In this document: positions 1 to 64,000 of the stretch, one piece after another
Layout: each line of letters opens with the position of its first letter
How positions within the stretch are numbered: the stretch's first letter is position 1
From: an uncultured Acidobacteriaceae bacterium
GTDB lineage: Bacteria; Acidobacteriota; Terriglobia; Terriglobales; Acidobacteriaceae
Assembly: GCA_963753005.1 (NCBI GenBank)
Contig: CAVWAM010000001.1
Span: 457,773 to 521,772 of the forward strand
DNA: 64,000 nucleotides
Reading direction: 5' to 3'
Made by a program: the position numbers and the translations under genes
Notes under the pieces: generated by a model
Told to the model about the DNA's origin: nothing
Database searches by the model: none
Seen by the model: only the letters and a program-made list of their open reading frames with translations

Positions 1-309
1 CTCCAGGTCCTGCTGGACCTGGGCGGGGGCGAGCACGTCCTCGCCCATGACGATATTCATGGGTATGGCAGGCTGCTCGGCGTTCGTGGCCGAGGCGGCA
101 TCGGAGGGTTTACGCGCGGACGAGGGAAAGAGCCCCAGGGAGCGGAATGCGGAGTCGATGGACTCGGACACCTGCACCTGCCTCTTCTGATCGGCTTTGG
201 CGAAGGCGTAGAGGACAACGAAAACGGCGAAGAGGAGAGTGATGAAGTCGGCATAGGAGACCAGCCAGCGATCCCGGCTGATGTTGCTCTTGCGCCGCTC
301 CCGCATCAT
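1..309 (-). CDS. motB: Flagellar stator protein MotB, N-terminal part (gene continues past the left edge)
   Basis: Not in the ORF track because no stop lies in the window. The minus frame from ATG 309-307 reads MMRERRKSNISRDRWLVSYADFITLLFAVFVVLYAFAKADQ..., which is the MotB TM helix with its conserved Asp. ATGA overlap with the motA stop at 306-309. Confidence 0.85.
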   Translation of the reverse strand, partial: MMRERRKSNISRDRWLVSYADFITLLFAVFVVLYAFAKADQKRQVQVSESIDSAFRSLGLFPSSARKPSDAASATNAEQPAIPMNIVMGEDVLAPAQVQQDLE

Positions 310-1079
310 GCCGCGCGCTCCTTCTTTTCCCGGCTGGAGTCATCGAGAAAACTTGCCAGCTTGATCTCGAGCATGCGCGGGTTCATGCCTTCGAGGATGG
401 AGATCACGCCTTCCAGCATCATCTCGCGGCGCTGCTGGCCGTCGTGAATGCGGATGCGCATCTTGCCGGCGAAGGGCAGGAAGAAGAGATTGGCGATGCC
501 CACCCCGTAGATGGTGGCGACGAAGGCCACGGCGATGCCGCGGCCCACCTCCTGCATATTGTCCAGATGTTGCATCACCTGAATCAACCCCAGCACTGCG
601 CCGAGGATGCCGATGGTGGGCGAGAATCCTCCGGCCGACTCGAAGACCATGGGGAGCCGCTCTTCGCGCTCCATGGTGGAGTCCAGGCTGACCCTCATGA
701 TCTTGCGCAGTTCACTGGGCTCGGTGCCATCGACGGCCAGCATGAGGGATTGCTTGAGGAACGGATCCTGGATGGTTTGCAGGTCGGCGTCCAGGGAGAC
801 GACGCCATTGCGGCGCGCCTTGTTGGCGAAGGCCACCAGTTGGCGGATCAGTTGGCTGTCGTGCTTGCGCGGCGCGGCAAAGACATGAGTCAGGCTGCGG
901 AAGGCGGCCACCACCGTGGTCAGCGGGAACTGCAGCAGCACCGCGCCCAGCGTGCCGCCGAAGACGATCAGCGCCGCCGTGGGCTGCAGAATCTGGCCCA
1001 CGTTGCCGCCTTCGATCAGCAATCCGGCGACGATACCTGCGATGGCTAAAATGGCGCCGCCGATGCTCGCTTTATCCAT
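306..1079 (-). CDS. motA: Flagellar stator proton-channel protein MotA
   Basis: ORF 306..1106 is a MotA/TolQ/ExbB-type 4-TM protein (MDKASIGGAILAIAGIVAGLLIEGG..., ...AFVATIYGVGIANLFFLPFAGK). Start placed at ATG 1079, with AAGGAG 6 nt upstream. Lies between flbD and motB. Confidence 0.9.
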   Translation of the reverse strand: MDKASIGGAILAIAGIVAGLLIEGGNVGQILQPTAALIVFGGTLGAVLLQFPLTTVVAAFRSLTHVFAAPRKHDSQLIRQLVAFANKARRNGVVSLDADLQTIQDPFLKQSLMLAVDGTEPSELRKIMRVSLDSTMEREERLPMVFESAGGFSPTIGILGAVLGLIQVMQHLDNMQEVGRGIAVAFVATIYGVGIANLFFLPFAGKMRIRIHDGQQRREMMLEGVISILEGMNPRMLEIKLASFLDDSSREKKERAA

Positions 1080-1117
1080 GTGCAGCTCCTTGATGAGATG
1101 AGGCAACAGCGCAGGTT

Positions 1118-1423
1118 CTATTGCTCAGGATCGTCGGTTTGTTTCGGTTGCGGCGGAGCGCTTGGCTGAGCTGCGGCATCCAGGCTGGCCAGCGCCACGG
1201 CTCGCTCCAGATCGCCGAACTGGTGCAGCCGGCGCGCCACCACAGCCAGTAGCCGCGCACGATAGACAACGATCCTTTCCACCACCTCCGCAATGTCCTC
1301 CCGCACGATCAGCTTTTCCCCGTTGATCAAGGTCAGCATGGTGTCCGGAGAGGCCTCGGCAGTCTTGATCAGGTCGCTGTTCACCACCATCGGGCGGCCG
1401 TTCAGCCGGGTCAGTTCGATCAT
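1118..1423 (-). CDS. flbD: Flagellar protein FlbD
   Basis: ORF 1118..1444. From ATG 1423 (AAGGAG upstream) it reads MIELTRLNGRPMVVNSDLIKTAEASPDTMLTLINGEKLIVRE, a typical FlbD N-terminus. It sits directly upstream of motA. Confidence 0.8.
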   Translation of the reverse strand: MIELTRLNGRPMVVNSDLIKTAEASPDTMLTLINGEKLIVREDIAEVVERIVVYRARLLAVVARRLHQFGDLERAVALASLDAAAQPSAPPQPKQTDDPEQ

Positions 1424-1444
1424 GGCCCATCTCCTTCGCGGCAC

Positions 1445-1471
1445 TTATCGGCAAACGCGGGGAAAGGTTAA
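1445..1471 (-). promoter_or_regulatory. Candidate sigma28 (FliA) promoter for flbD-motA-motB
   Basis: The minus strand reads TTAACCTT-N11-GCCGATAA. The -10 element matches perfectly (plus-strand ttatcggc at 1445-1452) and the -35 octamer matches TAAAGTTT at 5/8. It lies about 20 nt upstream of the flbD ATG. Confidence 0.5.
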
Positions 1472-1528
1472 AAAAGTAAAACAATTGGGACAGAACTGTC
1501 CCCCGGCAGGACACAAAATGCGCAAGCG

Positions 1529-1555
1529 TAAAGTCCCAAAGGGCCGCGCCGAAAA
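1529..1555 (+). promoter_or_regulatory. Candidate sigma28 (FliA) promoter for fliC
   Basis: TAAAGTCC-N11-GCCGAAAA against the consensus TAAAGTTT-N11-GCCGATAA (6/8 and 7/8, correct spacing). About 110 nt upstream of the fliC ATG. Confidence 0.65.
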
Positions 1556-1666
1556 AGGGGCCAGATGCGACGGCACCAAGCCGGCAGCAGCTACCCACGG
1601 CCAGAATAAGATGGGGGCACTCTCGGACAAGGGCCGCAAATCACCGCATCCAACAAGGAGAATCCC

Positions 1667-2947
1667 ATGTCCCTGGGTGTCTTGAACAACCTCTCCGCGG
1701 TGTATGCGGAGAACAACCTCAACAACACAAACAACAGCCTTTCGAAGACGCTGCAGCAGTTGTCTTCAGGGTCCAAGATCAACTCCGGCGCCGACGATGC
1801 CGCCGGTCTTTCGTTGGTCGACGGCCTTCAGGCCAACCAGACGGCGCTCGCCCAGTCGCAGACCAACGCTCAGGAAGGCGTAGGTCTGTTGCAGGTCGCT
1901 GATGGCGCACTCTCGCAGGTCACAACCCTGCTCAACCGTGCTGTTACGCTGGCCACCGAGGCCTCCAACGGCACGCTCAACAGCTCGCAGGATTCGGCGG
2001 CAAACCAGGAGTACCAGTCGATTCTGTCCGAGATCAACAACATCGGCACCACGACCACCTACAACCAGCAGCAGGTCTTCGGTGGAGGACAGGTCGGCGT
2101 CTACACCGGCGATTCGTCCAACACGGGCGCATCCCTGAACGACGTGAACATTTCCACGCTGTCTTCCTCCAATCTGGGAGATACAGGCGGCGCGATGTCG
2201 TATAGCTCGGGAGAGAATGTGTTCCTGGATCTCTCGAACGGCACCGGCCAGACGACCAACGCCTCGCTCACCGATACCATCCAATCCACAACGCTGACCA
2301 TCACCTACAAGAACCCCGACAACTCCACCGGCTCTGTGGTAACCAGTGCGGCCACGACGATTGGCGGGCTGATCAACGCCATCAACGCCTCCGGGCGCGG
2401 GTTGACGGCCACGTTTACCAGCGCGGCGGCCGCGGGCGATGCAGGCGGCGGCACCGACATGGGCATCATGATTTCGGGCAATGTAGGCACGGCGGCGCCA
2501 ACCACCTCAAAGCAGGAGATCGGGATCACGACCGGCGGCTACGATACCAGTCAAAGCGCGACCGCGGCCTCCGCTCTGGTGGCCGACAACAACGGCGGCA
2601 TCGCGACCATCAGCTACGCGGCAACCGGCCACGGTAGCCTGAACGGTACCGATCTCACCAACCAGGGGAACGCCCAAAGCGCGTTGACCGCGCTCAACAC
2701 GGCCATCACCGATGTTGCAGCGCAGGACGGCTACGTCGGCGCGCAGATCAACACGCTGAACGCCGTAAGCCAGGTGCTCTCAACGCAACAGGAAAACGTC
2801 ACTTCGGCGCAGAACGCGGTCCAGGCCACCGACTACGCGTCGGCCAGCTCCAACATGTCCAAGTACGAAATTCTGAGCCAGACCGGCATCTCGGCCCTGG
2901 CCCAGGCCAACAGCGTACAGCAGGAAGTCCTCAAGCTGTTGCAATAA
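1667..2947 (+). CDS. fliC: Flagellin
   Basis: 426 aa. Conserved flagellin N-terminus (LSSGSKINSGADDAAGLSLVDGLQANQTALAQSQTNAQEGVGLLQVADGAL) and C-terminus (...ILSQTGISALAQANSVQQEVLKLLQ), with a Ser/Thr/Gly-rich variable middle. Confidence 0.95.
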   Translation: MSLGVLNNLSAVYAENNLNNTNNSLSKTLQQLSSGSKINSGADDAAGLSLVDGLQANQTALAQSQTNAQEGVGLLQVADGALSQVTTLLNRAVTLATEASNGTLNSSQDSAANQEYQSILSEINNIGTTTTYNQQQVFGGGQVGVYTGDSSNTGASLNDVNISTLSSSNLGDTGGAMSYSSGENVFLDLSNGTGQTTNASLTDTIQSTTLTITYKNPDNSTGSVVTSAATTIGGLINAINASGRGLTATFTSAAAAGDAGGGTDMGIMISGNVGTAAPTTSKQEIGITTGGYDTSQSATAASALVADNNGGIATISYAATGHGSLNGTDLTNQGNAQSALTALNTAITDVAAQDGYVGAQINTLNAVSQVLSTQQENVTSAQNAVQATDYASASSNMSKYEILSQTGISALAQANSVQQEVLKLLQ

Positions 2948-3000
2948 TCCGGAGTCCCCGGCGGCGGGCGGCTCGCAGAGCCGGGGCCGCTGGGGTGGAG

Positions 3001-3027
3001 TGAACAAATTGGCGGCAATGCCGATAA
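3001..3027 (+). promoter_or_regulatory. Possible sigma28 promoter for fliD-fliS (weak -35)
   Basis: Perfect GCCGATAA at 3020-3027, but the -35 octamer TGAACAAA matches only 3/8. It lies immediately upstream of the fliC terminator hairpin, which is an awkward position. Confidence 0.3.
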
Positions 3028-3034
3028 CCAAAAT

Positions 3035-3064
3035 GGGGCGTCTGCCGGACGCCCCTCTTTGCTT
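3035..3064 (+). terminator. Rho-independent terminator after fliC
   Basis: GGGGCGTC (3035-3042), loop tgccg, GACGCCCC (3048-3055), followed by TCTTTGCTT. Confidence 0.6.
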
Positions 3065-3156
3065 GGGTCAACACCAGCCCCGGTCATGAGATTTCTCTCA
3101 TCCGGTTCACGGCGCAGTTGGTTCATGGGCTGCATGGCTTTTGCGTGGAGGCATGA

Positions 3157-5589
3157 ATGGGCACAGTGGGATTGAGCTTCGGGTCGCCGACCAGCGGCGC
3201 AGGCTTCAACGTCAGCTCCACCGTGGCCGAAATTGTCGGCAATCTTCAAAACGTCGAGACGCCCTGGAAGAACCAGTTGACGGCGCTGGAAAGCCAGGAC
3301 ACGGTGATCTCGAATCTGGGCACGCTGTTCTCGAATCTCTCCAACGATTTGAGTTCCCTGACGGATTTTCAAGGGATCATGGCGCAAAAAGAGGGTTCGA
3401 GCTCCGATACAAGCGTGCTCGAGCTGACTACGGCCTCCTCTTCGGCCACGGCAGGCACGCACACGGTCGTTGTGAAAAATCTCGCCCAGACTTCCAGCGG
3501 CTACCTGGCGGAGATCGCCAACAGCGCCGATAAACTGTCGGGCTCCATCACGCTGCAGGTCGGCAGCGGCAACGCGCAAACCATCGCTCTCAACTCCTCC
3601 GACAACACCCTCTCCGGCTTGGCATCGGCCATCAACAAGTCCGGCGTCGGCGTCACGGCCAGCGTGCTCACCGACGCCAGCGGCTCGCGCCTCAGCCTGG
3701 TCTCCGGCACTTCCGGCGCCGGCGGCAACATCGTCGTCACCGGCAATTCGCTCGCCGCCGCCGCCGCCAACACCCTCGGCTATACGGGAACCGCGGGAAC
3801 TCCCACCTCGAACTCCACCGGCACGCTTTCGCCGGTGTCGAGCCTGAGCGCCGCGCTCTCCGGAACCATGTCCATTCAGGTCGGCAGCGCAACGGCGATA
3901 CCGATCGACATGAGCGACGTGAGCACGGTCGAGGGCGGCGCGACGCTCTCCGACCTTGAGAATTACATCAATTCCACCTTCACGACGCAGGGGGTCCAGG
4001 CCTCCATTGTCGCCAACAGCGACGGCACATCGAGCCTCCAGCTCAACTCCCAGACTCCCGGCGCGGCCGGCACGCTCACCGTCACGTCGAGCCTCGTCGA
4101 CCCCGCAACTGCGCTGGGCTATACCTCCGCCGTCACCGGCTCCAACGCCAGCCTGACGGTAGACGGCGTCAACCTCACCAGCGCGTCCAACACGGTCAGC
4201 AATCTCATTCCCGGCGTCACCTTCCAGTTGCTCGCGCCCAGCGCCGGGGAATCCGATGGCAGCCTCGAGCCGGTGCAGGTCGTCATCGCCAACGACAACA
4301 GCGGCGTCGAAAGCACGATCAACCAGATGGTCAACGACTACAACTCGCTGATCGGCGCCATCAACACGCAGGAGGGCAGCACCAGTTCCGGCACTCCCGA
4401 GCCGCTCTTCGGCTCGCCCACCCTCTCCTTGCTGCAGGAACAGCTCCTGAACGGCTTGAATACGGAAAATCCCAACGGCTATCTGGATTCGGTTTCCTCG
4501 ACCGCGAACACAACGCTGTCCGGCTCCATGACCATCCAGGTGGGAAGCGGGACAACCGAAACCGTCGTGCTCGGACCCGCGCCCAGTTCCCCGGCCGCCA
4601 ACACCATCTACACCGGCTCCGGCAGCGGCGCCTACACGCTGGCCGGCATCGCCGGCGCCATCAACTCGGCCGGCATCGGCGTCACGGCCGGCGTTGCCAC
4701 CAGCAACGGCGAGTCGACCCTGACGCTCACCTCGCAGACTGCCGGAGCGAGCGGAGCGCTCAGTGTTACCTCCTCCATCGCGGCCACCGCGCCCACCCCC
4801 CTGTCGTTCCAAAACGCCGGTTACACCGGTACAACCGCCGACAGCGGAACGCTGGGCACGGTCGCCGCCGGCAGCGACGCGCTCTCCGGCTCCATGACTT
4901 TCCAGGTCGGCGGCGGAATCACGGAAACCGTTGTGATCGGCGCCGCGCCCAGCTCGCCCGCGGCCAACACGGTTTACACCGGAAGCGGAGCCGATACCCT
5001 CTCCGATGTCATGAACGCCGTCAATTCGGCCAGCCTCGGCGTCAACGCCGCCCTCAATAGCGCCGGAACCGGCCTCACGCTGACCTCTTCGGCCAACGGC
5101 ATGGCGGGCGCGCTCGCGGTCGCCTCCCACCTCGTGGATACTACCAGCCCCACCACCACCACCCTGAACTACAACGCCTCATCCGACATCAACTACCTCA
5201 CGGCGCTGGGCATCAGCGTCAACAACGACGGCTCGCTCACCTTCGATGCCAACTCGCTCGATTCCCTGCTCAACACCGATTACAACGGAGTGGCGGGGTT
5301 TTTCCAGAACGCGAACAGTTGGGGGCAGAGCTTCGCCAACATGCTGACCAACGCCGGCACAAGCTCCTCCACCGGAATTCTGAAGCTGGCCCAGTCCTCG
5401 AACAGCACCATCGAGTCCACGCTGAACGCGGAGATATCGAAAGAGAACGCCTACATCTCGGCGCAGCAGAAGAGCCTGACGGCAGAGCTGAACCAGGCCA
5501 ACGAAATCCTGCAGCAGTTGCCCACCGAGTTGCAGGGCATGGACGAGCTCTACTCGGCGATCACCGGCTACAACCAGCAAAAGGGCTGA
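3157..5589 (+). CDS. fliD: Flagellar filament cap protein FliD (unusually long, 4 internal modules)
   Basis: 810 aa. FliD-like N-terminus (FNVSSTVAEIVGNLQNVETPWKNQLTALESQDTVISNLGTL) and C-terminus (...SKENAYISAQQKSLTAELNQANEILQQLPTELQGMDELYSAITGY). Position is fliC-fliD-fliS. Confidence 0.9.
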   Translation: MGTVGLSFGSPTSGAGFNVSSTVAEIVGNLQNVETPWKNQLTALESQDTVISNLGTLFSNLSNDLSSLTDFQGIMAQKEGSSSDTSVLELTTASSSATAGTHTVVVKNLAQTSSGYLAEIANSADKLSGSITLQVGSGNAQTIALNSSDNTLSGLASAINKSGVGVTASVLTDASGSRLSLVSGTSGAGGNIVVTGNSLAAAAANTLGYTGTAGTPTSNSTGTLSPVSSLSAALSGTMSIQVGSATAIPIDMSDVSTVEGGATLSDLENYINSTFTTQGVQASIVANSDGTSSLQLNSQTPGAAGTLTVTSSLVDPATALGYTSAVTGSNASLTVDGVNLTSASNTVSNLIPGVTFQLLAPSAGESDGSLEPVQVVIANDNSGVESTINQMVNDYNSLIGAINTQEGSTSSGTPEPLFGSPTLSLLQEQLLNGLNTENPNGYLDSVSSTANTTLSGSMTIQVGSGTTETVVLGPAPSSPAANTIYTGSGSGAYTLAGIAGAINSAGIGVTAGVATSNGESTLTLTSQTAGASGALSVTSSIAATAPTPLSFQNAGYTGTTADSGTLGTVAAGSDALSGSMTFQVGGGITETVVIGAAPSSPAANTVYTGSGADTLSDVMNAVNSASLGVNAALNSAGTGLTLTSSANGMAGALAVASHLVDTTSPTTTTLNYNASSDINYLTALGISVNNDGSLTFDANSLDSLLNTDYNGVAGFFQNANSWGQSFANMLTNAGTSSSTGILKLAQSSNSTIESTLNAEISKENAYISAQQKSLTAELNQANEILQQLPTELQGMDELYSAITGYNQQKG

Positions 5590-5626
5590 GGCGCGCCCGA
5601 TTTGCCTGAAAAGGAGATGGCACGGA

Positions 5627-6085
5627 ATGGGGGATTATCGCCAACACGCGCTGGACGGCGCCTCGGCTGTCGACCTTGTCGTGGCGCTCTACGACGGCAT
5701 CATCCGCTTTTTGTATGCGGCCATTGCGGCGGTCGATCGCGGCGACGCCGACGGCCGCAGAGCCGCGGTCAAGCGCGCGCTTGACATCATCATTCATCTG
5801 CAGGCGCGGCTGCGCATGGATATGGGCGGCCGGCCGGCCCAGGCGCTCAGCGATTTCTATGCCGCCATCTTCGCCCAGGTTCTGCAGGCATCGCAGTCGG
5901 CCTCCAGGGCGAAATTCGAGCATGCCATCGCCTGCGTGAAGAACGTGCGCGACGCCTGGCGCGAAGTGGCCAAGGATCCGGAGGCAAACTCCGTCTCGCC
6001 GCGCGTGCTCGTCATGCCGCAGCCCGCGCCGCTGAGCGCCGAAACGGCGTTGGATGCGCCTGGATCGTCAAGCTGGACGGCCTGA
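5627..6085 (+). CDS. fliS: Flagellin-specific chaperone FliS
   Basis: 152 aa. AVDLVVALYDGIIRFLYAAIAAVDRGD...RALDIIIHLQARL...LSDFYAAIFAQVL is FliS-like. Sits directly after fliD. Confidence 0.85.
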   Translation: MGDYRQHALDGASAVDLVVALYDGIIRFLYAAIAAVDRGDADGRRAAVKRALDIIIHLQARLRMDMGGRPAQALSDFYAAIFAQVLQASQSASRAKFEHAIACVKNVRDAWREVAKDPEANSVSPRVLVMPQPAPLSAETALDAPGSSSWTA

Positions 6086-6118
6086 CTCGAGCGCCAGCTC
6101 GCCGGCTCTCTGTCTTCC

Positions 6119-6184
6119 AGCTCCGCCAACTCCGCTAACCCCGCCAACTCCGCTAACCCCGCCAACTCCGCTCGCCCCGCCGCC
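6119..6184. repeat. Tandem array of 9-bp units (CTCCGCCAA/CTCCGCTAA/CCCCGCCAA)
   Basis: agCTCCGCCAACTCCGCTAACCCCGCCAACTCCGCTAACCCCGCCAACTCCGCTCGCCCCGCCGCC. It fills the convergent gap between fliS and the ABC exporter and ends at the exporter's stop codon. Confidence 0.9.
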
Positions 6185-8031
6185 TATCCCGCGACCGTCA
6201 GCTCCTCTTCGAGTTGCTGCTTCTGATAGAGGCTTGCGTAGTAACCGTCGAGTGCCAGCAGTTCCTCGTGCCGTCCGATCTCGACGATCATGCCCTTGTC
6301 GAGCACCGCGATGCGGTCGGCGTTGCGCACCGTCGACACGCGGTGCGAGATGAGGAGGGTGGTTGTGTTGGCCGTGTAATTGCGCAGACCTCCAAGAATC
6401 CGCTCTTCCGTGTAGGTGTCTACGCTGGCCAGTGCGTCGTCGAGGATCAGGATGGCGGGGCGGCGCAACAACGCACGGGCGATGGCCGAGCGCTGTTTTT
6501 GCCCGCCGGAGAGCGTGACGCCGCGTTCGCCCACCATGGTTTCAAAGCCCTGCGGAAATTCCTCGAACTCCCGCCGGATGTGCGCTGCACCGGCCGCTTC
6601 CAGCAGCTCTTCGGCGCCGGCGCGAGGCGCCCCAAAGGCCAGGTTTTCGCGGATGGTTTCGCTGAACAGGAAGGTTTCCTGCGGCACCATGCCGATGTTG
6701 CGGCGCAGCACGGCCAGCGGGTAATCGCGGACCGGCCGCCCATCGATCAGGAGCGATCCTTGAGGCGCTTCGTAGAGGCGCGTGATCAAATTTACCAGCG
6801 TGGACTTGCCGCAACCGGTGGGGCCTACGATGGCCAGGCTCGACCCCGCGGGAATGTGGAGCGTGATGTCGCGTAGCACCGGGGTCCCCACGGACGGACC
6901 TTTGTCCGTGGGGTGGAGTACCGGGGTCCCCACGAACAGGTCTTCGTTCGTGGGGTGCAGCGCCGGGCTTTGATCGCGGTCCTCGCCGTAGCCGAACGTC
7001 AGATGACGGAATTCGATCTCGCCCTGCAGTTGGTGATCGGCCAGGATCGCGGGATCGGCGGAGCGGTCATCGATTCCCGGCTCGGCCTTGAGCAATTCGT
7101 CGATGCGCTTCACCGAAGCGGTGCCGCGCTGGAAGATGTTGATCACCCAGCCCACGGCGATGATGGGCCAGATCAGCAGGATCATGTAGGTGTTGAAGGC
7201 GACGAACTGGCCGACCGATATGCGGTGCGCAAGGACCTGGTGCCCGCCGGCCAGCAACGTAATCACCATCGACACGCCAAGGATGAACTCGAGCGTGGGC
7301 CACAACATGCCCATCAGTTGCACCAAGCGCAGCGCGCGCCCGATGTATTGCCGGTTGAGCCGCTCGAAGAGGCCGATCTGCGACTCTTCGCGCGCGAAGG
7401 CCCGGATCAGCCGCACGCCCGAGTAGTTTTCCTGCGCCTGCGCGGAGATGTCGGAGAAGCTGGCCTGGATGCGCTCGAAGCGCTCGTGAATCTTGCGCCC
7501 TAGATACTGGATCAGGATGCTGGCCAGCGGCATGGGCGCCAGCGCCACCAGCGTCAGATAAGGACTGATCCTCAGCATGAAGAACAGCGCGAAGACGCTG
7601 AGGAAGACTGTGTTGGCGCTGTACATCAGAGCTGGGCCGAGCAGCATGCGCACGGCGTTCAGGTCGTTGGTCATGCGCGCCATGATGTCGCCGGTGCGGT
7701 AGCGCTGGTAGAAGCCCGAGTCCTGGATTTCCAGCTTGCGGAAGAGGTCGTTGCGCAGGTCGAATTCGATTTCGCGCGAAATGCCGATCAGGATCCAGCG
7801 TTGCGCATAGAGAAAGACGCCCTTCGCCAGGCTGATGCCGACCAGAATCAACGCAAACAGCAGAATGAGTTTCCCGGTGGTCCCTTTCTCGATCCGGTCC
7901 ACGGCCATGCCCAGAACTCTCGGAAACTGCACCGCGACGATATTCGTGGCCACGCACGCCAGCGTGCCCCGCACGTATCCCCAGCGGTAGCGGCGCATGT
8001 ATTTGTAAAGAGGGGCGAGGTCGCCGAGCAT
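6184..8031 (-). CDS. ABC exporter, fused permease and ATPase (MsbA/multidrug type half-transporter)
   Basis: 615 aa with a 6-TM domain and an NBD carrying Walker A GPTGCGKST, signature LSGGQKQR and Walker B ILILDDA. It carries an in-frame repeat insertion (see 6879-6962). Confidence 0.9.
   Translation of the reverse strand: MLGDLAPLYKYMRRYRWGYVRGTLACVATNIVAVQFPRVLGMAVDRIEKGTTGKLILLFALILVGISLAKGVFLYAQRWILIGISREIEFDLRNDLFRKLEIQDSGFYQRYRTGDIMARMTNDLNAVRMLLGPALMYSANTVFLSVFALFFMLRISPYLTLVALAPMPLASILIQYLGRKIHERFERIQASFSDISAQAQENYSGVRLIRAFAREESQIGLFERLNRQYIGRALRLVQLMGMLWPTLEFILGVSMVITLLAGGHQVLAHRISVGQFVAFNTYMILLIWPIIAVGWVINIFQRGTASVKRIDELLKAEPGIDDRSADPAILADHQLQGEIEFRHLTFGYGEDRDQSPALHPTNEDLFVGTPVLHPTDKGPSVGTPVLRDITLHIPAGSSLAIVGPTGCGKSTLVNLITRLYEAPQGSLLIDGRPVRDYPLAVLRRNIGMVPQETFLFSETIRENLAFGAPRAGAEELLEAAGAAHIRREFEEFPQGFETMVGERGVTLSGGQKQRSAIARALLRRPAILILDDALASVDTYTEERILGGLRNYTANTTTLLISHRVSTVRNADRIAVLDKGMIVEIGRHEELLALDGYYASLYQKQQLEEELTVAG
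6879..6962. mobile_element. Two tandem 42-bp hairpin units inside the ABC exporter CDS
   Basis: CCGGGGTCCCCACGGAC-ggaccttt-GTCCGTGGGGTGGAGTA followed by CCGGGGTCCCCACGAAC-aggtcttc-GTTCGTGGGGTGCAGCG. Each has a perfect 10-bp stem. Translated in-frame as LHPTNEDLFVGTPV and LHPTDKGPSVGTPV. Confidence 0.8.
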
Positions 8032-8131
8032 GGTTCTATTTTACGATTGATGCCACTCCAACTAAATCCGACGCAGAAAACCGCTCAGTTCTTCATCTCA
8101 TCGCGATCCGCTCTCCAAAAAATCCCGCCCA

Positions 8132-8190
8132 CTGTTCCCTGTTCCCTGTTCCCTGTTCCCTGATCCCTGTTCCCTGTTCCCTGTTCCCTG
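8132..8190. repeat. Heptamer tandem array (CTGTTCC)n, equal to (GGAACAG)n on the minus strand
   Basis: Eight consecutive 7-bp units, one variant being CTGATCC. It ends 6 nt from the lptFG stop codon (8197). The G-rich strand is the lptFG sense strand. Confidence 0.95.
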
Positions 8191-8196
8191 TCTTTC

Positions 8197-10554
8197 TCAC
8201 GTCGGCGTCCTCAGCAGCAGATACCCGCCCACCAGCCCGAACAACACATCGGCGGACCATGCGGCCATCGCTGCGGGCAGGTAATTCACATTGCCCATAG
8301 CCCCGAAAAGCCCATCTACCACCCAGTAGGCAAGCGCCACGGCGATGGCCACGGCGATGCCGGCGAGCGAGCCTCGGCGGCCCATCGACAGCGCAAAGGG
8401 AATCGCCAGCACCGCCATGACCACAGCAATCAGCGGGAAGGCGAGCTTGTGCCACAGGGCGACGCTCAGGCGCTTGGTGTCGAAGCCGCTTTGCCTCAGG
8501 TCGCGGATGTAGCGGTCGAGCTGGCCAAAGCTCATCTCCTGCGATTGCAGATCCTCTTTCTTGAAGTAGTCCGGCCCTGGGTGGATTTCGGGAAACGATG
8601 TCTCGAGGAATGTCCGGTACGTCGTAACGTTGGCGCCCTGGATGCCGCGCGCCCACCCGTTCTCGAAGCGCCATGTGCCGGAATCGGCGTCCCATACGGC
8701 TCTCTTTGCAAAGATGCGCCGCGTCAGTTCGAAGGCCGAAGGATCGAACTCGAACACGGAAAGATTGGCGAACTCATTGCTGTCGGGATCGAAGAACTCG
8801 TAGTAGTAAATGCTGCCCGGCTCGCCGGGCAGCGGCTTGGGGCCAAAGATCCACTTCTGCTCGGGATGCAGGAACGTCTGCGGCGGCCGGCCCTTGATCA
8901 CGTTGCGCAACGCCTCCTGCCTGCGGTTGGCCTGCGGCAGATAGTACTGGTCGAAGAGGAAGAGGCTCACGGCCAGGCACGCCGTGATCGACACAATGGG
9001 AATCACCAACCGGTAGAGGCTGATGCCGGTGGCCTTCATGGCCACGATCTCGCTGTTGCGGTTGAGCACGCCGAAGGTTGCCAGTGCGGCGATCAGAACG
9101 GCCAGCGGCGCAATCTGGTAAAGCATGCTGGGAGTGAGATTCAACAGATACTCGCCCACGATGCCGAGCGCGATGTGGTTGCGCAGAATGTCGCCGATCA
9201 GATCGAAGAACGTAAAGACAATCATCAGCAGCACAAACCCGGCCAGAACCAGCAGGAACATGCCCACAAACTCGCGCACGATGTACTCGTCGAGGATGCG
9301 CGGAAAGATTCCGCGGGACCGTGCCTTAGCCGCTGCGCCGCCTCGCGTCTGGAATCTGTCGAGAAGTCCGCTGAGCGGGAATCCATCCGGCTTGACCGCG
9401 TCCGTGATTCTGGACGGCCGCGCGATCCACGCCGAGATGGCGCTCAGAATCCGGCCGCCCGTCGCCATCTGCCACAGCAGAAAGGTTCCCGCCGCGGCAA
9501 AGAGCAGGTTCGCCGACCACACCGCGAAAAAGGCTGGCAGTTTGCTCTGATGGCCGAGAGCAATGCCCGTGGACGAAAGAAAGTAGTAGACGAACACCAG
9601 CAGAATCGTGAACACGAATCCCGAACTCTTGCCGCCGCGGCGCGAGGCTACGCCCAGGGGAACGCCTACCAGCATCAGCACCAGGCAAGCGGCGGGAAAG
9701 GCGAACCGGTTGTGCAGTTCAATCAGGAATCGCTTGTCGCCGGGGCCGTGGATGCGGCCGAGCAACGCGCTCAAGGGCATGGCATACAGCGCCGTGTCCA
9801 TGCGCCCCAGGTGCACGTCGTTCTGCTGCCCCAGCACCAGCGGCAGATCGGTGGTCGTGAACGTGGAGATATTGGACTGCCCCGGCTGGTCGGCCACGGT
9901 TTCGTCGCGCACGCCGTCGCGCAGCCGCATCAGCAGTTCCTCCGTGTTGTCGGTCACCACGGTGGCGGAGGCGGCGGTAGTGATGATCGGATTGGCGGGG
10001 TCAGAGACGTCGGCCATAAAGACCTGGCGCCAGTTGGCCGCACCCGTGCCCGAACGCACGTCCTGCACATAGAGAACGAAATTGCGAAAGTCTTCGTAGA
10101 AGACGCGCGGCTCAATCTCGTAGGAGGCCTGCAACGTCTCCAGCGACTGCTGCAGATCGATGATCGCCTGGTTGGCGCGGGGCGCGAGATAAAGCGAGTT
10201 GCCCAGCCCCAGCAGCGTGCCCGCAACGGCCACAATCGACGCCACGCGCACAAAGTAGCCGATGCCCAGCCCCGACGCGCGCATGGCGATGATCTCGCTG
10301 TCCGAGGCCAGCCGGCTCAGGCCCAGAAGCACGCCCCACAGCACCGCCATGGGAATCGTCACTTTGAACAGATTGGGCAGCGTGAACAGGAAAACCTGCG
10401 CCGCGTCGGCCCACGTCGAGCTGCTCCGCACCACCACCTCCAGGATGTGCGGCAGCAGCGGCATGAACAGAATGAACGTGAAGAGCGCGCAGCCGATCAG
10501 CGTGAGGGAGAGAATCTCGCCGAGAATGTAGCGGGTGAGGATGCGCACAAACAT
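8197..10554 (-). CDS. lptFG: Fused LptF-LptG-like LPS export permease (two YjgP/YjgQ halves in one ORF)
   Basis: 785 aa. The first half starts MFVRILTRYILGEILSLTLIGCALFTFILF. The second half starts near residue 410 with FPRILDEYIVREFVGMFLLVLAGFVLLMIVFTFFDLIGD. Both starts look like LptF/G N-termini, and each half is about 390 aa. Confidence 0.8.
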   Translation of the reverse strand: MFVRILTRYILGEILSLTLIGCALFTFILFMPLLPHILEVVVRSSSTWADAAQVFLFTLPNLFKVTIPMAVLWGVLLGLSRLASDSEIIAMRASGLGIGYFVRVASIVAVAGTLLGLGNSLYLAPRANQAIIDLQQSLETLQASYEIEPRVFYEDFRNFVLYVQDVRSGTGAANWRQVFMADVSDPANPIITTAASATVVTDNTEELLMRLRDGVRDETVADQPGQSNISTFTTTDLPLVLGQQNDVHLGRMDTALYAMPLSALLGRIHGPGDKRFLIELHNRFAFPAACLVLMLVGVPLGVASRRGGKSSGFVFTILLVFVYYFLSSTGIALGHQSKLPAFFAVWSANLLFAAAGTFLLWQMATGGRILSAISAWIARPSRITDAVKPDGFPLSGLLDRFQTRGGAAAKARSRGIFPRILDEYIVREFVGMFLLVLAGFVLLMIVFTFFDLIGDILRNHIALGIVGEYLLNLTPSMLYQIAPLAVLIAALATFGVLNRNSEIVAMKATGISLYRLVIPIVSITACLAVSLFLFDQYYLPQANRRQEALRNVIKGRPPQTFLHPEQKWIFGPKPLPGEPGSIYYYEFFDPDSNEFANLSVFEFDPSAFELTRRIFAKRAVWDADSGTWRFENGWARGIQGANVTTYRTFLETSFPEIHPGPDYFKKEDLQSQEMSFGQLDRYIRDLRQSGFDTKRLSVALWHKLAFPLIAVVMAVLAIPFALSMGRRGSLAGIAVAIAVALAYWVVDGLFGAMGNVNYLPAAMAAWSADVLFGLVGGYLLLRTPT

Positions 10555-10614
10555 GCCCTGCGCTTAGTTTAGCGTGCCGCCTCGCCGGCGCGGTACATTG
10601 ATGGTGCCTGGCCG

Positions 10615-10658
10615 GAAGCGGTTTTGAAAGGGCGCGAGTTTACTCGTGCCCTAAACGC
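10615..10658. repeat. REP-like palindromic unit (GTTTTGAAAGGGCRCGAGTTTACTCGTGCC family)
   Basis: gaagcggttttgaaagggcgcgagtttactcgtgccctaaacg. Same family as the two tandem copies at 14851-14936. The core is an inverted repeat, CGAGT/ACTCG extended. Confidence 0.85.
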
Positions 10659-10729
10659 ACAATATAACTGCGGCTTTAGCCGCTGTGGGATGTTCCTTTG
10701 CAACTGACCCGTTTGGAGCGGTTGGTTGA

Positions 10730-10766
10730 CTCGCCAACTCGCTAACTCGCCAACTCGCTAACTTGC
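10730..10766. repeat. Tandem array of 8-bp units (CTCGCCAA/CTCGCTAA)
   Basis: CTCGCCAACTCGCTAACTCGCCAACTCGCTAACTTGCC. The copA stop codon (10742-10744) and its last ~7 codons lie inside the array. Confidence 0.9.
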
Positions 10767-13078
10767 CGTATTTCCGGCTGCCACCCTCGCAGCCGCAAAC
10801 TGTTCCCCAGCACGCACACCGAGCTCATCGCCATCGCCGCGGCGGCCAGCCACGGCGTGAGCAGAAGGTGAAACGCGGGATACAGCAGCCCGGCGGCAAG
10901 TGGAATGCCAATCAGGTTGTAGCCCACCGCCCATCCCAGGTTCTGCCGCATGATCCGCAGCGTCTGGCGCGCCAGCGCCAGCGCGGCCGGAATCCCGCCC
11001 GGCTCCGTGCGCAGCAGCAGCACGTCTCCGGCCTCCTGCGCCAGGTCCGCGCCCGTCCCCATCGCGATGCCCGCGTCCGCCTGCGCCAACGCCGCCGCAT
11101 CGTTGATCCCGTCGCCCACCATCGCGATCCGCAGCCCAGCCTTCTGCATCTCGCGAATGCGCGCCAGTTTCCCCGCCGGATCGAGGCTGGCTTCCACCTC
11201 CGTGATTCCCGCCTGCCTCGCGATCGGCGCCGCCGCCTCGGCCGAGTCGCCGGTCAGCATCAGCACCCGAAGCCCCGCTTGACGCAGCGTAGCCATCGCA
11301 CTCGCCGCCTCCGGCCGCAGCGCATCGCGCGCATCGAAATACGCGGCAGGCGCGTTGTCCAATGCCATCCACAACCGCGTCACGCCCGGCTCCGCAACCT
11401 CAACATTGCCCGGAAGCGCGATCCCAAACTCCCGGAACATCGCCTCATTCCCCAAAAGGCAATCGTGCCCTTCCACGCGCGCGGTCAGGCCGCGGCCGGG
11501 CAAAATCTGCGCATCCTCCGCCGCCCTCCACTCGATCCCCCGCCCGCGCGCGGCATCGACAATTGCATGCGCCAGCGGATGATTCGATCGCTCCTCCGCC
11601 GCAGCCGCTATCCGCAGCAGCTCGTATTCTCGCTCCCTAGTCCCTACGTCCCTAGTCCCTGCCGGGGTCCCCGGCGAGCGGTCCGTGCTCGCTGGGGTGG
11701 CTAGTCCCTGTACTTTTTCCAGCACCGGCCGCCCCACCGTCAGCGTCCCCGTCTTGTCCAGCACAATCGCGTCCAGATGCCCCAGCCGCTCCAGCGCCTC
11801 GCCGCCCTTGAACAGCACGCCAAGCTGCGCGCCTCGGCCCACGGCCACCGTCAGCGCGGCAGGCACGGCCAGGCCCATCGCGCACGGGCACGCGATAACC
11901 AGCACCGCCACGGTATTCGCCAGCGCCGGCGGCAGCGAGCGCGCCGCCACGAGCCACGCCACAAACGTGATCGCCGCCAGCCCCAGCACCACCGGCACAA
12001 AAATCGCGCTGGCGCGGTCGGCCAGCCGTTCCATCGGCGCGCGCGAGCTTTGCGCCTGGTCCACCATCCGCGCAATCTGCGCGATCACCGTCTGCTCGCC
12101 CAGCGACTCCGCCCGGCAAACCACCGCGCCGTCGTAGTTCAGCGAACCCGCCAGCACGCGCCCGCCCACGCCGCGCTCCAGCGGCGTCGGCTCGCCCGTC
12201 AGCATGGACTCGTCCACCGTCGTGCGCCCCTCCAGGATCGTCGCGTCCACCGGGAAGCGCTCGCCGGGCAGAACCACCACGCTGTCGCCCGGCCGCACCT
12301 CATCGAGCGGCACGACGGTCTCGACGCCATCCACCAGGCGCCGCGCGGTCACCGGCCGCAGCCGCGAAAGTGAATCGAGCGCCGCCAGCGCTCTGCGTTT
12401 CGCTCGCCCTTCCAGCGCCTTGCCCAGCAGCAGAAAGCCGAGAATCAGCAGAACCGCGTCGTAATAAATCTCGCGTCCCCGCTCTGGCGCCACCGTCGCA
12501 TACGCCGAATACACGAACGCCACTGCGGTCCCCAGGCTCACCAGCGTGTTCATGTTGGTCGAGCCGTGGCGCAGAGCGCGCAGCGCGCTCGCATAGATCC
12601 CGCGCCCCGCCCAGGCGGCAACCACCGCCGTCATCGCCAGCAGAAACCAGCGCACACCGTCCGCCGGCAGCGCATAAAGCCACGGAAGCAGGCGCATCGC
12701 CAGGCGGTCCGGCCCGCTCATCTCGGTTCCCAGTGGCATGGCCAGCAGCATCGCCACAAATCCCGCCGCCAGCGTCACCCCCGCCTTCAAGTCCGCGCCC
12801 GCCGCCGCATCCTCGGCCCGCGCTGCTCCCTCGCCCGTGCGCGGCAACACGGCATCGTACCCCGCTCCGCGAATCGCTGCCACCAACTGCTCGGGCGCGG
12901 CCAGCGCCGGGTCAAACACCACGCTGGCCCGATGCGCCATCAGGTCCACGCGCGCTTGCTCCACGCCCGCCGTCGCGCGCAGCGCCTCCTCCACGTGATG
13001 CTGGCACGAGGCACAGGTCATGCCCAGGACCGGTAGGGTTAGCGATTCTCTAGTGTGCGCGGCCACGACTGGCTCCAA
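10742..13078 (-). CDS. copA: Copper-translocating P1B-type ATPase
   Basis: 778 aa. N-terminal HMA domain GMTCASC, then CPC in a TM helix, DKTGTLT, SNHPLA and GDGINDAAAL. Carries an in-frame repeat insertion (11634-11710). Confidence 0.95.
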   Translation of the reverse strand: MEPVVAAHTRESLTLPVLGMTCASCQHHVEEALRATAGVEQARVDLMAHRASVVFDPALAAPEQLVAAIRGAGYDAVLPRTGEGAARAEDAAAGADLKAGVTLAAGFVAMLLAMPLGTEMSGPDRLAMRLLPWLYALPADGVRWFLLAMTAVVAAWAGRGIYASALRALRHGSTNMNTLVSLGTAVAFVYSAYATVAPERGREIYYDAVLLILGFLLLGKALEGRAKRRALAALDSLSRLRPVTARRLVDGVETVVPLDEVRPGDSVVVLPGERFPVDATILEGRTTVDESMLTGEPTPLERGVGGRVLAGSLNYDGAVVCRAESLGEQTVIAQIARMVDQAQSSRAPMERLADRASAIFVPVVLGLAAITFVAWLVAARSLPPALANTVAVLVIACPCAMGLAVPAALTVAVGRGAQLGVLFKGGEALERLGHLDAIVLDKTGTLTVGRPVLEKVQGLATPASTDRSPGTPAGTRDVGTREREYELLRIAAAAEERSNHPLAHAIVDAARGRGIEWRAAEDAQILPGRGLTARVEGHDCLLGNEAMFREFGIALPGNVEVAEPGVTRLWMALDNAPAAYFDARDALRPEAASAMATLRQAGLRVLMLTGDSAEAAAPIARQAGITEVEASLDPAGKLARIREMQKAGLRIAMVGDGINDAAALAQADAGIAMGTGADLAQEAGDVLLLRTEPGGIPAALALARQTLRIMRQNLGWAVGYNLIGIPLAAGLLYPAFHLLLTPWLAAAAMAMSSVCVLGNSLRLRGWQPEIRQVSELAS
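11634..11710. mobile_element. Composite insertion inside copA: TAGGGAC-type short repeats plus a 39-bp hairpin flanked by a 10-bp direct repeat
   Basis: CTAGTCCCTG (11652-11661), then CCGGGGTCCCCGGCGAGCggtccgtGCTCGCTGGGGTGG (11662-11700), then CTAGTCCCTG (11701-11710). It is preceded by TCCCTAGTCCCTACGTCC. Translated as ...ATPASTDRSPGTPAGTRDVGTRE... Confidence 0.8.
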
Positions 13079-13087
13079 ACCTGCGGT

Positions 13088-13321
13088 TTATGATTCCAGA
13101 TGCGCGGTGTAACCGGCCTTGGCGATGGCCGCTATTGCCAGATCGATGGCCTGTTCGATCGGCGCGGGATCCTCGCTGGAAGTCAGCGTGGCCTTTCCCA
13201 CGCTCACCTCGTTCACCGCCACGCCGGGCGCGGAGGCGAGCGCCTGGCTTACTCGGCGCACACAGGAGCCGCAGTGCATTCCGTCGATCTTCAGTGTGAA
13301 CTCAGCCATTTCCCCTCCCAT
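13088..13321 (-). CDS. copZ: Copper chaperone CopZ (HMA domain protein)
   Basis: 77 aa. FTLKIDGMHCGSCVRRVSQAL contains the MxCxxC motif. Directly upstream of copA. The true start may be ATG 13309. Confidence 0.9.
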   Translation of the reverse strand: MGGEMAEFTLKIDGMHCGSCVRRVSQALASAPGVAVNEVSVGKATLTSSEDPAPIEQAIDLAIAAIAKAGYTAHLES

Positions 13322-13418
13322 CCGTCTCTATTTGATGATAGTGCCGTGCGCACGATTCCGCGCCGACCCGCGTTGCCACGCGCCGCCGCTGCCACACGAA
13401 TGTAGAAAGGCTCTGTGC

Positions 13419-13886
13419 ATGACAAGCAAAATCGAACGCGAATACCCTCAGGCGCCGCTCGTTGGCGTGGGCGCCGTCATCGTCTACCAGGACCGCGTGC
13501 TGCTTGTCCGCCGCGCCAACGAGCCGCTCAAGGGCCAATGGACGTTGCCCGGCGGCATGTTGGAGCTGGGCGAAACCCTCGCCCAGGGCGTTGCGCGCGA
13601 GGTCCGCGAAGAATCCGGCCTCGAAGTGGAGGCCGTCGAACTGGTCGAGGTTCTGGACCGCATCCATCGCGAAGCCGGCCGCGTCCGCTTCCACTACGTC
13701 ATCGCCGATTATCTGTGCCGCGTAACCGGCGGCACGTTGCGCGCAGCCTCCGATGCCGGCGCGGTTCGCTGGGTCGAGCGCGCCGAATGGAACAGCCACA
13801 GCGCCCTCGTCCTCGACCCCATCGCCGTGCGCGTGATCGAAAAAGGCTGGCAAAGAGCAAGGGCTCTCGGAAAGGAATGGCGATAG
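13419..13886 (+). CDS. Nudix hydrolase
   Basis: The ORF 13119..13886 has a spurious N-terminal extension. From ATG 13419 it reads MTSKIEREYPQAPLVGVGAVIV... and carries the Nudix box GGMLELGETLAQGVAREVREESGL. Confidence 0.85.
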   Translation: MTSKIEREYPQAPLVGVGAVIVYQDRVLLVRRANEPLKGQWTLPGGMLELGETLAQGVAREVREESGLEVEAVELVEVLDRIHREAGRVRFHYVIADYLCRVTGGTLRAASDAGAVRWVERAEWNSHSALVLDPIAVRVIEKGWQRARALGKEWR

Positions 13887-13890
13887 AGCG

Positions 13891-14796
13891 ATGAAATGGC
13901 TATGGAGAGTGCTTTGGACCGTGCCTGTGCTGGCGTTGATTGCCGGCATCGGTTTCTACATGCGCCCGGTCCGTTGCTTCAATGCCTGGATGTTTCTCCG
14001 GGAGGATTTCAGCGGCGTCCAGAGCCGCTCGGTGCGCGTCGCCGGCTATCGCATGCACTATCTCGCCGAGGGCCCGGCATCCGGCCCCGCCGTCGTTCTC
14101 GTGCACGGGCTCGGCGGCCGCGCCGAGGATTGGCTCAATCTTGCGCCGTGTTTGACCAGGGCGGGCTTTCGCGTCTACATGCCCGACCTCATCGGCTACG
14201 GGCGCAGCGAGCGGCCGCCCGATTTCTCCTACTCCGTCCGCGACGAAGCCATCCTCGTTGTCGGCTTCATGGATGCGCTCGGTCTCAAGCAGGTCGAGCT
14301 TGGCGGCTGGTCGATGGGCGGGTGGATCGTTCAGCTCATTGCCCAGGAGCACCCCGAGCGAGTCAGCCGGCTGATGCTCTTCGATGCGGCCGGTCTCGAC
14401 GTAAAGCCGTCGTGGGATACCAGGCTCTTCACGCCAACCACGCCCGCCCAATTGGCCGCGCTGGACGCTCTGCTCATGCCCCATCCGCCGCGGGTTCCGG
14501 CGTTCCTCGCGCGCGATATTGTGCGCCTCTCGAACAGGAACGGCTGGGTGGTCAAGCGCGCCATCGCATCCATGCTCACGGCGCAAGATGTGACCGACAC
14601 TCTGCTGCCGCAGCTCAAGATGCCGGTGCTCATCGTCTGGGGCTCTCTCGACCACATCACTCCGCTCGACCAGGCGCAGACCATGCACAAGCTTATTCCG
14701 CAATCCGAGCTGGACGTCTTCGACGGCTGCGGCCACCTGGCCCCGGACCAGTGCGCCGGCCAAATCGGCCCAAAGGTCGTCCAATTCGCGCAATAG
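13891..14796 (+). CDS. Alpha/beta-fold hydrolase with N-terminal TM/signal anchor
   Basis: 301 aa. Contains VVLVHGLGGRAEDW, the nucleophile elbow GWSMGG, and a C-terminal GHLAP. Confidence 0.8.
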   Translation: MKWLWRVLWTVPVLALIAGIGFYMRPVRCFNAWMFLREDFSGVQSRSVRVAGYRMHYLAEGPASGPAVVLVHGLGGRAEDWLNLAPCLTRAGFRVYMPDLIGYGRSERPPDFSYSVRDEAILVVGFMDALGLKQVELGGWSMGGWIVQLIAQEHPERVSRLMLFDAAGLDVKPSWDTRLFTPTTPAQLAALDALLMPHPPRVPAFLARDIVRLSNRNGWVVKRAIASMLTAQDVTDTLLPQLKMPVLIVWGSLDHITPLDQAQTMHKLIPQSELDVFDGCGHLAPDQCAGQIGPKVVQFAQ

Positions 14797-14850
14797 GGCC
14801 ACGACTTCACGCGCCGGCAAACGCAATCGCGGCGGGGTAGTGTCTCAGTT

Positions 14851-14936
14851 TGAAGTCGTTTTGAAAGGGCACGAGTTTACTCGTGACGCAAATTGAAGTC
14901 GTTTTGAAAGGGCAAGAGTTTACTCGTGCCGCAAAC
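14851..14936. repeat. Two tandem 43-bp REP-like units
   Basis: TGAAGTCGTTTTGAAAGGGCACGAGTTTACTCGTGACGCAAAT followed by TGAAGTCGTTTTGAAAGGGCAAGAGTTTACTCGTGCCGCAAAC. A third copy lies at 10615-10658. Confidence 0.95.
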
Positions 14937-14991
14937 GGCTATGAAAACGTGCTGGGCTTTATTGAGAACTGCATAAGGAATGTCCTGGCAG

Positions 14992-15081
14992 CCGCGCCGT
15001 AGGCGCAGTGTTTGTTAGCCCCGCGCTTTAGCGTGGGGAAAGCGGTATCCACAAATGCACTCCAGAGTCCCGTAGGGACGG
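14992..15081 (+). repeat. Dispersed ~90-bp element (CCGCGCCGTAGGCGCA...GTTAGCCCCGCGCTTTAGCGTGGGG...GTCCCGTAGGGAC)
   Basis: Near-identical ends and core to the reverse complement of 53748-53833. Contains two small hairpins. Confidence 0.85.
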
Positions 15082-15203
15082 CGCAAGGACAATACTTATG
15101 CAGGATTCAATAGCCCCTGAGGGATGGTTCCATCAAACTCAGGCACGACCCGCGGTGGGCTCCATTTGACGCCCTCCCACCCCCTCTGCGAGACTCACTC
15201 CCG

Positions 15204-15917
15204 ATGTCATACAGTGGAAAGCTTGAATTCGCCGGAGAGCGCAAAATCCGGGAGCGCAACACCCGCATCTACCGGATGGCGCACTGGCCGATCTGGATTT
15301 GGGTCTTCTTTCTCGCCCCGGGGCCCCTCACGTTCAGCCTCTTCGACCGCGGGTTTCATTGGGCCAATTGGGCTTGGCTTGCCGCGGTCCTCATGGGAAC
15401 CGGCATCGCCGGCCTGCGCGCGCAGTTGCCGGGCTGTGAGCATCGCCCCTATATCCTCCGCTTCGACGAAGACAAGCCCAACCCCCTCTACCGGCGCGTT
15501 TGCTACACCTTCGCCTGGAACGCCGTGCTCAACTTCGCCCTTCTCAACATCACCGGCCTCGTCATTGCCGTCACGCTCGGCATCTGGCGCCTCAAGCAGA
15601 TCTACTTCTACACCTACTCGCCGCTCTGCGCCCTCATCCTCCTCCTGGGCATTCTGGGCAAACTGCCCCGCGTCGGGCCCTCCACCAAGGACGAGGGCAC
15701 CGAGCGCCGCTACTTCTACGGCTCGGTCTGGGCCGTCACCGCCGCGCAGACCGTTCTGCTCGTCCTCTGGAAGGCGCTCCCTGAAACGCGCACCGGCAGC
15801 CTCGTCAAGCTGGTTGCCTTCGTGGGCGTGCTCGCCGTGATGGGCTTCGCCGCATCGCGCGGCCTGCTCCCCCGCACCCGCCCCATCGTCCCCGGCGAGC
15901 TCATGGTCTCCGACTAG
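15204..15917 (+). CDS. Hypothetical integral membrane protein (about 6 TM)
   Basis: 237 aa with good GC3 bias and several hydrophobic helices (WPIWIWVFFLAPGPL, WAWLAAVLMGTGIAGL, ALLNITGLVIAVTLGIW...). No family recognised. Confidence 0.6.
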   Translation: MSYSGKLEFAGERKIRERNTRIYRMAHWPIWIWVFFLAPGPLTFSLFDRGFHWANWAWLAAVLMGTGIAGLRAQLPGCEHRPYILRFDEDKPNPLYRRVCYTFAWNAVLNFALLNITGLVIAVTLGIWRLKQIYFYTYSPLCALILLLGILGKLPRVGPSTKDEGTERRYFYGSVWAVTAAQTVLLVLWKALPETRTGSLVKLVAFVGVLAVMGFAASRGLLPRTRPIVPGELMVSD

Positions 15918-15953
15918 TGTTCTGTCTCTGAAGTTCGCATCAAAAACAAAGCA

Positions 15954-16032
15954 GTCATCCTGAGCGGAGTTTGGCCCGCATTTGGGCCAAACGGAGTCGA
16001 AAGCCTGGCCTGAGCGAAGTCGAAGGGGACCT
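15954..16032. repeat. REP-like element family GTCATCCTGAGCGGAG-hairpin-GGAGTCGAAGG
   Basis: GTCATCCTGAGCGGAG-tttggcccgcatttgggccaaac-GGAGTCGAAAGcctggCCTGAGCGAAGTCGAAGGGGACC. A second copy lies at 18204-18248. Confidence 0.85.
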
Positions 16033-16589
16033 GCATTTGGGATGCACGATTGATGGGACAAACTTTGGGGACAGCACACTAGTTGGTTTGTTCCTGCCTC
16101 TTTGTCAACCCCTCCCGCTCACCCAACTGACCCTGTTTGCGTCTCCGCCTCTGCGCCTCGGAACCACTAACTCCATGTTTCGCCGTCAGTTACGCGCCGG
16201 CACAGATCTCCCATTGCAATTCTCAGATCCCTGCCACGACTTGCAGAGAATTCGCCTCATTTGTCGCACAATGGTTCCATGAGACGATCCCTCCAGAACG
16301 GCTTCATCGCCGCCCTCCAGCCCCGGTTCGCAGTTACTCAAAAACACCCCTACCCCCCTATACCGGGGCGGGGTATCAAAACGGCTCATTCCTCGGTCTA
16401 AGTCATTCAGAATCAATAACCGTCCATCCAAAAAGGCCTCAAACCGCGGCGATTTTCGTCGCCAAACGTCGCCAAACGTCACCCAAACCGCCTCGTTTGT
16501 CGCACTCGGCGTCGGCCTTCGTCGCGACGCGCCAGCCTGACAAGTGCCTGCTCCGGCGCCGTTCGCCGAATGACCGAATTCCACGTCTC

Positions 16590-16603
16590 GTGATTTAAAT
16601 CAC
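16590..16603. promoter_or_regulatory. Perfect 14-bp palindrome GTGATTTAAATCAC (CRP/FNR-family-like dyad) upstream of hypC
   Basis: GTGA-N6-TCAC, also readable as TGAT-N4-ATCA. Its centre is about 45 bp upstream of the hypC ATG. A TATAAC hexamer at 16627-16632 would fit a class II arrangement. Confidence 0.35.
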
Positions 16604-16641
16604 ATTTGACCATCGCTCCACGGAGGTATAACAAGGTTGCT

Positions 16642-17030
16642 ATGTGCCTCGCCATTCCAGGAAAAGTCGAAGAGATTACCAGCGACGGCATGATCCGCGT
16701 AGGCCGCGTCAACTTCGGCGGCGTGGTCAAGAACGTCTGCCTTGACTACGTACCCGAGGTCGAGGTCGGCGACTACACCATCGTCCACGTCGGCTTTGCC
16801 ATCTCCAAGATCGACGAGGAGACCGCCCGGCAAACCCTTGACGACTTCCGCGCCCTGGGTGTGCTCGACGACGAACTGGCCGGCGAGGAAGAGGCCTTTG
16901 CCCGCGCAGCCAACCGGCCGCAATCGAGTTGCCCCGATGGAAGCTGTTGCAATAAATCCAGCCGCGCCGGTTCCAACTCCGCTAGCCCCGCTAACTCCGC
17001 TAGCTCCGCTAACTTCGCTGCCGGCAGCCA

Positions 17031-17034
<4 letters not shown>
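16642..17034 (+). CDS. hypC: Hydrogenase maturation protein HypC/HupF with a ~50-aa C-terminal extension
   Basis: From ATG 16642 it reads [16 protein letters not shown]...[19 protein letters not shown], with the invariant N-terminal Met-Cys. The tail ...[36 protein letters not shown] is partly encoded by a 9-bp repeat array. ATGA overlap with hypD. Confidence 0.9.
16975..17019. repeat. Tandem array of 9-bp units (AACTCCGCT/AGCCCCGCT) inside the hypC 3' end
   Basis: AACTCCGCTAGCCCCGCTAACTCCGCTAGCTCCGCTAACTTCGCT. Same family as 6119-6184 and, in reverse complement, 50531-50566. Confidence 0.9.
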
Positions 17035-18170
<1,136 letters not shown>

Positions 18171-18203
18171 TGTTTCGCTTGCGCCTTTCGAATCCTGAAT
18201 GCT

Positions 18204-18248
18204 GTCATCCTGAGCGGAGGTCGCCCGGACGACCGGAGTCGAAGGGTC
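18204..18248. repeat. REP-like element (GTCATCCTGAGCGGAG-gtcgcccggacgacc-GGAGTCGAAGGGTC)
   Basis: Second copy of the 15954-16032 family, located in the 328-bp hypD-hypE spacer. Further filler motifs follow, such as CCTGCCCTGAGCTTGCCGAAGGGC. Confidence 0.85.
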
Positions 18249-18498
18249 TTCGGTTGTCTTTCGCGAAGAGAAGCGGTCAGGCCGCGGAAGCGATACGCAC
18301 TTTGCTGCAAAGAAGACGATCACAGCGGCACGATGTGTGAGGATACGACTTCAAAGCCTGCCCTGAGCTTGCCGAAGGGCGCCGTAAGCCCGGCCAAACC
18401 AATGCGGGGCCTTAGCCCCTGTGCTCACAGCCTTCGCCTTGGCAAGAAAGGGCTGGAGCTGGAATCAATAAGCTGGAAGTTGGGAGTTCTCGAACGCA

Positions 18499-19551
18499 AT
18501 GCCTGATTTCTCCAATTGGTCCTGCCCTCTCCCGCTCGCCGACTATCCCGCCATCGTGATGGGCCACGGCGGCGGAGGCAAGCTCGGCAATGAGCTGGTC
18601 GAGCACTTGTTTCTGCCGGCCTTCCGCAATCCCGCGCTCGAAAATCTGGGCGATGCCGCGGTGCTTGAAGCGGCTGGCGCGCGGCTTGCGCTCAGCACCG
18701 ATTCATTCGTCGTCCAGCCGCTCTTCTTCCCCGGCGGATCGATCGGCGAACTCGCCGTCAACGGAACGGTGAACGATCTAGCCGTCTCCGGCGCGGAACC
18801 GAAGTTCCTGAGCGCGAGTTTCATCCTGGAAGAAGGATTTGCGCTGGCGCAACTGGCGGCAATTGTGGACGCAATGGCAAAGGCCGCTTCCACAGCGGGC
18901 GTCAAGATCGTCACCGGCGACACCAAAGTCGTCGAGCGCGGCCACGGCGACGGCTGCTACATCACGACCGCGGGCGTGGGTGTGCTGCGCGCCGGCATTC
19001 AGGTCGGCCCGCATCGCGCCCGGCCCGGCGATGCCGTCCTCGTCTCCGGTACCATCGGCGACCACGGCATGGCCATCATGAGCGTGCGCGAGGGCCTCGA
19101 ATTCGAGAGCCCCATCCGCTCCGATTGCGCCGCGCTGAACGGGATGATCGCGCAGGTTCTCGATGCCGCGGGCGCGGCCGTCCACGCCATGCGCGACCCC
19201 ACGCGCGGCGGCCTGGCTTCTACGCTGAATGAGATTGCGCAGGCCTCCGATGTAGGCATCGTCATCGACGAAGCCGGCGTTCCGGTGCGGTTTGAGGTGC
19301 AATCGGCGTGCGAGCTGCTCGGCCTCGACCCGGTCTACGTCGCCAACGAGGGAAAAGCCGTATTCTTTGTCGCGCCGGAAGCCGCGGATCGAGTGCTCTC
19401 GGTCCTGCGCGCCCACCCGCTGGGGAAAGACGCCGCGCGCATCGGCCATGTGACCGCGGAGCACAAACGCATGTTGGTCGCGCGCACCGCCATGGGCGCG
19501 AACCGCGTGATTCCCACCATGATCGGCGAGCAGTTGCCGCGCATCTGCTGA
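18499..19551 (+). CDS. hypE: Hydrogenase maturation protein HypE
   Basis: 350 aa, PurM-like fold protein ending in the diagnostic C-terminal ...PRIC. Confidence 0.95.
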   Translation: MPDFSNWSCPLPLADYPAIVMGHGGGGKLGNELVEHLFLPAFRNPALENLGDAAVLEAAGARLALSTDSFVVQPLFFPGGSIGELAVNGTVNDLAVSGAEPKFLSASFILEEGFALAQLAAIVDAMAKAASTAGVKIVTGDTKVVERGHGDGCYITTAGVGVLRAGIQVGPHRARPGDAVLVSGTIGDHGMAIMSVREGLEFESPIRSDCAALNGMIAQVLDAAGAAVHAMRDPTRGGLASTLNEIAQASDVGIVIDEAGVPVRFEVQSACELLGLDPVYVANEGKAVFFVAPEAADRVLSVLRAHPLGKDAARIGHVTAEHKRMLVARTAMGANRVIPTMIGEQLPRIC

Positions 19552-19813
19552 GTTTGCGACGGTCTTCAGGCGGCCGGAGGGCGGCAAACCAAACTTGTCG
19601 CTCCACCCGGCATGCGCTCTTGTTTTCACCCGAAACAAAAACCCTCTCGATCCAATGAGCGGCTTCTAATTACGCCCGTAAGCGAGGTTCGTTCACCAAC
19701 CAGCCGTTCGCGGCTCAAACGCCCCCATTCCGCGCCGATAGATAAGAAAAGGCTAAGACCGCACACAGCCCACACAAGGCTGCCGGTGGACTGCGCCTTC
19801 TGGAACGATCCAA

Positions 19814-22093
19814 ATGCGCCAACGCATAAGACTCGTCTCATTTCTTGCCGCCGCTCTGCTGCTGGCCGGCCGCACAAGTTGCGCGCGCAATGTGGCTCCG
19901 GGCGATTCCAGCGCACTTGCCTCCGCCTCGACGGCGGTTCCGGCAGATCGCCCCGCCGATCCCGCCGTCCGCGCGGCGCTGCCCATTGACGAATCGCAGA
20001 GCGTCACCCTCGAAGGCAATGTGCATCCGCTGGCGCGGGCCGAATTCGACCAGGGCGCAGTGAATCCCGGCGCGCGGCTGGACCGGCTGCTGCTGTTGCT
20101 CAAACCCTCCGCGTCGCAACAGGCCGCGCTTGATGAACTGGTCGCGGCGCAGCAGAATCCGCATTCGCCGCTCTATCATCGCTGGCTTACGCCGGCCGAG
20201 TTTGGCGCACGTTTCGGCGCGGGCGGTGCGGCTCTGGCGCAGGCCACCGCGTGGCTCGCGGCGCACGGTTTCACGGTGGAGGAGATTCCGGCCGGCCAAA
20301 GGCTGGTGGTGTTTTCCGGAACCGCCGGTCAGGTGCTCGACGCCTTCCACACGGAACTGCACCGCTATCGCGTGGACGGCGTGGATCACATCGCCAACGC
20401 CGAGGATCCGCAGATTCCCGCTGCGCTGGCCGGCATAGTGGCAGGCGTGGTTTCGCTCCACGACTTCCGACGCAAGCCGGAGATTCGGGCCGAAACTCCG
20501 CTCGCCGCGCTGCCGCAGTACTCGGCCGGCGGCACGCATTATCTGTTCCCGGCGGACTTCGCCACGATCTACGACCTGAATCCGCTGTACAGCGCGGGGA
20601 CGAATGGGACCGGCAGCTCGATCGCCATCGCCGCGCGCAGCAACATCAAGCTGAGCGACGTGGATACGTTTCGTTCCATGGCCGGTTTGGCGGCCAACGA
20701 TCCCACGGTGATTCTCGACGGCGCGAATCCGGGATGGGTGAAGAACGATCAGGACGAGTCGACGCTGGACGCGGAGTGGAGCGGCGCGGTGGCGCCGGCG
20801 GCGGCGGTCCGCCTCGTCGTTGCGGCCACAACGGCGACAACCGACGGCGTGGACCTGGCGGCCGCATATATCGTGAACCGCAGAACGGCGCCGGTGCTGA
20901 GCCTGAGCTATAGCAGTTGCGAGCAGGAGATGGGCGCGGCGGAGCTGGCTTTCTACAACAGCCTGTGGGAGCAGGCGGCGAGCCAGGGGATGAGCGTCTT
21001 TGTGGCTTCGGGCGATGCGGGCGCGGCCGGCTGCTCCGCGGATACCGCCGGTGCGGGATCGCAGGCCGCGGTAAATGGATTGTGCAGTTCGCCGTACTCC
21101 ACCTGCGTGGGCGGCACGGAGTTCAACGAAGAATCGGATTCCGCGGAGTACTGGTCCACGTCGAACTCGGCGGGTTACGGGTCGGCGCTCGGCTACATTC
21201 CCGAAAAGGTGTGGAACGAGAGCGCGTTGGACGGCGGAACAGGACTGTGGGCTTCAGGCGGGGGCGCCAGCGTGGTCTATGCCCAGCCATCCTGGCAAGA
21301 GGGGGTGAACGGAACCAGCGCGGCCAACGGCATGAGAGCCGTCCCCGACGTGGCGCTGGCGGCTGCCGATCACGACGGCTACTTCCTGGTGGAGAACGGA
21401 TCGTATTTGATCGTTTCGGGAACGTCTGTCGCCTCGCCGTCATTTGCCGGCCTGATGGCGCTTGTGGTGGAGAAGCAGGGCGGTACGGGGCAAGGAAGCG
21501 CCAATGCCGGGCTCTATGCGCTCCTCGATGCAACGTCCAATCCCTTTCACTCCACGCCTTCGGGGAATAACAGCGTTCCGGGCGTCGCGGGGTTCACGGC
21601 CAGCGGCGCGGATTACAACCTGGCCACCGGGCTGGGATCGGTGGATGGCGCGTTGCTGGTGAACGAATGGGGCGCGGAGGTAGAGCCTCCAACACTGACG
21701 CTGACAGCAAAGGTGCAATCGGTCACCGTGCCCCAGAGCGGCTCGGCGGCCGTTGCCTTCACGGCCGTCACCGGAGGATCCTTTGCCGGGAGCATCGCCT
21801 TCACAGTGAGAGGTCTGCCTTCGGGCGTATCGGCTGCGTGGTCCGCGAATCCGCTTACGCCTGCCGCTGGTCCGAGCACAAACAGCGCGACCCTGACTTT
21901 GACGGTTTCCCCGGAAGCATCTGCCGGCGCTTCGACCCTAGCCGTCACGGCTGCGGGCGATGGGCTGGCGTCAACCCAGAGCGTGACTGTGCTGATCCAG
22001 GAGCGCGCGGCAAGCTGTTCCCGGTTCAGTCTGCTGCCTGCGCGATGCAAGCCTCCAGCGCGGACGCCGATTCGGCGAGCCGGTTCGCCATAG
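19814..22093 (+). CDS. Secreted S53 (sedolisin/kumamolisin-like) serine protease with a C-terminal Ig-like region
   Basis: 759 aa. Signal peptide, a pro-kumamolisin-type activation domain (LDRLLLLLKPSASQQAALDELVAAQQNPHSPLYHRWLTPAEF) and the catalytic SGTSVASPSFAGL. Confidence 0.85.
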   Translation: MRQRIRLVSFLAAALLLAGRTSCARNVAPGDSSALASASTAVPADRPADPAVRAALPIDESQSVTLEGNVHPLARAEFDQGAVNPGARLDRLLLLLKPSASQQAALDELVAAQQNPHSPLYHRWLTPAEFGARFGAGGAALAQATAWLAAHGFTVEEIPAGQRLVVFSGTAGQVLDAFHTELHRYRVDGVDHIANAEDPQIPAALAGIVAGVVSLHDFRRKPEIRAETPLAALPQYSAGGTHYLFPADFATIYDLNPLYSAGTNGTGSSIAIAARSNIKLSDVDTFRSMAGLAANDPTVILDGANPGWVKNDQDESTLDAEWSGAVAPAAAVRLVVAATTATTDGVDLAAAYIVNRRTAPVLSLSYSSCEQEMGAAELAFYNSLWEQAASQGMSVFVASGDAGAAGCSADTAGAGSQAAVNGLCSSPYSTCVGGTEFNEESDSAEYWSTSNSAGYGSALGYIPEKVWNESALDGGTGLWASGGGASVVYAQPSWQEGVNGTSAANGMRAVPDVALAAADHDGYFLVENGSYLIVSGTSVASPSFAGLMALVVEKQGGTGQGSANAGLYALLDATSNPFHSTPSGNNSVPGVAGFTASGADYNLATGLGSVDGALLVNEWGAEVEPPTLTLTAKVQSVTVPQSGSAAVAFTAVTGGSFAGSIAFTVRGLPSGVSAAWSANPLTPAAGPSTNSATLTLTVSPEASAGASTLAVTAAGDGLASTQSVTVLIQERAASCSRFSLLPARCKPPARTPIRRAGSP

Positions 22094-22129
22094 GATTCCG
22101 CTTCGAAGTGCTTCAGATGACCGGAGCGC

Positions 22130-22951
22130 TTATTGGAAAAGCGCAAAGGCCTTTTCGATCCGCGTGGGCAGCGCGGCAGGAGCGTCAGGGAGCGTTTGAC
22201 TGATCTCGAGGACGGTTGCTGGCGGCGAGGCAAGCGCTTTGAGGGCTTTGACGGTGGCCGGCCAATCGATCGCGCCGTCGCCCGGCCACAGATGTTCGTC
22301 CTTCACGGCGTGGTTGTCGTGAACGTGAACCGAGACAATGCGGCTGCCGAGGGTCGCGATGGCTTCCGCGGTTCCGACAGTGATATTCGCATGACCGAGA
22401 TCGAGGCACACGCCGACATTGTCCAGGTGGCCCAGTTCGAGGATGCTGACCAGATGTTCGGGGGTGGTGGGTTCACTCAGCAGGTTTTCGACGAGCAGGC
22501 GGACGCCGAGCGGACGGGCGAAGGCGCCCAGGTGTTCCAGAGCGGTGACGGCATACTCGATGGTGCGTGGCGACCAGGTATCGTCCCGCTCGCCAAGATG
22601 AACCACGAGGTTGCGCAACGGAATGTGCTCGGCGGACTCGAGCGCCCGCTTGATTTCATCCATGGCGTCGATGCGGCGGGCTTTTCCCGGGTGCAGCACA
22701 TTCACCCCCGGCGCGCCGGCGCGGCCCATCTCGTAGTCAGGATAGAGCGGGGCGTGCATGGAGAAGGCCTCGAGCGAACTGGAGCGGAACCACTCGCCAA
22801 ATTCGGCGACGATCTCGCGGCTGGTGTAGTCGAAGTGTTGCCGCGCGGCAAAAATCTCCACGGCCTGCGCGCCGGAGCGCTCCGCGAGCTCGAGCAGGCC
22901 CGGGTGCAGGCGATGGTTCAGGAACAGATGGGTCGATAAAACGCGCAACAT
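22130..22951 (-). CDS. Sugar phosphate isomerase/epimerase (xylose isomerase-like TIM barrel)
   Basis: The ORF 22130..23092 was trimmed to ATG 22951 (MLRVLSTHLFL...). Family-typical motifs are LVVHLG, GVCLDLGH and HVHDN. Confidence 0.75.
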   Translation of the reverse strand: MLRVLSTHLFLNHRLHPGLLELAERSGAQAVEIFAARQHFDYTSREIVAEFGEWFRSSSLEAFSMHAPLYPDYEMGRAGAPGVNVLHPGKARRIDAMDEIKRALESAEHIPLRNLVVHLGERDDTWSPRTIEYAVTALEHLGAFARPLGVRLLVENLLSEPTTPEHLVSILELGHLDNVGVCLDLGHANITVGTAEAIATLGSRIVSVHVHDNHAVKDEHLWPGDGAIDWPATVKALKALASPPATVLEISQTLPDAPAALPTRIEKAFALFQ

Positions 22952-23202
22952 CTCGAATAGGCCCCTGGCGCGGTGACTGTGTGACGCAGACCCGACGCTA
23001 TTGTTATTCTCGCATCCTGGCAAGGGTTTCCCGCGGAGCCGCTGTTGCGATGGATGGTTCGGGATGGAAATGCGTTCCGCGCTTGAGATCACGCTTGCAA
23101 TGCGAACGATCCTTGCGGGCCGCTGCGCGAATCGCTCGGCGCTGACCGTCTATCATCAAAACGAAGAACCTGCCGTCGAGCGGTTCCTGGGAGTTTGAAC
23201 GC

Positions 23203-23691
23203 GTGGACGATGTTTTCTGGATCGAAGGAACTCCGTCTGGCGGCTTGGCCATTGTGCTGCGGCCGCGCGGTGACGATGGGCTCCAGGACGAACTGCTGCA
23301 CATCAAGCAGAGCGGAGTGGAAACGCTGGTTTCACTGCTCGAACCGAACGAGGCAAGCTGGCTCGGCCTTCGTGATGAAGGGCGCCTCGCCGAACAGGTG
23401 GGAATGTGCTTCCTCTCCTACCCGATTCTCGACGTGCATGTGCCGCCCGATATGGATACTTTTCGAGATTTCGTGGCTGGTTTGGCGGATCGTCTTCGTG
23501 CCGGCGAGCGCATCGGCGTGCACTGCCGGGGAAGTATCGGCAGGTCCACTGTGACCGCGGCGTGTACGCTGATCCATCTGGGCTGGAAGGCGGGTGACGC
23601 CCTGTCGGCAATTCAGGCAGCGCGCGGTTGCGTGGTGCCCGATACCACGGAACAACTGCGCTGGATTCTGAACTACAAGGCGCAGCCGTGA
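23203..23691 (+). CDS. Cys-based protein phosphatase (dual-specificity/PTP-like)
   Basis: 162 aa. The HCxxGxxR(S/T) P-loop is present as VHCRGSIGRST. Confidence 0.8.
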   Translation: MDDVFWIEGTPSGGLAIVLRPRGDDGLQDELLHIKQSGVETLVSLLEPNEASWLGLRDEGRLAEQVGMCFLSYPILDVHVPPDMDTFRDFVAGLADRLRAGERIGVHCRGSIGRSTVTAACTLIHLGWKAGDALSAIQAARGCVVPDTTEQLRWILNYKAQP

Positions 23692-24287
23692 CGTTGCCCG
23701 GACCCACCATCGACCTCAGCTTTCCGCATCGCTGGCAGGCCGAAGTGCTTGCGACGCGGCCGCTGATTCTGCCGCCGCGCCATTTTGTTTATCCGCGAGC
23801 GGCTGAGGAGGTGGAGCGCGGCGCGCTGGAGGTGCTGATCCGGCCAGCCGCTCCGGAAGCGCAGCCGTTCCTGGCCACCTGCGCTCTGGGGTTTCACGAT
23901 CCGGCTGCTCCGACCGGGCTGTGGTCGGCTCCAAATCCGGAAGAAATCTGCGCGGTTGCGGGAGGGTATGCGTACCTGATCGACACCACGGCGCCGGAGC
24001 GCTTCACGATGCTTCCTTACCGACCGGTGCTGGAGATTCGGCCGCTGGTGCGGGAGGGTCTGTTGCTGTTCGTTGGCCATCATTCAATTCTGGCGTGGGG
24101 GCGCGACGGGCAGGCGTGGGAGTCGGAGAAGCTCTCGGATGAAGGTGTGACGATCGCCGAAGTTGACGGCGGCGTGCTGCGCGGAATGGGTTGGGAGATG
24201 CAGAGCGATCGCGAGAGGCCGTTTGCGCTTGATCTGCGGAGCGGGCGCCGCATCCTGCCCGCTCCTAATCCAAGATCAGACCTTTAA
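23688..24287 (+). CDS. Hypothetical protein, translationally coupled to the phosphatase
   Basis: ORF 23628..24287. The likely start is GTG 23688, overlapping the phosphatase stop (GTGA). 199 aa, beta-rich by eye (GGYAYLIDT, LLLFVGHHSILAWG, VTIAEVDGGVLRGMGWE). No family recognised. Confidence 0.55.
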   Translation: MTLPGPTIDLSFPHRWQAEVLATRPLILPPRHFVYPRAAEEVERGALEVLIRPAAPEAQPFLATCALGFHDPAAPTGLWSAPNPEEICAVAGGYAYLIDTTAPERFTMLPYRPVLEIRPLVREGLLLFVGHHSILAWGRDGQAWESEKLSDEGVTIAEVDGGVLRGMGWEMQSDRERPFALDLRSGRRILPAPNPRSDL

Positions 24288-25630
24288 TATGTCTTGAAGT
24301 TCACCTCAATACTCAATGCGACGGCAACCGGTTTCTCCGCTCGTTTTGCAGGGGCGAAGCGATACTGCTCGACAGCTTTGATCGCTTGTGCATCGAAATC
24401 AGGAGCAAAAGAACGCACAACGTGGACATTACGAGGCATTCCTGATGAATCAACGATGAGCCCGAGCAGCACGATCCCGTTGACCGGCTTCTTGCTGTGG
24501 CGCGCCGACTTTGGGAATTTTGCTTCGACGGATTTGAGTACGACTGGCGCGGTGACATCTTTGCCGACTTTGTAGATGTGGCCGTACGGGCTTGCCTGGT
24601 TTGAATTTTGCGAAGGCGATTGCGGCTCGATGACGACCGCCATTGCCGCTGCGCCAATAGTTGCGGACAGAAGGAAGAGCATTGCAGGAAAGATTAGGCC
24701 ATATTTCAGGACGCAACTGACTTGCCGCTTCTTGAGGTTCATACGCATGATTCGTTTCTCCAGAATGTTGGCATCGAAGATACCGATGGCGTGTGCAGTG
24801 GAAACCCGCGAGGCAATGGCCACCATGCCAGCGAGCCGTAAGAGTGAGTGAGCGTAGGTGCGTGAATCGACGGCTCTTTCCGTGACGATGCCGTCGCAGA
24901 CCATCTCGCGCGTCTGAGCGATTTGGGCTTTGATTGCCCATAAGGCGGGGTGGAAGGCAAGGACGAGACTTACCGCCTCATAGATGAGATTTTTCTGGAA
25001 GTCGCGCCGTTTAGCGTGCGCGCATTCATGGGCCAGCGCAGTAAGAAGCTCGGGCGGTGTACAGCGCGCGGTGAACCCGGCCGGCACGAGCAACACAGGC
25101 TCGCGCCATCCCAGAACGACGGGGCCTGAAATCTCCGGGGAGCTGAGGATGCGGGCGTTGCTTAACGAAAATATTTGCTTGCAATCACGCCATATTTCAT
25201 CCTGCTGAGGCGTCAAAAGCAGCGGGCGGGCGCTTCGAAGCAACACTGAAGTACGGTGCAATGACCACGCTAGCTTCACAGCGAAATAGAGCAGCGACCC
25301 GAGGTAGAGCGCCGATAAAGGCCACACGACGGCCGCAGGCAGGAAATAGAAGCCTTTGAGGGTTGTTCCACCGCTTGGGGAGGAGGCAAGCGCGATTGAA
25401 AGATGCCCGCTCGCGTAGCTTCGCATGGGGAGAAGAGAGAACAGTGAACGGAGGAGGGGAGCCGCAGGGGCGAGAATTGCGATCGCCAAAGTTGAAACCC
25501 AAGCTACGTGTTCTGCTCGCGAGCCGAGCCTCTTGAGCAGGCGGGTTGCCAGCCACCCGGCTCCGGCAATCAAGGTAACTTCCCAAACAGAATTGATCAG
25601 ATAAGAGACGATGAATCCAGTGCTACTCAT
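24284..25630 (-). CDS. BlaR1/MecR1-like M56 metallopeptidase sensor with a C-terminal TonB-type domain
   Basis: 448 aa with N-terminal TM helices and the HExxH motif in LAHECAHAKRRD. The C-terminus (...GIVLLGLIVDSSGMPRNVHVVRSFAPDFDAQAIKAVEQYRFAPAKR...) resembles a TonB C-terminal domain. Overlaps the blaI-like stop by 8 nt. Confidence 0.8.
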   Translation of the reverse strand: MSSTGFIVSYLINSVWEVTLIAGAGWLATRLLKRLGSRAEHVAWVSTLAIAILAPAAPLLRSLFSLLPMRSYASGHLSIALASSPSGGTTLKGFYFLPAAVVWPLSALYLGSLLYFAVKLAWSLHRTSVLLRSARPLLLTPQQDEIWRDCKQIFSLSNARILSSPEISGPVVLGWREPVLLVPAGFTARCTPPELLTALAHECAHAKRRDFQKNLIYEAVSLVLAFHPALWAIKAQIAQTREMVCDGIVTERAVDSRTYAHSLLRLAGMVAIASRVSTAHAIGIFDANILEKRIMRMNLKKRQVSCVLKYGLIFPAMLFLLSATIGAAAMAVVIEPQSPSQNSNQASPYGHIYKVGKDVTAPVVLKSVEAKFPKSARHSKKPVNGIVLLGLIVDSSGMPRNVHVVRSFAPDFDAQAIKAVEQYRFAPAKRAEKPVAVALSIEVNFKTY

Positions 25631-26024
25631 CGCGGTCTCCTTCTTGCTGAGCCGCCAACCGTTGGCTCAACTCCGCAATCTTTTCCAGATCGACCTGCCG
25701 GCTTTTGATCAGGCTCATCACGAGTTCTTCAGGCGATCCTCCGAACATCCGGTCGACGAGGTCCCGAACCGCATGGCCAAGAACCTTTTCCCTGGAGGAG
25801 ACTGCGCGATAGAAATAGGCACGCCCCTTCAAGACACGCCGGACCCTGCCCTTGCGCTGGAGGATATTCAGCATGGTCTGGACGGTGTTATATGCAAGAT
25901 CGTCTTCGGGCATCAGGCGTTTTTGCACGTTCAGTACATTGCTTGGCCCTTCGCTCCAAAGAACCTGCATGATTTTGAGCTCGAGAGGTGTAAGGGACTT
26001 GAACCCCGGTCTGCGCCCCGTCAT
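25623..26024 (-). CDS. BlaI/MecI/CopY-family transcriptional repressor
   Basis: 133 aa. LTPLELKIMQVLWSEGPSNVLNVQKRL...YNTVQTMLNILQRKGRV is a winged-helix Penicillinase_R-type domain. Confidence 0.85.
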   Translation of the reverse strand: MTGRRPGFKSLTPLELKIMQVLWSEGPSNVLNVQKRLMPEDDLAYNTVQTMLNILQRKGRVRRVLKGRAYFYRAVSSREKVLGHAVRDLVDRMFGGSPEELVMSLIKSRQVDLEKIAELSQRLAAQQEGDRDE

Positions 26025-26074
26025 CGTTTCTCCTAAACAAATAGGAGTATAGGACCGTCGCGGGAGTTTGTCAA

Positions 26075-26088
26075 CCTAAATATTTAGG
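26075..26088. promoter_or_regulatory. Perfect 14-bp palindrome CCTAAATATTTAGG upstream of the blaI-like operon
   Basis: Lies 51 bp upstream of the blaI-like ATG. The region also holds two TAGGA-N-TATAGG direct repeats (26041-26054 and 26083-26096), about 42 bp apart. Confidence 0.4.
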
Positions 26089-26107
26089 ATATAGGCGCGG
26101 GCGGTCT

Positions 26108-27307
26108 CTATACGGCCTTGGCGGCCGCCATCCTCGCGGGCAGGATGGTTTCATAATTCCTGTAGATGCCTTCAAACACGGAATCCCAACTGGCAGTGAG
26201 GGCGTAAGCGTGCGCAGCCTGGCGCATTTGTGCAAGACGGGCGGGATCGGCGAGGAGACCGGCTATAGCCTCAGCAAACTGATCGTCGGGAACAATGCGG
26301 CCGGTTTCCCCGTCGCGCACAATCGTCTTTGGGCCGCCGTCGGGGGTGACGATGGCGGGCACGCCGCTGGCCAGCGCCTCAAGCACGACGTTGCCAAAGG
26401 TGTCGGTGTGCGAGGGGAAGACGAAGAAGTCCATATTGGCGTAGGCGGCTGAAAGCGCTTCTCCGTGCAAAACGCCAGTGAATTCAGCTCGCGCCAGACG
26501 CTCGCGCAGCCAGGCTTCGTCGCCACCGTGGCCGACGATGAGAAAGCGGATGTTCGTCATGCCCATGCGGTCCAGCTCCTGCTGAATCTGCACGAGGAGG
26601 CCAATGTTTTTCTCGATGGAGAGGCGGCCGACGAAACCGAGGATGCGGTCGCGGTCCTCGGGATTGCGCGTGCGTTTGGAGGGATGGAAGAGTTCCGCGT
26701 CAACGCCGCGTGGCATTAGATGGCAGGGGCGGCCGGTGGTGCGCTCGAGGAGCGCGCAAAGTTCAGCATTGGGCGCGAACAATACCTGCGCCGCAGAATA
26801 GAACCTTGCCGCAGCCGCCATGGCCAGGTCCTCGATCTTCTGGCCAGTCGCGGCGGATTGGCGCTCGGGCAGCAGGCGCAGGAACCAGCTCGCGCGGCGT
26901 ACGGCGTACTCGTGGACGTTGGTGTGCCAGCTCGCCGCGAGTGGCCGGTGAAGATGGTGCGCGAGTCCGGCGCCCAGGATTCCGATCTCGCTGGGGCCAG
27001 TGATGTGGATCAAGTCCGGTCGGAAACGCTCGAGCACTTCGCTGATCAGAGGAATGTGCCGAAAAAAGGCGGGATCGAGGCGCAGATCCTTTTCGAGAGC
27101 GAAGGAGAGAAAGCCGCGAGGCAGCTCGAGGGTCCAAACATTGCCATTTTCCACCAAAGCTTGCGGCCGCTCCCCGGCGCGCACGCAAAGAAAGGGGAGC
27201 TTGCGCCGCCGTGCGAAGGCCTCAAAGTGGCGGCTGGTGTGGGCCACTCCATTCACTTCGTGGAACGAATCGGGAAAGTATGCGACGCGCGGGAGGGGAG
27301 CGGCCAT
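26108..27307 (-). CDS. GT4-family (GT-B) glycosyltransferase
   Basis: ORF 26108..27373; probable start is ATG 27307 (MAAPLPRVAYFPDSFHEVNGVAHTS...). The C-terminal half has the GT1/GT4 motif FVFPSHTDTFGNVVLEALASGVP. Confidence 0.85.
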   Translation of the reverse strand: MAAPLPRVAYFPDSFHEVNGVAHTSRHFEAFARRRKLPFLCVRAGERPQALVENGNVWTLELPRGFLSFALEKDLRLDPAFFRHIPLISEVLERFRPDLIHITGPSEIGILGAGLAHHLHRPLAASWHTNVHEYAVRRASWFLRLLPERQSAATGQKIEDLAMAAAARFYSAAQVLFAPNAELCALLERTTGRPCHLMPRGVDAELFHPSKRTRNPEDRDRILGFVGRLSIEKNIGLLVQIQQELDRMGMTNIRFLIVGHGGDEAWLRERLARAEFTGVLHGEALSAAYANMDFFVFPSHTDTFGNVVLEALASGVPAIVTPDGGPKTIVRDGETGRIVPDDQFAEAIAGLLADPARLAQMRQAAHAYALTASWDSVFEGIYRNYETILPARMAAAKAV

Positions 27308-27393
27308 AATGCGAGTGGAGCTGGCAGAGTCAGTACAAGCGACGGAGGTGTCTTTGCCAGCTCCGCGAACCACGCCAACTCCGTTGCTCTTAG

Positions 27394-28554
27394 TCAGAAT
27401 TCGTGCTCGCCCAGGGCGAGGCGCAACTGGTTCGAGTCGCTCCAGGCCATACGCAATCCGCCGGCCACGAGTCCCTTACCCATGAGCTGGACCAGTGCTA
27501 TTCCTGCGCCGATGAGGCGCGGCGCGGATCCCTTTGGCCAGAGTTCGCTGAGCGGCCTGATCACGCCGTTCGCGTCGGGATGATAGACACGCTCATCCCA
27601 CCAGCGCGAGCCTTGCGGGAACTCGGGGTAGTGGCGCACCGCATCGAGGGTCGACTGCAGGATGCGATGCTTCCAAGGCTCGGCGTATTGCGGAAGAAAG
27701 AGGATGTTGCTCCGCTTCTCACGGCGAACTTCGTGCACAAATTCGGTGAAACTGGCGGCGCTGGTCAGGTTGATGTTGGCGTTGGGCTCCACGCCGTGAC
27801 GGTCGCCGCCGGAGACGAGCGCCATGTTCCACTTTTCCGCCAGGCGCCGCACCGCGCGGTTCTCGTCCCAGTTGCGCAGGCCATTCAGTTCCAGTGCGTG
27901 AAGAAACGCGCCGTTCTTCTGCAGAAACTCGTTGACCAGAAACTGATGCTTTTCTTTGCCGATCAGGTACAGGTCCCACAAGGGATGGTTGAAGACCACC
28001 AGCACGTTCGGTTCGCGATGAAGGGCGGCCAGAATCTCGGTCAGCCGCGCATCGCCGGGATGCGCAGTGAATTCCTCGAGCGTCGCCATCCACTCCGCCG
28101 CGCGAGCGCTGGGCAGGTTGTGAACGCCCAGATGGAAGGACTGCATGTTGCCGTAGGGCGCGCTCCACTCCACCGACACCGGAATCTGCCGCGCGCTCGG
28201 CACCGTGCGCAGAAGCATCGGCGCCTTGATGTTGTCGTGGTCGCTGATTGAAACCATCGGCGCCAGGCCAAGTCTCTCGATCTGCCGTGTTTCCAGGTCG
28301 AAAGCCAGCTTGGGAGTCATGGGTGGCGTCCAGTAGCTGGCGGCGTAGTCAACGCGGATACCGTGCATCTGCTCGGCGCGCCGTTCCAGCCGGGACAGCA
28401 ACGGGCGCATCATCGGGTACTGGTTGCCGAAGTTGGCCAGAAAATCCAGCGTCTCGCGCGACTGGTTGGTGTGACTGTGCAAGGAAACACCTGTCCGAAA
28501 GCCCTGGGGGGCGTTCTGGTCGCGCCAGAGGTACGAGATGGTTGAATCAGACAT
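27394..28554 (-). CDS. PHP-like metal-dependent phosphoesterase-family protein (tentative)
   Basis: ORF 27394..28584; start placed at ATG 28554, with GGAG 5 nt upstream. His/Asp motifs resemble a PHP fold: SLHSHTNQS, ISDHDN, GVHNL, SGGDRHG. It lies 20 nt upstream of the GT4 gene on the same strand. Confidence 0.5.
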   Translation of the reverse strand: MSDSTISYLWRDQNAPQGFRTGVSLHSHTNQSRETLDFLANFGNQYPMMRPLLSRLERRAEQMHGIRVDYAASYWTPPMTPKLAFDLETRQIERLGLAPMVSISDHDNIKAPMLLRTVPSARQIPVSVEWSAPYGNMQSFHLGVHNLPSARAAEWMATLEEFTAHPGDARLTEILAALHREPNVLVVFNHPLWDLYLIGKEKHQFLVNEFLQKNGAFLHALELNGLRNWDENRAVRRLAEKWNMALVSGGDRHGVEPNANINLTSAASFTEFVHEVRREKRSNILFLPQYAEPWKHRILQSTLDAVRHYPEFPQGSRWWDERVYHPDANGVIRPLSELWPKGSAPRLIGAGIALVQLMGKGLVAGGLRMAWSDSNQLRLALGEHEF

Positions 28555-28949
28555 GTCGGCTCCACGGTTGTTTCGGATTTCCACAGTCAGTATCCGTTCC
28601 CGGTCATGAATTTCCGGTTAAGAGCGTGCGAAATGCCCTTCAATTGAGGCCGAAATGGAATCAAGTGAGTTACCAAAGTATTGAGAGGAATGGGGGAAAG
28701 TCCAGTATCTCCTGTACGGTTGATCCGCTATGTGGGCAGGCGAAACATTGGAAACGCCCGCGGTTCTTTGTGTCAATAGCATGTCAGCGCCCAATCGGTG
28801 ATGCAAGCGGGAAGATTCCCGTGAATTTTCAATGAAACCTCAAAAGATGCTTGGAGGCGCCGAAGCCGAAGAGCGCTGTCGAGCGCGAGTCCGCCCCAAA
28901 AAGAAACGGCCGGTTCGCCGATCAAGGGCCGACCAAGGCCGGAGTCCGG

Positions 28950-30101
28950 TCACTTCCGAGTTTGGGCGAGCTCGGGACCGAGAAAGTCGTCCATGTTCAA
29001 GCCTGCCATCAAATCATCGTTGTTTAGCGGCTTTTTGCTCTCAGGTTGTGCGACCGCAGCCACGGCTGCCTCGGCCGCGAGGTGGTGTTCTGTTAGACCC
29101 TTCTTGAGCAGTTCGAAGGCTTGCTCGGGCGAATCGGCATACTGGAACAGCTCGATGTCCTTGGGAGAGATGGCGCCGGCATCCACCAACGCCTCAAGGT
29201 TGAAGACCTTCTTCCAGTATTCCGGACCGTAGATGAGCACCGTGACCTTCTTGGTCAGTTTATAGGTCTGGGTGAGGGTGAGAATCTCGAACATTTCGTC
29301 GAGCGTGCCAAAGCCGCCGGGAAAGACGACCAGGGCCTTAGCCAGGTAAGCGAACCAAAGCTTGCGCATGAAAAAGTAGTGGAACTCGAAGTTGAGCGAA
29401 GGCGTGATGTATGGATTCGGTCTCTGCTCGAACGGCAGCAGGATATTCATGCCGATGGTTTTACCGCCGGCCTCGTAAGCGCCGCGATTGGCCGCCTCCA
29501 TGATGCCGGGGCCGCCGCCAGAGGTGACGACAAAGCGGTGCTTGCGCGAGGGAATGGTCTTGGCCCACTGCGTGAGAAGCTGGGCAAGCCGGCGCGCGTC
29601 TTCATAGTAGCGGGCCATCTCGACCGCGGCCACGGCGCGCTTGCGCTGCAACTCAGTGGCTTTGCCTGCCGCGATCTCCGGAGCCTTGGCCGGTTGCTCT
29701 TCACTGGGAGCGGGGCGCGTAGAGCCGGTGTTTTCCAACAGTTCCAGGGCATGATCGGCTTCTTCGCGCCCGCGAAAGCGCGCCGAGCCGAAGAAGACCA
29801 CCGTGTCCTGAATCTGCTCGCGGCGGAATCGGGCCAGAGGCTCGAGGAATTCCGACACGATGCGGATCAGGCGCCCGTCAGCGCTGTTCAAGAACCCCGA
29901 ATTTTCATAGGCGAGCGGTGCGCGCTCCAGCGGCGGCGGTGCTCCGTTGCCGGGAATCACTGCGTCTGGCATTGTCTGGGAAACGGCCGTAGGGCGAGAG
30001 GCGGCGCCGGAACCCGCTTGGTTCACCTGCGCGTGCACCATTTCCTGTTTGCTCACTCTCGCCGCGGCAGACGGGCCCGTTTGCTTCGCTTTGTCCTTCA
30101 T
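28950..30101 (-). CDS. LOG/TIGR00730-family nucleotide-binding protein with long N-terminal and internal extensions
   Basis: 383 aa. Contains VVFFGSARF, VVTSGGGPGIMEAANRGA and PGGFGTLDEMFE. Confidence 0.8.
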   Translation of the reverse strand: MKDKAKQTGPSAAARVSKQEMVHAQVNQAGSGAASRPTAVSQTMPDAVIPGNGAPPPLERAPLAYENSGFLNSADGRLIRIVSEFLEPLARFRREQIQDTVVFFGSARFRGREEADHALELLENTGSTRPAPSEEQPAKAPEIAAGKATELQRKRAVAAVEMARYYEDARRLAQLLTQWAKTIPSRKHRFVVTSGGGPGIMEAANRGAYEAGGKTIGMNILLPFEQRPNPYITPSLNFEFHYFFMRKLWFAYLAKALVVFPGGFGTLDEMFEILTLTQTYKLTKKVTVLIYGPEYWKKVFNLEALVDAGAISPKDIELFQYADSPEQAFELLKKGLTEHHLAAEAAVAAVAQPESKKPLNNDDLMAGLNMDDFLGPELAQTRK

Positions 30102-30104
30102 AAC

Positions 30105-30473
30105 TCAACCATCCCGGTGACGAATGGCGTCGTGAAACGCAATCCAAAGATTCAAAAGACCGAGTCCTGAGACCATGCCTCGCACCGCGCCGTTGGCGGC
30201 AAAGTCGGCAAGCCGGGGAAAATGCAGAAAGAGCGCATTCTGATCCCAAAACGTGCGCGACCAGGGTGCGTAGCAGACCGCCAATCCGATATAGATGCGT
30301 AACATGACGCGCAAGAATAATTCGACGCGCTCGAGCCAGCGGGGAATCCGATGCTGTGTGTGCGCGGCGGTTTGCGGCGTGGGCGCAGAGCCGGGTGCGG
30401 GATCCGATACCTGCCGCGACACAGGAGCCGGGCTCACAGTGAGTAGAGACGATGACGATTCCGGCTGTTGCAT
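30105..30473 (-). CDS. Hypothetical small membrane protein
   Basis: 122 aa. Pro/Ser-rich N-terminus followed by two hydrophobic helices. Its stop is 3 nt before the LOG-family start. No family recognised. Confidence 0.5.
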   Translation of the reverse strand: MQQPESSSSLLTVSPAPVSRQVSDPAPGSAPTPQTAAHTQHRIPRWLERVELFLRVMLRIYIGLAVCYAPWSRTFWDQNALFLHFPRLADFAANGAVRGMVSGLGLLNLWIAFHDAIRHRDG

Positions 30474-30912
30474 TCGTTAGCTTCTGCCCAGTGTCTCCAA
30501 TGTCTTTGCATTACAATCACTTGCTGCCCATCGCCGTCACGATAGGCCAGACGCGCACGTCACTCCCGGCGATGGGACGCTGTATTGCAACGGTAACACA
30601 GCGCGGGTAGGCGAGTAGAGGCGGGTCAGAGACAAAACTGGCTTGCTGGAACAGTATGGTGCTGCTCTGGCCGCTCGTAGGTTCATTCAGCAAGAGACTG
30701 GCGCTAACGAGCACGAACGGCCTGATATTGGCTGCGTGCTGAGAGATCGGTTTATAACTGCCCCGTTGATTTGGAAGTGGCAACATGGCGCAGGTAGGTC
30801 ATTTGCGAAGAACGCCGAGCAATAGCTCTCGGGCGATCTCCGCCCCTATCCGCGGAAGAGCGCACGCCGGAGCGGGGACAGAGCTTTGATCTATTGCGAT
30901 TGCGAAGAGGCC

Positions 30913-31530
30913 TTAGAAGCGGTAGTACACGCCAGCCATGGGCTCGTAGATCTGGGTATATTTGGTGGTTGACGTAAATTCGTCGGAGAGATTGGGCGCC
31001 TTCGTCATGTTGCCCCGGACTTGCAAGCGCAGACCAAAATGCGGAAGAGAGCTCCAATCCAGGCCGCCGCCATAGATGAAGACCGGCCTGACGACCGTAT
31101 TGATGGTGTATGGGCTATTGCCGGGCACCGTGATCATTAATCCGACACCACCCAGGGCGAATGGCCTGATGTTCCCTTTTTTGACGGAGAATAGCCAGTT
31201 AATGGCGGGTTCGTTCGCCTTGCCTGAAACCTCAAGGCTTCCGCAGATGGGATAGCAGTTTGGCGGAGTGGAAGTAGAGGAGGTATAGGTCTCGTTTGCT
31301 TCAGCGAAAGAATAACTGAACTCGTAGCCAACAAGTGGATTGACGATGCGGCGCACTTCCAGCAGCCCGCCTTCGGAGTTTGACGGCGTCTGCTGTGTGC
31401 CGAAGCCGCTGCTGCTGCTGGTGAAGGTCCTGAAGCCGCTCAACGCCACATCGGTCTGCGCTTGGGCCGCTGCGCCGCACAGCGCAGCCGCCACGACCAC
31501 TACGAACGCGCCCTGCATCCAAATCTTCAT
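30913..31530 (-). CDS. Outer-membrane beta-barrel protein (OmpW/porin-like)
   Basis: ORF 30913..31671 trimmed to ATG 31530. Signal peptide MKIWMQGAFVVVVAAALCGAAAQA, alternating beta pattern, and a C-terminal ...AGVYYRF with terminal Phe. Confidence 0.75.
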   Translation of the reverse strand: MKIWMQGAFVVVVAAALCGAAAQAQTDVALSGFRTFTSSSSGFGTQQTPSNSEGGLLEVRRIVNPLVGYEFSYSFAEANETYTSSTSTPPNCYPICGSLEVSGKANEPAINWLFSVKKGNIRPFALGGVGLMITVPGNSPYTINTVVRPVFIYGGGLDWSSLPHFGLRLQVRGNMTKAPNLSDEFTSTTKYTQIYEPMAGVYYRF

Positions 31531-31688
31531 CCGAATCACAGCCTCCTGGGTTGATTGTTTCGTGTTGTATTGCATGCCGGGAACCCGCCCTCCGCCATCT
31601 TCAACGCATTTTGACGCCGATACAAGCGAAAGGGATGGATGGCGACTTGAAGCAGATACGGGACAAACCAAAAAACGGAACCAGTCAG

Positions 31689-33056
31689 CTAGGGGACCAC
31701 AGGCAGGCCCGCAAGCGCCATAGCGATTTCTTCCTCCGGATAGTCGTAATTCTCCAGTTTACCGGCTTGGTAGTCGAGGTAGGACTGCATGTCGAAATGA
31801 CCATGGCCGCTAAGGCCGAAGAGAATGGTGCGCGGCTTGTTTTCCGCTTTGGCTTCGAGGGCCTGGCGTATGGCCTCAGCGATGGCGTGGTTGGCCTCGG
31901 GCGCAGGGACGATGCCTTCGGCGCGGGCAAATTGAATACCTGCGGCGAATGCGTCCAACTGCTGGACAGTTGTGGCCTCGGCCAAGCCGAGATCGATGAC
32001 GTGGGAGACCAGGGGCGCCATGCCGTGATAGCGAAGGCCGCCGGCGTGAATGCCCGGAGGAATAAACGTGCTGCCGAGCGTATGCATCTTAACCAGCGGC
32101 GTGAGATGGCCGGTGTCGCCGAAGTCGTAAGTGAAGCGGCCCTTGGTGAGGCTGGGGCAGGCGGCCGGTTCAACGGCCACAAGGCACGCGTGGCACTTTC
32201 CCTTGAGCTTGCGGCTCAGGAAGGGCATCACGAGACCGGCAAAGTTTGATCCGCCGCCGGTACAGCCGATGATGACATCGGGTTCGTCGCCGGCCATCGA
32301 CATCTGCTCGATGGCTTCCTGTCCGATGACGGTCTGGTGGAGCAGCACGTGATTCAACACGCTGCCGAGCGCGTAATTGGTGTGGGGATCCTTGGCGGCC
32401 ACCTCGACGGCCTCGGAGATCGCGATGCCCAGCGAACCGTTGGAGTTTGGATGCGCGGCAAGAATGGCGCGGCCCGATTCCGTCTCCGTGCTGGGGCTGG
32501 CGGTGACCGAGGCGCCGAAGGCTTCGATGAGGGCGCGGCGGTAAGGTTTCTGGTCGTAACTGACGCGCACCATGAAGACCTTGCAATCGAGGCCGAGGAA
32601 GGCGCACGCCATGGCCAGAGCCGAGCCCCACTGGCCGGCGCCGGTCTCAGTGGAAAGGTGTTTTACGCCTTCCTGCTTGTTGTAATACGCCTGCGCAACG
32701 GCGGTATTGAGCTTGTGCGAGCCGGCCGGACTGACGCCTTCGTATTTGTAATAGATCCGCGCAGGCGTATCGAGCGCCTTCTCCAGGCGCCGCGCGCGGA
32801 TCAGCGGAGAGGGGCGCCATTGCGCGTAAATCTGGCGCACCTCTCCGGGAATCTCGATCTCGCGCTCGGTACTGACCTCCTGAAGGATCAGGGCCATGGG
32901 AAACAGCGGGGCCAAATCGGCAGGACCGAGGGGCTGCAGCGTGCCTGGATGCAAAGGCGGCGCCAGGGGTTTGGGCAGGTCGGGCAGGATGTTGTACCAG
33001 GCTTGCGGAATGTGGCTTTGCGGCAGGTTGTATTGAATGGTCTCCATGCGCAACAT
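31689..33056 (-). CDS. trpB: TrpB2-type tryptophan synthase beta-like PLP enzyme
   Basis: 455 aa. [13 protein letters not shown]..., [24 protein letters not shown] and [10 protein letters not shown] are typical of the long TrpB2 class. No other trp genes are adjacent. Confidence 0.85.
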
Positions 33057-33103
33057 TCTACAGGGGCGCGCGGGGATACAGTAGTGTGGAATATCACGCG
33101 CTG

Positions 33104-33652
33104 TCAGCGCCGGCTCGATTCTCCGGCAGCCACCTTGCGGTTGAACTCGGCCGACTGGCTACGCGGCACGCTGAGCGACTGCCAGCGGTCGCACGCGAAG
33201 TGCTTCGCCAGCAGAACAATCTGCCCCACATGATGCGGGTAGTGCGCCAATTGCCGATTGATGGCCTGCATCACGGAGTGCGCTGCGCCGCGGATGGTCA
33301 CGGTGCGCCCAAGGTCGGCGTCGGTAAGCGGCTCGAGTGCCGTGAAGAGCCGGTTCCAACCGTCCTCCCATGCGGCGAACACATCGCTGCGCGTGGCTGC
33401 AGGATCGATGAATTCGCTGTCGCGGTCGCGGTTGGGCTTCTCGCCGTCAGTGGTCAGGAAATCGGTCCAGCGGGAGCGCATATTGCCGACCATGTGCTTC
33501 ACCACGATGGCGATGGAATTGGCCTCCGAGTCGAGGACGGCAAAGAGTTGCTCGTCGGTGACCTGCTCCATGGCACGCTCGGCCAGCCGCTTGTAGTAGC
33601 GGAAGAGCGACAGCGCGTCTTGAACATACGAGGTGGTGAATTCGAGCGCCAT
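33104..33652 (-). CDS. DinB-superfamily protein (DUF1572-like)
   Basis: 182 aa. A four-helix pattern with His residues (VVKHMVGNM..., [17 protein letters not shown]). Confidence 0.65.
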
Positions 33653-33718
33653 GACCAGAGTCTACGCGAGATTCGCGTCGTCGTGAACATACAATGTGCG
33701 AACGGGCGCCGGCCCCGA

Positions 33719-34783
33719 TCAAGGCTCATCGTTGTAGATGCGCACTTCGACCTTCCCGCCCTCCACCTGCCGGGCGCGGAACATGCCGGGTGTGTTGAAA
33801 CTCCAGGCAAGCTGGCCGTCGGGCGTGACAGCAATGACGCCGCCATCGCCGTGGATGGGGGTAAGTTGCTTGTGGATGACTTCGTCGGCGGCTTGCTGCA
33901 AAGCGAGGCCCTTGTACTGGACCAGGGCGCAAACCTCGCGGGCGACGGTGTGGCGGATGAAGTACTCACCGACGCCTGTGCCTGAGACGGCGCAGGATTG
34001 GTTGGAGGCGTAGGTGCCGGCGCCGATCAGGGGCGAGTCGCCCACGCGACCCGGCATCTTGCCCTGCAAGCCGCCGGTCGAAGTGCCGGCTGCGATGTTG
34101 CCCTGCCGGTCGAGCGCCACCACGCCAACGGTACCGTACCGATGCGTGCCGGCCGCTTCCTGCAACTGGGCCATCGGCACGGCTGCGCCCGGCGGCGGCG
34201 CGCCTACCGGACGGGGTGGAATGGGCTTGCCCTCCTTTTGCAACTGCTTGACCAGCGACTGCCAGCGGCTCTCCGTGAAGAAGTAGCCAGGGGGCTCCTG
34301 TTCCAATCCGGCTTGCACAGAGAATGCGTCGGCGCCGGGACCGACGAGGAAAACGTAGGGCGTCTTCTCCATCACCGTTCGCGCCAGGCTGATGGGATGG
34401 CGCGTGCGCGTAACGTCGGCCACGGCGCCTGCGCGAAGGGTTGCACCCTCCATGATCGCCGCGTCCATCTCGTTGGTGCCGTCGGCGGCGAAGACCGCGC
34501 CGCGGCCGGCGTTGAAGAGCGGGTCGTCTTCAAAAACTCGGATGGCGGCTTCTACGGCGTCAAGCGACGAGCCTCCGCGATCGAGCACTGCGGCGCCCGC
34601 CTGCACGGCTCTGGCGAGTGAGTCGCGATAAGCCTTATCGCCAGCCGGACCCAGCGTAGCGCGTTCGACGTCGCCGGCTCCGCCATGCACCACGATGCCC
34701 CAATGCGGGACTTGGGGCGTTTGCGCGGCAGCCGTCGCGGCCATCATCAACCCTCCAAGAATCAGATTGCCAGCCCTCTTCAT
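33719..34783 (-). CDS. iaaA: Isoaspartyl peptidase / L-asparaginase (Ntn hydrolase), secreted
   Basis: 354 aa. Signal peptide, GIVVHGGAG, the autoprocessing site HRYGTVGVVALD, and GDSPLIGAGTYA. Confidence 0.9.
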   Translation of the reverse strand: MKRAGNLILGGLMMAATAAAQTPQVPHWGIVVHGGAGDVERATLGPAGDKAYRDSLARAVQAGAAVLDRGGSSLDAVEAAIRVFEDDPLFNAGRGAVFAADGTNEMDAAIMEGATLRAGAVADVTRTRHPISLARTVMEKTPYVFLVGPGADAFSVQAGLEQEPPGYFFTESRWQSLVKQLQKEGKPIPPRPVGAPPPGAAVPMAQLQEAAGTHRYGTVGVVALDRQGNIAAGTSTGGLQGKMPGRVGDSPLIGAGTYASNQSCAVSGTGVGEYFIRHTVAREVCALVQYKGLALQQAADEVIHKQLTPIHGDGGVIAVTPDGQLAWSFNTPGMFRARQVEGGKVEVRIYNDEP

Positions 34784-34946
34784 CTTCCAACCCCTCCGGA
34801 AAATCCCCGCGCTGCCGCGCGATCAAAGCAATCCTTTCCGCGCCCACGATCGCTGCTACGATGCTAAAACCTCGCGACGCCCTTGTGCGGTTTGGAGCCA
34901 TGATTGCCGTAAGATAGTGTTGGACCCCAGGACCGGGAGACCAACC

Positions 34947-35360
34947 TTGAAGCTCAATATCGTCACGCTTGTTCTGGTCACTGTCTGCCTCGTGCTGCTT
35001 GCCGTGCATATCTCCAGGCTTCCCTGGACCGTTCCGCGCATTGCAGGCATCGCGATTGCGCTTCCGTCTTTCTTGCTGCTGGCGATGGCGCGAATGCAAC
35101 TGGGACGCGCCTTCAGCGTGCGCGCCAAAGCTGTCAAGCTGGTCACCACCGGCCTCTATTCCCGCATCCGCAACCCCATATACTTTTTTGGCGCTCTGAT
35201 GATCCTGGGCATGATCATCTGGGCCGCACAACCATGGCTACTCCTCTTTCTTGCCGTCCTCATTCCCCTCCAGATGCATCGCAGCCGCACGGAGGAACGG
35301 GTGCTGACGGAAAAATTCGGGACTGCCTATCTCGACTACAAAAAGAAAACGTGGTTCTGA
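34947..35360 (+). CDS. Isoprenylcysteine carboxyl / phospholipid methyltransferase-family membrane protein
   Basis: The ORF 34695..35360 overlaps iaaA. The likely start is TTG 34947, with GGGAGA 7 nt upstream. Contains TTGLYSRIRNPIYFFGALMILG and EERVLTEKFGTAYLDYKKKT. Confidence 0.7.
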   Translation: MKLNIVTLVLVTVCLVLLAVHISRLPWTVPRIAGIAIALPSFLLLAMARMQLGRAFSVRAKAVKLVTTGLYSRIRNPIYFFGALMILGMIIWAAQPWLLLFLAVLIPLQMHRSRTEERVLTEKFGTAYLDYKKKTWF

Positions 35361-35415
35361 TCTGTTCCATCGAGCAGATCTCCACAAACTGAAGACAAGC
35401 CGCGGCGATGTTCCC

Positions 35416-36288
35416 TCACGCGCCGGAGACCGGAAAATGTTTCATCCACTCCCGCGTTCCCGCGTACCGGCAAGATTCAGACGCAACCTTTGCTGCCTCC
35501 GCCAAAGATTCGATAAATCCGCGCCCTGTGGACGCAAAATAACAATACGTCCCATGAAAGATGTCGCCAGCACCCATGGTGTCGGCCGCCTCGACCTGCG
35601 GGACGCGGATAGTTCCGGAAGATTGGCCTGACGCAAACTGGATCGGCTCGGCTCCGCTTGTGATCGCGACGTTCGCCACTCCGCGGTTCTTCAGGAACTC
35701 GATGACTTCGCTTCTGGACGCGCAGCCCGGAGGCAGAAAATCGGCCGAACAGATGGCAATGTGTACGCTCTTAAGAAGTTCTTCCGTTCCTTCCTTCCAG
35801 CTTCCACCATCGAGAACGACCGGGGTTCCCTGGGCGCGCGCCGCCTTGGCCCACGCCTGGCAGGCCTGCATGTAGTGACCGTCGACCAGAACGATGCGCG
35901 CCTGCTCGCACAGGCTCCGGTCAACCTCCGCCGGAGGCGTTGGGACGCGCATGGCGTTGGCCGAAACGACGCTGCGGTTGCTGTTCCTGTCGACGGTAAC
36001 CGACGAGAGGACGGGAATGCCCTCGAAATCCGGATGCAAATCAGCGAGCTGAATCGCAAATTTCTGCAGCTCTTCGCGGATGCCGATGGCCAGAGCATTT
36101 CGGCCTACTGCCGTTACCAGCGCCGCTTGGCCGCCAAGGTGAGCGAATGCGACCGCCGCATTGGTGGCCGGCCCGCCTACGAACAGGTTCTGGCTCCGCG
36201 CCGCGATTTTTGCGTTCGCCGCAGGAAACTCGTCAACGCCGTAGACGATGTCGATGGTTGAGAGGCCGACAAAAATTCCGCGCGTCAT
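35416..36288 (-). CDS. PfkB-family carbohydrate kinase
   Basis: 290 aa. N-terminal GLSTIDIVY...GGPATNAA and the C-terminal ATP motif DTMGAGDIFHG. Confidence 0.85.
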   Translation of the reverse strand: MTRGIFVGLSTIDIVYGVDEFPAANAKIAARSQNLFVGGPATNAAVAFAHLGGQAALVTAVGRNALAIGIREELQKFAIQLADLHPDFEGIPVLSSVTVDRNSNRSVVSANAMRVPTPPAEVDRSLCEQARIVLVDGHYMQACQAWAKAARAQGTPVVLDGGSWKEGTEELLKSVHIAICSADFLPPGCASRSEVIEFLKNRGVANVAITSGAEPIQFASGQSSGTIRVPQVEAADTMGAGDIFHGTYCYFASTGRGFIESLAEAAKVASESCRYAGTREWMKHFPVSGA

Positions 36289-36469
36289 GGTTCAGCCGCT
36301 CCGCACAAAGGCCGCTTGCCGCCATTCTAGTTTGCCTTGCCTCTCACTTGCCGCCGTTGCTCTTGGCGAAGGCAGGTACAGCGGTGGAGAATGCTCTGGT
36401 CTCTCGATTGGAAGCACCGGTTGGGCTCTGCGTCTCTAGCGTGGGTGCGGCAGCCGCATAAACCCCGGC

Positions 36470-36637
36470 ATGGAAGGTTGGATGCACTCGATCTGGTTTG
36501 GGGAGTTTATGGGCACGCTGATCTTCGTGCTGCTGGGCAAGGGCGGATCGAACTGGCGCTATGCGCCGATTCCCATTGATGGCGATCTTGCCGGAGCGGC
36601 GCTTGCGGGGCTACTGCTGGGCTACGCGCATCTGTAG
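36470..36637 (+). pseudogene. Possible internally deleted aquaporin/MIP-family remnant (55 codons)
   Basis: Not in the ORF track because it is under 60 aa. Reads MEGWMHSIWFGEFMGTLIFVLLGKGGSNWRYAPIPIDGDLAGAALAGLLLGYAHL*. The start resembles MIP TM1 (xEFxGTxxLVxxG) and the end resembles the MIP C-terminal W..Y..PI.G...GA.LAG.L.Y. The roughly 170 aa in between, including both NPA boxes, are absent. Confidence 0.4.
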
Positions 36638-36808
36638 CCGCAAGCGAACAGCCGGGTTACTGTGGCGCTTTCTTCTTTTCCATCGCAAGACGCGGAGTCG
36701 TCTGTGCACCGGCAAAGACCCGTACGCATGGAATTTGTCCTGCTTTTTCCACAAGAGTAGCGTGCTGGCAAGCACTCTGCGGCCGGCTCACCGCGCATGG
36801 CGTCAGAA

Positions 36809-37552
36809 TCACTCGAGCAACGAAGCCACCACGGCCAGCGCGGCGATGGCGGCGGTTTCCGCGCGCAAGATGCGCGGACCGAGCGACGCGACGCGCCAGC
36901 CGTTGGCATCGAAGAGAGCTTCTTCCGCAGGAGCCCATCCGCCTTCGGGACCGATAGCGATTTCGAGCGTGGGCATCTCCTCATTGGCTGCGCCGATGGT
37001 TTCCTCGACCGCGCGACGCAGTGTGGCCGTCCGCTCCTGCTCGGCGAGCACGATGCGCGTGGCTGCGGAAGCGGCCCGCACATGCGTGGCCAGAGCTACA
37101 GGGCCGTAGATCGTCGGCACGCCGGAGCGGCGCGCCTGCTGCGCCGCTTCGTGCGCGATGCGGCGCCAGCGTTCGACGCGCTTTCCCGCCCCTTGAGCCA
37201 GATGCTTTTCGGTCCGGCGCGCGACCACCGGCGCTACTGCGGCGACGCCGAGCTCGGTGGCCTTCTCGATTGCCCACTCCATGCGGTCGAACTTGTAGAT
37301 GGCCATCACCAAAGTAACGGGCAGCGCGGGATCGGCCTGAAGCTCGGCGGCGAGGTTGAAGCGAACTTCGCTCTTTTCTCCGTCCAGAGTAACCGCGGCA
37401 ACCTGAGCATGAAAGACGCGGCCGCCGGCCACCACATCCGCCTCCATGCCCGGCCGGGCGCGGAGGACGCGCGCCAGGTGTTCGGCCTGCGCGCCAGCAA
37501 TCGTAGCGGTTGCCTCGTCCCAATGTTCGGCGATCCAGCGGCGGCGGGTCAT
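36809..37552 (-). CDS. rsmE: 16S rRNA (uracil1498-N3)-methyltransferase RsmE
   Basis: 247 aa. Contains FKFDRMEWAIEKATELGV and IAIGPEGGWAPAEE...LGPRILRAETAAIAAL. Confidence 0.9.
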   Translation of the reverse strand: MTRRRWIAEHWDEATATIAGAQAEHLARVLRARPGMEADVVAGGRVFHAQVAAVTLDGEKSEVRFNLAAELQADPALPVTLVMAIYKFDRMEWAIEKATELGVAAVAPVVARRTEKHLAQGAGKRVERWRRIAHEAAQQARRSGVPTIYGPVALATHVRAASAATRIVLAEQERTATLRRAVEETIGAANEEMPTLEIAIGPEGGWAPAEEALFDANGWRVASLGPRILRAETAAIAALAVVASLLE

Positions 37553-37631
37553 GGTCTTCGTCGGGCTCTTTCTTCTCCAGCAGTGTACGGCGTTTTGCGG
37601 AGGCGCGTAGTTTTGTGCGCATAAACACTAA

Positions 37632-37655
37632 GGGGAACGCCTTTGAGCGTCCCCC
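37632..37655 (-). terminator. Hairpin downstream of the Lys/Ala-rich mini-gene
   Basis: The minus strand reads GGGGGACGC-tcaaag-GCGTTCCCC followed by TTAGTGTTT. It starts about 30 nt after the stop at 37687. Confidence 0.45.
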
Positions 37656-37686
37656 TAAAGTGTTGCCTTTTGGGTTGTTCGATCCG

Positions 37687-37770
37687 CTACTTTTTCTTCG
37701 CGGCCTTCTTCACGGCCTTCTTGGCCGCCTTCTTGGCGGGTGCCTTCTTGGCTGCTTTCTTGGTTGCCAT
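37687..37770 (-). CDS. 27-aa Lys/Ala-rich basic peptide (histone H1-tail-like)
   Basis: MATKKAAKKAPAKKAAKKAVKKAAKKK. GGGAGA lies 8 nt upstream of ATG 37770. G/C-ending codons (AAG, GCC), a terminator-like hairpin downstream, and a strongly AT-rich upstream region. Confidence 0.5.
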   Translation of the reverse strand: MATKKAAKKAPAKKAAKKAVKKAAKKK

Positions 37771-37806
37771 TTGCCTATTCTCCCTTTTCGATGGGTTGCA
37801 TCGATT

Positions 37807-37826
37807 CTGCAATTTAAAAATTGCAG
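37807..37826. promoter_or_regulatory. 20-bp palindrome CTGCAATTT-AA-AAATTGCAG upstream of the mini-gene
   Basis: Perfect 9-bp arms within the AT-rich segment 37771-37900. ACATCGATGT (37851-37860) is a second small palindrome there. Confidence 0.3.
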
Positions 37827-38330
37827 ATGAAAAATGTATAGATTCATGAAACATCGATGTCAAGAAAAAAACGACGTGAGAGTAAAAAAAGATCAACATC
37901 GTTCCGGAGGTGAACCGATCATCGGAGCAGAATTCGAGTTGAAATTTGAAGCGCAGATGGAAAGTGGAGCGCGATGGAATCGAATTCGACGAACGCGCGA
38001 GCGTTAATTCGCTGCGAGCTGCTCGATGCGCTGCGCGATTTGCCGCCGCTTCGTCGAAGGCGATGGAGCGCCTGCCGACGAGTTCGATGCGCTTGGCAGC
38101 GCGGACCGCGGCTATCGTGGAACCGATATCGGCGGGATCGGTGGTGGCGTGTTCATTTCCAGCGGGGCCGGGGAGTCGCGGTCACAGATCAGATTGCAGC
38201 GAGAAACAGGGAATGATGCGCAGTTTTCAGGTGCAGCTCGCGAGCAGACGGTTCCACGGCGCAGTTGACGCAGGACTGTTCCGTTGCAGGCCTATGAGCC
38301 GCGGACGAACCAACGGCTCCTTTTCCGTCT

Positions 38331-39171
38331 CTATTCCAGGAACTCGCGAACAAAGCCTGTCTGGCTGTGGAGGAGTTCGTCAAGCGAACCATCGAAGATC
38401 AGACGGCCCTCGTCGAGCATGAGAAAGGTGGTATTGGGATTGGTCTGTCCTGCGGGGAGCGGGACCATGCGATTCTGTTCCGCATCGAAGCGATGGTTGC
38501 AAAGGGTGAAGGCGTCCTGAAGGCGGTGGGTAACCAAGAGGGCCGGGGCCGCATGGACGTTCTCGTTGCTTGACGATGAGTTCGATGATGGTGGTGGAGG
38601 TGACGGGATCGAGGCCGCCCGTAGGCGAGTCGTAGAGGATCAGCTCCGGGTGATGGATGAGGGCGCGCGCGATGGCCACGCGCCGCTTCATGCCGCCCGA
38701 AAGGCTGGGGGGATAAAGGCCGAAGGTTTCTTCCAAACCGACAAAGCTGAGCGCCTCGCGGACCCGGCTGTCGGTCTCTTCGTCGGGCACGTGCTCTTGA
38801 ATCAACTGATAGGCGACATTGTCGCGCACGGTAAGAGAATCGAAAAGCGCTCCCTCCTGGAAGACCATTCCTGCTCGAGAGCGCAAGGGAAAGAGCTTTT
38901 CCTCGGACATGCGGGAGATATCTTCGCCGAAGAGCAGGACACTGCCATTCTGCGGGCGAAGCAGCCCGAGGATGAGTTTGAGCAGCACGCTTTTGCCCAC
39001 GCCGGCGGGACCGAGCAGAACGCGCGTCTCCGCGGGAGCTACGGTAAAGCCGATGTCCTTAAGCACGGGCGGGCCGTCGAAGGCTATGGAAACGCCGCGC
39101 AGAACGACGACAGGGCTGCCGTTCTGTCCGGGAGCCGGTGATTGCGGGGCGGGTGCTGAAGCGTGGCTCAT
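38331..39171 (-). pseudogene. mlaF: MlaF-like ABC transporter ATPase interrupted by an apparent +1 frameshift
   Basis: Frame A (38380..39171) carries Walker A GPAGVGKS, LSGGMKRRVAIARAL and Walker B LILYDSPTGGLDP...IIELIVKQRE, then turns to nonsense. Frame B (38331..38537 and upstream) continues NVHAAPALLVTHRLQDAF...LMLDEGRLIFDGSLDELL...FVREFLE. The junction is near 38540-38575. Confidence 0.8.
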
Positions 39172-39947
39172 GTGGGGAAGATGGTGAGCAGGATGTGGGT
39201 GATGATGAAATCGACAGCGATGATCAGGACGGAAGAGTTGACCACGGCCGAAATCGTGGCGCGGCCAACCCCCTCGGTGCCCCCGGTGGTTCTCATGCCA
39301 TAAAAGCAGCCGATGGAGCCGAGGAGGTAGCCGAAGAAGAGGGGTTTCACCAGGCCCTGAATTATATCGGGATAGTGAAGATGTTCGTAGGCCATGTGAA
39401 AGTACTGCGTGCCATTCTGATGATTGAGGAAGACGGTGACAGCGGCGCCGCCGGCAATTCCGAACGCGTCGGCCACAATGGTGAGGAAGAGAAGCATGGT
39501 GATGCTGGCGAAGATACGCGGGGTGACGAGCTTGCGCATGGGATCGACGCCCAATGCGCGCATGGCGTCGATTTGCTCGGTGACGACCATGGAGCCGAGT
39601 TCGCTGGCTATCGAGGATGCATTGCGACCGGAAACCATGATGCCGGTGAGCACCGCGCCGAGCTCACGAACCATGGTGAGGCTTACGAATTGGCCCGTGA
39701 CGGCGGCGGCGCCAAAGGCTGAAAGGGTAGCCGAGGACTGCAACGCGAGCACGCCCCCGGTAAAGAAGCCGGAGAGAATCACGATGGGCAGCGAACCGAA
39801 GCCAATGATGTCGGATTGAATGAGGAAGTCGGTCCAGTAGATGGGAGGGCGGAAAAGATTGAGAAAGGCTCGCCCCGCAAACAGGGAGTATTCCTGTACG
39901 GTGAGCACGATTTGTTTGGCGGTACGGTCTATCGCGATGAACGCCAT
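39168..39947 (-). CDS. mlaE: MlaE-like ABC transporter permease
   Basis: ORF 39168..40139 trimmed to ATG 39947 (259 aa). Contains GFGSLPIVILSGFFTGGVLALQS, MVVTEQIDAMRALGVDP and CFYGMRTTGGTEGVG. ATGA overlap with mlaF. Confidence 0.9.
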   Translation of the reverse strand: MAFIAIDRTAKQIVLTVQEYSLFAGRAFLNLFRPPIYWTDFLIQSDIIGFGSLPIVILSGFFTGGVLALQSSATLSAFGAAAVTGQFVSLTMVRELGAVLTGIMVSGRNASSIASELGSMVVTEQIDAMRALGVDPMRKLVTPRIFASITMLLFLTIVADAFGIAGGAAVTVFLNHQNGTQYFHMAYEHLHYPDIIQGLVKPLFFGYLLGSIGCFYGMRTTGGTEGVGRATISAVVNSSVLIIAVDFIITHILLTIFPT

Positions 39948-40253
39948 GGGGTGCCGGTGTGCGGGCTGGGAATTCCGCGCCGCTTCCGAGGACAGGATAG
40001 CGCATCGAAGAGGCGCGGAGTAAAAGCAGATCTGGAGGGACCTGTCCAATACGACCCGGTTGGGCGTCGTGGTCTCGTCCTGCGTTATGCTAAGCACCGC
40101 ATCGGGGAAACGACTTTGCTGGAGTCGCGTGTACCGCATCGCCGTGCAGGGCGTAAGTCGAGTCAGGGGCGCAACGGACCGGAAGATTTCGAAAAATTAG
40201 AAACTTGAACCGCCCGCTCCCACTGCCCTTTCCGCATTTACAATCGAATCTGT

Positions 40254-41435
40254 ATGATCCGATTCTCGACAGCTGGTGAATCCCATGGTGAGGCGTTGGT
40301 TGCACTCGTCTCCGGGATCCCTGCCGGCGTGCCCGCCGATCTCGACTTTGTGAACCGCGAGCTTTGGCGGCGGCAGCAGGGCTATGGCCGCGGCGGCCGC
40401 ATGAAGATCGAAACCGACCGGGCACACGTGCTTTCCGGAGTGCGCCACGGCAAAACCATCGGTTCGCCAATCGCGATTCAATTGGAGAATCGGGATTGGA
40501 AAAATTGGCAGGAGAAATTGCCTGTCGAGGCTGGCGATCCCGCCAAGCACCGGGCGGTCGTCTCACCGCGGCCCGGCCATGCCGACCTGGCCGGCGCGCT
40601 GAAATACAACTTTCCTGACGCGCGCTATGTGCTGGAGCGCGCGTCGGCGCGCGAGTCTGCCGCGCGTGTAGCTGCCGGCGCCTTCGCAAAGTTACTGCTC
40701 CGCGAGTTGGACATCGAGATTGCGAGCCACGTGATTCGTGTGGGCCGGGTGGAGCTTGATCGCGATGCGACGTGGAAGGAGATTGCCGCCCTCGCCGGAA
40801 AAGAAGAAGTGGTCCTGGCTTGCGTCGATCCGCCCACCGAAGCGCGCATGAAAGAGGAAGTGGATGCGGCGGCGCGCGCGGGCGATACCGTGAACGGAGT
40901 TTTTGAAGTGGTGGCGCACGGCGTTCCCGCCGGGCTCGGCTCCTATGCAAACTGGGATGAGCGGCTCGACGGACAGCTTGCCTGGGCGGTCATGAGCCTG
41001 CAGGCCGTCAAGGCGGTCGAGATCGGCCGCGGCGTGGCTGCCGCCGCATCGTTCGGGTCCCGCGTCCACGATCCCATTCACTATGCGGCCGAGAACCCGC
41101 CTGGCCGGCCGACTCGATTCACGCGCCCGCACAACAATGCGGGCGGCGTCGAGGGCGGCGTCTCCAACGGCGAGGACATCGTGGTCCGCGGATACCTGAA
41201 GCCGATCTCCACCCTGCGCCAGCCGCTCGAATCGGTGCGCTTCGATACCCGCGAGCCTACCAGCGCAAGTTACGAGCGGAGCGACATTTGCGTGGTTCCG
41301 GCGGCGGGCGTGGCCGCCGAGGCCATGGTCGCGCTGGTCCTGGCCAATCTGGCCCGCGAGAAATTCGGCGGCGACTCATTGCCGGAGTTGAAGCGAAACT
41401 TCTTGGGATACATCGAACAGATACGGAGCTATTAG
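40254..41435 (+). CDS. aroC: Chorismate synthase
   Basis: 393 aa. Starts MIRFSTAGESHGEALVALVSGIPAG...RRQQGYGRGGRMKIE. Confidence 0.95.
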   Translation: MIRFSTAGESHGEALVALVSGIPAGVPADLDFVNRELWRRQQGYGRGGRMKIETDRAHVLSGVRHGKTIGSPIAIQLENRDWKNWQEKLPVEAGDPAKHRAVVSPRPGHADLAGALKYNFPDARYVLERASARESAARVAAGAFAKLLLRELDIEIASHVIRVGRVELDRDATWKEIAALAGKEEVVLACVDPPTEARMKEEVDAAARAGDTVNGVFEVVAHGVPAGLGSYANWDERLDGQLAWAVMSLQAVKAVEIGRGVAAAASFGSRVHDPIHYAAENPPGRPTRFTRPHNNAGGVEGGVSNGEDIVVRGYLKPISTLRQPLESVRFDTREPTSASYERSDICVVPAAGVAAEAMVALVLANLAREKFGGDSLPELKRNFLGYIEQIRSY

Positions 41436-41443
41436 CGGCGGCA

Positions 41444-41953
41444 ATGATTCTGAAGATTGTGAAGTATCCCGACCCCGTGTTGGAGAAGCCCGGCGAACCG
41501 GTCACCGAGTTTAATTCCGAGTTGCGCAAGTTCGTGGCCGATATGTTCGAAACTACTTATGCCTCGCAGGGCATCGGCTTGGCCGCGCCGCAGGTGGGCG
41601 TATCGAAGCGCCTTGCGGTGGTCGACCTGAGCCTCGGCAAGGATCCCGCGCAGAAACATGTCCTCATCAACCCGGAGATCACCTTCAGCGAGGGCAAACA
41701 GTACGAGGAGGAAGGTTGCCTTAGCTTTCCCGAAATTCGCGAAAAGGTGGTGCGCGCGGCCAAGGTCCGCATCCGCGCCCAGGACGAGCACGGCAAGTGG
41801 TTCGAGATGGCCGGTGAAGAGCTGTTCGCGCGCGCCTTCCAGCATGAGATCGACCACGTCGACGGCATCGTGTTTATCTTCCGCATGAGCGCGCTCAAAC
41901 GCAGCCTGAATCTGCGCAAGATTCGCAAAATGCAGAGTGAGGGTACGTGGTAA
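41444..41953 (+). CDS. def: Peptide deformylase
   Basis: From ATG 41444. Contains GIGLAAPQVG, EGCLSFP and QHEIDH. Confidence 0.95.
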   Translation: MILKIVKYPDPVLEKPGEPVTEFNSELRKFVADMFETTYASQGIGLAAPQVGVSKRLAVVDLSLGKDPAQKHVLINPEITFSEGKQYEEEGCLSFPEIREKVVRAAKVRIRAQDEHGKWFEMAGEELFARAFQHEIDHVDGIVFIFRMSALKRSLNLRKIRKMQSEGTW

Positions 41954-41960
41954 GGCTGCC

Positions 41961-42932
41961 ATGACGAACGCTGGGAACGGCCTCAAGCTCGTATTTTGCG
42001 GAACTCCGCAGTTCGCCGTCCCCACGCTGGAGGCGCTGCTCGCCGCAAAACACGAAGTGGCGCTCGTGGTTTCGCAACCTGACCGGCCCGTAGGCCGCGA
42101 TCGTCGGCTTACCGCTCCGCCGGTCAAGCAGGCCGCCCTGGCCGCCGCGCTCGCCGTCACGCAGCCCGAGAGAATCCGCAACAACACGGAGTTCCGCTCG
42201 CTGCTTGAGTCCATCGCGCCCGACGCCATCGTGGTCGTGGCTTATGGCCGCATCATTCCGCCCTGGATGCTGGCGCTTCCCCGGCTGGGTTGCATCAATC
42301 TGCACGCTTCGTTGCTGCCCAAGCACCGCGGCGCCGCGCCGATCCAATGGGCGATTGCCATGGGCGACGCCTATACCGGAAATACCACTATGCTTCTGGA
42401 AGAAGGCCTCGATACTGGACCTATCTTGTTGCAGCAGACTATGGAGATCGGTCCCGAGCAAACCGCCGCGGATCTTTTTCCGGTGCTGGCGCAAGCCGGT
42501 GCGCCGCTGGTTGTGGAGACCCTCGCCGGTTTAGCCAACGGCTCAATTCACCCCCAACCCCAGAGTCATGAGACTGCGACCTTCGCGCCATTGCTCGACC
42601 GCCAAGACGGCCGGATCGACTTTGCCTCTCGCACCGCGCACGAGATCTACAATCGTTGGCGCGGATTTCAGCCATGGCCAGGCGCGTTTACATTCCTCAA
42701 TGGGAAGAAATTGATTGTGCACAGCATGGCGATTGCCCGAGGGAGCTATGCCGAGGCGTTGGGCTTCGCCGAGCCAGGCTGGATCCTCGTAGAGAATCAT
42801 CGCTTGCTGGCCGCATGCGCCGCGAATACTTGGCTGGAATTCCTGGAAGTGCAGCTCGAGGGGAAGAAACGCCTGGGAGCCGCCGAGTTTCTGCGCGGGA
42901 ATCCGCTCACGGCGGACGCGCGCCTGGGTTGA
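41961..42932 (+). CDS. fmt: Methionyl-tRNA formyltransferase
   Basis: From ATG 41961. Contains LKLVFCGTPQFAVPTLEAL and NLHASLLPKHRGAAPIQWAI. Confidence 0.95.
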   Translation: MTNAGNGLKLVFCGTPQFAVPTLEALLAAKHEVALVVSQPDRPVGRDRRLTAPPVKQAALAAALAVTQPERIRNNTEFRSLLESIAPDAIVVVAYGRIIPPWMLALPRLGCINLHASLLPKHRGAAPIQWAIAMGDAYTGNTTMLLEEGLDTGPILLQQTMEIGPEQTAADLFPVLAQAGAPLVVETLAGLANGSIHPQPQSHETATFAPLLDRQDGRIDFASRTAHEIYNRWRGFQPWPGAFTFLNGKKLIVHSMAIARGSYAEALGFAEPGWILVENHRLLAACAANTWLEFLEVQLEGKKRLGAAEFLRGNPLTADARLG

Positions 42933-42937
42933 GCGCT

Positions 42938-44305
42938 GTGTCCGCGATCTCTCCTGCACGCAAAGCCGCTTTCGGAATACTGCTGGCCGTCGAGCGTGGA
43001 CGAGCTCACTGCGATGACTTGCTGCGCGCGCGGGCTGTTGACGCGCTCTCGCCTGCCGACCGCAACCTGGCCACCATGCTGGTGCTCGGTGTGCTGCGCT
43101 GGCAGGTCCGGCTGGACGCGCAACTGAAGAACTTCCTCAAGAAACCGGGCGCCAAACTCGATCCGGAGGTCCTTACTGCGCTTCGCCTGGGCGCATTTCA
43201 ACTTCTCTTTCTGGATCGCATTCCCGCCCACGCGGCCATCGGCGAGAGCGTGGAGCTGGCGAGGCAGTCCGGCCACCGCTTTGCCTCAGGGATGGTGAAC
43301 GCCGTGCTTCGAAGGCTAGACGAGGCTTCGCCGTTTCCCTTCCCGAGCGAAACCCCTGCCCAGTTGGCGTTGGCCCTGGCCCACCCCGCATGGATGGTCG
43401 AACGCTGGTCTGATTTCTACGATCTGGAAGCTGCGCGCGCAATCTGCCTTCACGGCCAGGTGCAACCGCCGTTGACCGTGCGCATCGAGGGCCCTGCGGT
43501 TGCGGCCGAGCTCGAGCAGGCCGGCGTCCGGCTCGAACCGGGCGCTCTGCTCGCCGCCGCCCGCACTGTGGTTTCCGGCAATGCCGCAACCACGACGGCT
43601 TTTCGCGAAGGCCGCGTCCGCATTCAGGACGAGGGATCGCAACTGATCGGCGAGTTGGCTGCGAGCGCCGTCGAAGGTCCAAACCAAAAAGCGCTTAGAA
43701 TCCTCGATGCCTGCGCGGCGCCGGGCGGAAAGACGCTCATTCTCGCCGAGCGCCATCCCGAGGCGCGCATCGCGGCCTGCGAGGCCAACCCGCGGCGGTT
43801 TGCCGAATTGCGCAAGCGCCTTGCCGCGCACGCCGGCCGCGTGGAGTGCCTGCTGGCCGACGCGACCCTGCTTGAAAGAGAATCCGGCTACGATCTCGCG
43901 TTGGTTGACGCGCCGTGCAGCGGCACCGGCACGCTGGGACGCAATCCGGAGATCCGCCATCGCCTGCGGCCGGAGGACCTGGCGCGTCAGGCCGAGCGGC
44001 AGCGCGCGATTCTTTCCGCCGCCTTGCGCTACGTCCGCCTCGGCGGCCGCGTTGTGTATTCGACCTGTTCTCTGGAACCGGAAGAAAACGAGCAGGTCGT
44101 CGCCACCGTGCTTGCGGGGAATCGTGACTGCCGGCAGGTTTCGCTTGCGCACAGCATTGAACTGCTGTCGCGCGACGGCATTTTGGCTCCATCCGGAGCG
44201 GAGCAGTTGCAGAAGTGCCTTACGCGCGAAGGAGCGCTGCGCTTACTGCCGGGCGTTGTCCCCACCGATGGATTCTTTGTTGCGTTGATCGAGAAGGCTG
44301 TTTAG
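42938..44305 (+). CDS. rsmB: 16S rRNA (cytosine967-C5)-methyltransferase RsmB
   Basis: Start assigned to GTG 42938, just after the fmt stop. NusB-like N-terminus, DACAAPGGKT, DAPCSGTGTLGRNPE and YSTCSLEPEENE. The def-fmt-rsmB gene order is conserved. Confidence 0.9.
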   Translation: MSAISPARKAAFGILLAVERGRAHCDDLLRARAVDALSPADRNLATMLVLGVLRWQVRLDAQLKNFLKKPGAKLDPEVLTALRLGAFQLLFLDRIPAHAAIGESVELARQSGHRFASGMVNAVLRRLDEASPFPFPSETPAQLALALAHPAWMVERWSDFYDLEAARAICLHGQVQPPLTVRIEGPAVAAELEQAGVRLEPGALLAAARTVVSGNAATTTAFREGRVRIQDEGSQLIGELAASAVEGPNQKALRILDACAAPGGKTLILAERHPEARIAACEANPRRFAELRKRLAAHAGRVECLLADATLLERESGYDLALVDAPCSGTGTLGRNPEIRHRLRPEDLARQAERQRAILSAALRYVRLGGRVVYSTCSLEPEENEQVVATVLAGNRDCRQVSLAHSIELLSRDGILAPSGAEQLQKCLTREGALRLLPGVVPTDGFFVALIEKAV

Positions 44306-44335
44306 GAAAGTCGAGGGTAAATTACCGATGCGCTT

Positions 44336-44839
44336 TTATGCTGATTCCGGTTCCAGGCGCAATTCCGCGAAGTCAAGCCCGAGCATCGCGCACAGGGCTT
44401 CCACGGCGAGGTTATGATCGCCGCGTTGCGGCAGCCCGGAAACGGTGACGCTGCCAATCACGCCTGCTCCCTTCACCGCCAGCGGAAACGATCCGCCATC
44501 GGCAGCATAATCCGCCGCCGGCAAGCCGTAGCGTTCGGGCAGCGTCGTGCCTTTCATCTTCAACGTCATCCCAACGGCATAGGAACTGCGATGGAAGCGG
44601 GCTACCACGTTGCTCTTGCGGCGTACCCATTCCGCGTTGTCCGGCGTCGTGCCGTCGAGCGCGGCATAAAACAATGGCTGCCCGAAGCGCCGCACGTCGA
44701 TCACCAGCGTGAGGCCGCGCTCCAGCGCCATGCTTCGTATCCGCGACCCCAGGTCCCACGCCACCTGCGCATCCAAGCGCGGCAACTGCAGTTCGCGTTC
44801 CTCGACTGCGATCTTTTCCAAATCCTCGCTCTGCGCCAT
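44336..44839 (-). CDS. UPF0303 / GlcG-like haem-degrading-domain protein
   Basis: 167 aa. Contains LVIDVRRFGQPLFYAALDGTTPDNAEWVRRK and GGSFPLAVKGAGVIGSVTVSGLPQRGDH. Confidence 0.75.
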   Translation of the reverse strand: MAQSEDLEKIAVEERELQLPRLDAQVAWDLGSRIRSMALERGLTLVIDVRRFGQPLFYAALDGTTPDNAEWVRRKSNVVARFHRSSYAVGMTLKMKGTTLPERYGLPAADYAADGGSFPLAVKGAGVIGSVTVSGLPQRGDHNLAVEALCAMLGLDFAELRLEPESA

Positions 44840-44861
44840 AGAACTTGACCTCCGTCGTTCC

Positions 44862-45632
44862 TTACCGAGCTACGGTCAGCTTGACCCGTGTGTCCTGATC
44901 CACGCGCGAGCCCGCGCCGGGCGACTGCGCCAGCACTGCGCCGGGCATGACCGGGAGCTTGGGCAACGCATTGCCGCTACCCACCGGAGCGACCGGAATA
45001 TTCACATAGGCAGGCGGCGCGGCTCTGATGCCCACCTTGGCCAGCGCAGTTTGTGCGCTGATGATTGGCAAGCCGGTGAGGTCGGGCATCACATAACCGT
45101 CGGGCGTCTCGTCGTCCGGCGCTGCGACAAGCAGGTTGACGCTGGGCTGCTCGATGCCCTGGGCGTGCGCGGGCGGATCCTGGGCCAACACGGTCCCCTC
45201 GGCGGCTGCGGCGTATGGCAGGTGCGCGATTTCACCCACCTCCAGGCCGGCGCGGCGCAACTCGAGCGAGGCCAGGCGCTCGTCGGCGCCCACCGTGTCG
45301 GGAACATCCGCTTTCTGCGGCCCAAGACTCTCGGCCACGCGCACGCGCCACTCGCGGCGCACCACCGTTCCCGCCGCGGGCGACTGCGAAAGAATGTGCC
45401 CCGCGGCCACATCGCCGGAGTAGTAGCGGTTGTCCACGTCGAGGTTCAGCCCCAAGCCCGAAGTAACGCTGCGCGCGTCGGCCACCGTCATCCCTTTGAG
45501 CGCCGGCACCTGCACCTCGGCGCCGTGAATGGCAAAGTGCATGGTGGTGATGGCGGCCAGCAGCGCGACGGCCACGAGCAGCAGGAGCAGCGAGGCCACG
45601 CGGAAGAAACCGGCGATGGCACGAGTGTTCAT
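44862..45632 (-). CDS. Membrane-anchored protein with three PASTA-like repeats
   Basis: 256 aa. An N-terminal TM helix, then three repeats of the type VP.L.GM....A...L...GL.......(S/A)....G.V..Q.P..G. No kinase or PBP domain is present. Confidence 0.7.
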   Translation of the reverse strand: MNTRAIAGFFRVASLLLLLVAVALLAAITTMHFAIHGAEVQVPALKGMTVADARSVTSGLGLNLDVDNRYYSGDVAAGHILSQSPAAGTVVRREWRVRVAESLGPQKADVPDTVGADERLASLELRRAGLEVGEIAHLPYAAAAEGTVLAQDPPAHAQGIEQPSVNLLVAAPDDETPDGYVMPDLTGLPIISAQTALAKVGIRAAPPAYVNIPVAPVGSGNALPKLPVMPGAVLAQSPGAGSRVDQDTRVKLTVAR

Positions 45633-45669
45633 GAATTCGGTTCACCCCTGAACAGTTCCATCCTGCACT

Positions 45670-47127
45670 CTACCGCGTATTATCCGTCGCCGGCTCGGGA
45701 TGGATGGTCACGCGATACACTTCAGGGCACTCCAACTTGAAACGGTCCTCGAGCTCGGTGATCACCTCGTGGACGCGGCGCATGGGAAGCTCGTCGGGCA
45801 ACGTGCAGTGACAGGTGAGAGAGATATGGTCTCGCGTGCGGCCCACGGCGACGGCGTGCACATCCACGATCTCGGGAAATCCTGCGGCCACGGAGCGCAA
45901 CACCTGTTCGATCTTGCGGTCTTCGACGGCCACCTCCTCCGGCTGCTCGATGGTGGCCGGCTCGCTTTCGATGTGCGTGAGCACCGAATCGATTTCTGGG
46001 ACGTTGCGCAGAATCTGCGCTTCGAGGGCGCAGACAAAGCTGTGCGCTTCCCGCAGCGAACGGCTTTCCTCGAGTTCCACGTGAAGCTCGACCTGCAAGC
46101 GCCCATGATGCGACCGAACGCTGAGCTCATGTACCGACACGTTATTGCGCGCGGCCACCGCCCGCACGCGGTCGAAGATGCTTTCCGCCCTCGTTTCACG
46201 GGGAACGGTGTGGATGACCACATCGGCTTTGGGCAGGGCTCGCTGCACTGCGGCCGTGGCGGCTTCTACCAACTCGCCGGTGTGCTCAAAGGTGAACCGC
46301 CGCGGCAGGGCCAGCGTGAGGTCGGCGAAGTAGCCGGCTCCTGCCCGGCGCACGCGCGCTCGCTCCACTGCCAGCACTCCGTCCACGCGCTCCACTTCGC
46401 GCACCAAGCGGCGGCGGGTTTCGGCGGGAATCTCGTCCATTAGCGCGCCTACCGCCTCGTGGCCCAGCCGGACCGTCATGCGCAGAATCATCAGTGCGAC
46501 CACCAGGGCTGCAAGCGGGTCCGCATAGTGCAGCGCACCAACCCCGAATCGCGCTCCCACCCAGGTGGCGCCCAGCCCGGCCAGCACCGCCAGCGTTGCC
46601 CAGATGTCCGAAGCAAAGTGGAACGCATCGGTGGCCAGAGCCGGTGATCCGGTGCGCGTAGCCACCGCGCGCAGTTGACGCGAGCGCCAAAGATCCACAC
46701 CGATCGACGTCACCAGCACAAGCACCGGCCACAGCGCGTGATGCAGCTCCACTGCGCGGTAGAAGATTCGCTCGACCGCCTCCCAGATGATCCAGGCGCA
46801 GGAGACGGCCATCAGCCCCGCTTCACTGAAAGCGGAGAGATTCTCAATCTTGCCGTGGCCGTAGGTATGATCCTCGTCTGCCGGCTTGTCGCTTACATGA
46901 ACGGAAAAGTAGGTCAGCGCCGCGCCGGCAAGGTCGAGTCCCGAATGGGCAGCATCGGAAAGCACGCCCAGCGACCCGGAGAGCAGACCAGCCGCGAGCT
47001 TGAGGAGGGTCATCGCCGCCGCGGCCGCCATCGAGCGCCGCGCCACTCGCTGCTTTTCAGCCGAGATCGCGGAGAGACTCGCCGCAGCCGACTCGGTCGC
47101 CCGCGAATTAGGGACGGCGGAGGTCAT
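45670..47127 (-). CDS. Cation diffusion facilitator (CDF) transporter with three tandem cytoplasmic C-terminal domains
   Basis: 485 aa. The TM domain carries HSGLDL...HTYGHGKIE and FHFASD. It is followed by three successive units of about 80 aa, each of the pattern V..VH.L..R..G....V.LH.....S..EAH.....LE..L....P......H.EP. Confidence 0.85.
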   Translation of the reverse strand: MTSAVPNSRATESAAASLSAISAEKQRVARRSMAAAAAMTLLKLAAGLLSGSLGVLSDAAHSGLDLAGAALTYFSVHVSDKPADEDHTYGHGKIENLSAFSEAGLMAVSCAWIIWEAVERIFYRAVELHHALWPVLVLVTSIGVDLWRSRQLRAVATRTGSPALATDAFHFASDIWATLAVLAGLGATWVGARFGVGALHYADPLAALVVALMILRMTVRLGHEAVGALMDEIPAETRRRLVREVERVDGVLAVERARVRRAGAGYFADLTLALPRRFTFEHTGELVEAATAAVQRALPKADVVIHTVPRETRAESIFDRVRAVAARNNVSVHELSVRSHHGRLQVELHVELEESRSLREAHSFVCALEAQILRNVPEIDSVLTHIESEPATIEQPEEVAVEDRKIEQVLRSVAAGFPEIVDVHAVAVGRTRDHISLTCHCTLPDELPMRRVHEVITELEDRFKLECPEVYRVTIHPEPATDNTR

Positions 47128-47134
47128 TGCGCTC

Positions 47135-47929
47135 TTAGAGTACAGGGGGCCGCGCTGCGCTGTACAACCCGGCGATTCCGAACGTATACGGCTGCCATGC
47201 GCACTCCTGAAAGCCGGCCGACCGCATCATGGCGAGCATCTCGCCGGGCTGAGGAAAACTGCCGACGGAACTTGGCAGGTAATGATAGGGGCCATTCTGG
47301 CCGCAGATCATGCGCCCGATGGCGGGCAGTACGCGCCGGAAGTAGAGTGCATAGGCCTTTCCGGCAAGTCCCCCCGGTTCGCTGAACTCCAGGATCCCCA
47401 ACTGCCCTCCCGGCTTCAATGCGCGATGGAACTCCCTGAGACCCGCTTCATAGTTGGCCAGATTCCTGAAGCCGAAGGCTGTGACGATCAGATCGAGCGA
47501 TTCAGAGCGGAGCGGCAGATGCAGCGCATCCGCCTCCAGCGGAACGGCGTAAGGCGCTTCAGGCACGGGCGCGCGTTTCCCCGGTTTGCGAAACTCCGGC
47601 GGGCCAAACTTCTGCGCCCCACGGCGCAGCATGGCGGGCGCAAAATCGGCGGCGAGAACCGGCCGTGCGCCGCGCGGACGCAGCTTGAGCAGCGCCAGGG
47701 TCAAATCGCCCGTGCCGCAACAAATATCGAGGATCGCCGCATCGCGGCGGGCCAGAACTTGCTGGAACCTTCGCGCAGCTTTTCGCCACCACAGCCGGTC
47801 GACGTTGACCGAGAGGAGATGATTCAGCAAATCATAGCGGGGCGCGATGGAGTCGAACATTTGCCGCACGGCCAACGCCGCGCCGGCTTCGTCCGCCGCG
47901 CCCACGGGTCTGGCTCCCGTTGCGGGCAT
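47135..47929 (-). CDS. ubiE: Demethylmenaquinone/ubiquinone methyltransferase
   Basis: From ATG 47929. Contains MFDSIAPRYDLLNHLLS and the SAM motif ILDICCGTGD. Confidence 0.9.
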   Translation of the reverse strand: MPATGARPVGAADEAGAALAVRQMFDSIAPRYDLLNHLLSVNVDRLWWRKAARRFQQVLARRDAAILDICCGTGDLTLALLKLRPRGARPVLAADFAPAMLRRGAQKFGPPEFRKPGKRAPVPEAPYAVPLEADALHLPLRSESLDLIVTAFGFRNLANYEAGLREFHRALKPGGQLGILEFSEPGGLAGKAYALYFRRVLPAIGRMICGQNGPYHYLPSSVGSFPQPGEMLAMMRSAGFQECAWQPYTFGIAGLYSAARPPVL

Positions 47930-48085
47930 GTTTCCGATTTCCTCTTTGTGAACAAGGTGCCGCGAACAAGATACCGGCACACTTGCTCCTTTATGCTATC
48001 GCTTCCATCGCTTCGTGCGCCGGCGCGGTGGTTCGGCCGAGACCCTTCATGCCACGGCGAAAAGGGTATAGGCTGGAAGTTGCCG

Positions 48086-49123
48086 ATGGCTGCCCCTTCC
48101 CTTTCCGCATTCCCTGCGTTGACGCCGTTGCCGGCGCTCACAGATAGCTACGGGCGCGTAATTCACGATCTGCGTGTCTCCATCACCGACCGCTGTAACT
48201 ACAAATGCGTGTATTGCCGCACCGGCGAGGTGGGCGCCCAGTATCCAGAGCTGGGCATTGACGAATACTTGCGCCTGATCGGGCTTTTTGTGGGCCTGGG
48301 AATCAGGAAAGTGCGGATTACGGGAGGAGAGCCCCTGCTGCGGCGCGGGGTGGTGGAATTGGTGCGGGAGTTGGCGCGGCTGCGCACGCCTTCAGGCGAA
48401 CCGTTGGACCTGGCGCTCACCACCAACGGGCATCTGCTGGAATCGCTTGCCGCCCCCCTGAAAGCGGCGGGGCTGAACCGGGTGACGGTGAGCATGGACG
48501 CCGTGGATGCGGCCACCTTCGAGCGCATCACACGGGTCGAGGGAAGTTTTTCCGCCGTTCTCGCGAGCATTCGCGCTGCCCGCACTGCCGGATTGACGCC
48601 GCTTAAGATCAACTGCGTGCTGTTGCGCGGATTCAACGATGACCAGATCGAAGGATTTGCGCGGTTCGCGCGCGAAGAAAAGGTCGTCGTGCGGTTCATC
48701 GAGTTTATGCCGCTCGAGGAGGGCCGGCTTTGGTCGCCAGAGATCGTGGTGCCGCTGCGCGAGATTGTCGAGCGGATGGGCCGGGCCCTGCCGCTGGTGG
48801 AGCTGCCTGCCCGCGATGCCAGCGAAACGGCACGCCGTTACACATTTGCCGATGGCGTGGGCGAGATCGGCATTATCGCGCCGGTGAGCCTGGCTTTTTG
48901 CGGCGCCTGCAGCCGGGTGCGGCTCACCTCCGACGGGAAGATTCGCACCTGTTTGTTCTCGCAAGTGGAGCACGATCTCTACGGGCGATTGCGCGCGGGG
49001 GCCAGCGCTGAGGAACTGCGCGCTTACATTGTTCGTACGGTACAAGGGAAAGAAGCCCGGCATCACATCGGCGAGCCGGGATTCCTGAAACCGTCGCGTT
49101 CGATGGTTCATATCGGCGGTTGA
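48086..49123 (+). CDS. moaA: GTP 3',8-cyclase MoaA (radical SAM)
   Basis: The ORF 47000..49123 is spuriously extended; the real start is ATG 48086. Contains LRVSITDRCNYKCVYC, ITGGEPLLR and the C-terminal cluster CGACSRVRLTSDGKIRTCLF. Confidence 0.95.
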   Translation: MAAPSLSAFPALTPLPALTDSYGRVIHDLRVSITDRCNYKCVYCRTGEVGAQYPELGIDEYLRLIGLFVGLGIRKVRITGGEPLLRRGVVELVRELARLRTPSGEPLDLALTTNGHLLESLAAPLKAAGLNRVTVSMDAVDAATFERITRVEGSFSAVLASIRAARTAGLTPLKINCVLLRGFNDDQIEGFARFAREEKVVVRFIEFMPLEEGRLWSPEIVVPLREIVERMGRALPLVELPARDASETARRYTFADGVGEIGIIAPVSLAFCGACSRVRLTSDGKIRTCLFSQVEHDLYGRLRAGASAEELRAYIVRTVQGKEARHHIGEPGFLKPSRSMVHIGG

Positions 49124-49250
49124 GCAAGAGAACCACACCTTTTGTGGTTGCAGATGAACCTGCGGCCGGCGCGGGACAAATGGCCTGCAGCAGGTGTGAG
49201 CAAGTTTGTGTGACAGAATGGGGATAAGACTCCTCTAATAGGGCCTGAAC

Positions 49251-50273
49251 ATGCCAAATGAGACGGAAGGGCGCATCCCGCTCGCCGATCTGCTTGTGTT
49301 TCATCAACTCGCGCGATCGCTCACTTCGAGCTTCGACCTGGACACAATTTTGCGCACCATCCTGGAACAGATGGAACGGATGGTGGAGGCGGAACTGTGG
49401 GCGCTGCTGATGCTGGACGAGGCGAGCCAGGAACTCTACTATGCGATTGCCGCAGGCCAGGAGTCGGAGGCCCTGCGCGGCCTTCGGGTGAAAGTAGGAG
49501 AGGGTGTTGCGGGCTGGGTCGTGCAACACGGGGAGACGCTGATCGTACCTGAGGCCAGCGACGATCCGCGCATGAAGCAATCCGGCGTCCCCGGGGTACA
49601 CGCCGTGAGTTCCGCGATTGCCATGCCATTGCGTGGACGCAAGGGCACGCAAGGCGTGATCGAGATCTTCAATCCGCGCGCCGAAATGTCCGATTACAGC
49701 ATCGCATTCCTGCACATCCTGGCTGACCACGCAGCCATCGCAATCGAAAACGCGCGCGACGTGGCCCGCATTCAGCAATTGACCATCACCGATGACACTA
49801 CCGGACTCTATAATGTGCGCCACCTGTACGAAGTCCTGGACCGCGAGCTGAAACGGTGCAAAAAGCTTAAGCTGCCGTTAAGCCTGGCGTTTCTCGACCT
49901 GGACCGCTTCAAGCTGGTCAACGATGTCCATGGGCATCTGATCGGGAGCGAGTTGCTGGCTCATGTTGGACGCCGGCTCCAGGAGCTGAGCCGTAACCAG
50001 GACCGCTGTTTCCGTTACGGCGGCGACGAGTTCGTGATCCTGATGTTGGAGACTGGGGCCGGGGCCGCGTTGGAGCTGGCGAAGATTATGAATGGCGCGC
50101 TTATGGAGACGCAGTTCCGGATGAAGAATGGGCTCAAGCTGAAAGTAAGCGCCAGCGTGGGCCTGTCCTCCTCGCCCGACGACGGCACGGCAGTGCACGA
50201 GATCATCGGCACAGCCGACGCGCGCATGTATGCGGTCAAGAGCCACGTGCGTGGACAGGTGCGCGGGGCGTGA
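49251..50273 (+). CDS. GAF domain - GGDEF diguanylate cyclase
   Basis: 340 aa. An N-terminal GAF-like region, then TGLYNVRHL...LDLDRFKLVNDVHGH...RYGGDEFVILM. Confidence 0.9.
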   Translation: MPNETEGRIPLADLLVFHQLARSLTSSFDLDTILRTILEQMERMVEAELWALLMLDEASQELYYAIAAGQESEALRGLRVKVGEGVAGWVVQHGETLIVPEASDDPRMKQSGVPGVHAVSSAIAMPLRGRKGTQGVIEIFNPRAEMSDYSIAFLHILADHAAIAIENARDVARIQQLTITDDTTGLYNVRHLYEVLDRELKRCKKLKLPLSLAFLDLDRFKLVNDVHGHLIGSELLAHVGRRLQELSRNQDRCFRYGGDEFVILMLETGAGAALELAKIMNGALMETQFRMKNGLKLKVSASVGLSSSPDDGTAVHEIIGTADARMYAVKSHVRGQVRGA

Positions 50274-50460
50274 GCACCGCTTCAGCCCCTGCGTGACGCC
50301 GCATCGCCCGTCAACGCCGGCGCGCAATCCTTGCGGTCGCGCGCGTCCCAAAAAACGCCGTCCGGAGCCGAAAAGGGGCCAGTTTGGCGCACAAAATCGA
50401 CGAAATTTCACTAAATTTGATCACGATTTTGGAGAAGAGTTGTTGATTATAAACGAGTTA

Positions 50461-50475
50461 AGTGCAAATTGCACT
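50461..50475. promoter_or_regulatory. 15-bp palindrome AGTGCAAATTGCACT in an AT-rich island
   Basis: Perfect 7-bp arms. It lies in the strikingly AT-rich stretch at about 50395-50520, in the convergent gap between the GGDEF gene and gyrB. No adjacent gene explains it. Confidence 0.25.
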
Positions 50476-50530
50476 GAAATTGAGGCAGGAAAAAATTCTT
50501 TATTTAATTTCTCCTTTCAGAAGGCAGCAG

Positions 50531-50566
50531 GGTTGGCGGAGTTAGCGGGGTTGGCGGAGTTAGCGC
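50531..50566. repeat. 9-bp unit array (GGTTGGCGGAGTTAGCGG x2), reverse complement of the 6119/16975 family
   Basis: GGTTGGCGGAGTTAGCGGGGTTGGCGGAGTTAGCGC. Confidence 0.9.
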
Positions 50567-50665
50567 AAATCGCGACGCGAGTCTCGATTCGAATTGTTTC
50601 GGATGAATCCCCATACAACTTCAAGTGTAGCGATTTGGCGGAAATAATCGGCAAACTTGGAGAGG

Positions 50666-50698
50666 CAGGGACATAGGGACGTAGGGACCAGGGAAAGA
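50666..50698. repeat. TAGGGAC-type short tandem repeats
   Basis: CAGGGACATAGGGACGTAGGGACCAGGGAAAG. Nearly identical to the sense-strand sequence embedded in copA (reverse complement of 11634-11661). Confidence 0.9.
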
Positions 50699-50754
50699 AC
50701 GACTTACGGGAAGCCGGGCAAATTTATTTTGACTGCGGGGGCTTGACAAAAAAG

Positions 50755-50810
50755 CAGGGAACAGGGACCAGGGACCAGGGATCATGGGTCAGGGGTCAGG
50801 GATTGGGGGC
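50755..50810. repeat. Heptamer array CAGGGAA/CAGGGAC/CAGGGAT/CAGGGGT
   Basis: CAGGGAACAGGGACCAGGGACCAGGGATCATGGGTCAGGGGTCAGGGATTGGGGG. Same family as 8132-8190 and 55440-55477. Confidence 0.95.
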
Positions 50811-51059
50811 CGGGCGGGTCGCCAAGCTCGTGTGGGAAGTCGCCGATCTCGTGTGGAGATTGGATGGATCCAGGTAGAACGCCCTTTGCGGCTGCGATCC
50901 TCACACGACACCGGGCATGGATTCCGTGTGCAATGCCGACTTACCGGGAGTAATTTCTGTTGGCGAAGATTTGAGGTTTCCCAGGTCTCAGAAGCGAGAC
51001 CCTTCGACAGGCTCAGGGCAGGCTCTGGGGCACCCTAACATGGTCGGGAAGGTCGCTCG

Positions 51060-53908
<2,849 letters not shown>

Positions 53909-54053
53909 GGCGTGACGCTCGACCTGGATCAGGACCAACCGCCTAAAAAGAGAAGCCATCAAGTTGAAAAGAGAGGTCATCGGGCTCGCTCAACTAGTCC
54001 GATTTTATCATGCGGCGGCGGATGCTGCCGGAGGGGGTCGCCGGGTCAAAAGT

Positions 54054-54223
54054 GGTTACCAAAGGTACCATTTTCAGGCCGATGAAATGACGTTAGTAAC
54101 CAGTTACCAAAATATCTTTCTATCTTATTGAAAATAATGGACTTGTCTTCATTTTTGAGAGTACCGTTGGCCCCAAATGAGAGAGATTAACCTCTCAATC
54201 TCCTTTCCACGAGGTTACCAAAG
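54054..54223 (+). promoter_or_regulatory. Three copies of GTTACCAAA(G/A) in an AT-rich leader upstream of a small ORF
   Basis: GGTTACCAAAGG at 54054-54065, GTTACCAAAA at 54103-54112 and GGTTACCAAAG at 54213-54223, the last abutting the ATG. A fourth exact GTTACCAAAG lies at 28669-28678. Confidence 0.3.
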
Positions 54224-54427
54224 ATGAAAACTGCCATTCGCATGTTCGCCCTGTTCGTCGCTGTTGCGGGCCTCGTTTCAGCGTCGATTTCCCCAGCCTC
54301 CGGCAGAACCATCGCGATGCACCGTTCGATTCTCGTCGCCGACCCTGATCCGCAACCTCAGGTTCCGTTTCCTCCCCCCTGCCATGCTGTTGGGACGTGT
54401 TTCGCTCCCGACAGTTCAGCCCGGTAG
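54224..54427 (+). CDS. Small secreted Pro-rich peptide (hypothetical)
   Basis: 67 aa. Sec-type signal MKTAIRMFALFVAVAGLVSA, then a 47-aa Pro-rich mature part with one Cys pair (CHAVGTC). GAGG lies 8 nt upstream (54211-54214). No family recognised. Confidence 0.45.
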   Translation: MKTAIRMFALFVAVAGLVSASISPASGRTIAMHRSILVADPDPQPQVPFPPPCHAVGTCFAPDSSAR

Positions 54428-54553
54428 CTGAGGTTCCTGGTCAGAGTACTGAGTAGCACGAAAGTGCCAGCAGCGCGTTACCCTTTTGTGTTTGTACCCT
54501 AAGGCATAGAGGGGCTATTCTGTGAGCGCTCGAAGCATCGCGGAATAGCCTCT

Positions 54554-55435
54554 ATGCAGTTGAATCACGCAATGTGGGCGATGAATGTGGCCGAAGTTGT
54601 CCTTTGGGCCGCGCTCGCCATCGTTTTCTGGAGCAAGGGGCTGCACCGCCGCTTCCCGATGGTGTGTGCTTACCTCACGTTGCGCGCGGTTGCTACGCCG
54701 CTGCTCGTGTTCCTGCTCTATGAAGAAGCCCGGCCGTGGGGGCATGCCAATCATCTGGGACAAATCTACGCCCTCGTTTTCTTTGCGGTCTATTTTGCGA
54801 GCACGGCGCTGCTGTATTTCATTTGCATCGAGATCTTCCGCGCGGCGCTGGCGGCGTTTCCCGGTATCTCGAAGCTGGCGCTCGTGGTCTTCCGCTGGGC
54901 CGCCGTGGTCGCATTCATCGTGAGTCTGCCCGCGGTTTCCTACACGCAGAGGGGGCTGCTTCTCATCGCCGACATCGCCTATGGAATGATTCACTCCATC
55001 AGCGTGCTCGAGTTGTGCCTGCTGGCGTTTCTGTGCCTGAGCATGAATGCGCTGCGGATGACGGTGCGCGATTTGTCTTTTGGCATCGCCCTGGGCTTTG
55101 GCCTGATGTGCTCCGGCGACTTAATTCTCGTCTCATTCAGCCCCCGTCTTACTTCTTATAACGACCCCGTGGAGTTCCTTTACGAGGCGATGATCCTGGC
55201 TGCGCTGGCTGTCTGGATGACGTATTGCATCCTTCCGGAGCCAGCTCGCAAGCCGGTGCTGTTGCCTGCAAGCTCGACCATCTATCGCTGGAACGAAATC
55301 GCTTCGGCACTGGGCCATACGGGGACCAAGGTGGCCGTGCCGCTGCCTGCCGGCAACTTCTTCCTCTCGGACGTGGAGCGCGTGGTGGAAAAGGTGCTGG
55401 TCCGGAATATGAGGGGGCACGAAGCGGAGACGTAG
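54554..55435 (+). CDS. Hypothetical 7-TM membrane protein
   Basis: 293 aa. Seven hydrophobic helices by eye and a ~60-aa soluble tail. No catalytic or output motif recognised. Confidence 0.6.
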   Translation: MQLNHAMWAMNVAEVVLWAALAIVFWSKGLHRRFPMVCAYLTLRAVATPLLVFLLYEEARPWGHANHLGQIYALVFFAVYFASTALLYFICIEIFRAALAAFPGISKLALVVFRWAAVVAFIVSLPAVSYTQRGLLLIADIAYGMIHSISVLELCLLAFLCLSMNALRMTVRDLSFGIALGFGLMCSGDLILVSFSPRLTSYNDPVEFLYEAMILAALAVWMTYCILPEPARKPVLLPASSTIYRWNEIASALGHTGTKVAVPLPAGNFFLSDVERVVEKVLVRNMRGHEAET

Positions 55436-55439
55436 AAAG

Positions 55440-55477
55440 CAGGGAACAGGGAACAGGGAACAGGGATCAGGGAACAG
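55440..55477. repeat. Heptamer array (CAGGGAA)n
   Basis: CAGGGAACAGGGAACAGGGAACAGGGATCAGGGAACAG. It starts 4 nt after the stop codon of the 7-TM gene, and the G-rich strand is that gene's sense strand. Confidence 0.95.
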
Positions 55478-55484
55478 AACGACA

Positions 55485-55519
55485 AAAGGCCACGGCGATC
55501 GCCGCGGCCTTTGCATTTT
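55485..55519. terminator. Bidirectional-looking terminator hairpin between the 7-TM gene and rpmA
   Basis: AAAGGCCACGGCGATCGCCGCGGCCTTT (55485-55512) is a 13-bp stem with one mismatch, followed by GCATTTT on the plus strand. Confidence 0.55.
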
Positions 55520-55531
55520 GGATGAGGCCTT

Positions 55532-55577
55532 GCTATTCGGCTGTGACGGGATCGGCTATTCGGCTGTGACGGGATCG
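55532..55577. repeat. Perfect 23-bp tandem duplication spanning the rpmA stop codon
   Basis: GCTATTCGGCTGTGACGGGATCG occurs twice (55532-55554 and 55555-55577). The second copy encodes the last rpmA codons (DPVTAE*) and the first copy repeats them just downstream. Confidence 0.95.
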
Positions 55578-55819
55578 ATGGAAGCGAAGCGTCCGCGGCC
55601 GCCGCGGTCGGTGAACTTTACGCGGCCGGTGACCTTGGCGAAGAGGGTATCGTCGGAACCGATGCCCACATTGACGCCGGGTTTGATGCGGGTGCCGCGC
55701 TGGCGCATGATGATGGAACCGCCCGTGACCAACTGACCGGCAAATGCCTTCACGCCGAGCCGTTGCGCGTTTGAGTCGCGTCCGTTTGTGGAGCTGCCTC
55801 CACCTTTTTTGTGTGCCAT
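55556..55819 (-). CDS. rpmA: 50S ribosomal protein L27
   Basis: 87 aa. Starts [43 protein letters not shown]. Confidence 0.97.
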
Positions 55820-55840
55820 GGTTGAATCCCCTTTTAAGAA

Positions 55841-55945
55841 CAGCTAACAGCTTTCAGCCGTCAGCTCTCAGCCGTCAGCTCTCAGCCGTCAGCTCTCAGC
55901 TCTCAGCCGTCAGCTCTCAGCTCTCAGCCGTCAGCTCTCAGACAA
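55841..55945. repeat. 15-unit heptamer array (CAGCTCT / CAGCCGT) in the rplU-rpmA spacer
   Basis: CAGCTAA CAGCTTT CAGCCGT CAGCTCT CAGCCGT CAGCTCT CAGCCGT CAGCTCT CAGCTCT CAGCCGT CAGCTCT CAGCTCT CAGCCGT CAGCTCT CAGACAA. A short inverted partial copy (GGCTGAAAGCGGAAGGCTGAGAGC) lies at 55987-56010. Confidence 0.95.
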
Positions 55946-56020
55946 GTGAATGAGTCAGTCGAACCTCCCGGCCCTCGCAGCGAAATGGCTGAAAGCGGAA
56001 GGCTGAGAGCATAAAGCTAC

Positions 56021-56205
56021 AGCGTGTTTCAAAAATGGTTGCGTCGATTTTCGTTGTCAACCCTCAGGGGCTAAAGCCCGCGTATTTTCCTGCATTTTTC
56101 GGCCCGGCTAAAGCCGTGCCCTTGTTACAAAGCTCTCTGTCGCCGAGTTTTTCAGCAAGTTATAAAGCCGTGCCCTTGTTACAAAACGTATTTTTGAAAC
56201 ACGCT
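56021..56205. mobile_element. MITE-like 185-bp element with perfect 16-bp terminal inverted repeats
   Basis: AGCGTGTTTCAAAAAT (56021-56036) is the exact reverse complement of ATTTTTGAAACACGCT (56190-56205). Inside is a 23-bp perfect direct repeat, TAAAGCCGTGCCCTTGTTACAAA (56109-56131 and 56163-56185). No ORF. Confidence 0.7.
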
Positions 56206-56230
56206 CTAAAAACCTGCGTGAATCAGCGCG

Positions 56231-56560
56231 TTATTTCTTGTCCGCGCCGTAAGTGACGCCGTCGGCCTCGATGGTCTTGATGCGCACCTGGGTGAAGTTC
56301 TGCCGGTGCCCCTGCAGCTTCTTGTACTGCTTCTTGCGTTTGAAGTGGAAGACCAGAACCTTGTCGCCGCGGCCTTCGCCGAGAACTTCCGCCGTCACCT
56401 TGGCGGCGGCGGGCTTGACCAGAGTTCCGGGTTCCCCGGAAACGGCAAGCACGTCGCTGAACTCGATGGCCGGACTACCCGGCGCGACGCTCTCAATGTT
56501 CAACACGTCGCCTGGCGCAACACGGTACTGCTTGCCTCCGGTGCGAATGACTGCGTACAT
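56231..56560 (-). CDS. rplU: 50S ribosomal protein L21
   Basis: ORF 56231..56707 trimmed to ATG 56560, with GGAGG 7 nt upstream. Starts MYAVIRTGGKQYRVAPGDVLNIE... Confidence 0.95.
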   Translation of the reverse strand: MYAVIRTGGKQYRVAPGDVLNIESVAPGSPAIEFSDVLAVSGEPGTLVKPAAAKVTAEVLGEGRGDKVLVFHFKRKKQYKKLQGHRQNFTQVRIKTIEADGVTYGADKK

Positions 56561-56731
56561 AAAAAATCCTCCAGCGCCACGGCTCCCGGAACCAGGCGCA
56601 AAGCGCGAATCGTGTGCTCGACAGGGGCGGATACAGACGGGTAACTGCACCGGGCGCCGGGCCGTACCAAGGCCGAGAACCCGGCAACATCCCGCGCACC
56701 CTTTCACGCGGGTGCATCGCCAAACTCCTTG

Positions 56732-56761
56732 ATTTTATCGTCAAAGCGGAATTTGGGTCAA
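56732..56761 (-). promoter_or_regulatory. Candidate sigma70 promoter for rplU-rpmA
   Basis: The minus strand reads TTGACC (56761-56756), N18, TAAAAT (56737-56732). This would give a ~170-nt GC-rich leader before the rplU ATG. Confidence 0.3.
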
Positions 56762-56907
56762 TGTGCCGCGCCGGCAGGGAAATTGGCTCAAAGCGCGGAG
56801 GCGGCTTCCGGCGGGCACTCGTCGGGCAATCCCCAATGAGCTGGACGCAGGAGGAGATGCCAGAAAAGGAGGTACCAGGTTGATAGTTACACTGAGACGG
56901 GAGGTCT

Positions 56908-57759
56908 ATGACGCGCAATCGATCGAACACGAGTGGAGCGAGGGAGCCACAACGAAATGCGTGGTTTCTGCCCCGCGAGCATGGGGCGACTGCGATGCTG
57001 TTGACGCCCATGGTGTGCGCCGCGATTCTCTGCCGAGCGTGGCGCTGGAGCGAGCTTGCTGCCCTTACGGCCGCATTCGCCGCCCTGGCAGCCAAAGACC
57101 CAGCGGTGGTATTGGCGCGGCAGCGCCTGGTTTGGATGGAGCGGCATCCCGAGACCGCTGCCGCGGCAACGTGGCTCGCTGCCTGGATGATCCTTTTTAT
57201 CCTAAGCGGGATTATGCTTCTGGAAACCTGGCCGCGCCGGGCAGTCATTTTGATGGGACTGGGCGTGGGCGTCTTTTCGGCATTGGCGATCGCGGCGAAT
57301 GTAAGAAACCGCCAGCGCTCGACATGGTTTCAAATTGCCAGCGCCGTGGCTCTCACGTCCAGCTCGCTCGCCACCTGCCTGTCGGCGAGAGGCGCCATCG
57401 CGCCCTGGTGCTGGCGGCTGTGGCTCCTGATGGCCATGCAAGCGACCGCGGGAATCCTGGTGGTGCACGCCCGGCTGGACGCACGGATCGCGTTGCGCGG
57501 AACCGGATTCGCCACGGACCGTTTCCGGCGCGCGGCCCAGGCCGCGCTGATTGCGCTAGCCTGCGCCGCGGCGGCTGCCGCCATCCTTGCGCGCGGCTGG
57601 ATCGCCCTGGCGCTGCTGCTGGCTGTGACAGGCTACGGGTACGATCTCCATCGCCAACGCGATCCCGCAAGCCTCCAGATGCCACTGAAGAAGGTGGGCC
57701 AACAAGCGCTGGCGCTTTCGTCTCTTTTCGCAGGCCTGCTCATCCTGGGGTTTTGGTAA
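56908..57759 (+). CDS. YwiC-like family membrane protein (tentative)
   Basis: 283 aa, about 8 TM. The N-terminal LPREHGATAMLLTPMV resembles the REHGAW.ML motif I associate with YwiC-like proteins. Confidence 0.5.
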   Translation: MTRNRSNTSGAREPQRNAWFLPREHGATAMLLTPMVCAAILCRAWRWSELAALTAAFAALAAKDPAVVLARQRLVWMERHPETAAAATWLAAWMILFILSGIMLLETWPRRAVILMGLGVGVFSALAIAANVRNRQRSTWFQIASAVALTSSSLATCLSARGAIAPWCWRLWLLMAMQATAGILVVHARLDARIALRGTGFATDRFRRAAQAALIALACAAAAAAILARGWIALALLLAVTGYGYDLHRQRDPASLQMPLKKVGQQALALSSLFAGLLILGFW

Positions 57760-57957
57760 GTAGATGAGGTTTGCGCCTGGATGACCGGCTATCCGGACAG
57801 AACTCCGGGGCGGGAGCGGCACCGTGTCGTGGAAGGACCGGAAGCCACCCAAAAACTGTCCGATTCCGAGACCCGGGGCGTTTCACGGGATCTACTCCGA
57901 TCGTGCCCATATCCGGCGTATGGACCGAGGCATCGGCGGCAACTGAATCCCTCACAT

Positions 57958-58161
57958 TCAGCACCCGGAGCCGGCGTTTTTCAAGCCCATCTTGCGCAGG
58001 ATCGCCATGGCCGGGCACCAATTGGTGAAAGCCGACTGCAACAAGTTGAGCCCTACGAATACCGTGAGCCAAAGCCAGTAGTGCGAGAAGTAGTAAGCGA
58101 GAGCCAGCGACAAGAGCACCATTCCGCCTGCCAACAGGCGCAGTCCGCGTTCCACGGTCAT
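57958..58161 (-). CDS. DUF2892-family small membrane protein
   Basis: From ATG 58161, which forms an ATGA overlap with the RND pump stop. MTVERGLRLLAGGMVLLSLALAYYFS...NLLQSAFTNWCPAMAILRKMG has two TM helices and the conserved CP motif. Confidence 0.7.
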   Translation of the reverse strand: MTVERGLRLLAGGMVLLSLALAYYFSHYWLWLTVFVGLNLLQSAFTNWCPAMAILRKMGLKNAGSGC

Positions 58162-61100
58162 TGTGTTTCTCCTTCCTGGGGTATCGGTTCGCACGCAACC
58201 GGTTCCTCGCGGCGCGCGTGAATCATGTAGTAGAGGATGGGGATGGCCGGCCACGATAGAAACGTGGACGCGATGGCTCCCGCCATGAGCGAGACAGCGA
58301 GCCCTTGAAAGATGGGATCGGTGAGGATGACGCTGGCGCCCACCACGACCGCGGCCGCGGTGAGCAGCATGGGACGGAAGCGAATGGCGCCCGCGTCGAT
58401 GACAGCCTGAGCCAGCGGAACACCCTGGCGGCGGCGCAGCTCAATAAAGTCGACGAGGATGATGGAGTTGCGCACGATGATGCCGGCGCCGGCAATAAAG
58501 CCGATCATTGAGGTGGCGGTGAAGAATGCGCCCAGCATGGCGTGCGCGGGCAAAATGCCGACCAGCGTGAGCGGAATCGGCGCCATGATGATGAGGGGCA
58601 CAACGAAGGACCGGAACCAGCCCACCACCAGCACATAAATGAGAACCAGAACCGCCGCGAAGGCAATGCCGAGATCGCGGAAGACCTCAATGGTGATCTG
58701 CCACTCGCCGTCCCACTTCATCGAGTAGCGATCGGTGGAGCCGGGCTGCACGGCGTTGTAGCGCTCGAGCGTGTAGCCGGCGGGGAGGGTGAGGCGGTCG
58801 AGCTGCTGATTCATTTTGAAGATGGCGTAGACAGGGCTCTCTTCGGCTCCGGCCACGTCGCCCGTGACGTAAACAACGCGCTTCAGATTCTTGTGGTAAA
58901 TACTCTGCGGAATCACGCCGCGATCGACGGTGACGAGTTCGCGGAGCGAGACCATGGAGCCATCGGAACCCGGCAGCTTGATGGTTTGGAGACTTTCCTG
59001 CGAGGAACGGTCGGCGCGGTCGAGCTCGACGACGAGCGGGATCGGCTCGCGCACTGACGGATCGTGGAGGAGGCCGGCCTGCGTGCCTGAGGCGACAAGC
59101 GCCAGAGCGCGGGCCACATCAGAGACCGAGATTCCGTTCTGCGCTGCTTTTACCTGATCGACGCGAATCGTGAGGCGCGGCTGCGCGTCGTCGATGTACC
59201 AATCCGTGTCAACGACTCCCGGCGTGCCGAGAAAGATGGATTTGATCTGGCCGGCGACGCGGATCTGTTCGTCGAGGCCGGGGCCGTAGACCTCGGCGAC
59301 CAGCGTTTGCAGTACCGGCGGCCCGGGCGGAACTTCAGTGACCTGAATGCGCGCGCCAAATGGATTGCCGATCTGGTCGAGCAACGGGCGCAGCCGCCTG
59401 GCGATCGCATGGCTCTGTTCGCTGCGTTCTTGCGCAGGAACGAGGTTGACCTGAATGTCAGCCTGATTCGGCATGCGCCGCATGTAGTAGTGGCGCACGA
59501 GGCCGTTGAAGTTGTAGGGGCCTGACGTGCCGGCGTACTCCTGATAGTTGAGGACGCCGGGCTGGCGGGCAAGTTCTTCGCCCAGCGCCTGCGTGACGCG
59601 GAGCGTTTGCTCAAGCGGCGTGCCCTCCGGCATGTTGACCATGACCTGGATCTCGCTTTTGTTGTCGAAGGGCAGCATTTTGACGCGCACCAGCTTCAAC
59701 GGTACGAGCGCGACAGAGATGAGAAACAGCGCGGCCACGCCCACGAAGAAGAGGAAGCGGTTCCGCGGCGAAGCGATGAGCGGAGACATGACGCGCCGGT
59801 AGAGCCGCGTGCGCCAGTTCTCGTGCTCGGGCTCAAGCAGGTGCGCGCCGGCTAGGTGCCGGCCCAGCAAGCGCATGGCCGCCCAGGGAGAAACGACGAA
59901 CGCCACCATGAGCGAGAAGAGCATGGCAGCCGACGCGCCCACGGGGATAGGACGCATGTAGGGCCCCATAAGCCCGTGGACGAAGGCCATAGGCAACACC
60001 GCGGCGAGCACGGCGAAGGTGGCCAGAATGGTTGGGTTGCCAACCTCGGCGACAGCTTCAATCGTCACGCCGCTGCAGGAGCGGGTCCGGTTTTCCGGCA
60101 GGCGGTAGTGGCGCACGATGTTTTCGACAACGACAATGGCATCGTCAACGAGAATGCCGATGGAGAAGATGAGCGCGAAGAGCGTGACGCGATTGATGGT
60201 GTAACCGAGAAAGTAGAAGACCGACATGGTGAGCGCCAGCGTGACGGGGATGGCCAGCAGCACCACGCCCGACTCGCGCCAGCCGAGAAACAAGGCTACG
60301 AGAAACGTGACGGAGAGCGTGGCCAGCAGCAGGTGCTCGAGCAGTTCATCGGATTTCGCTTTGGCCGTGTCGCCGTAGTTGCGGGTTGTGGTTATGGTCA
60401 CGTCGTTGGGCACGGTGACGCCCTGCATGCGGTGCACGCTCGCGAGGACCGCGTTGGCAATGCCGGTGGCGTTGGCGCCTTTGCGCTTGGCAACCGTGAC
60501 GGTGACTGCGGGAAACTGCCGCGAGCCCAGAGCCGCCGATCCGAAGAGCACGTAGCTGGCAGGTTCCGCGGGGCCGTCAACTATTTTTTCCGCAACGTCG
60601 CGGAGGAAGACCGGCCGGCCGCGAGAAACGCTGACAACGACGGATTCTAGATCCTCTGTGCCGGTGAAGAGGTTGCCGGCATCAACCCGAATTTCGCTGT
60701 TGTTCTCAGAAAAGCTTCCGGCCTGCAGGCTGGCATTCGCAGCTTGCAGGCGGTCCACGATAGTCATGGGCGAAAGGCTGTAGGCGTTCAGCTTCTGCGT
60801 GCTCAAAACAACCCGCAGGGTGCGCGGCAGGCCGCCAATGACACTGGTCTCCGACACGTCGGGAATCTGCTCGATGTTGTGCCGGATCTCGCCGGCGATG
60901 GCGCGCAACTGATAGGCGTTGTAATGCGCGCCCCAGAGCGTCATGGCGAGGATCGGGACGTCGTCGATGGAGCGGGCCTTGACGATGGGCTGCGAAACGC
61001 CGGGCGGCAGAAGGCCGAAATTGGAGTAGAGCTTACTGTAGACCTTGATGAGCGCGTCTTCCTGCGGCGTGCCCACAAAGAAGCGGACGATGACAAGGCT

Positions 61101-61385
61101 CTGGCCGGGGCTCGATGTGGAGTATACGTATTCGACGCCGGAGATCTGATGAACGAGTGTTTCGATGGGAGCGGTGACACGCTGCTCGACTTCAGCGGGC
61201 GACGCGCCCGGCATCGCCGTCGTGATATCGAGCATGGGGACGAGGATTTGCGGATCTTCTTCGCGCGGAATGACCGCGACCGCGAAGATGCCGATGGCCA
61301 GCGATGTGACGATGAACAGCGGAGTCAGCTTCGAGTTGAGGAACGCCCTGGCCAAGCGGCCCGCAAGTCCCAGTTGCGGGGTCAT
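58158..61385 (-). CDS. RND efflux transporter permease (AcrB/HAE-type)
   Basis: 1075 aa with 12-TM RND architecture. Contains FSIGILVDDAIVVVENI and the duplicated motif GAGIIVRNSILLVDF. Confidence 0.95.
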   Translation of the reverse strand: MTPQLGLAGRLARAFLNSKLTPLFIVTSLAIGIFAVAVIPREEDPQILVPMLDITTAMPGASPAEVEQRVTAPIETLVHQISGVEYVYSTSSPGQSLVIVRFFVGTPQEDALIKVYSKLYSNFGLLPPGVSQPIVKARSIDDVPILAMTLWGAHYNAYQLRAIAGEIRHNIEQIPDVSETSVIGGLPRTLRVVLSTQKLNAYSLSPMTIVDRLQAANASLQAGSFSENNSEIRVDAGNLFTGTEDLESVVVSVSRGRPVFLRDVAEKIVDGPAEPASYVLFGSAALGSRQFPAVTVTVAKRKGANATGIANAVLASVHRMQGVTVPNDVTITTTRNYGDTAKAKSDELLEHLLLATLSVTFLVALFLGWRESGVVLLAIPVTLALTMSVFYFLGYTINRVTLFALIFSIGILVDDAIVVVENIVRHYRLPENRTRSCSGVTIEAVAEVGNPTILATFAVLAAVLPMAFVHGLMGPYMRPIPVGASAAMLFSLMVAFVVSPWAAMRLLGRHLAGAHLLEPEHENWRTRLYRRVMSPLIASPRNRFLFFVGVAALFLISVALVPLKLVRVKMLPFDNKSEIQVMVNMPEGTPLEQTLRVTQALGEELARQPGVLNYQEYAGTSGPYNFNGLVRHYYMRRMPNQADIQVNLVPAQERSEQSHAIARRLRPLLDQIGNPFGARIQVTEVPPGPPVLQTLVAEVYGPGLDEQIRVAGQIKSIFLGTPGVVDTDWYIDDAQPRLTIRVDQVKAAQNGISVSDVARALALVASGTQAGLLHDPSVREPIPLVVELDRADRSSQESLQTIKLPGSDGSMVSLRELVTVDRGVIPQSIYHKNLKRVVYVTGDVAGAEESPVYAIFKMNQQLDRLTLPAGYTLERYNAVQPGSTDRYSMKWDGEWQITIEVFRDLGIAFAAVLVLIYVLVVGWFRSFVVPLIIMAPIPLTLVGILPAHAMLGAFFTATSMIGFIAGAGIIVRNSIILVDFIELRRRQGVPLAQAVIDAGAIRFRPMLLTAAAVVVGASVILTDPIFQGLAVSLMAGAIASTFLSWPAIPILYYMIHARREEPVACEPIPQEGETQ

Positions 61386-62503
61386 GGCTGCACCCCGTTG
61401 CCGGCCGCGATGCGTTTGCCGGCGAAGTCTCTGTCGCCGGGCGCATCTACGATCTGTTCGCCGGGCGCAATCCCTGAAAGGACTTCAACGAGATCGCCGT
61501 ACGCGGCGCCCAGCGTGACGTAGCGAAGCTGCGCGATGCCCTGGGTATCGAGAACGTATGCGCAGTCAAGCGAACCGCGCGTGACAACCGCCGAGCGCGG
61601 AACGAGAATCGCAGTCCGTGTGCTGCTCGAGAACTGCGCCGAACCGTACATGCCCGCATGCACCTGGCGGGAAGGGGGCAGATCGATTTTTACGAGAAAG
61701 CTATGGCTCGCGGGATCGGCGGCGGGGACAATCTCCGCGACTGTGCTCTGCAGCGGCTGGGCCAGGCCGTCGATGCCGGCCTGAATCTTCATCCCCATTC
61801 TTACCAAGGCAATCGACGACTCATCCACGTTGACCTGGAGCTGAAGAGCGCCGGCGCGATCCACCTGCAGAATCGGCATGCCGGGCGCGGCCATGGTTCC
61901 CGGGCCGGCCATGCGCGCAGTCACAATGCCGGCAAAGGGAGCGGTGAGATGCGCGTACCCGAGCATCGTTTGGGCGCTGCCGGCCTGGGCTCGGGCCTGT
62001 TCCGTCTGAGCATGCGCTGCTTCGAGTTGCGCCTGGGCGGCCTCGGCGCGGCGAGTTACCTCGTCCATCTCCTGCGGACTCACGCTCTTTTCGGACTGCA
62101 ACTGCCTGTAGCGCGCGAGCGTGCTTGCGGCCAGACCGGCATTGCTACCGGCAACTGCTTCCTGGTTTTGCGCGGCAACGATTCCGGCTTGTGCTTGCGC
62201 AACGGATTGGTGCAGCGTGGCGCCGTCGAGAATGACCAGCGTTTGCCCGGCACGCACCGTGTCGCCCTCGCGCACCAGCACTTGCTCAATGCGGCCCATC
62301 ACCTGCGGAGAAACGATCGCCGTGTCTTTCGCGTGCACGGTTCCCGTGGCGCTCAAACCTACGGGAATCTGTTGCTGGCGGCTCTCGACCACGCGTGCGG
62401 CGACGGTTTCAACCGCGGCCGGTTGCGTTGTCTCGCCGCCGTGACATCCCGCCAGAAGCGCCGCCGACGCGGCAACCAAACAACCCGATACAAACACCTT
62501 CAT
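61382..62503 (-). CDS. RND periplasmic adaptor (membrane fusion protein, lipoprotein)
   Basis: 373 aa. Lipobox LLAGC, a coiled-coil hairpin (AQAQLEAAHAQTEQARAQ) and a barrel-sandwich fold. 4-nt overlaps with both neighbouring genes. Confidence 0.9.
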   Translation of the reverse strand: MKVFVSGCLVAASAALLAGCHGGETTQPAAVETVAARVVESRQQQIPVGLSATGTVHAKDTAIVSPQVMGRIEQVLVREGDTVRAGQTLVILDGATLHQSVAQAQAGIVAAQNQEAVAGSNAGLAASTLARYRQLQSEKSVSPQEMDEVTRRAEAAQAQLEAAHAQTEQARAQAGSAQTMLGYAHLTAPFAGIVTARMAGPGTMAAPGMPILQVDRAGALQLQVNVDESSIALVRMGMKIQAGIDGLAQPLQSTVAEIVPAADPASHSFLVKIDLPPSRQVHAGMYGSAQFSSSTRTAILVPRSAVVTRGSLDCAYVLDTQGIAQLRYVTLGAAYGDLVEVLSGIAPGEQIVDAPGDRDFAGKRIAAGNGVQP

Positions 62504-63855
62504 TGCAGTTCCTCCGCCGCATCGGGAGTCAGTTTCCCTTCCGCGAATAACAGTTGCGCATAGGTCATGGCGTTGCCGTAGACGGCGCGCCAGTAGTTCG
62601 ATTGACTCTCGCGCCCGGCATCTTCGGCCCGCAGCAGATCGGTGATCGTGGCGAGCCCCGCGTTGTACCGGTTCTTCACGATGCGCAGGCTTTCGGCCGA
62701 CTGATCCATGGCCGCGCGCGCCGTATCGAGCGAGAGAACCGCCGTCTGCCGCTGGATATGCGCGCGGCTTACGTCGAGCCGCACCTGTGACCTCGCCTGC
62801 GCCACTTGTGCGTCGACGCGCTGCTTGGCGGCGTTCTCTCGCTCGAGCCGATCGCGCTTGCCGATGGGAAGAATGTCGAGGTTGATTTCGACGCCGGCAA
62901 CCCAGTTGTTGCCGCCGGCGCCGGTGAGCGAGCCGCGATCTTCCTCCCAGTTGCCGTAGGCGCTCACGCGAGGGCCGAAATCGGAGCGCGCCGCGCCGAC
63001 TGACGCGGCCTGCGCCTGCTGCGCCGTGCCGAGCGCCGCGAGGTCGGGGCGCGATTTGAAGGCCTGCGCCATTTCCTCATCCAAAGAAGACGATGGAAAC
63101 ATGCGCAACTCGATGGGATTCAACTGCGAGGCTTGCAGGTCAGCGGCGCCCATCGCCTCGCGCAGATCGGCCCAGGCCAGGTCAAGGTTGCCACGCGCCG
63201 CAATCAGTTCCTGCTTGCGCGCAGCCAGATTGACATCCGCCGCCATGCGGTCCGACTCCACCGCGAGGCCGGCCTTTACGCGATCATCGACCTGCGCGAG
63301 CAACGCTTCAGCCGTCTGCTGCTCATGCCCGGCAACGTCAATTTCGCGCTGTGCATAGAGCACCGATTGGTAAGCGCTCACGACAAGCAGCACGATCTGC
63401 TGATCCGCCGCGGTTGCCGCAGACGCCGCGCTTTGCCGGAATAAATCCGCGCGGCGAATCTCCTTCGCGGTTTTGAAGGAGTCGAATGCCACCCACGAGC
63501 CCGAAAAGCGCGACGAGAAGTTGCCGATGGGCTGTGGGCGGTTGAGCGCGTTCAGCGCAAAATCGGCTTGCGTGAACTGCCGCTCGCGCAGCCGTTCGCC
63601 GAAGACGTACACGGGATCGTTGCCGCGTGAAATGTCCTCAGTAAAGTTGAGCTGCGGCAGCAGCGCCGTGCGCGCCAGACCCGAGGCCGCGCTTGCGTCC
63701 TTCTCGTTGGCGCGCGCTATGGCGGCCTGAAGGTTCTGGCCCAGCGCGCGGTCCACCGCTTGCCGAAGGGTGAGCGGCGGCGCCTGCGCCCGGGCGCCGA
63801 ATGGCGCCGCAGACAGAAGTAGCAGAAAAATCGGAGAGATACGGTGTGGCTTCAT
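62500..63855 (-). CDS. TolC-family outer-membrane efflux protein
   Basis: 451 aa. Signal peptide and two repeats of the OEP type. First gene of the efflux operon. Confidence 0.9.
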   Translation of the reverse strand: MKPHRISPIFLLLLSAAPFGARAQAPPLTLRQAVDRALGQNLQAAIARANEKDASAASGLARTALLPQLNFTEDISRGNDPVYVFGERLRERQFTQADFALNALNRPQPIGNFSSRFSGSWVAFDSFKTAKEIRRADLFRQSAASAATAADQQIVLLVVSAYQSVLYAQREIDVAGHEQQTAEALLAQVDDRVKAGLAVESDRMAADVNLAARKQELIAARGNLDLAWADLREAMGAADLQASQLNPIELRMFPSSSLDEEMAQAFKSRPDLAALGTAQQAQAASVGAARSDFGPRVSAYGNWEEDRGSLTGAGGNNWVAGVEINLDILPIGKRDRLERENAAKQRVDAQVAQARSQVRLDVSRAHIQRQTAVLSLDTARAAMDQSAESLRIVKNRYNAGLATITDLLRAEDAGRESQSNYWRAVYGNAMTYAQLLFAEGKLTPDAAEELQ

Positions 63856-63915
63856 CGTGGCCGCTGGCCTTTTCAGGTGCGTTCACGAAAAGAAAGCCCT
63901 GAGCGGGGCCAGGCG

Positions 63916-64000
63916 TTACACTTTGGCGCGTGTTTTTTGGGGGGTGGGCATGCCCAGCATGCGCAGGTACTCGCGGGTAAGGATCGCGCGCAGCCTGGGC
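63916..64000 (-). CDS. C-terminal fragment of an unidentified protein (possibly the efflux operon regulator)
   Basis: The minus frame reads ...PRLRAILTREYLRMLGMPTPQKTRAKV*, with stop TAA at 63918-63916. Only 27 codons are visible, and the function is a guess from position. Confidence 0.3.
   Translation of the reverse strand, partial: PRLRAILTREYLRMLGMPTPQKTRAKV

Follow-up and report, generated by a model that had tools for sequence, protein, structure and literature searches.

A REP-like hairpin repeat of Acidobacteriaceae, probably tolerated in frame in the nucleotide-binding domain of an ABC exporter

Palindromic repeats translated in frame have reportedly been known since the RPEs of Rickettsia. 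RPEs are confined to that genus, measure ~100-150 bp and sit in frame in many unrelated functional genes, where they are translated as surface-loop segments. REPs are short (~30-40 nt), G+C-rich, imperfect palindromes marked by a GTAG (GT[AG]G) or CGTC tag; they occur in many dispersed and sometimes grouped copies, mostly extragenic, with compensatory variation in their stems, and they form inverted pairs in REPINs and flank a RAYT gene in REPtrons. In-frame copies of both REPs and RPEs inside genes have been described, with uvr genes and other genes of DNA repair as prominent cases (Di Nocera et al., 2013, PMC3733652). Elements of the IS200/IS605 type, which transpose as single strands, and their non-autonomous derivatives (PATEs) have hairpin-defined ends and insert, with strand specificity, 3' of a short specific sequence and without target-site duplication. 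Class 3 HuH-Y1 proteins of Acidobacteria and Planctomycetes come with high-copy 'atypical secondary structures', and hundreds of small hairpins per genome have been reported from Solibacter usitatus (PMC6006769).

The locus considered here consists of two 42-nt units, which a repeat search and TRF place head to tail at 6879-6962 of the window (the whole 64-kb stretch of DNA analysed), with a spacing of 42 nt and 81% identity. The host gene (6184..8031, reverse strand) encodes an ABCB-type ABC exporter of 615 aa. The protein joins a transmembrane domain (PF00664, residues 23-290) to the nucleotide-binding domain (NBD; PF00005, residues 386-534), and its best solved homologues in phmmer searches are ABCB1, TmrAB and TM287/288. 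Unit A, 5'-proximal in the gene (6921..6962, reverse strand), is made up of the spacer CGCTG, CA, the hairpin CCCCACGAAC-GAAGACCT-GTTCGTGGGG (6928-6955, reverse strand) and ACCCCGG (6921-6927), and unit B (6879..6920, reverse strand) of the spacer TACTC, CA, the hairpin CCCCACGGAC-AAAGGTCC-GTCCGTGGGG (6886-6913, reverse strand) and ACCCCGG (6879-6885). Each hairpin is a perfect 10-bp inverted repeat with an 8-nt loop (6928-6937/6946-6955 and 6886-6895/6904-6913). Both units are read in frame as 14 residues, A as LHPTNEDLFVGTPV and B as LHPTDKGPSVGTPV, with VLRDITLHIPAGSSLAIVGPTGCGKST directly after. An earlier note on this DNA had described two tandem 42-bp units with perfect 10-bp stems, translated as 14 codons each in the NBD of the exporter, and this description agrees with the sequence, the repeat searches and the reading frame. 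The units are bordered by CCCGG (6963..6967, reverse strand), 5 nt upstream of unit A and a target-like counterpart of the unit-ending ACCCCGG, and by TGCTA after unit B (6874..6878, reverse strand), where the native V-L-R-D codons resume and which echoes the inter-unit spacer pattern TGCT/TACT/CGCT.

A single pair separates the two stems, G-C in the first and A-T in the second in window order, so that pairing is kept, as had been noted, across the compensatory change (G>A with C>T). Evolution in place is not required for this, however: unit A (CGAAC stem) matches a copy from an unrelated locus of another genome (L125) at 36/37 positions, compared with only 81% identity to its neighbour, and stem, loop and spacer all differ between A and B. 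Since unit A is closer to that foreign copy, the sequences suggest that the two units may be different family members and not one unit duplicated in place. The motif is over-represented in the window, where CCCCACGRAC occurs 4 times against 0.36 expected, CCCCAC..GTGGGG twice against 0.08, and the complete hairpin pattern, 3 mismatches allowed, twice against 0.00; the entire 64 kb has only ~9 perfect hairpins whose stems reach 9 bp or more. The motif had also been recorded in copA, and there the window holds a third, degenerate copy in frame (11662..11699, reverse strand; CA-CCCCAGCGAGC-ACGGACC-GCTCGCCGGGG-ACCCCGG, read as TPASTDRSPGTPAG), while the copA gene of another locus (L018) holds a clean in-frame one. 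A run of the heptamer GGGACTA follows the copA copy of the window.

Across the family, the unit is ~42 nt long and comprises a 5-nt spacer, (T)CCA, the stem, the loop and the tail ACCCCGG, with a hairpin of 27-31 nt. The stem, of 10-12 bp, opens with CCCCA and closes with TGGGG; its inner 5-7 bp vary between copies and stay complementary, and the loop (GAAGACCT or AAAGACC) is conserved, as is the 3' tail. Among the raw pattern matches, 117/127 have at least 4 of the 5 unforced inner positions paired, compared with 3% in the null. In a set of 70 distinct copies 97.4% of the cells are paired (37-46% in slid controls), two stem columns contain all four Watson-Crick pair types, and the covariation score of 0.319 stands against 0.068 in shuffled data, with 0/500 shuffles reaching it. 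The covariation analysis that had been proposed thus returned a strong signal, which argues that the hairpin is the unit propagated or selected. Stem mismatches are strand-asymmetric (77 A.C vs 18 G.T), one strand keeping G.T wobbles, and in 74% of the copies no stop codon interrupts any of the six frames, against 33% of shuffles. Loci with several copies are almost all arranged head to tail, at a spacing of 41-46 nt or ~63 nt, inverted pairs being found only in the gp6 subfamily (L081, L112). In Rfam, an E-value-mode search of 6700-7150 gave sub-threshold chance matches only, and gathering-threshold searches of 33 related loci gave only tRNAs and one TPP riboswitch, none at the element.

A scan of a genome collection returned at least 119 stretches with the repeat, and ~100 of those listed come from Acidobacteriota, mostly Acidobacteriaceae and Terracidiphilus. 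The density outside the exporter gene is 13.5 copies per Mb in 1.04 Mb of Acidobacteriaceae loci not chosen by motif. In predicted viral contigs there are 23 stretches, and one contig of 134 kb carries at least 7 copies with 6 different stems. A universal RNA motif was considered and rejected: the matches outside the phylum (Nitrospirota, Thermus, Cloacimonadota and others) are, on examination, best read as chance flanks on unrelated terminator- or REP-like hairpins, because CCCC...GGGG hairpins are common. The 5 long-stem copies in a Defluviitaleaceae MAG may represent either a real family or a binning error.

By the rough count of a home-made codon-score gene caller, ~75-90% of the copies lie outside genes and ~10-25% inside. 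Copies within genes are read as LHPTDKSPSVGTPV in CopA, as GSPRTGLGPWGG, twice, in GcvPB and as KAGVPSDRSSSLGW, six times, in CoaE, and further hosts are UvrA, MutS, Lhr, a GH67 glycosidase, an AMP-binding enzyme, DHPS and a NuoE-like protein. Pfam domains are intact on both sides of the insert in the exporter, CopA, GcvPB, CoaE, UvrA, MutS, Lhr, GH67, AMP-binding and DHPS proteins. The host genes use various frames and both orientations of the element, so the peptide is not the selected unit.

The proposed comparison with orthologous exporters shows a single site at which the number of units varies and at which most orthologues have none. Orthologues of 82-93% identity carry 0, 1, 2, 3 or more units there, near-identical ones range from 0 to 5 units of ~14 aa (HPTDKDPSVGTPVL-like), and the proteins measure 583 to 652 aa; Fitch parsimony over 116 orthologues of at least 82% identity requires at least 15 gains or losses. 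The expectation that related exporters have few residues in this loop is borne out, the linker having 4 or 8 residues in 56/68 metagenomic orthologues. Likewise, in phmmer alignments to solved ABCB-type structures a gap opens after query residue 350 and closes at 384; the solved chain bridges it with ~4 residues, where the present protein has 33. The AF2 model gives residues 346-386 as coil with the lowest pLDDT, a weak hint from a model that is poor as a whole (mean pLDDT 46.8). In two exporter genes (L058 and L034) the loop of one element contains another, nested element, and in some orthologues, e.g., P0004 and L024, neighbouring units are identical. The stems of other orthologous copies are 9/10 or 8/10 paired, or unrecognisable, with translation continuing, and the decayed copies of L001 and P0015 are still translated, as an acidic proline-rich linker. 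Because stems decay while the insert continues to be translated, a function of the hairpin for the mRNA or protein of this exporter is unlikely; the suggestion of the earlier note that the hairpin matters therefore stands for the family, with its strong covariation, and is unlikely to apply within the exporter gene, where the stems are not conserved.

The unit boundaries AGCACC/AGTACC/AGCGCC, which had been read as a possible duplicated target, are the reverse complement of CCGG plus spacer (GGTGCT/GGTACT/GGCGCT). A target-like or microhomology repeat at these boundaries is plausible since the T-P-V-L codons natively give CCGGTGCT, with CCGG at T-P-V, in 30/56 empty exporter sites. A target-site duplication, however, is not a general feature of the family: the flanks are about as similar as in the shuffled null, apart from a weak signal at one offset (2.83 vs 2.24 of 7). 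CGG ends cluster precisely 7 nt upstream of CCCCA (27/133 copies), and CCGG stands 5 nt upstream of the insertion point in ~28% of copies. Gain and loss look alike at the exporter site, where all copies could also go back to a single ancient insertion that was precisely deleted several times over. At other loci, deletion of 44 nt restores an intact RAYT open reading frame in L159, and in L098 a copy lies inside the loop of a GTAG REP of different sequence. A scan of ~2 Mb for RAYT genes (regular expression and tblastn) found two, in these same loci L098 and L159, both above the NF047646 cutoff; they are flanked by other REP types and not by this element, which disrupts the one in L159. No copy was found within 3 kb of the 27 places of three further Terriglobales RAYT orthogroups (L223-L249). 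In the loci examined no mobilising enzyme was linked to the element and no TnpA was associated with it; a cognate RAYT outside this limited sample is possible.

The repeat resembles REPs in several respects: it is a short, G+C-rich, imperfect palindrome of comparable size, dispersed in many mostly extragenic and sometimes grouped copies with compensatory stem variation, and a minority of copies lie in frame in genes, notably uvrA, mutS and helicase genes, adding ~14-30 residues or more. Unlike REPs, it has no GTAG (GT[AG]G) or CGTC tag, its flank profile showing (T)CCA on the 5' side and ACCCCGG on the 3' side, and its conserved parts are the loop and that 3' tail. Its arrays have a fixed 42-44-nt period and head-to-tail units, whereas REPINs consist of inverted REP pairs, and in contrast to REPtrons no RAYT gene in the limited sample is flanked by it, the nearby RAYTs owning other REP types. 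With RPEs it shares a class of behaviour, namely in-frame presence in many unrelated functional genes and translation as surface-loop segments; it differs in its size of ~42 bp, its hosts and its frequent tandem expansion (up to 6 in coaE), with copy number variable among near-identical orthologues. A possible likeness to IS200/IS605 elements and PATEs lies in hairpin-defined ends, insertion without target-site duplication, strand-asymmetric tolerance of G.T wobbles, signs of a short preferred adjacent sequence (CCGG) and insertion into possibly single-stranded hairpin loops. The element is nevertheless a single hairpin with no distinct left and right ends and no TnpA found; a shared mechanism would be hypothetical. 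The hairpins associated with class 3 HuH-Y1 also have acidobacterial hosts, but their description, with a 5' CnGA foot, sets them apart (PMC6006769), and no class 3 HuH-Y1 gene was present in the loci examined. A MITE in the usual sense (terminal inverted repeats, target-site duplication, 70-300 bp) was rejected, given a unit of ~42 nt and a duplication signal that is weak and limited to one offset. CRISPR arrays have unique spacers of ~30 nt or more between repeats, and cas genes nearby. A CRISPR array was likewise rejected, the units abutting with a 5-nt spacer, inside genes, and also being dispersed singly.

We conclude that the two units probably belong to a REP-like, non-autonomous hairpin repeat of Acidobacteriaceae that landed in frame in the NBD loop of the exporter and is tolerated there. 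In behaviour the family is close to REPs or to a MITE of very small size, and neither the insert peptide nor the mRNA hairpin is an adaptation of the exporter, both being by-products. One or two units would have entered the gene beside the native CCGG-TGCT of the T-P-V-L codons, and, with a stop-free unit whose length is a multiple of three (42 is 3 x 14), the gene would have stayed open. The extra 28 residues are predicted to lie in the turn between beta-1 (IEFRHLTFGY, with the A-loop tyrosine) and beta-2 (VLRDITLHI) of the NBD, normally of ~4 residues, where an insert would be tolerated. Copy number at the site would then have shifted quickly among relatives. It may have done so by insertion of a new unit next to the ACCCCGG end of one already there, by slippage, or by exact excision between the direct repeats on either side, and older units would lose their stems and turn into ordinary linker sequence. 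As for the mode of spread, the element may move or be copied as a single-stranded hairpin, with an enzyme recognising the constant loop and the constant flanks and with insertion at CCGG-like or single-stranded sites, in a manner that would resemble the 'peel and paste' of HUH/Y1 systems (RAYT, IS200/IS605-type), without target duplication.

Several other readings have to be set against this one. The most serious holds that the element serves its host, either as an RNA hairpin in 3'-UTRs acting on mRNA stability or transcription end, or at the DNA level, where gyrase or a nucleoid protein would bind, the copies in genes being collateral. Strong covariation, the conserved loop and flanks and the one-sided wobbles fit it, convergent intergenic regions carry ~2x as many copies per region as tandem or divergent ones, and the same argument has been made for REPs (PMC3733652). 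Yet no T run follows the hairpin, the trend to one orientation in co-directional regions (41 vs 26) is weak and not significant (p = 0.09), copies occur in every context, including 16 in divergent intergenic regions and others in essential genes, one disrupts a RAYT gene, and presence or absence differs between close relatives. We regard host service as a possible though somewhat doubtful account; if intergenic copies did serve the host, 'selfish' would be too strong a word, since covariation, loop conservation and wobble asymmetry fit that as well. It also seems rather unlikely that the repeat forms a distinct class of mini mobile element instead of a REP variant, in which a putative enzyme reads the loop GAAGACCT and the tail ACCCCGG and inserts the unit, without duplication, beside CCGG-like sequences and into single-stranded hairpin loops, including at its own 3' end. 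If true, this would explain head-to-tail arrays of units with different stems, and why genes that natively contain ACN-CCG-GTG (T-P-V) are recurrent insertion sites.

The readings centred on the exporter fare worse. A cis action on its mRNA, through pausing of ribosomes or RNA polymerase, or through processing by RNase, at the junction of the transmembrane and ATPase halves, would suit the domain-boundary position and the stable fold of the two-unit RNA (-53 kcal/mol, z = -4.1 vs shuffles), but it is quite improbable, as most orthologues lack units, stems decay where the insert is present and the element sits at arbitrary positions in other genes. We give scarcely any credit to a functional protein module, i.e., a flexible 14-residue repeat tuning the NBD, for instance in NBD dimerisation or partner binding: the insert does stay in frame, and even decayed copies are translated as an acidic proline-rich segment, but near-identical orthologues have 0 to 5 copies, the same DNA is read in other frames and from the other strand in other proteins, the residue pairs that covary (T..V, S..L, I..M, N..L) can be understood only from the DNA, and AF2, in a model weak overall, gives low-confidence coil here. 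Just as improbable is a purely local, hairpin-promoted slippage duplication of a native 14-codon stretch of the exporter with no mobile or dispersed element involved. Head-to-tail units, identical neighbouring copies and short direct repeats at the unit borders would be expected of it, and slippage is likely the source of those identical neighbours; as a full explanation it is refuted by the dispersed copies, the same 37-nt core occurring at many unrelated loci and in other genes, with most exporter orthologues entirely without units and with window units that differ from each other, one being nearer to a foreign copy.

The probable REP-like repeat demonstrates no new biological principle: translated REP-like repeats in working genes are of a kind already known, and it is the family member that is new. 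It does explain length-variable segments such as HPTDKDLSVGTP, GVPSDRSSSLGW and GSPRTGLGPWGG, a frequent nuisance in otherwise conserved Acidobacteriaceae enzymes, which can now be recognised and masked in annotation. It also supplies a natural series of 14-residue insertions, from 0 to 6 copies, at defined positions in surface loops of essential proteins (ABC NBD, CoaE, UvrA, MutS and GcvPB), useful for studying how proteins tolerate insertions. For the Acidobacteriaceae, it adds a REP-like family that lacks both a GTAG tag and an evident RAYT and that targets other hairpins. At least one strain in culture, Tunturibacter empetritectus M8US30 (L145), carries the family, so that its spread is experimentally approachable.

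Two 42-nt units lie within the ORF of the 615-aa ABCB-type ABC exporter (6184..8031, minus strand; PF00664 and PF00005), and the sequence quoted for them at 6879-6962 was identical on re-reading. A repeat search and TRF on the window place the units 42 nt apart with 81% identity, each holding a perfect 10-bp inverted repeat around an 8-nt loop (6886-95/6904-13 and 6928-37/6946-55), and they are translated as LHPTNEDLFVGTPV and LHPTDKGPSVGTPV, with VLRDITLHIPAGSSLAIVGPTGCGKST directly after. The motif, taken in three forms of rising specificity, matches the window 4, 2 and 2 times, against 0.36, 0.08 and 0.00 expected from dinucleotide-preserving shuffles, and only about nine perfect hairpins with a stem of at least 9 bp occur in the whole 64 kb.

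Beyond the window, these units belong to a dispersed palindromic element with the consensus (T)CCA-CCCCA-NNGAC-GAAGACCT-GTCNN-TGGGG-ACCCCGG, which together with a spacer of about 5 nt makes up the 42-nt period; a longer-stem class (..AAGCC-AAAACC-GGGCTT..) is also present. The loop and tail are conserved and the stem drifts with compensation. The search pattern imposed the five outer pairs only, and at least four of the next five positions are paired in 117 of 127 raw matches versus 3% for shuffled interiors. An alignment of 70 distinct copies has 97.4% of its cells paired and shows all of CG, GC, AU and UA in columns 12/29 and 13/28; pairing falls to 37-46% when the 3' partner is slid. The test of stem covariation across copies gave a strong result, the score being 0.319 versus 0.068 for shuffled data, a value reached by 0 of 500 shuffles. 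From pairing and covariation it follows that the hairpin, with constant loop and flanks, defines the family, and Rfam has no matching family at the element.

At the exporter, the insertion site is unstable. The closest 120 proteins (Terracidiphilus, Ca. Sulfotelmatomonas and other Acidobacteriaceae; 82-100% identity) range from 583 to 652 aa, with length variation confined to one site, the linker from F(S/G)Y to VLRDISL. Most have 4 aa (GETP or GDTP) or 8 aa in this linker, and in the remainder it is extended by 14, 28, 42 or more residues made up of HPTDKDPSVGTPVL-like units. Of 68 metagenomic orthologues read as DNA, 56 are empty and 12 filled, in one case (L024) by three identical units, and a neighbour-joining tree of the exporter proteins with the linker removed requires at least 15 changes between presence and absence among 116 sequences. 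Phmmer alignments to solved ABCB-type transporters stop at query residue 350 and resume at 384, the solved chain having about 4 residues in between, and thus place the insert in the turn between NBD beta-strands 1 and 2, just past the A-loop tyrosine. The AF2 model renders residues 346-386 as coil of lowest confidence, only a hint given the low quality of the model overall (mean pLDDT 46.8). The empty orthologues and the short solved turns bear out the earlier note in its claim of an insertion into a normally short loop. Its suggestion that the hairpin matters is unlikely to hold for this gene, since the stems are not maintained among orthologues: they are perfect in the window, keep 9 of 10 pairs in L021, L011 and L024 and 8 of 10 in L043 and the second unit of L002, and are hardly recognisable in L009 and L001, where translation continues. 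The pattern is one of recent insertion followed by decay, and stem decay speaks against both a role of the hairpin in exporter mRNA and a protein module under selection.

The element is widespread in related genomes. In the flanks of orthologous loci the same hairpin recurs with the same borders outside the exporter gene, at 14 copies in 1.04 Mb (13.5 per Mb) in loci picked for the exporter rather than for the motif. Scanning a single genome per species with the pattern CACCCCA-N17-22-TGGGGACCCCGG returned at least 119 stretches; about 100 of the matches listed are from Acidobacteriota, mostly Acidobacteriaceae and Terracidiphilus MAGs, with one cultured strain, Tunturibacter empetritectus, among them. 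A viral collection yielded 23 stretches, and one predicted viral contig of 134 kb (IMGVR_UViG_3300035696_000011) has at least seven copies with six different stems (L200, L201, L204, L207, L209, L222). The few hits from other phyla resemble accidental matches of the flanks around unrelated CCCC...GGGG hairpins. A possible exception is the Defluviitaleaceae MAG WRAW01 (L095, L099, L137), in which five long-stem copies (CCCCAYRAAGCC-AAAAYC-GGGCTTYRTGGGG) near clpX/clpP and mreB are interspersed with another hairpin, AGCGTACC..GGTACGCT; these could reflect horizontal spread or a binning error. The wider motif family that had been proposed is thus found at many unrelated loci, including two copA genes: a clean in-frame copy, DAV[LHPTDKSPSVGTPV]LPRE, is found in copA of L018, one of the orthologous loci, and a degenerate in-frame copy, TPASTDRSPGTPAG, in the window copA (10742..13078, minus strand) at about 11662-11699, within 11634-11700. 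A heptamer run, GGGACTA/GGGACGT, lies directly after the latter and is also translated (GTRDVGTRE).

According to a rough codon-score caller trained on long ORFs of the sampled loci, most copies are intergenic, convergent regions having about twice the hit rate per region of tandem or divergent ones, and about 10-25% are intragenic. Pfam domains flanking the insert confirm as hosts, among others, CopA, GcvPB (two copies), CoaE, UvrA, MutS, an Lhr helicase, a GH67 glycosidase, an acyl-CoA-synthetase-like enzyme, DHPS and a NuoE-like protein; this excess of repair and helicase genes echoes that reported for hosts of intragenic REPs by Di Nocera et al. (PMC3733652). In the dephospho-CoA kinase gene (CoaE; L185:3172-4122), six tandem 42-nt copies, KAGVPSDRSSSLGW x 6, add 84 residues inside the kinase domain and are read on the strand opposite to that of the exporter. 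Reading frame and strand vary between hosts, and 74% of copies are stop-free in all six frames versus 33% of composition-matched shuffles, which makes the translated peptide a by-product of the DNA. Covarying "residue pairs" such as T..V, S..L, I..M and N..L are sensible only as base pairs.

How the copies arise can be approached from their neighbours and target sites. The compensatory difference between the window units is real, a single base pair (G-C versus A-T) distinguishing them, but as a change from one neighbour to the other it fares less well: the CGAAC-stem unit matches a copy in a different genome, at an unrelated locus (L125), at 36 of 37 positions, whereas its identity to its neighbour is only 81%. 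Differing, fully paired stems are also joined in four other arrays (L091, L106, L023, L177). Slippage cannot yield such adjacent units, whereas a second family member inserting beside the first can. No general target-site duplication was seen across the family. Among 133 copies, the distance from the end of a CGG to CCCCA is exactly 7 nt in 27 and 9 nt in 10, where the background is a few per position, so that many copies follow CCGG at the distance their own ACCCCGG tail would take in an array. The empty exporter alleles have CCGG in ACN-CCG-GTG-CTN (T-P-V-L) in 30 of 56 cases, and the L018 copA insertion site reads GCGGTGCT. Empty sites can be recovered for insertions in three cases. In L159 a gene for a REP-associated tyrosine transposase (RAYT; 7050-7850) is frameshifted by a 44-nt copy, removal of which restores an intact ORF (NF047646, 109 bits); it is flanked by hairpins CCCACTCATTCGC...GCGAATGAGTGGG, a type apparently also translated inside the gene (GAPLIASFAMSGFP). 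L098 has another RAYT gene, an intact one (5541-6272; NF047646, 91 bits), whose flanks (5380-6520) carry GTAG-type REPs (GTAGCGCCGCGCTCYAGCGCGGTTGTCGTGCGGGC...); the element occupies the loop of one such REP immediately downstream of the gene. In the exporter site of L058 and L034 a second element is nested inside the loop of the first. Stem mismatches on the CACCCCA strand comprise 77 A.C/C.A versus 18 G.T/T.G (p = 7e-10, with copies related by descent included and events not independent), meaning that the complementary strand keeps wobble pairs. Together, the insertion-site, loop and strand observations suggest a single-stranded hairpin intermediate, whose loop and tail would be the features recognised and which would enter CCGG-like or single-stranded sites, similar to the action of HUH/Y1 enzymes. 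We infer this mobilisation step only, because the enzyme was not found: both sampled RAYTs own other REP families, and three more Terriglobales RAYT orthogroups, at 27 places, have no copy within 3 kb.

Other repeats and features occur in the window. Intergenic tandem 7-mers (CTGTTCC, on the other strand GGAACAG; CAGGGAC; CAGGGAA; CAGCTCT) form arrays of up to 13 copies at 8132-8191, 50755-50802, 55440-55477 and 55848-55941. Tandem 9/18-mers, CCAACTCCG / CCGCTAACC and relatives, lie near gene ends at 6117-6181, 10729-10767, 16975-17019 and 50526-50565, and similar arrays in L002 and L020 adjoin a different hairpin, CCCCACCCAAGC...GCTTGGGTGGGG. Two tandem A+T-richer 43-nt units (TTGAAGTCGTTTTGAAAGGGCAAGAGTTTACTCGTGACGCAAA; 95% identical by TRF) are found at 14850-14935. 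The two LptF/LptG permease domains of a single 785-aa ORF at 8197-10554 (minus strand) suggest an LptF-LptG fusion. GC skew is negative to about 20 kb and positive after, changing sign near 18000-20000, and gyrB lies at 51060-53717; the switch may mark proximity to a replication origin or merely reflect gene orientation.

As to known systems, a MITE was ruled out by the small size and the missing duplication, and a CRISPR array and a known RNA family were rejected. Like REPs and Rickettsia RPEs, the element is a short G+C-rich palindrome in many copies, mostly extragenic and sometimes translated in frame. It differs from REP/REPIN in lacking their defining GTAG/CGTC tag and, in the sampled loci, their defining flanking RAYT, and its arrays run head to tail rather than as inverted pairs. 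Class 3 Y1 proteins have reportedly been linked to high-copy hairpins in Acidobacteria (PMC6006769). The literature searched contained no description of this particular hairpin family. The core of the earlier note, an inserted and translated hairpin repeat from a wider motif family, was right, and the best classification for the element is a new Acidobacteriaceae family of REP-like palindromic repeats, found here in an ABC exporter loop that tolerates it. Translated palindromic repeats are already known as a phenomenon.

What the first reader, a model, noticed from the sequence alone, without database searches (positions are those of the whole stretch)
8132..8190. Quadruplex-prone GGGAACA heptamer array starting 6 nt after the lptFG stop codon
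Eight tandem heptamers lie here. On the lptFG sense (minus) strand they read (CAGGGAA)n, which gives GGG tracts separated by 4 nt. Four or more such tracts satisfy the standard G3-N1-7 quadruplex rule. The same repeat family recurs at 55440-55477 and 50755-50810. At both gene-proximal loci the G-rich strand is the sense strand of the gene that has just ended. That placement hints at a 3'-end function such as termination, pausing or mRNA stability, rather than random slippage. The array also lies about 100 bp upstream of the ABC exporter start, so length changes could alter that promoter.
Basis: partly seen in the sequence, partly recalled or inferred. Interest (0 to 1): 0.6.

Follow-up and report, generated by a model that had tools for sequence, protein, structure and literature searches.

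The report
Oriented heptamer repeat behind lptFG stop
The (CAGGGAA)8 run after the lptFG stop codon is real, but it is one of about 450 strand-oriented 7-base repeat arrays in this peat acidobacterium; these arrays follow well-expressed genes, often pair into long RNA hairpins, and occur only in genomes that carry a small pentameric 'rRNA intervening-sequence' protein gene, so quadruplex formation is at most a side property.

Summary
Observation confirmed. Window 8132-8191 holds 8.6 tandem CTGTTCC units, which read (CAGGGAA)n on the lptFG sense strand and start 6 nt after the TGA. Chance expectation is 0.

The genome (Terracidiphilus-like, 3.87 Mb) has about 450 heptad arrays that share an invariant YAG-N4 phase. 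Of arrays within 15 nt of a stop codon, 133 of 143 carry YAG on the sense strand.

The G-quadruplex reading does not generalise:
- The largest class (CAGCTTT) has no G tracts, yet follows the same placement rule and has the same 5-unit length mode.
- Only 46% of solo G-rich stop-adjacent arrays meet the G3N1-7 rule.

Other properties of the family:
- About 40% of arrays form convergent inverted pairs, which fold better as sense RNA (53:15).
- Pairs fill nearly every gap of the ribosomal-protein super-operon.
- Arrays favour high-CAI genes (0.4% to 18% across deciles); lptFG is at the 93rd percentile.
- All 4 PF05635 (S23p/Avd-like pentamer) genes are bracketed by such pairs, one using CAGGGAA.
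- Across 61 genera, arrays occur only where PF05635 occurs.

This scan had already seen the class and the S23p link in other genomes, and Rehm 2015 described G-rich heptamers in Xanthomonas and Nostoc. Verdict: a solo arm of an IVS-like heptad family; its function is unproven.

The parts
8132..8191 (-). Solo heptad array, (CAGGGAA)n on the minus strand: 8 full units, one of them a CAGGGAT variant. With the trailing CAGTGGG (from 8128) it makes nine phased YAG triplets. It has no complementary partner within 160 nt.
   Evidence: partner score 12/21 = background; no Watson-Crick fold, z=+1.17
8191..8196 (-). Purine-rich linker GAAAGA between the stop codon and the first CAG. The same stop + R-rich + CAG layout recurs at most stop-adjacent arrays and in the orthologous loci.
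   Evidence: Coxiella IVS has AGAAGA followed by heptamers (PMC4990558)
8197..10554 (-). Fused lptF-lptG permease gene (785 aa), whose 3' end the array follows. CAI 0.64, 93rd percentile of the genome.
6184..8031 (-). ABC exporter (615 aa; ABC_membrane + ABC_tran) downstream. Its own stop codon abuts a 9-mer array of the same YAG type (6117-6184).
8038..8043 (-). TAAAAT, a -10-like hexamer 6 nt upstream of the exporter ATG, conserved as TAnAAT in orthologous loci. It implies an own, leaderless-type promoter for the exporter, 89 nt from the array.
   Evidence: sequence (inference; the simple promoter scan found no full sigma-70 match)
55433..55481 (+). Second CAGGGAA array of the window. Its first phased unit is the TAG stop codon of the upstream + strand gene. 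It is followed by a GC-rich palindrome.
50755..50810 (+). Third CAGGGAA/C/T array, in a convergent gap and not next to a stop codon.
10729..10767 (-). 8-mer array (TAGCGAGT type on the minus strand) at the copA stop codon. It follows the same sense-strand YAG rule.

Best explanation
The array is a solo arm of a genome-wide family of strand-oriented heptad arrays. In the forward orientation the unit is YAG-N4, preceded by a short purine-rich linker.

In their complete form these arrays come as a convergent inverted pair around a 35-60 nt spacer, or around a small PF05635 gene. PF05635 is the S23p / '23S rRNA intervening-sequence protein' family, a homologue of DGR Avd; the X. campestris member is a homopentameric toroid. 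This is the architecture of a 23S rRNA intervening sequence, but placed directly after stop codons of well-expressed genes instead of in rRNA.

Shown here:
- the family exists;
- its orientation and stop-codon adjacency;
- the pairing of arrays, and the better folding of pairs as sense RNA;
- the bias towards high-CAI genes and ribosomal-protein operons;
- the bracketing of every PF05635 gene by such pairs;
- the restriction of arrays to genomes that carry PF05635.

Inferred:
- The arrays are transcribed with the upstream gene.
- Paired arms make a double-stranded RNA stem that is processed or protected in the way IVS stems are, by RNase III (cleavage was shown for IVS in Coxiella, not here).
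- Arrays are seeded and kept by an S23p-linked process together with slippage and gene conversion.
- Solo G-rich arms such as this one persist in the lptFG 3' UTR because a G-rich, C-poor, unpaired tail is tolerated on the mRNA strand.

This copy could also fold into an RNA G-quadruplex, but nothing in the family's rules requires that.
For: **Family and phase**
- YAG/CTR runs of at least 4 units number 183+195 at period 7, against 22 or fewer at periods 5, 6 and 8-12.
- 452 arrays were found. Position 1 is C 64% / T 36%, A and G are invariant, and N4 is variable.

**Placement**
- 84% of arrays are intergenic, against 16% of the genome.
- 164 arrays have a stop within 15 nt on the 5' side.
- The sense strand carries YAG in 133 of 143 cases. 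By unit: 27:0 for CAGCTTT, 21:1 for CAGGGAA.
- 8- and 9-mers follow the same rule, 15:3 and 23:2.

**Pairs**
- There are 56 convergent against 9 divergent neighbour pairs; most gaps are 35-60 nt.
- 39% of arrays have a complementary arm 3' of them, against 5% with one 5' of them.
- Pairs fold at -40 to -68 kcal/mol.
- Sense RNA is more stable than antisense in 53 of 68 pairs, mean -6.1 kcal/mol, p=3e-7. Array-free spacers give -0.67.

**Expression link**
- The share of genes with an array at the stop rises from 0.4% in the lowest CAI decile to 18.4% in the top decile, p=7e-26.
- lptFG is at the 93rd percentile.
- Array hairpins lie in most of the larger gaps of the S10-spc r-protein cluster.

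**S23p link**
- All 4 PF05635 genes of this genome sit between inverted arrays. One pair uses CAGGGAA.
- In 33 PF05635 loci from about 30 genera, the flanks are complementary at 15/18 or better in 30. The same holds for 5 of 40 random small genes.
- Across 61 genera, arrays occur in 42 of 51 genomes with PF05635 and in 0 of 10 without it (Fisher 1e-6; Spearman 0.70 with copy number).
- The Coxiella IVS has an AGAAGA linker followed by (GACAGAT)n, with the RNase III cut at the first repeat (PMC4990558).
- RNase III is encoded in this genome.

**This site**
- An array follows the lptFG stop in about 30 of the 33 closest orthologous loci, with different units. It does so even where the downstream gene differs. 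One species (L032) has the paired form there.
Against: - This copy has no partner arm, no enclosed gene and no predicted fold, so the stem-based mechanism cannot apply to it directly.
- No PF05635 gene lies in any of 80 lptFG loci.
- The spacers between paired arms are unrelated to each other, so gene-less pairs are not simple copies of one mobile element.
- Nine genomes have PF05635 but no long YAG array. The association is therefore one-directional.
- The genera are related, so the statistics overstate independence.
- No RNA data could be obtained, so transcription, 3' ends and RNase III cleavage are all inferred.
- Gene calls are from my own simple caller. Start codons in particular are approximate.
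- CAI is only a proxy for expression.
Confidence: 0.5

Rival explanations
1. G-quadruplex 3'-end element. The eight G3 tracts with 4-nt loops fold into an RNA or non-template-DNA quadruplex. That structure pauses RNA polymerase, terminates transcription or blocks 3' exonucleases at the end of lptFG.
For: - The sequence meets the (G3N1-7)x4 rule twice over.
- The G-rich strand is the mRNA strand here and in 51 of 57 stop-adjacent G-rich arrays.
- G-rich arrays are mostly solo (46 solo, 19 paired at stops), whereas G-poor ones are mostly paired (48:26). This would fit a G4 standing in for a hairpin.
- A U6 run lies 12 nt after the array.
- Related GGGAATC and GGGGAYT oligonucleotides form G4 in vitro (Rehm 2015, PMC4692102).
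Against: - The CAGCTTT, TAGCTTC, CAGTGGT, TAGCCAG and 9-mer TAGCGGAGT arrays obey the same placement and orientation rules without four G3 tracts.
- The length mode is 5 units in both the G-rich and the G-poor class.
- Only 46% of solo G-rich stop-adjacent arrays are G4-competent, the same as paired ones at 47%.
- Orthologues of this very site carry TAGTGAT, TAGCCAG, CAGAGAA or TAGCTTC units.
- The U run is not conserved in orthologues.
Confidence: 0.12
2. Neutral simple-sequence repeat. The array is a product of replication slippage with a 7-nt preference. It has no function and no tie to S23p, and survives only where selection is weak, just beyond a stop codon.
For: - Units and copy numbers turn over quickly between species.
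- In a relative about 92% identical, the 148-nt spacer is replaced by 113 other bases.
- Heptamer SSR excess in bacteria has been attributed to polymerase slippage (cited in PMC4692102).
- No fold, RNA family or terminator was found here.
Against: - The length distribution is peaked (184 arrays of 5 units against 31 of 6) rather than decaying.
- The YAG phase is invariant while N4 changes completely (of L013).
- The orientation is strict (133:10).
- Arrays are enriched 40-fold from the lowest to the highest CAI decile.
- The array persists at the same stop codon across a clade.
- Arrays are restricted to genomes with PF05635.
Confidence: 0.18
3. Array of binding sites for a ring-shaped RNA- or ssDNA-binding protein, one YAG heptad per subunit. 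This would work like HutP on UAG-N4 repeats or TRAP on GAG/UAG repeats. The pentameric S23p is the obvious candidate, and binding would set the stability, processing or translation of the neighbouring cistrons.
For: - An invariant triplet with a variable 4-nt spacer is what such proteins read.
- The mode is exactly 5 units in all classes.
- The X. campestris homologue (2GSC, E=1.4e-20, five chains) is a homopentameric toroid.
- PF05635 is homologous to Avd (PMC10053308). That Avd binds nucleic acid and reverse transcriptase is from my memory, not from that paper.
- The four paralogues here are each flanked by a different unit family.
- Arrays co-occur with PF05635.
Against: - No binding data exist for any S23p.
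- Coxiella S23p seems not to be made in vivo.
- HutP and CsrA themselves are absent.
- This array has 8-9 units, not 5.
- Nine genomes have the gene but no long arrays.
Confidence: 0.15
4. Phase-variable promoter spacer. Unit gain or loss changes expression of the downstream ABC exporter.
For: The array lies 100 nt upstream of the exporter start, and SSR length is mutable.
Against: - The array is 89 nt from the conserved -10-like box, and so beyond the core promoter.
- The array-to-ATG distance varies from 49 to 435 nt among orthologues.
- The array stays with lptFG when the exporter is replaced by another gene.
- The genome-wide rule ties arrays to stop codons, not to starts.
Confidence: 0.03

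Closest known systems
G-rich heptamer SSRs of Xanthomonas (GGGAATC) and Nostoc PCC 7120 (GGGGAYT), Rehm et al. 2015 (PMC4692102)
   Same: - Tandem 7-nt units with a G3-4 tract.
- Strong intergenic bias.
- G-rich strand on the coding strand just after stops and on the non-coding strand just before starts.
- Under-represented between divergent genes.
- Inverted pairs noted.
- Rapid length and sequence change between relatives.
- Function unresolved.
   Different: - A different phylum (Acidobacteriota) and a different unit.
- Here the G-rich units are only one class of a YAG-phased family whose largest class has no G tract.
- The preferred length is 5 units, not 4.
- The S23p link and the expression bias were not reported there.
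23S rRNA intervening sequences carrying an S23p ORF (Coxiella, Leptospira, Xanthomonas; Warrier et al. 2016, PMC4990558)
   Same: - Stem of inverted repeats around a PF05635 gene.
- The 5' arm is made of a purine-rich linker followed by tandem CAG-containing heptamers whose number varies between strains.
- Sits in very highly transcribed RNA.
   Different: - Located after stop codons of protein genes and between cistrons, not in rRNA helices.
- Most copies, including this one, lack the ORF.
- This copy also lacks the second arm.
- RNase III cleavage is not shown here.
TAACTGA direct repeats of marine Beggiatoaceae, Cyanobacteria and Bacteroidetes (MacGregor 2015, PMC4679880); cyanobacterial STRR heptamers
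   Same: - Intergenic 7-mers of 2-6 copies, also inside ribosomal-protein operons.
- The complement reads CAGTTAT, a YAG-N4 unit.
- The forward orientation lies just upstream of starts, matching the 3'-arm position here.
   Different: - A single unit sequence.
- Described as direct repeats before start codons.
- Proposed to act in translation.
- No pairing or S23p link reported.
REP/BIME elements and RNase III sites between cistrons (e.g. phage T7 early mRNA) (from established knowledge)
   Same: Intercistronic or 3'-UTR stem-loops in operons that do not terminate transcription but shape mRNA processing and stability. REPs also sit close to stop codons.
   Different: - The arms here are tandem heptads with fast-changing sequence, not a conserved palindrome.
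- The associated gene is S23p, not a RAYT transposase.
- The solo array cannot form a stem.

Membership tests
G-rich heptamer SSR class (Rehm 2015) | Tandem 7-nt unit containing a G3+ tract, enriched between genes | tested here: met
   8.6 x CAGGGAA. 84% of period-7 arrays are intergenic, against 16% of the genome.
G-rich heptamer SSR class (Rehm 2015) | G-rich strand on the coding strand within 50 bp after a stop, and on the non-coding strand before a start | tested here: met
   Stop-adjacent: 21:1 for CAGGGAA, 133:10 for all units. Near starts the YAG strand is antisense, 36:10 within 15 nt.
G-rich heptamer SSR class (Rehm 2015) | Preference for four units (the minimum for a G4) | tested here: not met
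   The mode is 5 units in the G-rich class (59 of 144) and the G-poor class (95 of 198). This array has 8.
Canonical G-quadruplex motif | Four or more G3 tracts with loops of 1-7 nt | tested here: met
   Eight GGG tracts with AACA or ATCA loops. Only 46% of sister solo arrays meet this.
Canonical G-quadruplex motif | K+-dependent quadruplex fold of the RNA or DNA | not testable with these tools
   Needs CD, thioflavin-T or rG4-seq.
IVS-like S23p cassette | Two complementary inverted arms forming a long stem | tested here: not met
   For this copy, the best complementary match within 160 nt is 12/21, which is background, and the fold z-score is +1.17. The feature is met by about 40% of the family.
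IVS-like S23p cassette | PF05635 gene between the arms | tested here: not met
   None is present here or in 80 orthologous loci. The feature is met at 4 of 4 PF05635 genes of the genome and at 30 of 33 loci in other genera.
IVS-like S23p cassette | 5' arm made of a purine-rich linker followed by tandem CAG-containing heptamers | tested here: met
   TGA-GAAAGA-(CAGGGAA)8 here, against AGAAGA-(GACAGAT)3 in Coxiella.
IVS-like S23p cassette | Excision or cleavage by RNase III | not testable with these tools
   An RNase III gene is present. No RNA data were available.
Intrinsic (Rho-independent) terminator | GC-rich hairpin directly followed by a U tract | tested here: not met
   No terminator-like site in 7900-8400. 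Genome-wide, only 8 of 69 paired arrays have 6 or more T in the next 12 nt.
Phase-variable contingency SSR | Repeat inside an ORF or between core promoter elements, so that unit number switches expression | tested here: not met
   The array is 6 nt after a stop and 89 nt from the -10-like box. Its spacing to the exporter ATG is not conserved.
HutP/TRAP/CsrA-type repeat RNA sites | The cognate protein is encoded in the genome | tested here: not met
   PF09021 (HutP) and PF02599 (CsrA) were not found in a genome that is 100% complete. TRAP was not searched.

The most novel reading that the evidence does not exclude
Bacterial intergenic heptamer arrays, unexplained since the cyanobacterial STRRs, would be the cognate nucleic-acid sites of the pentameric S23p/Avd-like four-helix-bundle proteins. 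Five heptads would match five subunits. Each paralogue would recognise its own unit family. The protein would help seed or maintain array dyads at the 3' ends of the most transcribed genes, where the dyads act as IVS-like processing stems. The lptFG array would then be an S23p site of the CAGGGAA paralogue.
Probability: 0.22. Interest if true: 0.85.

Novelty: new member of a known kind. Interest (0 to 1): 0.58.

Why it matters
- Oriented heptamer arrays are common in several phyla, and no function has been found for them in 35 years.
- The quadruplex signal at bacterial gene ends can be a by-product of a broader repeat system. Genome-wide G4 censuses should control for that.
- The arrays track expression level and fill ribosomal-protein operons. 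This points to a role in, or at least strong tolerance by, mRNA processing.
- The arrays are tied to an orphan protein family (PF05635, also the DGR accessory protein Avd) that can be purified and tested.
- The arrays also matter for annotation: they set ORF boundaries, create false starts and break short-read assemblies.

Tried and rejected
- **RNA evidence.** The look-up of sequencing runs listed no RNA holder for window 6000-10600.
- **Strain comparison.** Read laying on four DNA runs found only relatives about 92% identical. No contig of the same strain spans the array, so no unit-number polymorphism could be read. The array bins attracted hundreds of unrelated contigs.
- **Rfam.** No family matched at E up to 1 in 7950-8350.
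- **Fold.** Folding the spacer gave no structure.
- **Promoter and terminator scan.** No hits.
- **Candidate repeat readers.** HutP and CsrA are absent.
- **Paired arrays as canonical terminators.** Rejected, because no U tract follows them and they sit inside r-protein operons.
- **Gene-less pairs as copies of one mobile element.** Rejected, because only 1 real match was found among 76 spacers.
- **Orientation set by replication strand.** Rejected, because both orientations occur in every 200-kb bin and the GC skew is noisy.
- **Purine-richness as the orientation rule.** Rejected in favour of the YAG phase: 75 of 137 by purine content against 133 of 143 by YAG.
- **Strict YAG detector on orthologues.** It under-counted (17 of 80). 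Inspection by lag-7/8 self-identity corrected this.
- **Reverse transcriptase.** One gene exists but lies far from any PF05635 gene.
- **Literature.** A search for heptanucleotide repeats in Acidobacteria found nothing.

Full report
**1. Observation**

Window 8132-8191 holds 8.6 copies of CTGTTCC (TRF score 113). On the minus strand the region reads TGA-GAAAGA-(CAGGGAA)3-CAGGGAT-(CAGGGAA)4-CAGTGGG. The TGA at 8197-8199 ends a 785-aa ORF with two LptF_LptG domains. A 615-aa ABC exporter starts at 8031.

**2. Organism and scale**

- The window lies in a 3.87-Mb, 61% GC, two-contig genome.
- LptFG relatives at 74-94% identity all come from Terracidiphilus/Acidobacteriaceae metagenome bins, mostly from peat.
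- TRF on the whole genome gives 509 period-7 rows, 267 of them with at least 4 copies. This is far above any other period larger than 3.
- With a self-trained ORF caller (3045 genes, 84% coding), 84% of period-7 arrays with at least 3 copies are intergenic.

**3. What the arrays have in common**

- Sorting by purine content gave no orientation rule at stops (75 of 137).
- Sorting each unit by the sense strand of the gene that ends next to it gave near-perfect consistency: AGCTTTC 27:0, AACAGGG 21:1, AGGGAGT 9:0, AGCTTCT 8:1.
- In that orientation every common unit starts with CAG or TAG.
- YAG (or its complement) recurring at exactly 7 nt for at least 4 units occurs 378 times. At periods 5, 6 and 8-12 it occurs 22 times or fewer on either strand.
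- In 452 phased arrays, position 1 is C (64%) or T (36%), positions 2-3 are invariant AG, and the last four positions vary: CTTT 62, GGAA 55, CTTC 28, GGAT 25, GGAG 22 and so on.
- Mixed arrays keep the phase across changes of unit, for example L013.
- 8-mers and 9-mers (TAGCGGAGT) obey the same sense-strand rule, 15:3 and 23:2.

**4. Placement**

- 164 arrays have a stop codon within 15 nt on their 5' side.
- Orientation there is 133 sense to 10 antisense.
- The linker between stop codon and first unit is purine-rich (GAAAGA, AAAG, AGAAA).
- Near start codons the YAG strand is antisense. This is the rule Rehm et al. reported for GGGAATC and GGGGAYT repeats (PMC4692102).
- Orientation does not follow chromosome halves.

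**5. Pairs**

- Neighbouring arrays are convergent 56 times and divergent 9 times, with most gaps at 35-60 nt.
- 39% of arrays have a complementary arm within 160 nt on the 3' side, against 5% on the 5' side.
- The pairs fold at -40 to -68 kcal/mol.
- Pairs explain the 'outward from both ORFs' rule. One arm touches the upstream stop, and the other ends just before the next gene's ribosome-binding site.
- In co-directional gene pairs the sense-strand RNA is more stable than the antisense RNA in 53 of 68 cases (mean -6.1 kcal/mol, p=3e-7). For 714 array-free spacers the figure is -0.67. This G-U asymmetry argues that the stem matters in RNA.
- The pairs are not classical terminators: only 8 of 69 have a U-rich tail.
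- Pairs occupy most of the larger gaps of the S10-spc ribosomal-protein cluster, whose genes I confirmed by Pfam.
- The spacers between arms are unrelated to one another.

**6. Expression link**

I built a codon adaptation index from the r-protein cluster and excluded that cluster from the test. Genes with an array at their stop have a median CAI of 0.606 against 0.522 for the rest (p=7e-26). The share of genes with such an array rises from 0.4% in the lowest decile to 18.4% in the highest. lptFG scores 0.64, the 93rd percentile.

**7. The quadruplex idea**

- This copy satisfies the G3N1-7 rule.
- The largest class (CAGCTTT/CAGCYTT, 198 arrays) has no G tracts, yet shares the placement, the orientation and the same sharp length mode of 5 units. 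The G-rich class (144 arrays) also peaks at 5.
- Half of the G-rich arrays have fewer than four G3 tracts.
- Among solo G-rich arrays at stops, 21 of 46 are G4-competent, the same fraction as among paired ones.
- One point favours the idea. G-rich arrays are mostly solo (46:19 at stops) and G-poor arrays are mostly paired (48:26). An intramolecular G4 could substitute for a stem.
- An equally simple reading is that an unpaired C-poor, G-rich tail is harmless in mRNA, while an unpaired C-rich or U-rich tail is not.
- I keep the quadruplex as a minor rival.

**8. This site in other species**

- In about 30 of the 33 closest orthologous loci (LptFG at 80% identity or more), a 7- or 8-mer array starts 3-10 nt after the stop.
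- The units differ: CAGGGAA, TAGGGAC, CAGTGGT, TAGTGAT, TAGCCAG, CAGAGAA, CGGTGAA, TAGCTTC, CAAGGGAG. The stop codon differs too.
- The array is present even where the downstream gene is not the exporter.
- One species (L032) has the paired form at this site.
- More distant relatives mostly lack the array.
- The exporter start is preceded by a conserved TAnAAT box 6 nt upstream (here 8038-8043). The distance from array to ATG varies from 49 to 435 nt.
- The array therefore belongs to the lptFG 3' end and is not part of the exporter's core promoter.
- In a metagenome contig from a relative about 92% identical, the 148-nt spacer is replaced by 113 other bases.

**9. The S23p lead**

A look-up of earlier notes of this scan showed that other agents had met the same class in other phyla. 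They had seen array dyads enclosing small four-helix-bundle '23S rRNA intervening-sequence protein' genes. I tested this here.

- The genome has four PF05635 genes. All four lie between convergent inverted arrays, and each pair uses a different unit family: CAGCTTT; an 8-mer TAGCGAGT/TAGCAAGT; TAGGGAG/TAGCCAG; and CAGGGAA, the unit of this finding.
- In 33 PF05635 loci from about 30 other genera of the family, the two flanks are complementary at 15 of 18 or better in 30. Most show visible heptads. The same measure is met by 5 of 40 random small genes.
- Across 61 genera, a YAGN4 x6 pattern is found in 42 of the 51 genomes that carry PF05635 and in none of the 10 without it (Fisher p=1e-6). Counts correlate with PF05635 copy number (Spearman 0.70). 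One of these genomes (G002) is unpublished; it contributes one row to these tallies and one locus (L099).
- The closest solved structure is X. campestris XCC0516 (2GSC, E=1.4e-20, five chains). It is described as a homopentameric toroid (PMC4990558).
- PF05635 is homologous to the DGR accessory protein Avd (PMC10053308).
- The Coxiella 23S rRNA intervening sequence has an AGAAGA stretch followed by three tandem GACAGAT heptamers, which are (CAGATGA)n in my phase. The RNase III cut falls at the first repeat, and the repeat number varies between strains. This is the linker-plus-YAG-heptad layout seen after lptFG.
- RNase III is encoded here.
- HutP and CsrA, known readers of repeated triplets, are absent.

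**10. Reading**

The array is a solo arm of an IVS-like heptad-array family linked to S23p, placed in the 3' UTR of a well-expressed gene.

- Shown: the family, its phase, its placement and orientation, pairing with an RNA-level signature, the expression bias, and the S23p association.
- Inferred: transcription of this copy, RNase III-type processing of pairs, any role of S23p in binding or seeding arrays, and the reason solo G-rich arms persist.
- The match between the five-unit length mode and the pentameric protein is my own speculation.

**11. Novelty**

- G-rich heptamer arrays with this placement rule are published for Xanthomonas and Nostoc.
- TAACTGA arrays inside r-protein operons are published for Beggiatoaceae (PMC4679880).
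- Heptamers in an S23p-bearing IVS are published for Coxiella.
- I found no paper describing the arrays in Acidobacteria. None of the papers I read connects genome-wide intergenic arrays to S23p.
- This scan had already noted the connection on other DNA.
- The finding itself is a new member of a known, unexplained kind.

Noticed in passing
G000:C1:1198000-1223000 (loci L081, L082): Most of the larger gaps between cistrons in the S10-spc ribosomal-protein cluster (S10, L3, L4, L2, S19, S3, L16, L14, L6, EF-Tu, EF-G) hold a roughly 100-nt hairpin made of two heptad arrays. The 5' arm starts 2-8 nt after the stop, and the 3' arm ends just before the next gene's Shine-Dalgarno sequence. In most bacteria these genes are tightly packed.
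   Followed up: partly
window 8032-8050 and loci L001-L080 upstream of the exporter ATG: A conserved AATCGTAnAATAGArCyATG motif places a TAnAAT -10-like box 6 nt before the ABC exporter start codon in most orthologues. This suggests a leaderless mRNA.
   Followed up: partly
window 6117-6184 and 10729-10767: Three consecutive minus-strand genes (copA, lptFG, ABC exporter) each end at an array of the same YAG type but with a different period (8, 7 and 9 nt). The copA stop lies inside its array.
   Followed up: partly
G000:C2:2178553-2178867, 1612813-1613130, 1038766-1039077, 1407598-1407912 (L083-L086): There are four PF05635 (S23p/Avd-like) genes, none of them in an rRNA gene. Each lies between host genes inside an array dyad with its own unit family. 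The third has a 14-unit alternating TAGGGAG/TAGCCAG arm.
   Followed up: yes
G000:C1:737096-737128: A TAGCTTC-type array directly follows the 3' end of a tRNA-like sequence (recognised by eye from its T-arm and acceptor end) on its sense strand. The placement rule may therefore follow transcript 3' ends and not only stop codons.
   Followed up: no
G000:C2:2043939-2044600: A single reverse-transcriptase (RVT_1) gene is matched in two adjacent pieces, possibly frameshifted. It is not near any S23p gene.
   Followed up: no
window 8118-8191: In four peat and soil metagenomes the array bins attract contig depth of about 66-1270, with unrelated loose ends. (CAGGGAA)n-type arrays are therefore abundant at many loci of many organisms in these habitats.
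   Followed up: no
loci L036, L039 downstream of lptFG: In two relatives the same site holds a hairpin built from GTGTGA/TCACAC hexamer runs instead of heptads.
   Followed up: no

Follow-up and report, generated by a model that had tools for sequence, protein, structure and literature searches.

Selfish intragenic palindromes are best documented in Rickettsia, where the Rickettsia palindromic elements (RPE) were reportedly described by Ogata et al. in 2000. RPE are palindromic selfish DNA found in frame in unrelated functional protein genes, in loops compatible with the protein fold, and they are present or absent between close relatives, all of which also applies to the family described here. 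RPE-1, however, measures ~100-150 bp and is apparently unrelated in sequence to the unit of 39-42 nt considered below, and RPE reside in reduced intracellular bacteria, whereas the present hosts live free in soil and have large genomes, in which most copies are intergenic. A second close parallel is provided by REP and BIME sequences, which like this family are dispersed imperfect palindromes of 20-40 nt occurring as singles, dimers or tandem clusters, with G·T pairs in their stems and subfamilies distinguished by the stem (PMC3733652). A minority of REPs, again as here, lie in frame in genes and encode ~14-30 residues, and among the few genera with intragenic REPs, in-frame REP-type repeats are known from Opitutus terrae, Rickettsia conorii and Thauera (PMC3733652). 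As for Acidobacteria, RAYT-like genes have been reported (PMC3733652, PMC6006769), the acidobacterium Solibacter usitatus carries ~600 copies of REP-like hairpins (PMC6006769), hairpins associated with class 3 TnpA-Y1 are known from Acidobacteria and Planctomycetes, and TIRYT terminal repeats have the motif GGGGWSAS (Quentin et al. 2018, PMC6006769; PMC3733652). To these cases we add a family from Acidobacteriaceae.

The family was recognised in a 64-kb stretch of DNA, hereafter the window, in which the gene copA (10742..13078, minus strand), encoding a P1B-type Cu+ ATPase whose homologues contain PF00403, PF00122 and PF00702, carries a hairpin between the DKTGT and SNHPLA motifs. On the plus strand the site reads CTAGTCCCTG (11652-11661), CCGGGGTCCCCGGCGAGCGGTCCGTGCTCGCTGGGGTGG (11662-11700) and again CTAGTCCCTG (11701-11710), exactly as given in the preliminary description of this locus, and the copA ORF runs uninterrupted through the insert, as also stated there, with a translation that contains VQGLATPASTDRSPGTPAGTRDVGTRE. 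Alignment with the relatives L001 and L002 leaves an exact gap of 42 columns at 11661..11702 (plus strand). This 42-bp insertion consists of CCGGGGTCCCC-GGCGAGC-GGTCCGT-GCTCGCT-GGGGTGG plus 2-3 junction bases, and its ends can slide by 2 nt relative to the empty allele. The covariance model of the family matches 11662-11702 with 39.5 bits (E = 4e-8). Folded as single-stranded DNA, the plus strand reaches -15.6 kcal/mol (z = -3.4) and the minus strand -10.7 kcal/mol. The earlier view of a discrete repeated hairpin mini-element lying in frame in copA is supported.

The insertion interrupts a translated heptamer/octamer microsatellite (11634..11660, minus strand; TRF period 7, 3.7 copies), whose units on the copA coding strand read GGGACTA / GGGACGTA and which resumes beyond the insert, at 11701-11710; at this microsatellite P0005-P0007 show QGLGTRDVGTKE. 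The heptamer array is uninterrupted in the empty allele (CAGGGACT|AGGGACTAGGGACG in L001/L002), indicating that it predates the insertion. Therefore, the identical 10-bp flanks, initially taken for a target-site duplication, are not one but belong for the most part to an array that the empty allele already has, and the indel amounts to 42 bp instead of 39+10. Likewise, the ~27 extra residues first ascribed to the element have to be reduced to ~22 in comparison with fully empty orthologues, of which 14 come from the hairpin DNA (A460-A473, ATPASTDRSPGTPA, read from the minus strand) and the remainder from the heptamer microsatellite. TAGGGAC-type heptamers are also present where they had been noted between genes, forming an intergenic NAGGGAC microsatellite of the same type as the copA flank at 50666..50698 (plus strand), with further units at 50755-50802. 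Cyanobacterial STRR are heptamer repeats that, like the NAGGGAC, CAGGGAA and CTGTTCC heptamers found here, are dispersed in intergenic spacers, but they belong to another phylum and have other sequences, and the present heptamers are in addition translated in copA.

In the protein, the insert falls in the loop that connects the strand after DKTGT to helix 1 of the nucleotide-binding domain. The site maps to residues 441-450 of 3RFU and 30-39 of 2B8E, a loop in both of these solved CopA structures. AlphaFold places a coil at residues 453-477, with pLDDT <50 over 458-478 in a model that is poor overall (mean pLDDT 57.9), so that the insert may form a coil. The same loop of other CopA orthologues holds unrelated repeat-derived peptides or no insert, and exact-protein look-ups with the window CopA (778 aa ORF) and with P0001 returned no record, the comparison being made with relatives.

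Repeats in the window follow a general plan of CCGGGGTCCCC, a variable stem-loop and GGGGTGGAG. The pattern GGGGTCCCC-N10-40-GGGGTG has three exact matches, against 0.01 expected from shuffles, and the covariance model finds four matches in the 64 kb and nothing further. Two of them are the additional copies already pointed out in the ABC exporter gene (6184..8031, minus strand; ABC_membrane and ABC_tran by Pfam), which form an in-frame tandem of period 42 (TRF) at 6879..6918 (plus strand, 60.6 bits) and 6921..6960 (plus strand, 60.8 bits). The stem ACGGAC/GTCCGT of the first unit is replaced by ACGAAC/GTTCGT in the second, a compensatory change. The resulting insert, ALHPTNEDLFVGTPVLHPTDKGPSVGTP, directly precedes PVLRD, the strand with which the ATPase domain opens, and the element is read there in a different frame from that used in copA. 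The fourth copy (2949..3000, plus strand; 21.9 bits, E = 1e-3) is intergenic, has a long branched loop (CCGGAGTCCCC...GGGGTGGAG) and begins 2 nt past the flagellin stop codon. In a scan of a genome collection the family is carried by at least 119 genome blocks, ~105 of them from Acidobacteriota and almost all from Acidobacteriaceae or Terracidiphilus MAGs; among the blocks listed, single MAGs contribute several, and ~26 unseeded matches were obtained in 0.75 Mb. The absence of further copies, raised in the preliminary description as a ground for doubt, is thus contradicted both within the window and elsewhere.

The family consensus, CCGGGGT|CCCC...GGGG|TGGAG, comprises an invariant 5' CCGGGGT, a stem of 10-13 bp starting with CCCC, a loop of 3-8 nt and an invariant 3' TGGAG. 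In the strand reading CCGGGG...GGAG, a short lower helix (CCG/TGG) forms between the tails and leaves GGGT bulged. Across many genera, as well as MAGs assigned to other phyla, the 11-nt 5' end and the 9-nt 3' end are constant, a constancy partly fixed by the collection itself, in which these ends served as the search pattern. The inner 6-9 stem pairs vary from copy to copy with complementarity kept: 98 of 137 distinct interiors pair without a break over 10 bp or more, which 2% of shuffles do. A gapless alignment of 63 copies has 96.2% of its cells paired (80.4% when shuffled, 44-53% in slid controls), and changes on both sides affect 87 cells, compared with 28.6 in shuffles, none of 500 shuffles being as high. 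Fold z-scores of family copies range from -2.8 to -3.6, and the plus strand folds better than the minus strand, the stems containing 125 G·T/T·G wobbles against 26 A·C/C·A. Moreover, 76% of the copies are free of stop codons in all six frames (33.5% of shuffles).

The preliminary description had proposed looking for an empty site in close relatives, and one was found: in copA of a relative with 92% identity, exactly 42 bp are missing at this place. The same insert, differing by one substitution in the loop, recurs in three metagenome assemblies from JGI (L003-L005) that are independent of one another. Each site has its own distribution of alleles, the copA copy being filled in the window and L003 and empty in L001 and L006, the ABC-exporter copy filled in the window, L006 and L023 and empty in L001, L003 and L028, and the fliC 3'-end copy filled in the window, L006, L023, L028 and L117 and empty in L001 and L003. 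The orthologous fliC 3'-end copies in L006, L023, L028 and L117 consist of 1-3 units. ABC-exporter orthologues hold from 0 to ~5 tandem units of 14 residues; such units also occur in L207 and L208, and those at this site in L207 and L006 include decayed ones, which argues against a local function. Close relatives that lack a copy have no replacement sequence in its place. These alignments show that close relatives gain and lose the family unit as one discrete block at orthologous sites and, at the ABC-exporter site, that it is amplified in tandem, with some units decayed. Insertion junctions differ between sites, with an ambiguity of at most 2 nt in copA and an imperfect direct repeat of 9-10 nt, CCCGGTYCT, at the ABC site.

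Gene context was evaluated for 159 copies with a crude GC3-based gene caller made for this analysis, according to which 40 (~25%) lie in coding sequences and ~75% are intergenic. The coding copies comprise 24 in antisense and 16 in sense orientation, with every phase represented. Intergenic copies are about equally distributed over the classes of flanking genes (24, 22, 20 and 18), with no preference for convergent or co-directional neighbours. Since frames differ, both orientations occur and all phases are used, the repeat exists at the level of DNA rather than of peptide, and a peptide-level repeat was rejected. Pfam domains flank the insert on both sides in UvrC, GcvPB, UvrD, EutB, aldehyde dehydrogenase, PriA, GntP, FtsQ and Lhr; domain architecture thus shows in-frame copies inside what are, judging from sequence, real functional genes, about a quarter of the family. 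Hosts of REPs are often DNA repair and replication genes, to which UvrC, UvrD, PriA and Lhr correspond here. Copy orientation is unbiased relative to flanking genes (54 versus 60) and follows GC skew (78 versus 36, p = 1e-4); as G·T wobbles moreover favour one of the two strands, a DNA form that is single-stranded is suggested. Flank profiles display no fixed duplication and are mostly unlike the element, the downstream flank faintly resembling its 5' end.

Taken together, we consider with a probability of about 0.7 that the copA feature is a member of a large REP/RPE-type family of ~40-nt interspersed palindromes, selfish and tolerated in surface loops, and the CopA insert would accordingly represent selfish DNA in a permissive loop and not an adaptation of CopA. 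The comparison with in-frame RPE made in the preliminary description is an apt one. Its suggestion of novelty stands in one respect, since literature searches for its motifs and for palindromic repeats of Acidobacteria retrieved no published description of this particular family, and has to be given up in another, because in-frame REP-type repeats and acidobacterial hairpins are already published; in-frame palindromes are thus known in Rickettsia and Opitutus, and this family is apparently undescribed. It is reasonable to suppose that spread takes place at the DNA level, by way of a folded single strand recognised by an enzyme acting in trans, for which an HUH/Y1 endonuclease (RAYT- or TnpA-like) would be the likeliest candidate. 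Copies within genes would presumably survive only if they add a length divisible by three (42 or 84 bp), bring in no stop codon and lie in a linker or surface loop; what the host protein gains is then probably a harmless Pro/Gly/Thr-rich loop of 14 residues.

Each of the known systems fits this family in part. REP superfamilies are tagged by GTAG/CGTC and prefer sites after convergent or co-directional genes, whereas here no such tag adjoins the stem on either strand, the family has its 11-nt 5' end, 9-nt 3' end and GGGT bulge, it is not enriched at such sites, its share in genes (~25%) is higher than that of REPs, and its hosts are Acidobacteriota. Class 3 TnpA-Y1 hairpins belong to the same phylum and are likewise atypical structures, with a copy number that may be similarly high here, and the G-run GGGG[AT][CG] occurs three times in the element, but the TIRYT motif GGGGWSAS is matched only as far as GGGGWS. 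In addition, the foot of the class 3 hairpins is CnGA and that of this family CGGG(GT), CGGA being confined to the 2949 (fliC) copy and rare variants, and no copy is adjoined by a Y1 gene in the element-bearing DNA examined. In its manner of working, the element resembles IS200/IS605-type single-strand transposition in being a hairpin with unpaired conserved nucleotides, practically without target duplication at copA and with an orientation that appears to correlate with the replication strand, but it lacks a transposase gene as well as left and right ends, and its strand bias would be the reverse of the IS608 rule, provided that the active strand is the one that pairs better. Classical DDE-derived MITEs, with TIRs and a TSD of fixed length, are matched neither by the copA site nor by the flank profiles.

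While REPs are associated with RAYT, searches for a Y1 transposase beside copies of this family in ~1 Mb of element-bearing DNA gave 0 matches to an HUH...Y motif regex and none by tblastn with six RayT proteins. A RayT consensus retrieved real RayT proteins with up to 81% identity to it, and the element was present in 0 of 80 metagenome RayT loci, of the HTH-bearing type and probably not acidobacterial, so that little follows from this absence. In a plasmid collection the composite element was unmatched and acidobacterial RayT was absent. All-against-all clustering of 1359 ORFs from element loci, carried out in search of a recurrent neighbour gene, yielded common paralogue families only. The points that count against the favoured explanation are, then, the lack of a transposase candidate and of a GTAG/CGTC tag, the non-uniform junctions and a strand bias that would run against the IS608 rule.

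The missing transposase is what would be expected if the element spread without one, by template switching, microhomology-mediated insertion or gene conversion at end-like sequences followed by amplification through slippage, so that heptamer arrays and hairpin would both be products of slippage-prone replication. Such a course, which we regard as unlikely, is favoured by the resemblance of the ABC target AACCCGGTTCTGCGC to the inter-unit junction CCCCGG-TG-CTCCAC and of the GTCCCTR heptamer array at the copA target to the GGTCCCC end, by tandem arrays repeating every 41-47 nt, by the faint likeness of the downstream flank to the 5' end and by an orientation that appears to track the replication strand. 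However, the 11-nt and 9-nt tails remain invariant while the stem varies, as protein recognition and not passive copying would predict, most flanks are unlike the element, and the likeness at the ABC site may be a matter of survivorship, given that the element end encodes T-P-V-L there and restores the native PVL-RD motif.

It is also conceivable, if rather improbable in our estimation, that the family represents a phylum-spanning single-stranded DNA element of a non-RAYT kind, with a bulged hairpin, an enzyme of its own, placement coupled to the replication strand and an evolved six-frame translatability. If so, the proteomes of Acidobacteriota would amount to a large natural loop-insertion experiment, with hot spots such as the loop of the CopA N-domain and the hairpin of the ABC NBD.

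A functional RNA kept by the host (a stabiliser of mRNA 3' ends, an RNase or protein site or a structure in antisense transcripts), with in-gene copies as by-products, would agree with the copy after the flagellin stop codon, which keeps its place in five lineages in sense orientation, with the strong covariation and with a wobble asymmetry that is G·U-compatible, as in a transcribed hairpin. We nevertheless consider it quite improbable, since the copies show no orientation preference relative to their neighbours, for copA as for the ABC exporter the better-pairing strand is antisense to the mRNA, no relevant Rfam 15 family is matched in window positions 1-14000 at E up to 10, units decay in place and relatives without copies show no substitute. 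A role as terminator or 3'-UTR is likewise unsupported by the orientation statistics.

Far less credible is an adaptive protein loop selected in CopA and the ABC exporter, with the DNA palindrome as an incidental feature: the ORFs are open and the ABC unit VLHPTDKDLSAGTP is found in many orthologues, but the same DNA is read in various frames and on both strands and is mostly intergenic, the corresponding loop of CopA orthologues is empty or filled by unrelated repeat-derived peptides, and unit number ranges from 0 to ~5. Finally, assemblers do err at short repeats and microsatellites, but an artefact, including the misassembly contemplated in the preliminary description, can practically be dismissed in view of the insert in the three independent assemblies and in P0001, the window's own record, and of its conserved frame and length.

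A family of selfish palindromes tolerated in surface loops would bring Acidobacteriaceae, which are among the most abundant bacteria of soil and peat, to the groups in which such intragenic repeats are documented. The family is easy to recognise from the constancy of both tails and the covariation of the stem; roughly one in four sampled copies sits in frame in housekeeping genes, and at some sites relatives range from 0 to ~5 units. The naturally filled, empty and amplified alleles could serve to study the tolerance of proteins to loop insertion, the movement of repeats and the gain of function by repeat-derived loops. Such repeats also inflate or fragment MAG assemblies, create length variants among orthologues and can seed spurious ORFs. 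At the protein level, the predicted tryptic peptides of the window CopA include VQGLATPASTDR and SPGTPAGTR.

The insert in copA belongs to a family of ~40-nt hairpin repeats (a CCGGGGT end, a variable stem-loop and a TGGAG tail) that we rate as a so far undescribed form of the known in-frame palindromic-repeat phenomenon. At the copA site the + strand reads CTAGTCCCTG, CCGGGGTCCCCGGCGAGCGGTCCGTGCTCGCTGGGGTGG, CTAGTCCCTG at 11652-11710, as given in the preliminary description, and the frame is open as claimed, the 778-codon ORF of the - strand (10742..13078) being uninterrupted. This ORF encodes a P1B copper ATPase (PF00403, PF00122 and PF00702 in homologues), and the insert lies between DKTGT and SNHPLA. 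The homologous proteins range from 734 to 822 residues, the named ones coming from Terracidiphilus and other Acidobacteriaceae MAGs, and their alignment has a single hypervariable site, between GRPVL and E-x-DLLRMAAAAEERSNHPLA, which is short (EAVHGFAGHSEDDLL) in many orthologues and reads QGLGTRDVGTKE in P0005-P0007 and QGLATPAST[D/G]RSPGTPAGTRDVGT... in P0003 and the window. An empty site was found in two relatives (loci L001 and L002), which share ~92% identity and ~22 kb of synteny with the window and whose alignment with it shows a clean gap of 42 columns: in the empty allele CAGGGACT runs directly into AGGGACTAGGGACG, and in the filled allele AGCCACCCC...GGGGACCCCGGC stands between them. 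The indel is 42 bp, or 14 codons (A460-A473), with a junction ambiguity of only 2 nt. Because the empty allele carries a GGGACTA heptamer array intact, this array was present and translated before insertion; the 10-bp direct repeat proposed as a target-site duplication is the same array read across the insert. Misassembly is excluded, since three independent metagenome assemblies (L003-L005) share the filled allele, differing by one loop substitution.

The copies reported in the ABC exporter gene (6879-6960) and the intergenic heptamers at 50666-50698 are also present. The pattern GGGGTCCCC-N10-40-GGGGTG matched three times in the window, against 0.01 expected, and a relaxed scan, followed by an unfiltered covariance model, added a fourth copy (2949-3000) that begins 2 bases past the flagellin stop codon; the model without filters returned no copies beyond these four over the 64-kb window. 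All four are on the + strand. Their presence and absence across sites is a mosaic: the copA site is filled in the window and L003 and empty in L001 and L006; the ABC exporter site is filled in the window, L006 and L023 and empty in L001, L003 and L028; and the 3' end of fliC is filled in the window, L006, L023 (3 units), L028 and L117 (2 units) and empty in L001 and L003. The lengths of ABC-exporter orthologues cluster at 583, 597-605, 611-617, 626-629 and 644-652 residues, which correspond to 0, 1, 2, 3 and more copies of the 14-residue unit VLHPTDKDLSAGTP. At the DNA level these units are tandem 42-mers, from 0 to ~5 among orthologues P0241-P0360 (loci L206, L207, L208 and L023), the three units of L208 being near-consensus and nearly identical to each other and those of L207, like unit 1 of L006, being decayed. 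The unit is gained and lost discretely, is amplified in tandem and decays in place; this decay counts against a local function.

Further copies, sought beyond the window with the pattern CCGGGGTCCCC-N18-24-GGGGTGSAG in GTDB species representatives, were found in at least 119 blocks. Among the matches listed, ~105 blocks are from Acidobacteriota, mostly Acidobacteriaceae, Terracidiphilus and Terriglobales MAGs from peat and soil, with Angelobacter, Vicinamibacterales and gp6 likewise represented. A few blocks are in MAGs assigned outside this phylum, to Armatimonadota, Dormibacterota, Actinomycetota, Polyangia, Comamonadaceae, Defluviitaleaceae and Chlamydiae, which may be mis-binned; these score 22-49 bits with the covariance model, and several have 2-3 copies per block. 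A relaxed scan of 1.06 Mb of fetched DNA gave 166 copies. Conservation of the ends is partly a collection artefact, because the search pattern fixed the ends of the seeded copies; the hairpin, unlike the ends, was absent from that pattern. Of 137 distinct interiors, 98 form a continuous stem of 10 bp or more, compared with 2% of shuffles. In a gapless alignment of 63 copies of the commonest length, 96.2% of cells of the helix pair, a figure that falls to 80.4% when columns are shuffled and to 44-53% when the partner is slid. Both sides are changed in 87 cells versus 28.6, and double changes occur at six of the ten pairs, with stems such as ACGGAC/GTCCGT, AGCGAC/GTCGCT, AAAGAGC/GCTCTTT and ACCGCGC/GCGCGGT. 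The first variable stem pair is R:T (A-T 69, G·T 42, G-C 16). Conservation is at the DNA level and not the peptide level, and the structure covaries.

The two strands are not equivalent. Folded as DNA, the copA element reaches -15.6 kcal/mol on the + strand and -10.7 kcal/mol on the - strand; in the family, folding gives the + strand an extra lower helix (CCG/TGG), with GGGT bulged. Across the family, wobbles are five times commoner on the CCGGGG...GGAG strand (125 G·T/T·G versus 26 A·C/C·A; 26 versus 7 without the R:T and loop-edge positions). Copies show no orientation bias relative to the neighbouring gene strand (54 versus 60), and the well-pairing strand is the negative-GC-skew strand in 78 of 114 copies (p = 1e-4), or 56 of 71 if only copies with |skew| > 0.03 are counted; strand choice is biased with respect to base composition linked to replication. 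Because of this asymmetry in wobbles and folding, and of an orientation that follows GC skew and not gene strand, we read the data as evidence that the single-stranded DNA state, not RNA, matters for the family. The template for the leading strand and that for the lagging strand may differ in insertion chemistry or in hairpin survival. Should the active strand be the better-pairing one, the bias runs opposite to the IS608 rule. In the window, GC skew changes from negative (1-20 kb) to positive, with a cumulative minimum near 20 kb, and all four copies lie in the negative part; the genes near 20000 are, by synteny with L006, hyp genes and a kumamolisin-type peptidase.

According to our simple GC3-based gene caller, 40 of 159 copies are inside coding sequences (24 antisense and 16 sense, in all three phases), and intergenic copies are spread almost evenly over the four classes (divergent 24, co-directional 22 and 20, convergent 18). 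Pfam domains on both sides of the insert confirm that the host genes are real: UvrC, glycine dehydrogenase subunit 2 (two inserts), UvrD, EutB, aldehyde dehydrogenase, PriA, GntP permease (two inserts), FtsQ and Lhr. UvrC, UvrD, PriA and Lhr are among the hosts of in-frame copies (loci L014, L034, L119 and L068, and L031, L045, L092, L124 and L026), the same leaning to DNA repair and replication genes described for intragenic tagged REPs in other phyla (Di Nocera et al., PMC3733652). Stop-free reading in all six frames was found for 76% of 142 copies versus 33.5% of mononucleotide shuffles; fixed ends and a palindromic sequence make this control a rough one. At many loci the hairpin forms the core of longer composites, GGGTGCCCCAGGT-hairpin-GAGATCCCTCGCATTTGGGGACCTGGGA or GTCATCCTGAGCGAA-hairpin-GAGAAGCGAAGGATC. 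The first of these, ~80 nt, is enclosed by a 9-bp outer helix (CCCAGGTCC/GGACCTGGG), contains another small hairpin with covariation (TCCC..GGGA versus TCTC..GAGA), and is present in many genomes, at times within genes (L011, L014, L022, L031, L035, L076, L077, L096, L097, L099 and others).

The segment of CopA between the post-DKTGT strand and the first N-domain helix has ~8 residues in solved structures (3RFU 441-450, 2B8E 30-39, 3SKY 31-34) and ~30 in the window. An AlphaFold model from 40 close homologues, of poor general quality (mean pLDDT 57.9), shows coil at residues 453-477 between a strand (446-452) and a helix (478-495), with pLDDT <50 over 458-478. Since the loops of orthologues contain heptamers in translated form (GNREQGT, encoded by CAGGGAA repeats) as well as two or more further hairpin repeats (LPPFRQNGGERMGHP and ...STPSAKADFAQDDN...), this loop acts as a sink for whichever small repeats the genome carries. 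Dozens of orthologues among P0001-P0120 have a hot spot at the stretch from GRPVL to ELLRMAAAAEERSNHPLA (~11590-11720), some with an empty loop, others with translated heptamers (GNREQGTEK..., GTRDVGT...), and some with up to ~70 residues contributed by three or more distinct repeat families; in P0030 a segment is duplicated.

The family works like REP/BIME repeats and, as the preliminary description proposed, like the in-frame Rickettsia palindromic elements. It falls outside the GTAG and CGTC REP superfamilies because their tag is absent, departs from the CnGA foot that is reported in Solibacter hairpins (PMC6006769) and is not a classical MITE. No Rfam family matched the hairpin in window positions 1-14000, and we found no description of it in the literature or Rfam. 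As a large natural collection of in-frame loop insertions from a dominant soil phylum, it is a useful data set.

A trans-acting enzyme that recognises the folded single strand probably mobilises the family, and an HUH/Y1 enzyme is the obvious candidate, since genes of the RAYT-like (TIRYT) and class 3 TnpA types, accompanied by hairpins in high copy number, are present in Acidobacteria (PMC3733652, PMC6006769). No such gene was found near any copy, and the element is absent from RayT loci of metagenomes, which are probably from other phyla. The insertion junctions also disagree, with at most 2 nt of ambiguity at copA and a 9-10 nt imperfect repeat (CCCGGTYCT) at the ABC site, whose target resembles the element's own inter-unit junction. 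This repeat may reflect a genuine duplication, a target that resembles a junction, or survivorship, the last because the element's end in that frame encodes T-P-V-L and restores the native PVL-RD motif. Spread without a transposase, by template switching and slippage, therefore stays a serious rival to mobilisation by such an enzyme, given the missing candidate gene and the disagreeing junctions.

Another dispersed family of hairpins in the window follows the same design (GTCATCCTGAGCGGAG, variable hairpin, GGAGTCGAAGG), with two intergenic copies on the + strand (15953-16010 and 18203-18250). In other Acidobacteriaceae loci the CCGGGG...GGGGTGGAG hairpin occupies the middle of this second frame, and in L006 a copy is translated (..DFAQDDN..) in the CopA loop. 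Tandem duplications at 14850-14935 (43-mer x2, 95% identity, intergenic) and 55532-55577 (23-mer x2, 100% identity) appear unrelated to the hairpin family. Many intergenic spacers carry 7-9 nt microsatellites (CCAACTCCG, CTGTTCC x8.6, ACTCGCCA, CTCCGCTAG, CAGGGAC, CAGGGAA and CAGCTCT x13), mostly intergenic, at 6117-6181, 8132-8191, 10729-10767, 16975-17019, 50526-50565, 50755-50802, 55440-55477 and 55848-55941. That at 16975-17019 is within an ORF, and that at 10729-10767 extends into the stop codon of copA, making the C-terminus of CopA (..VSELAS) repeat-derived.
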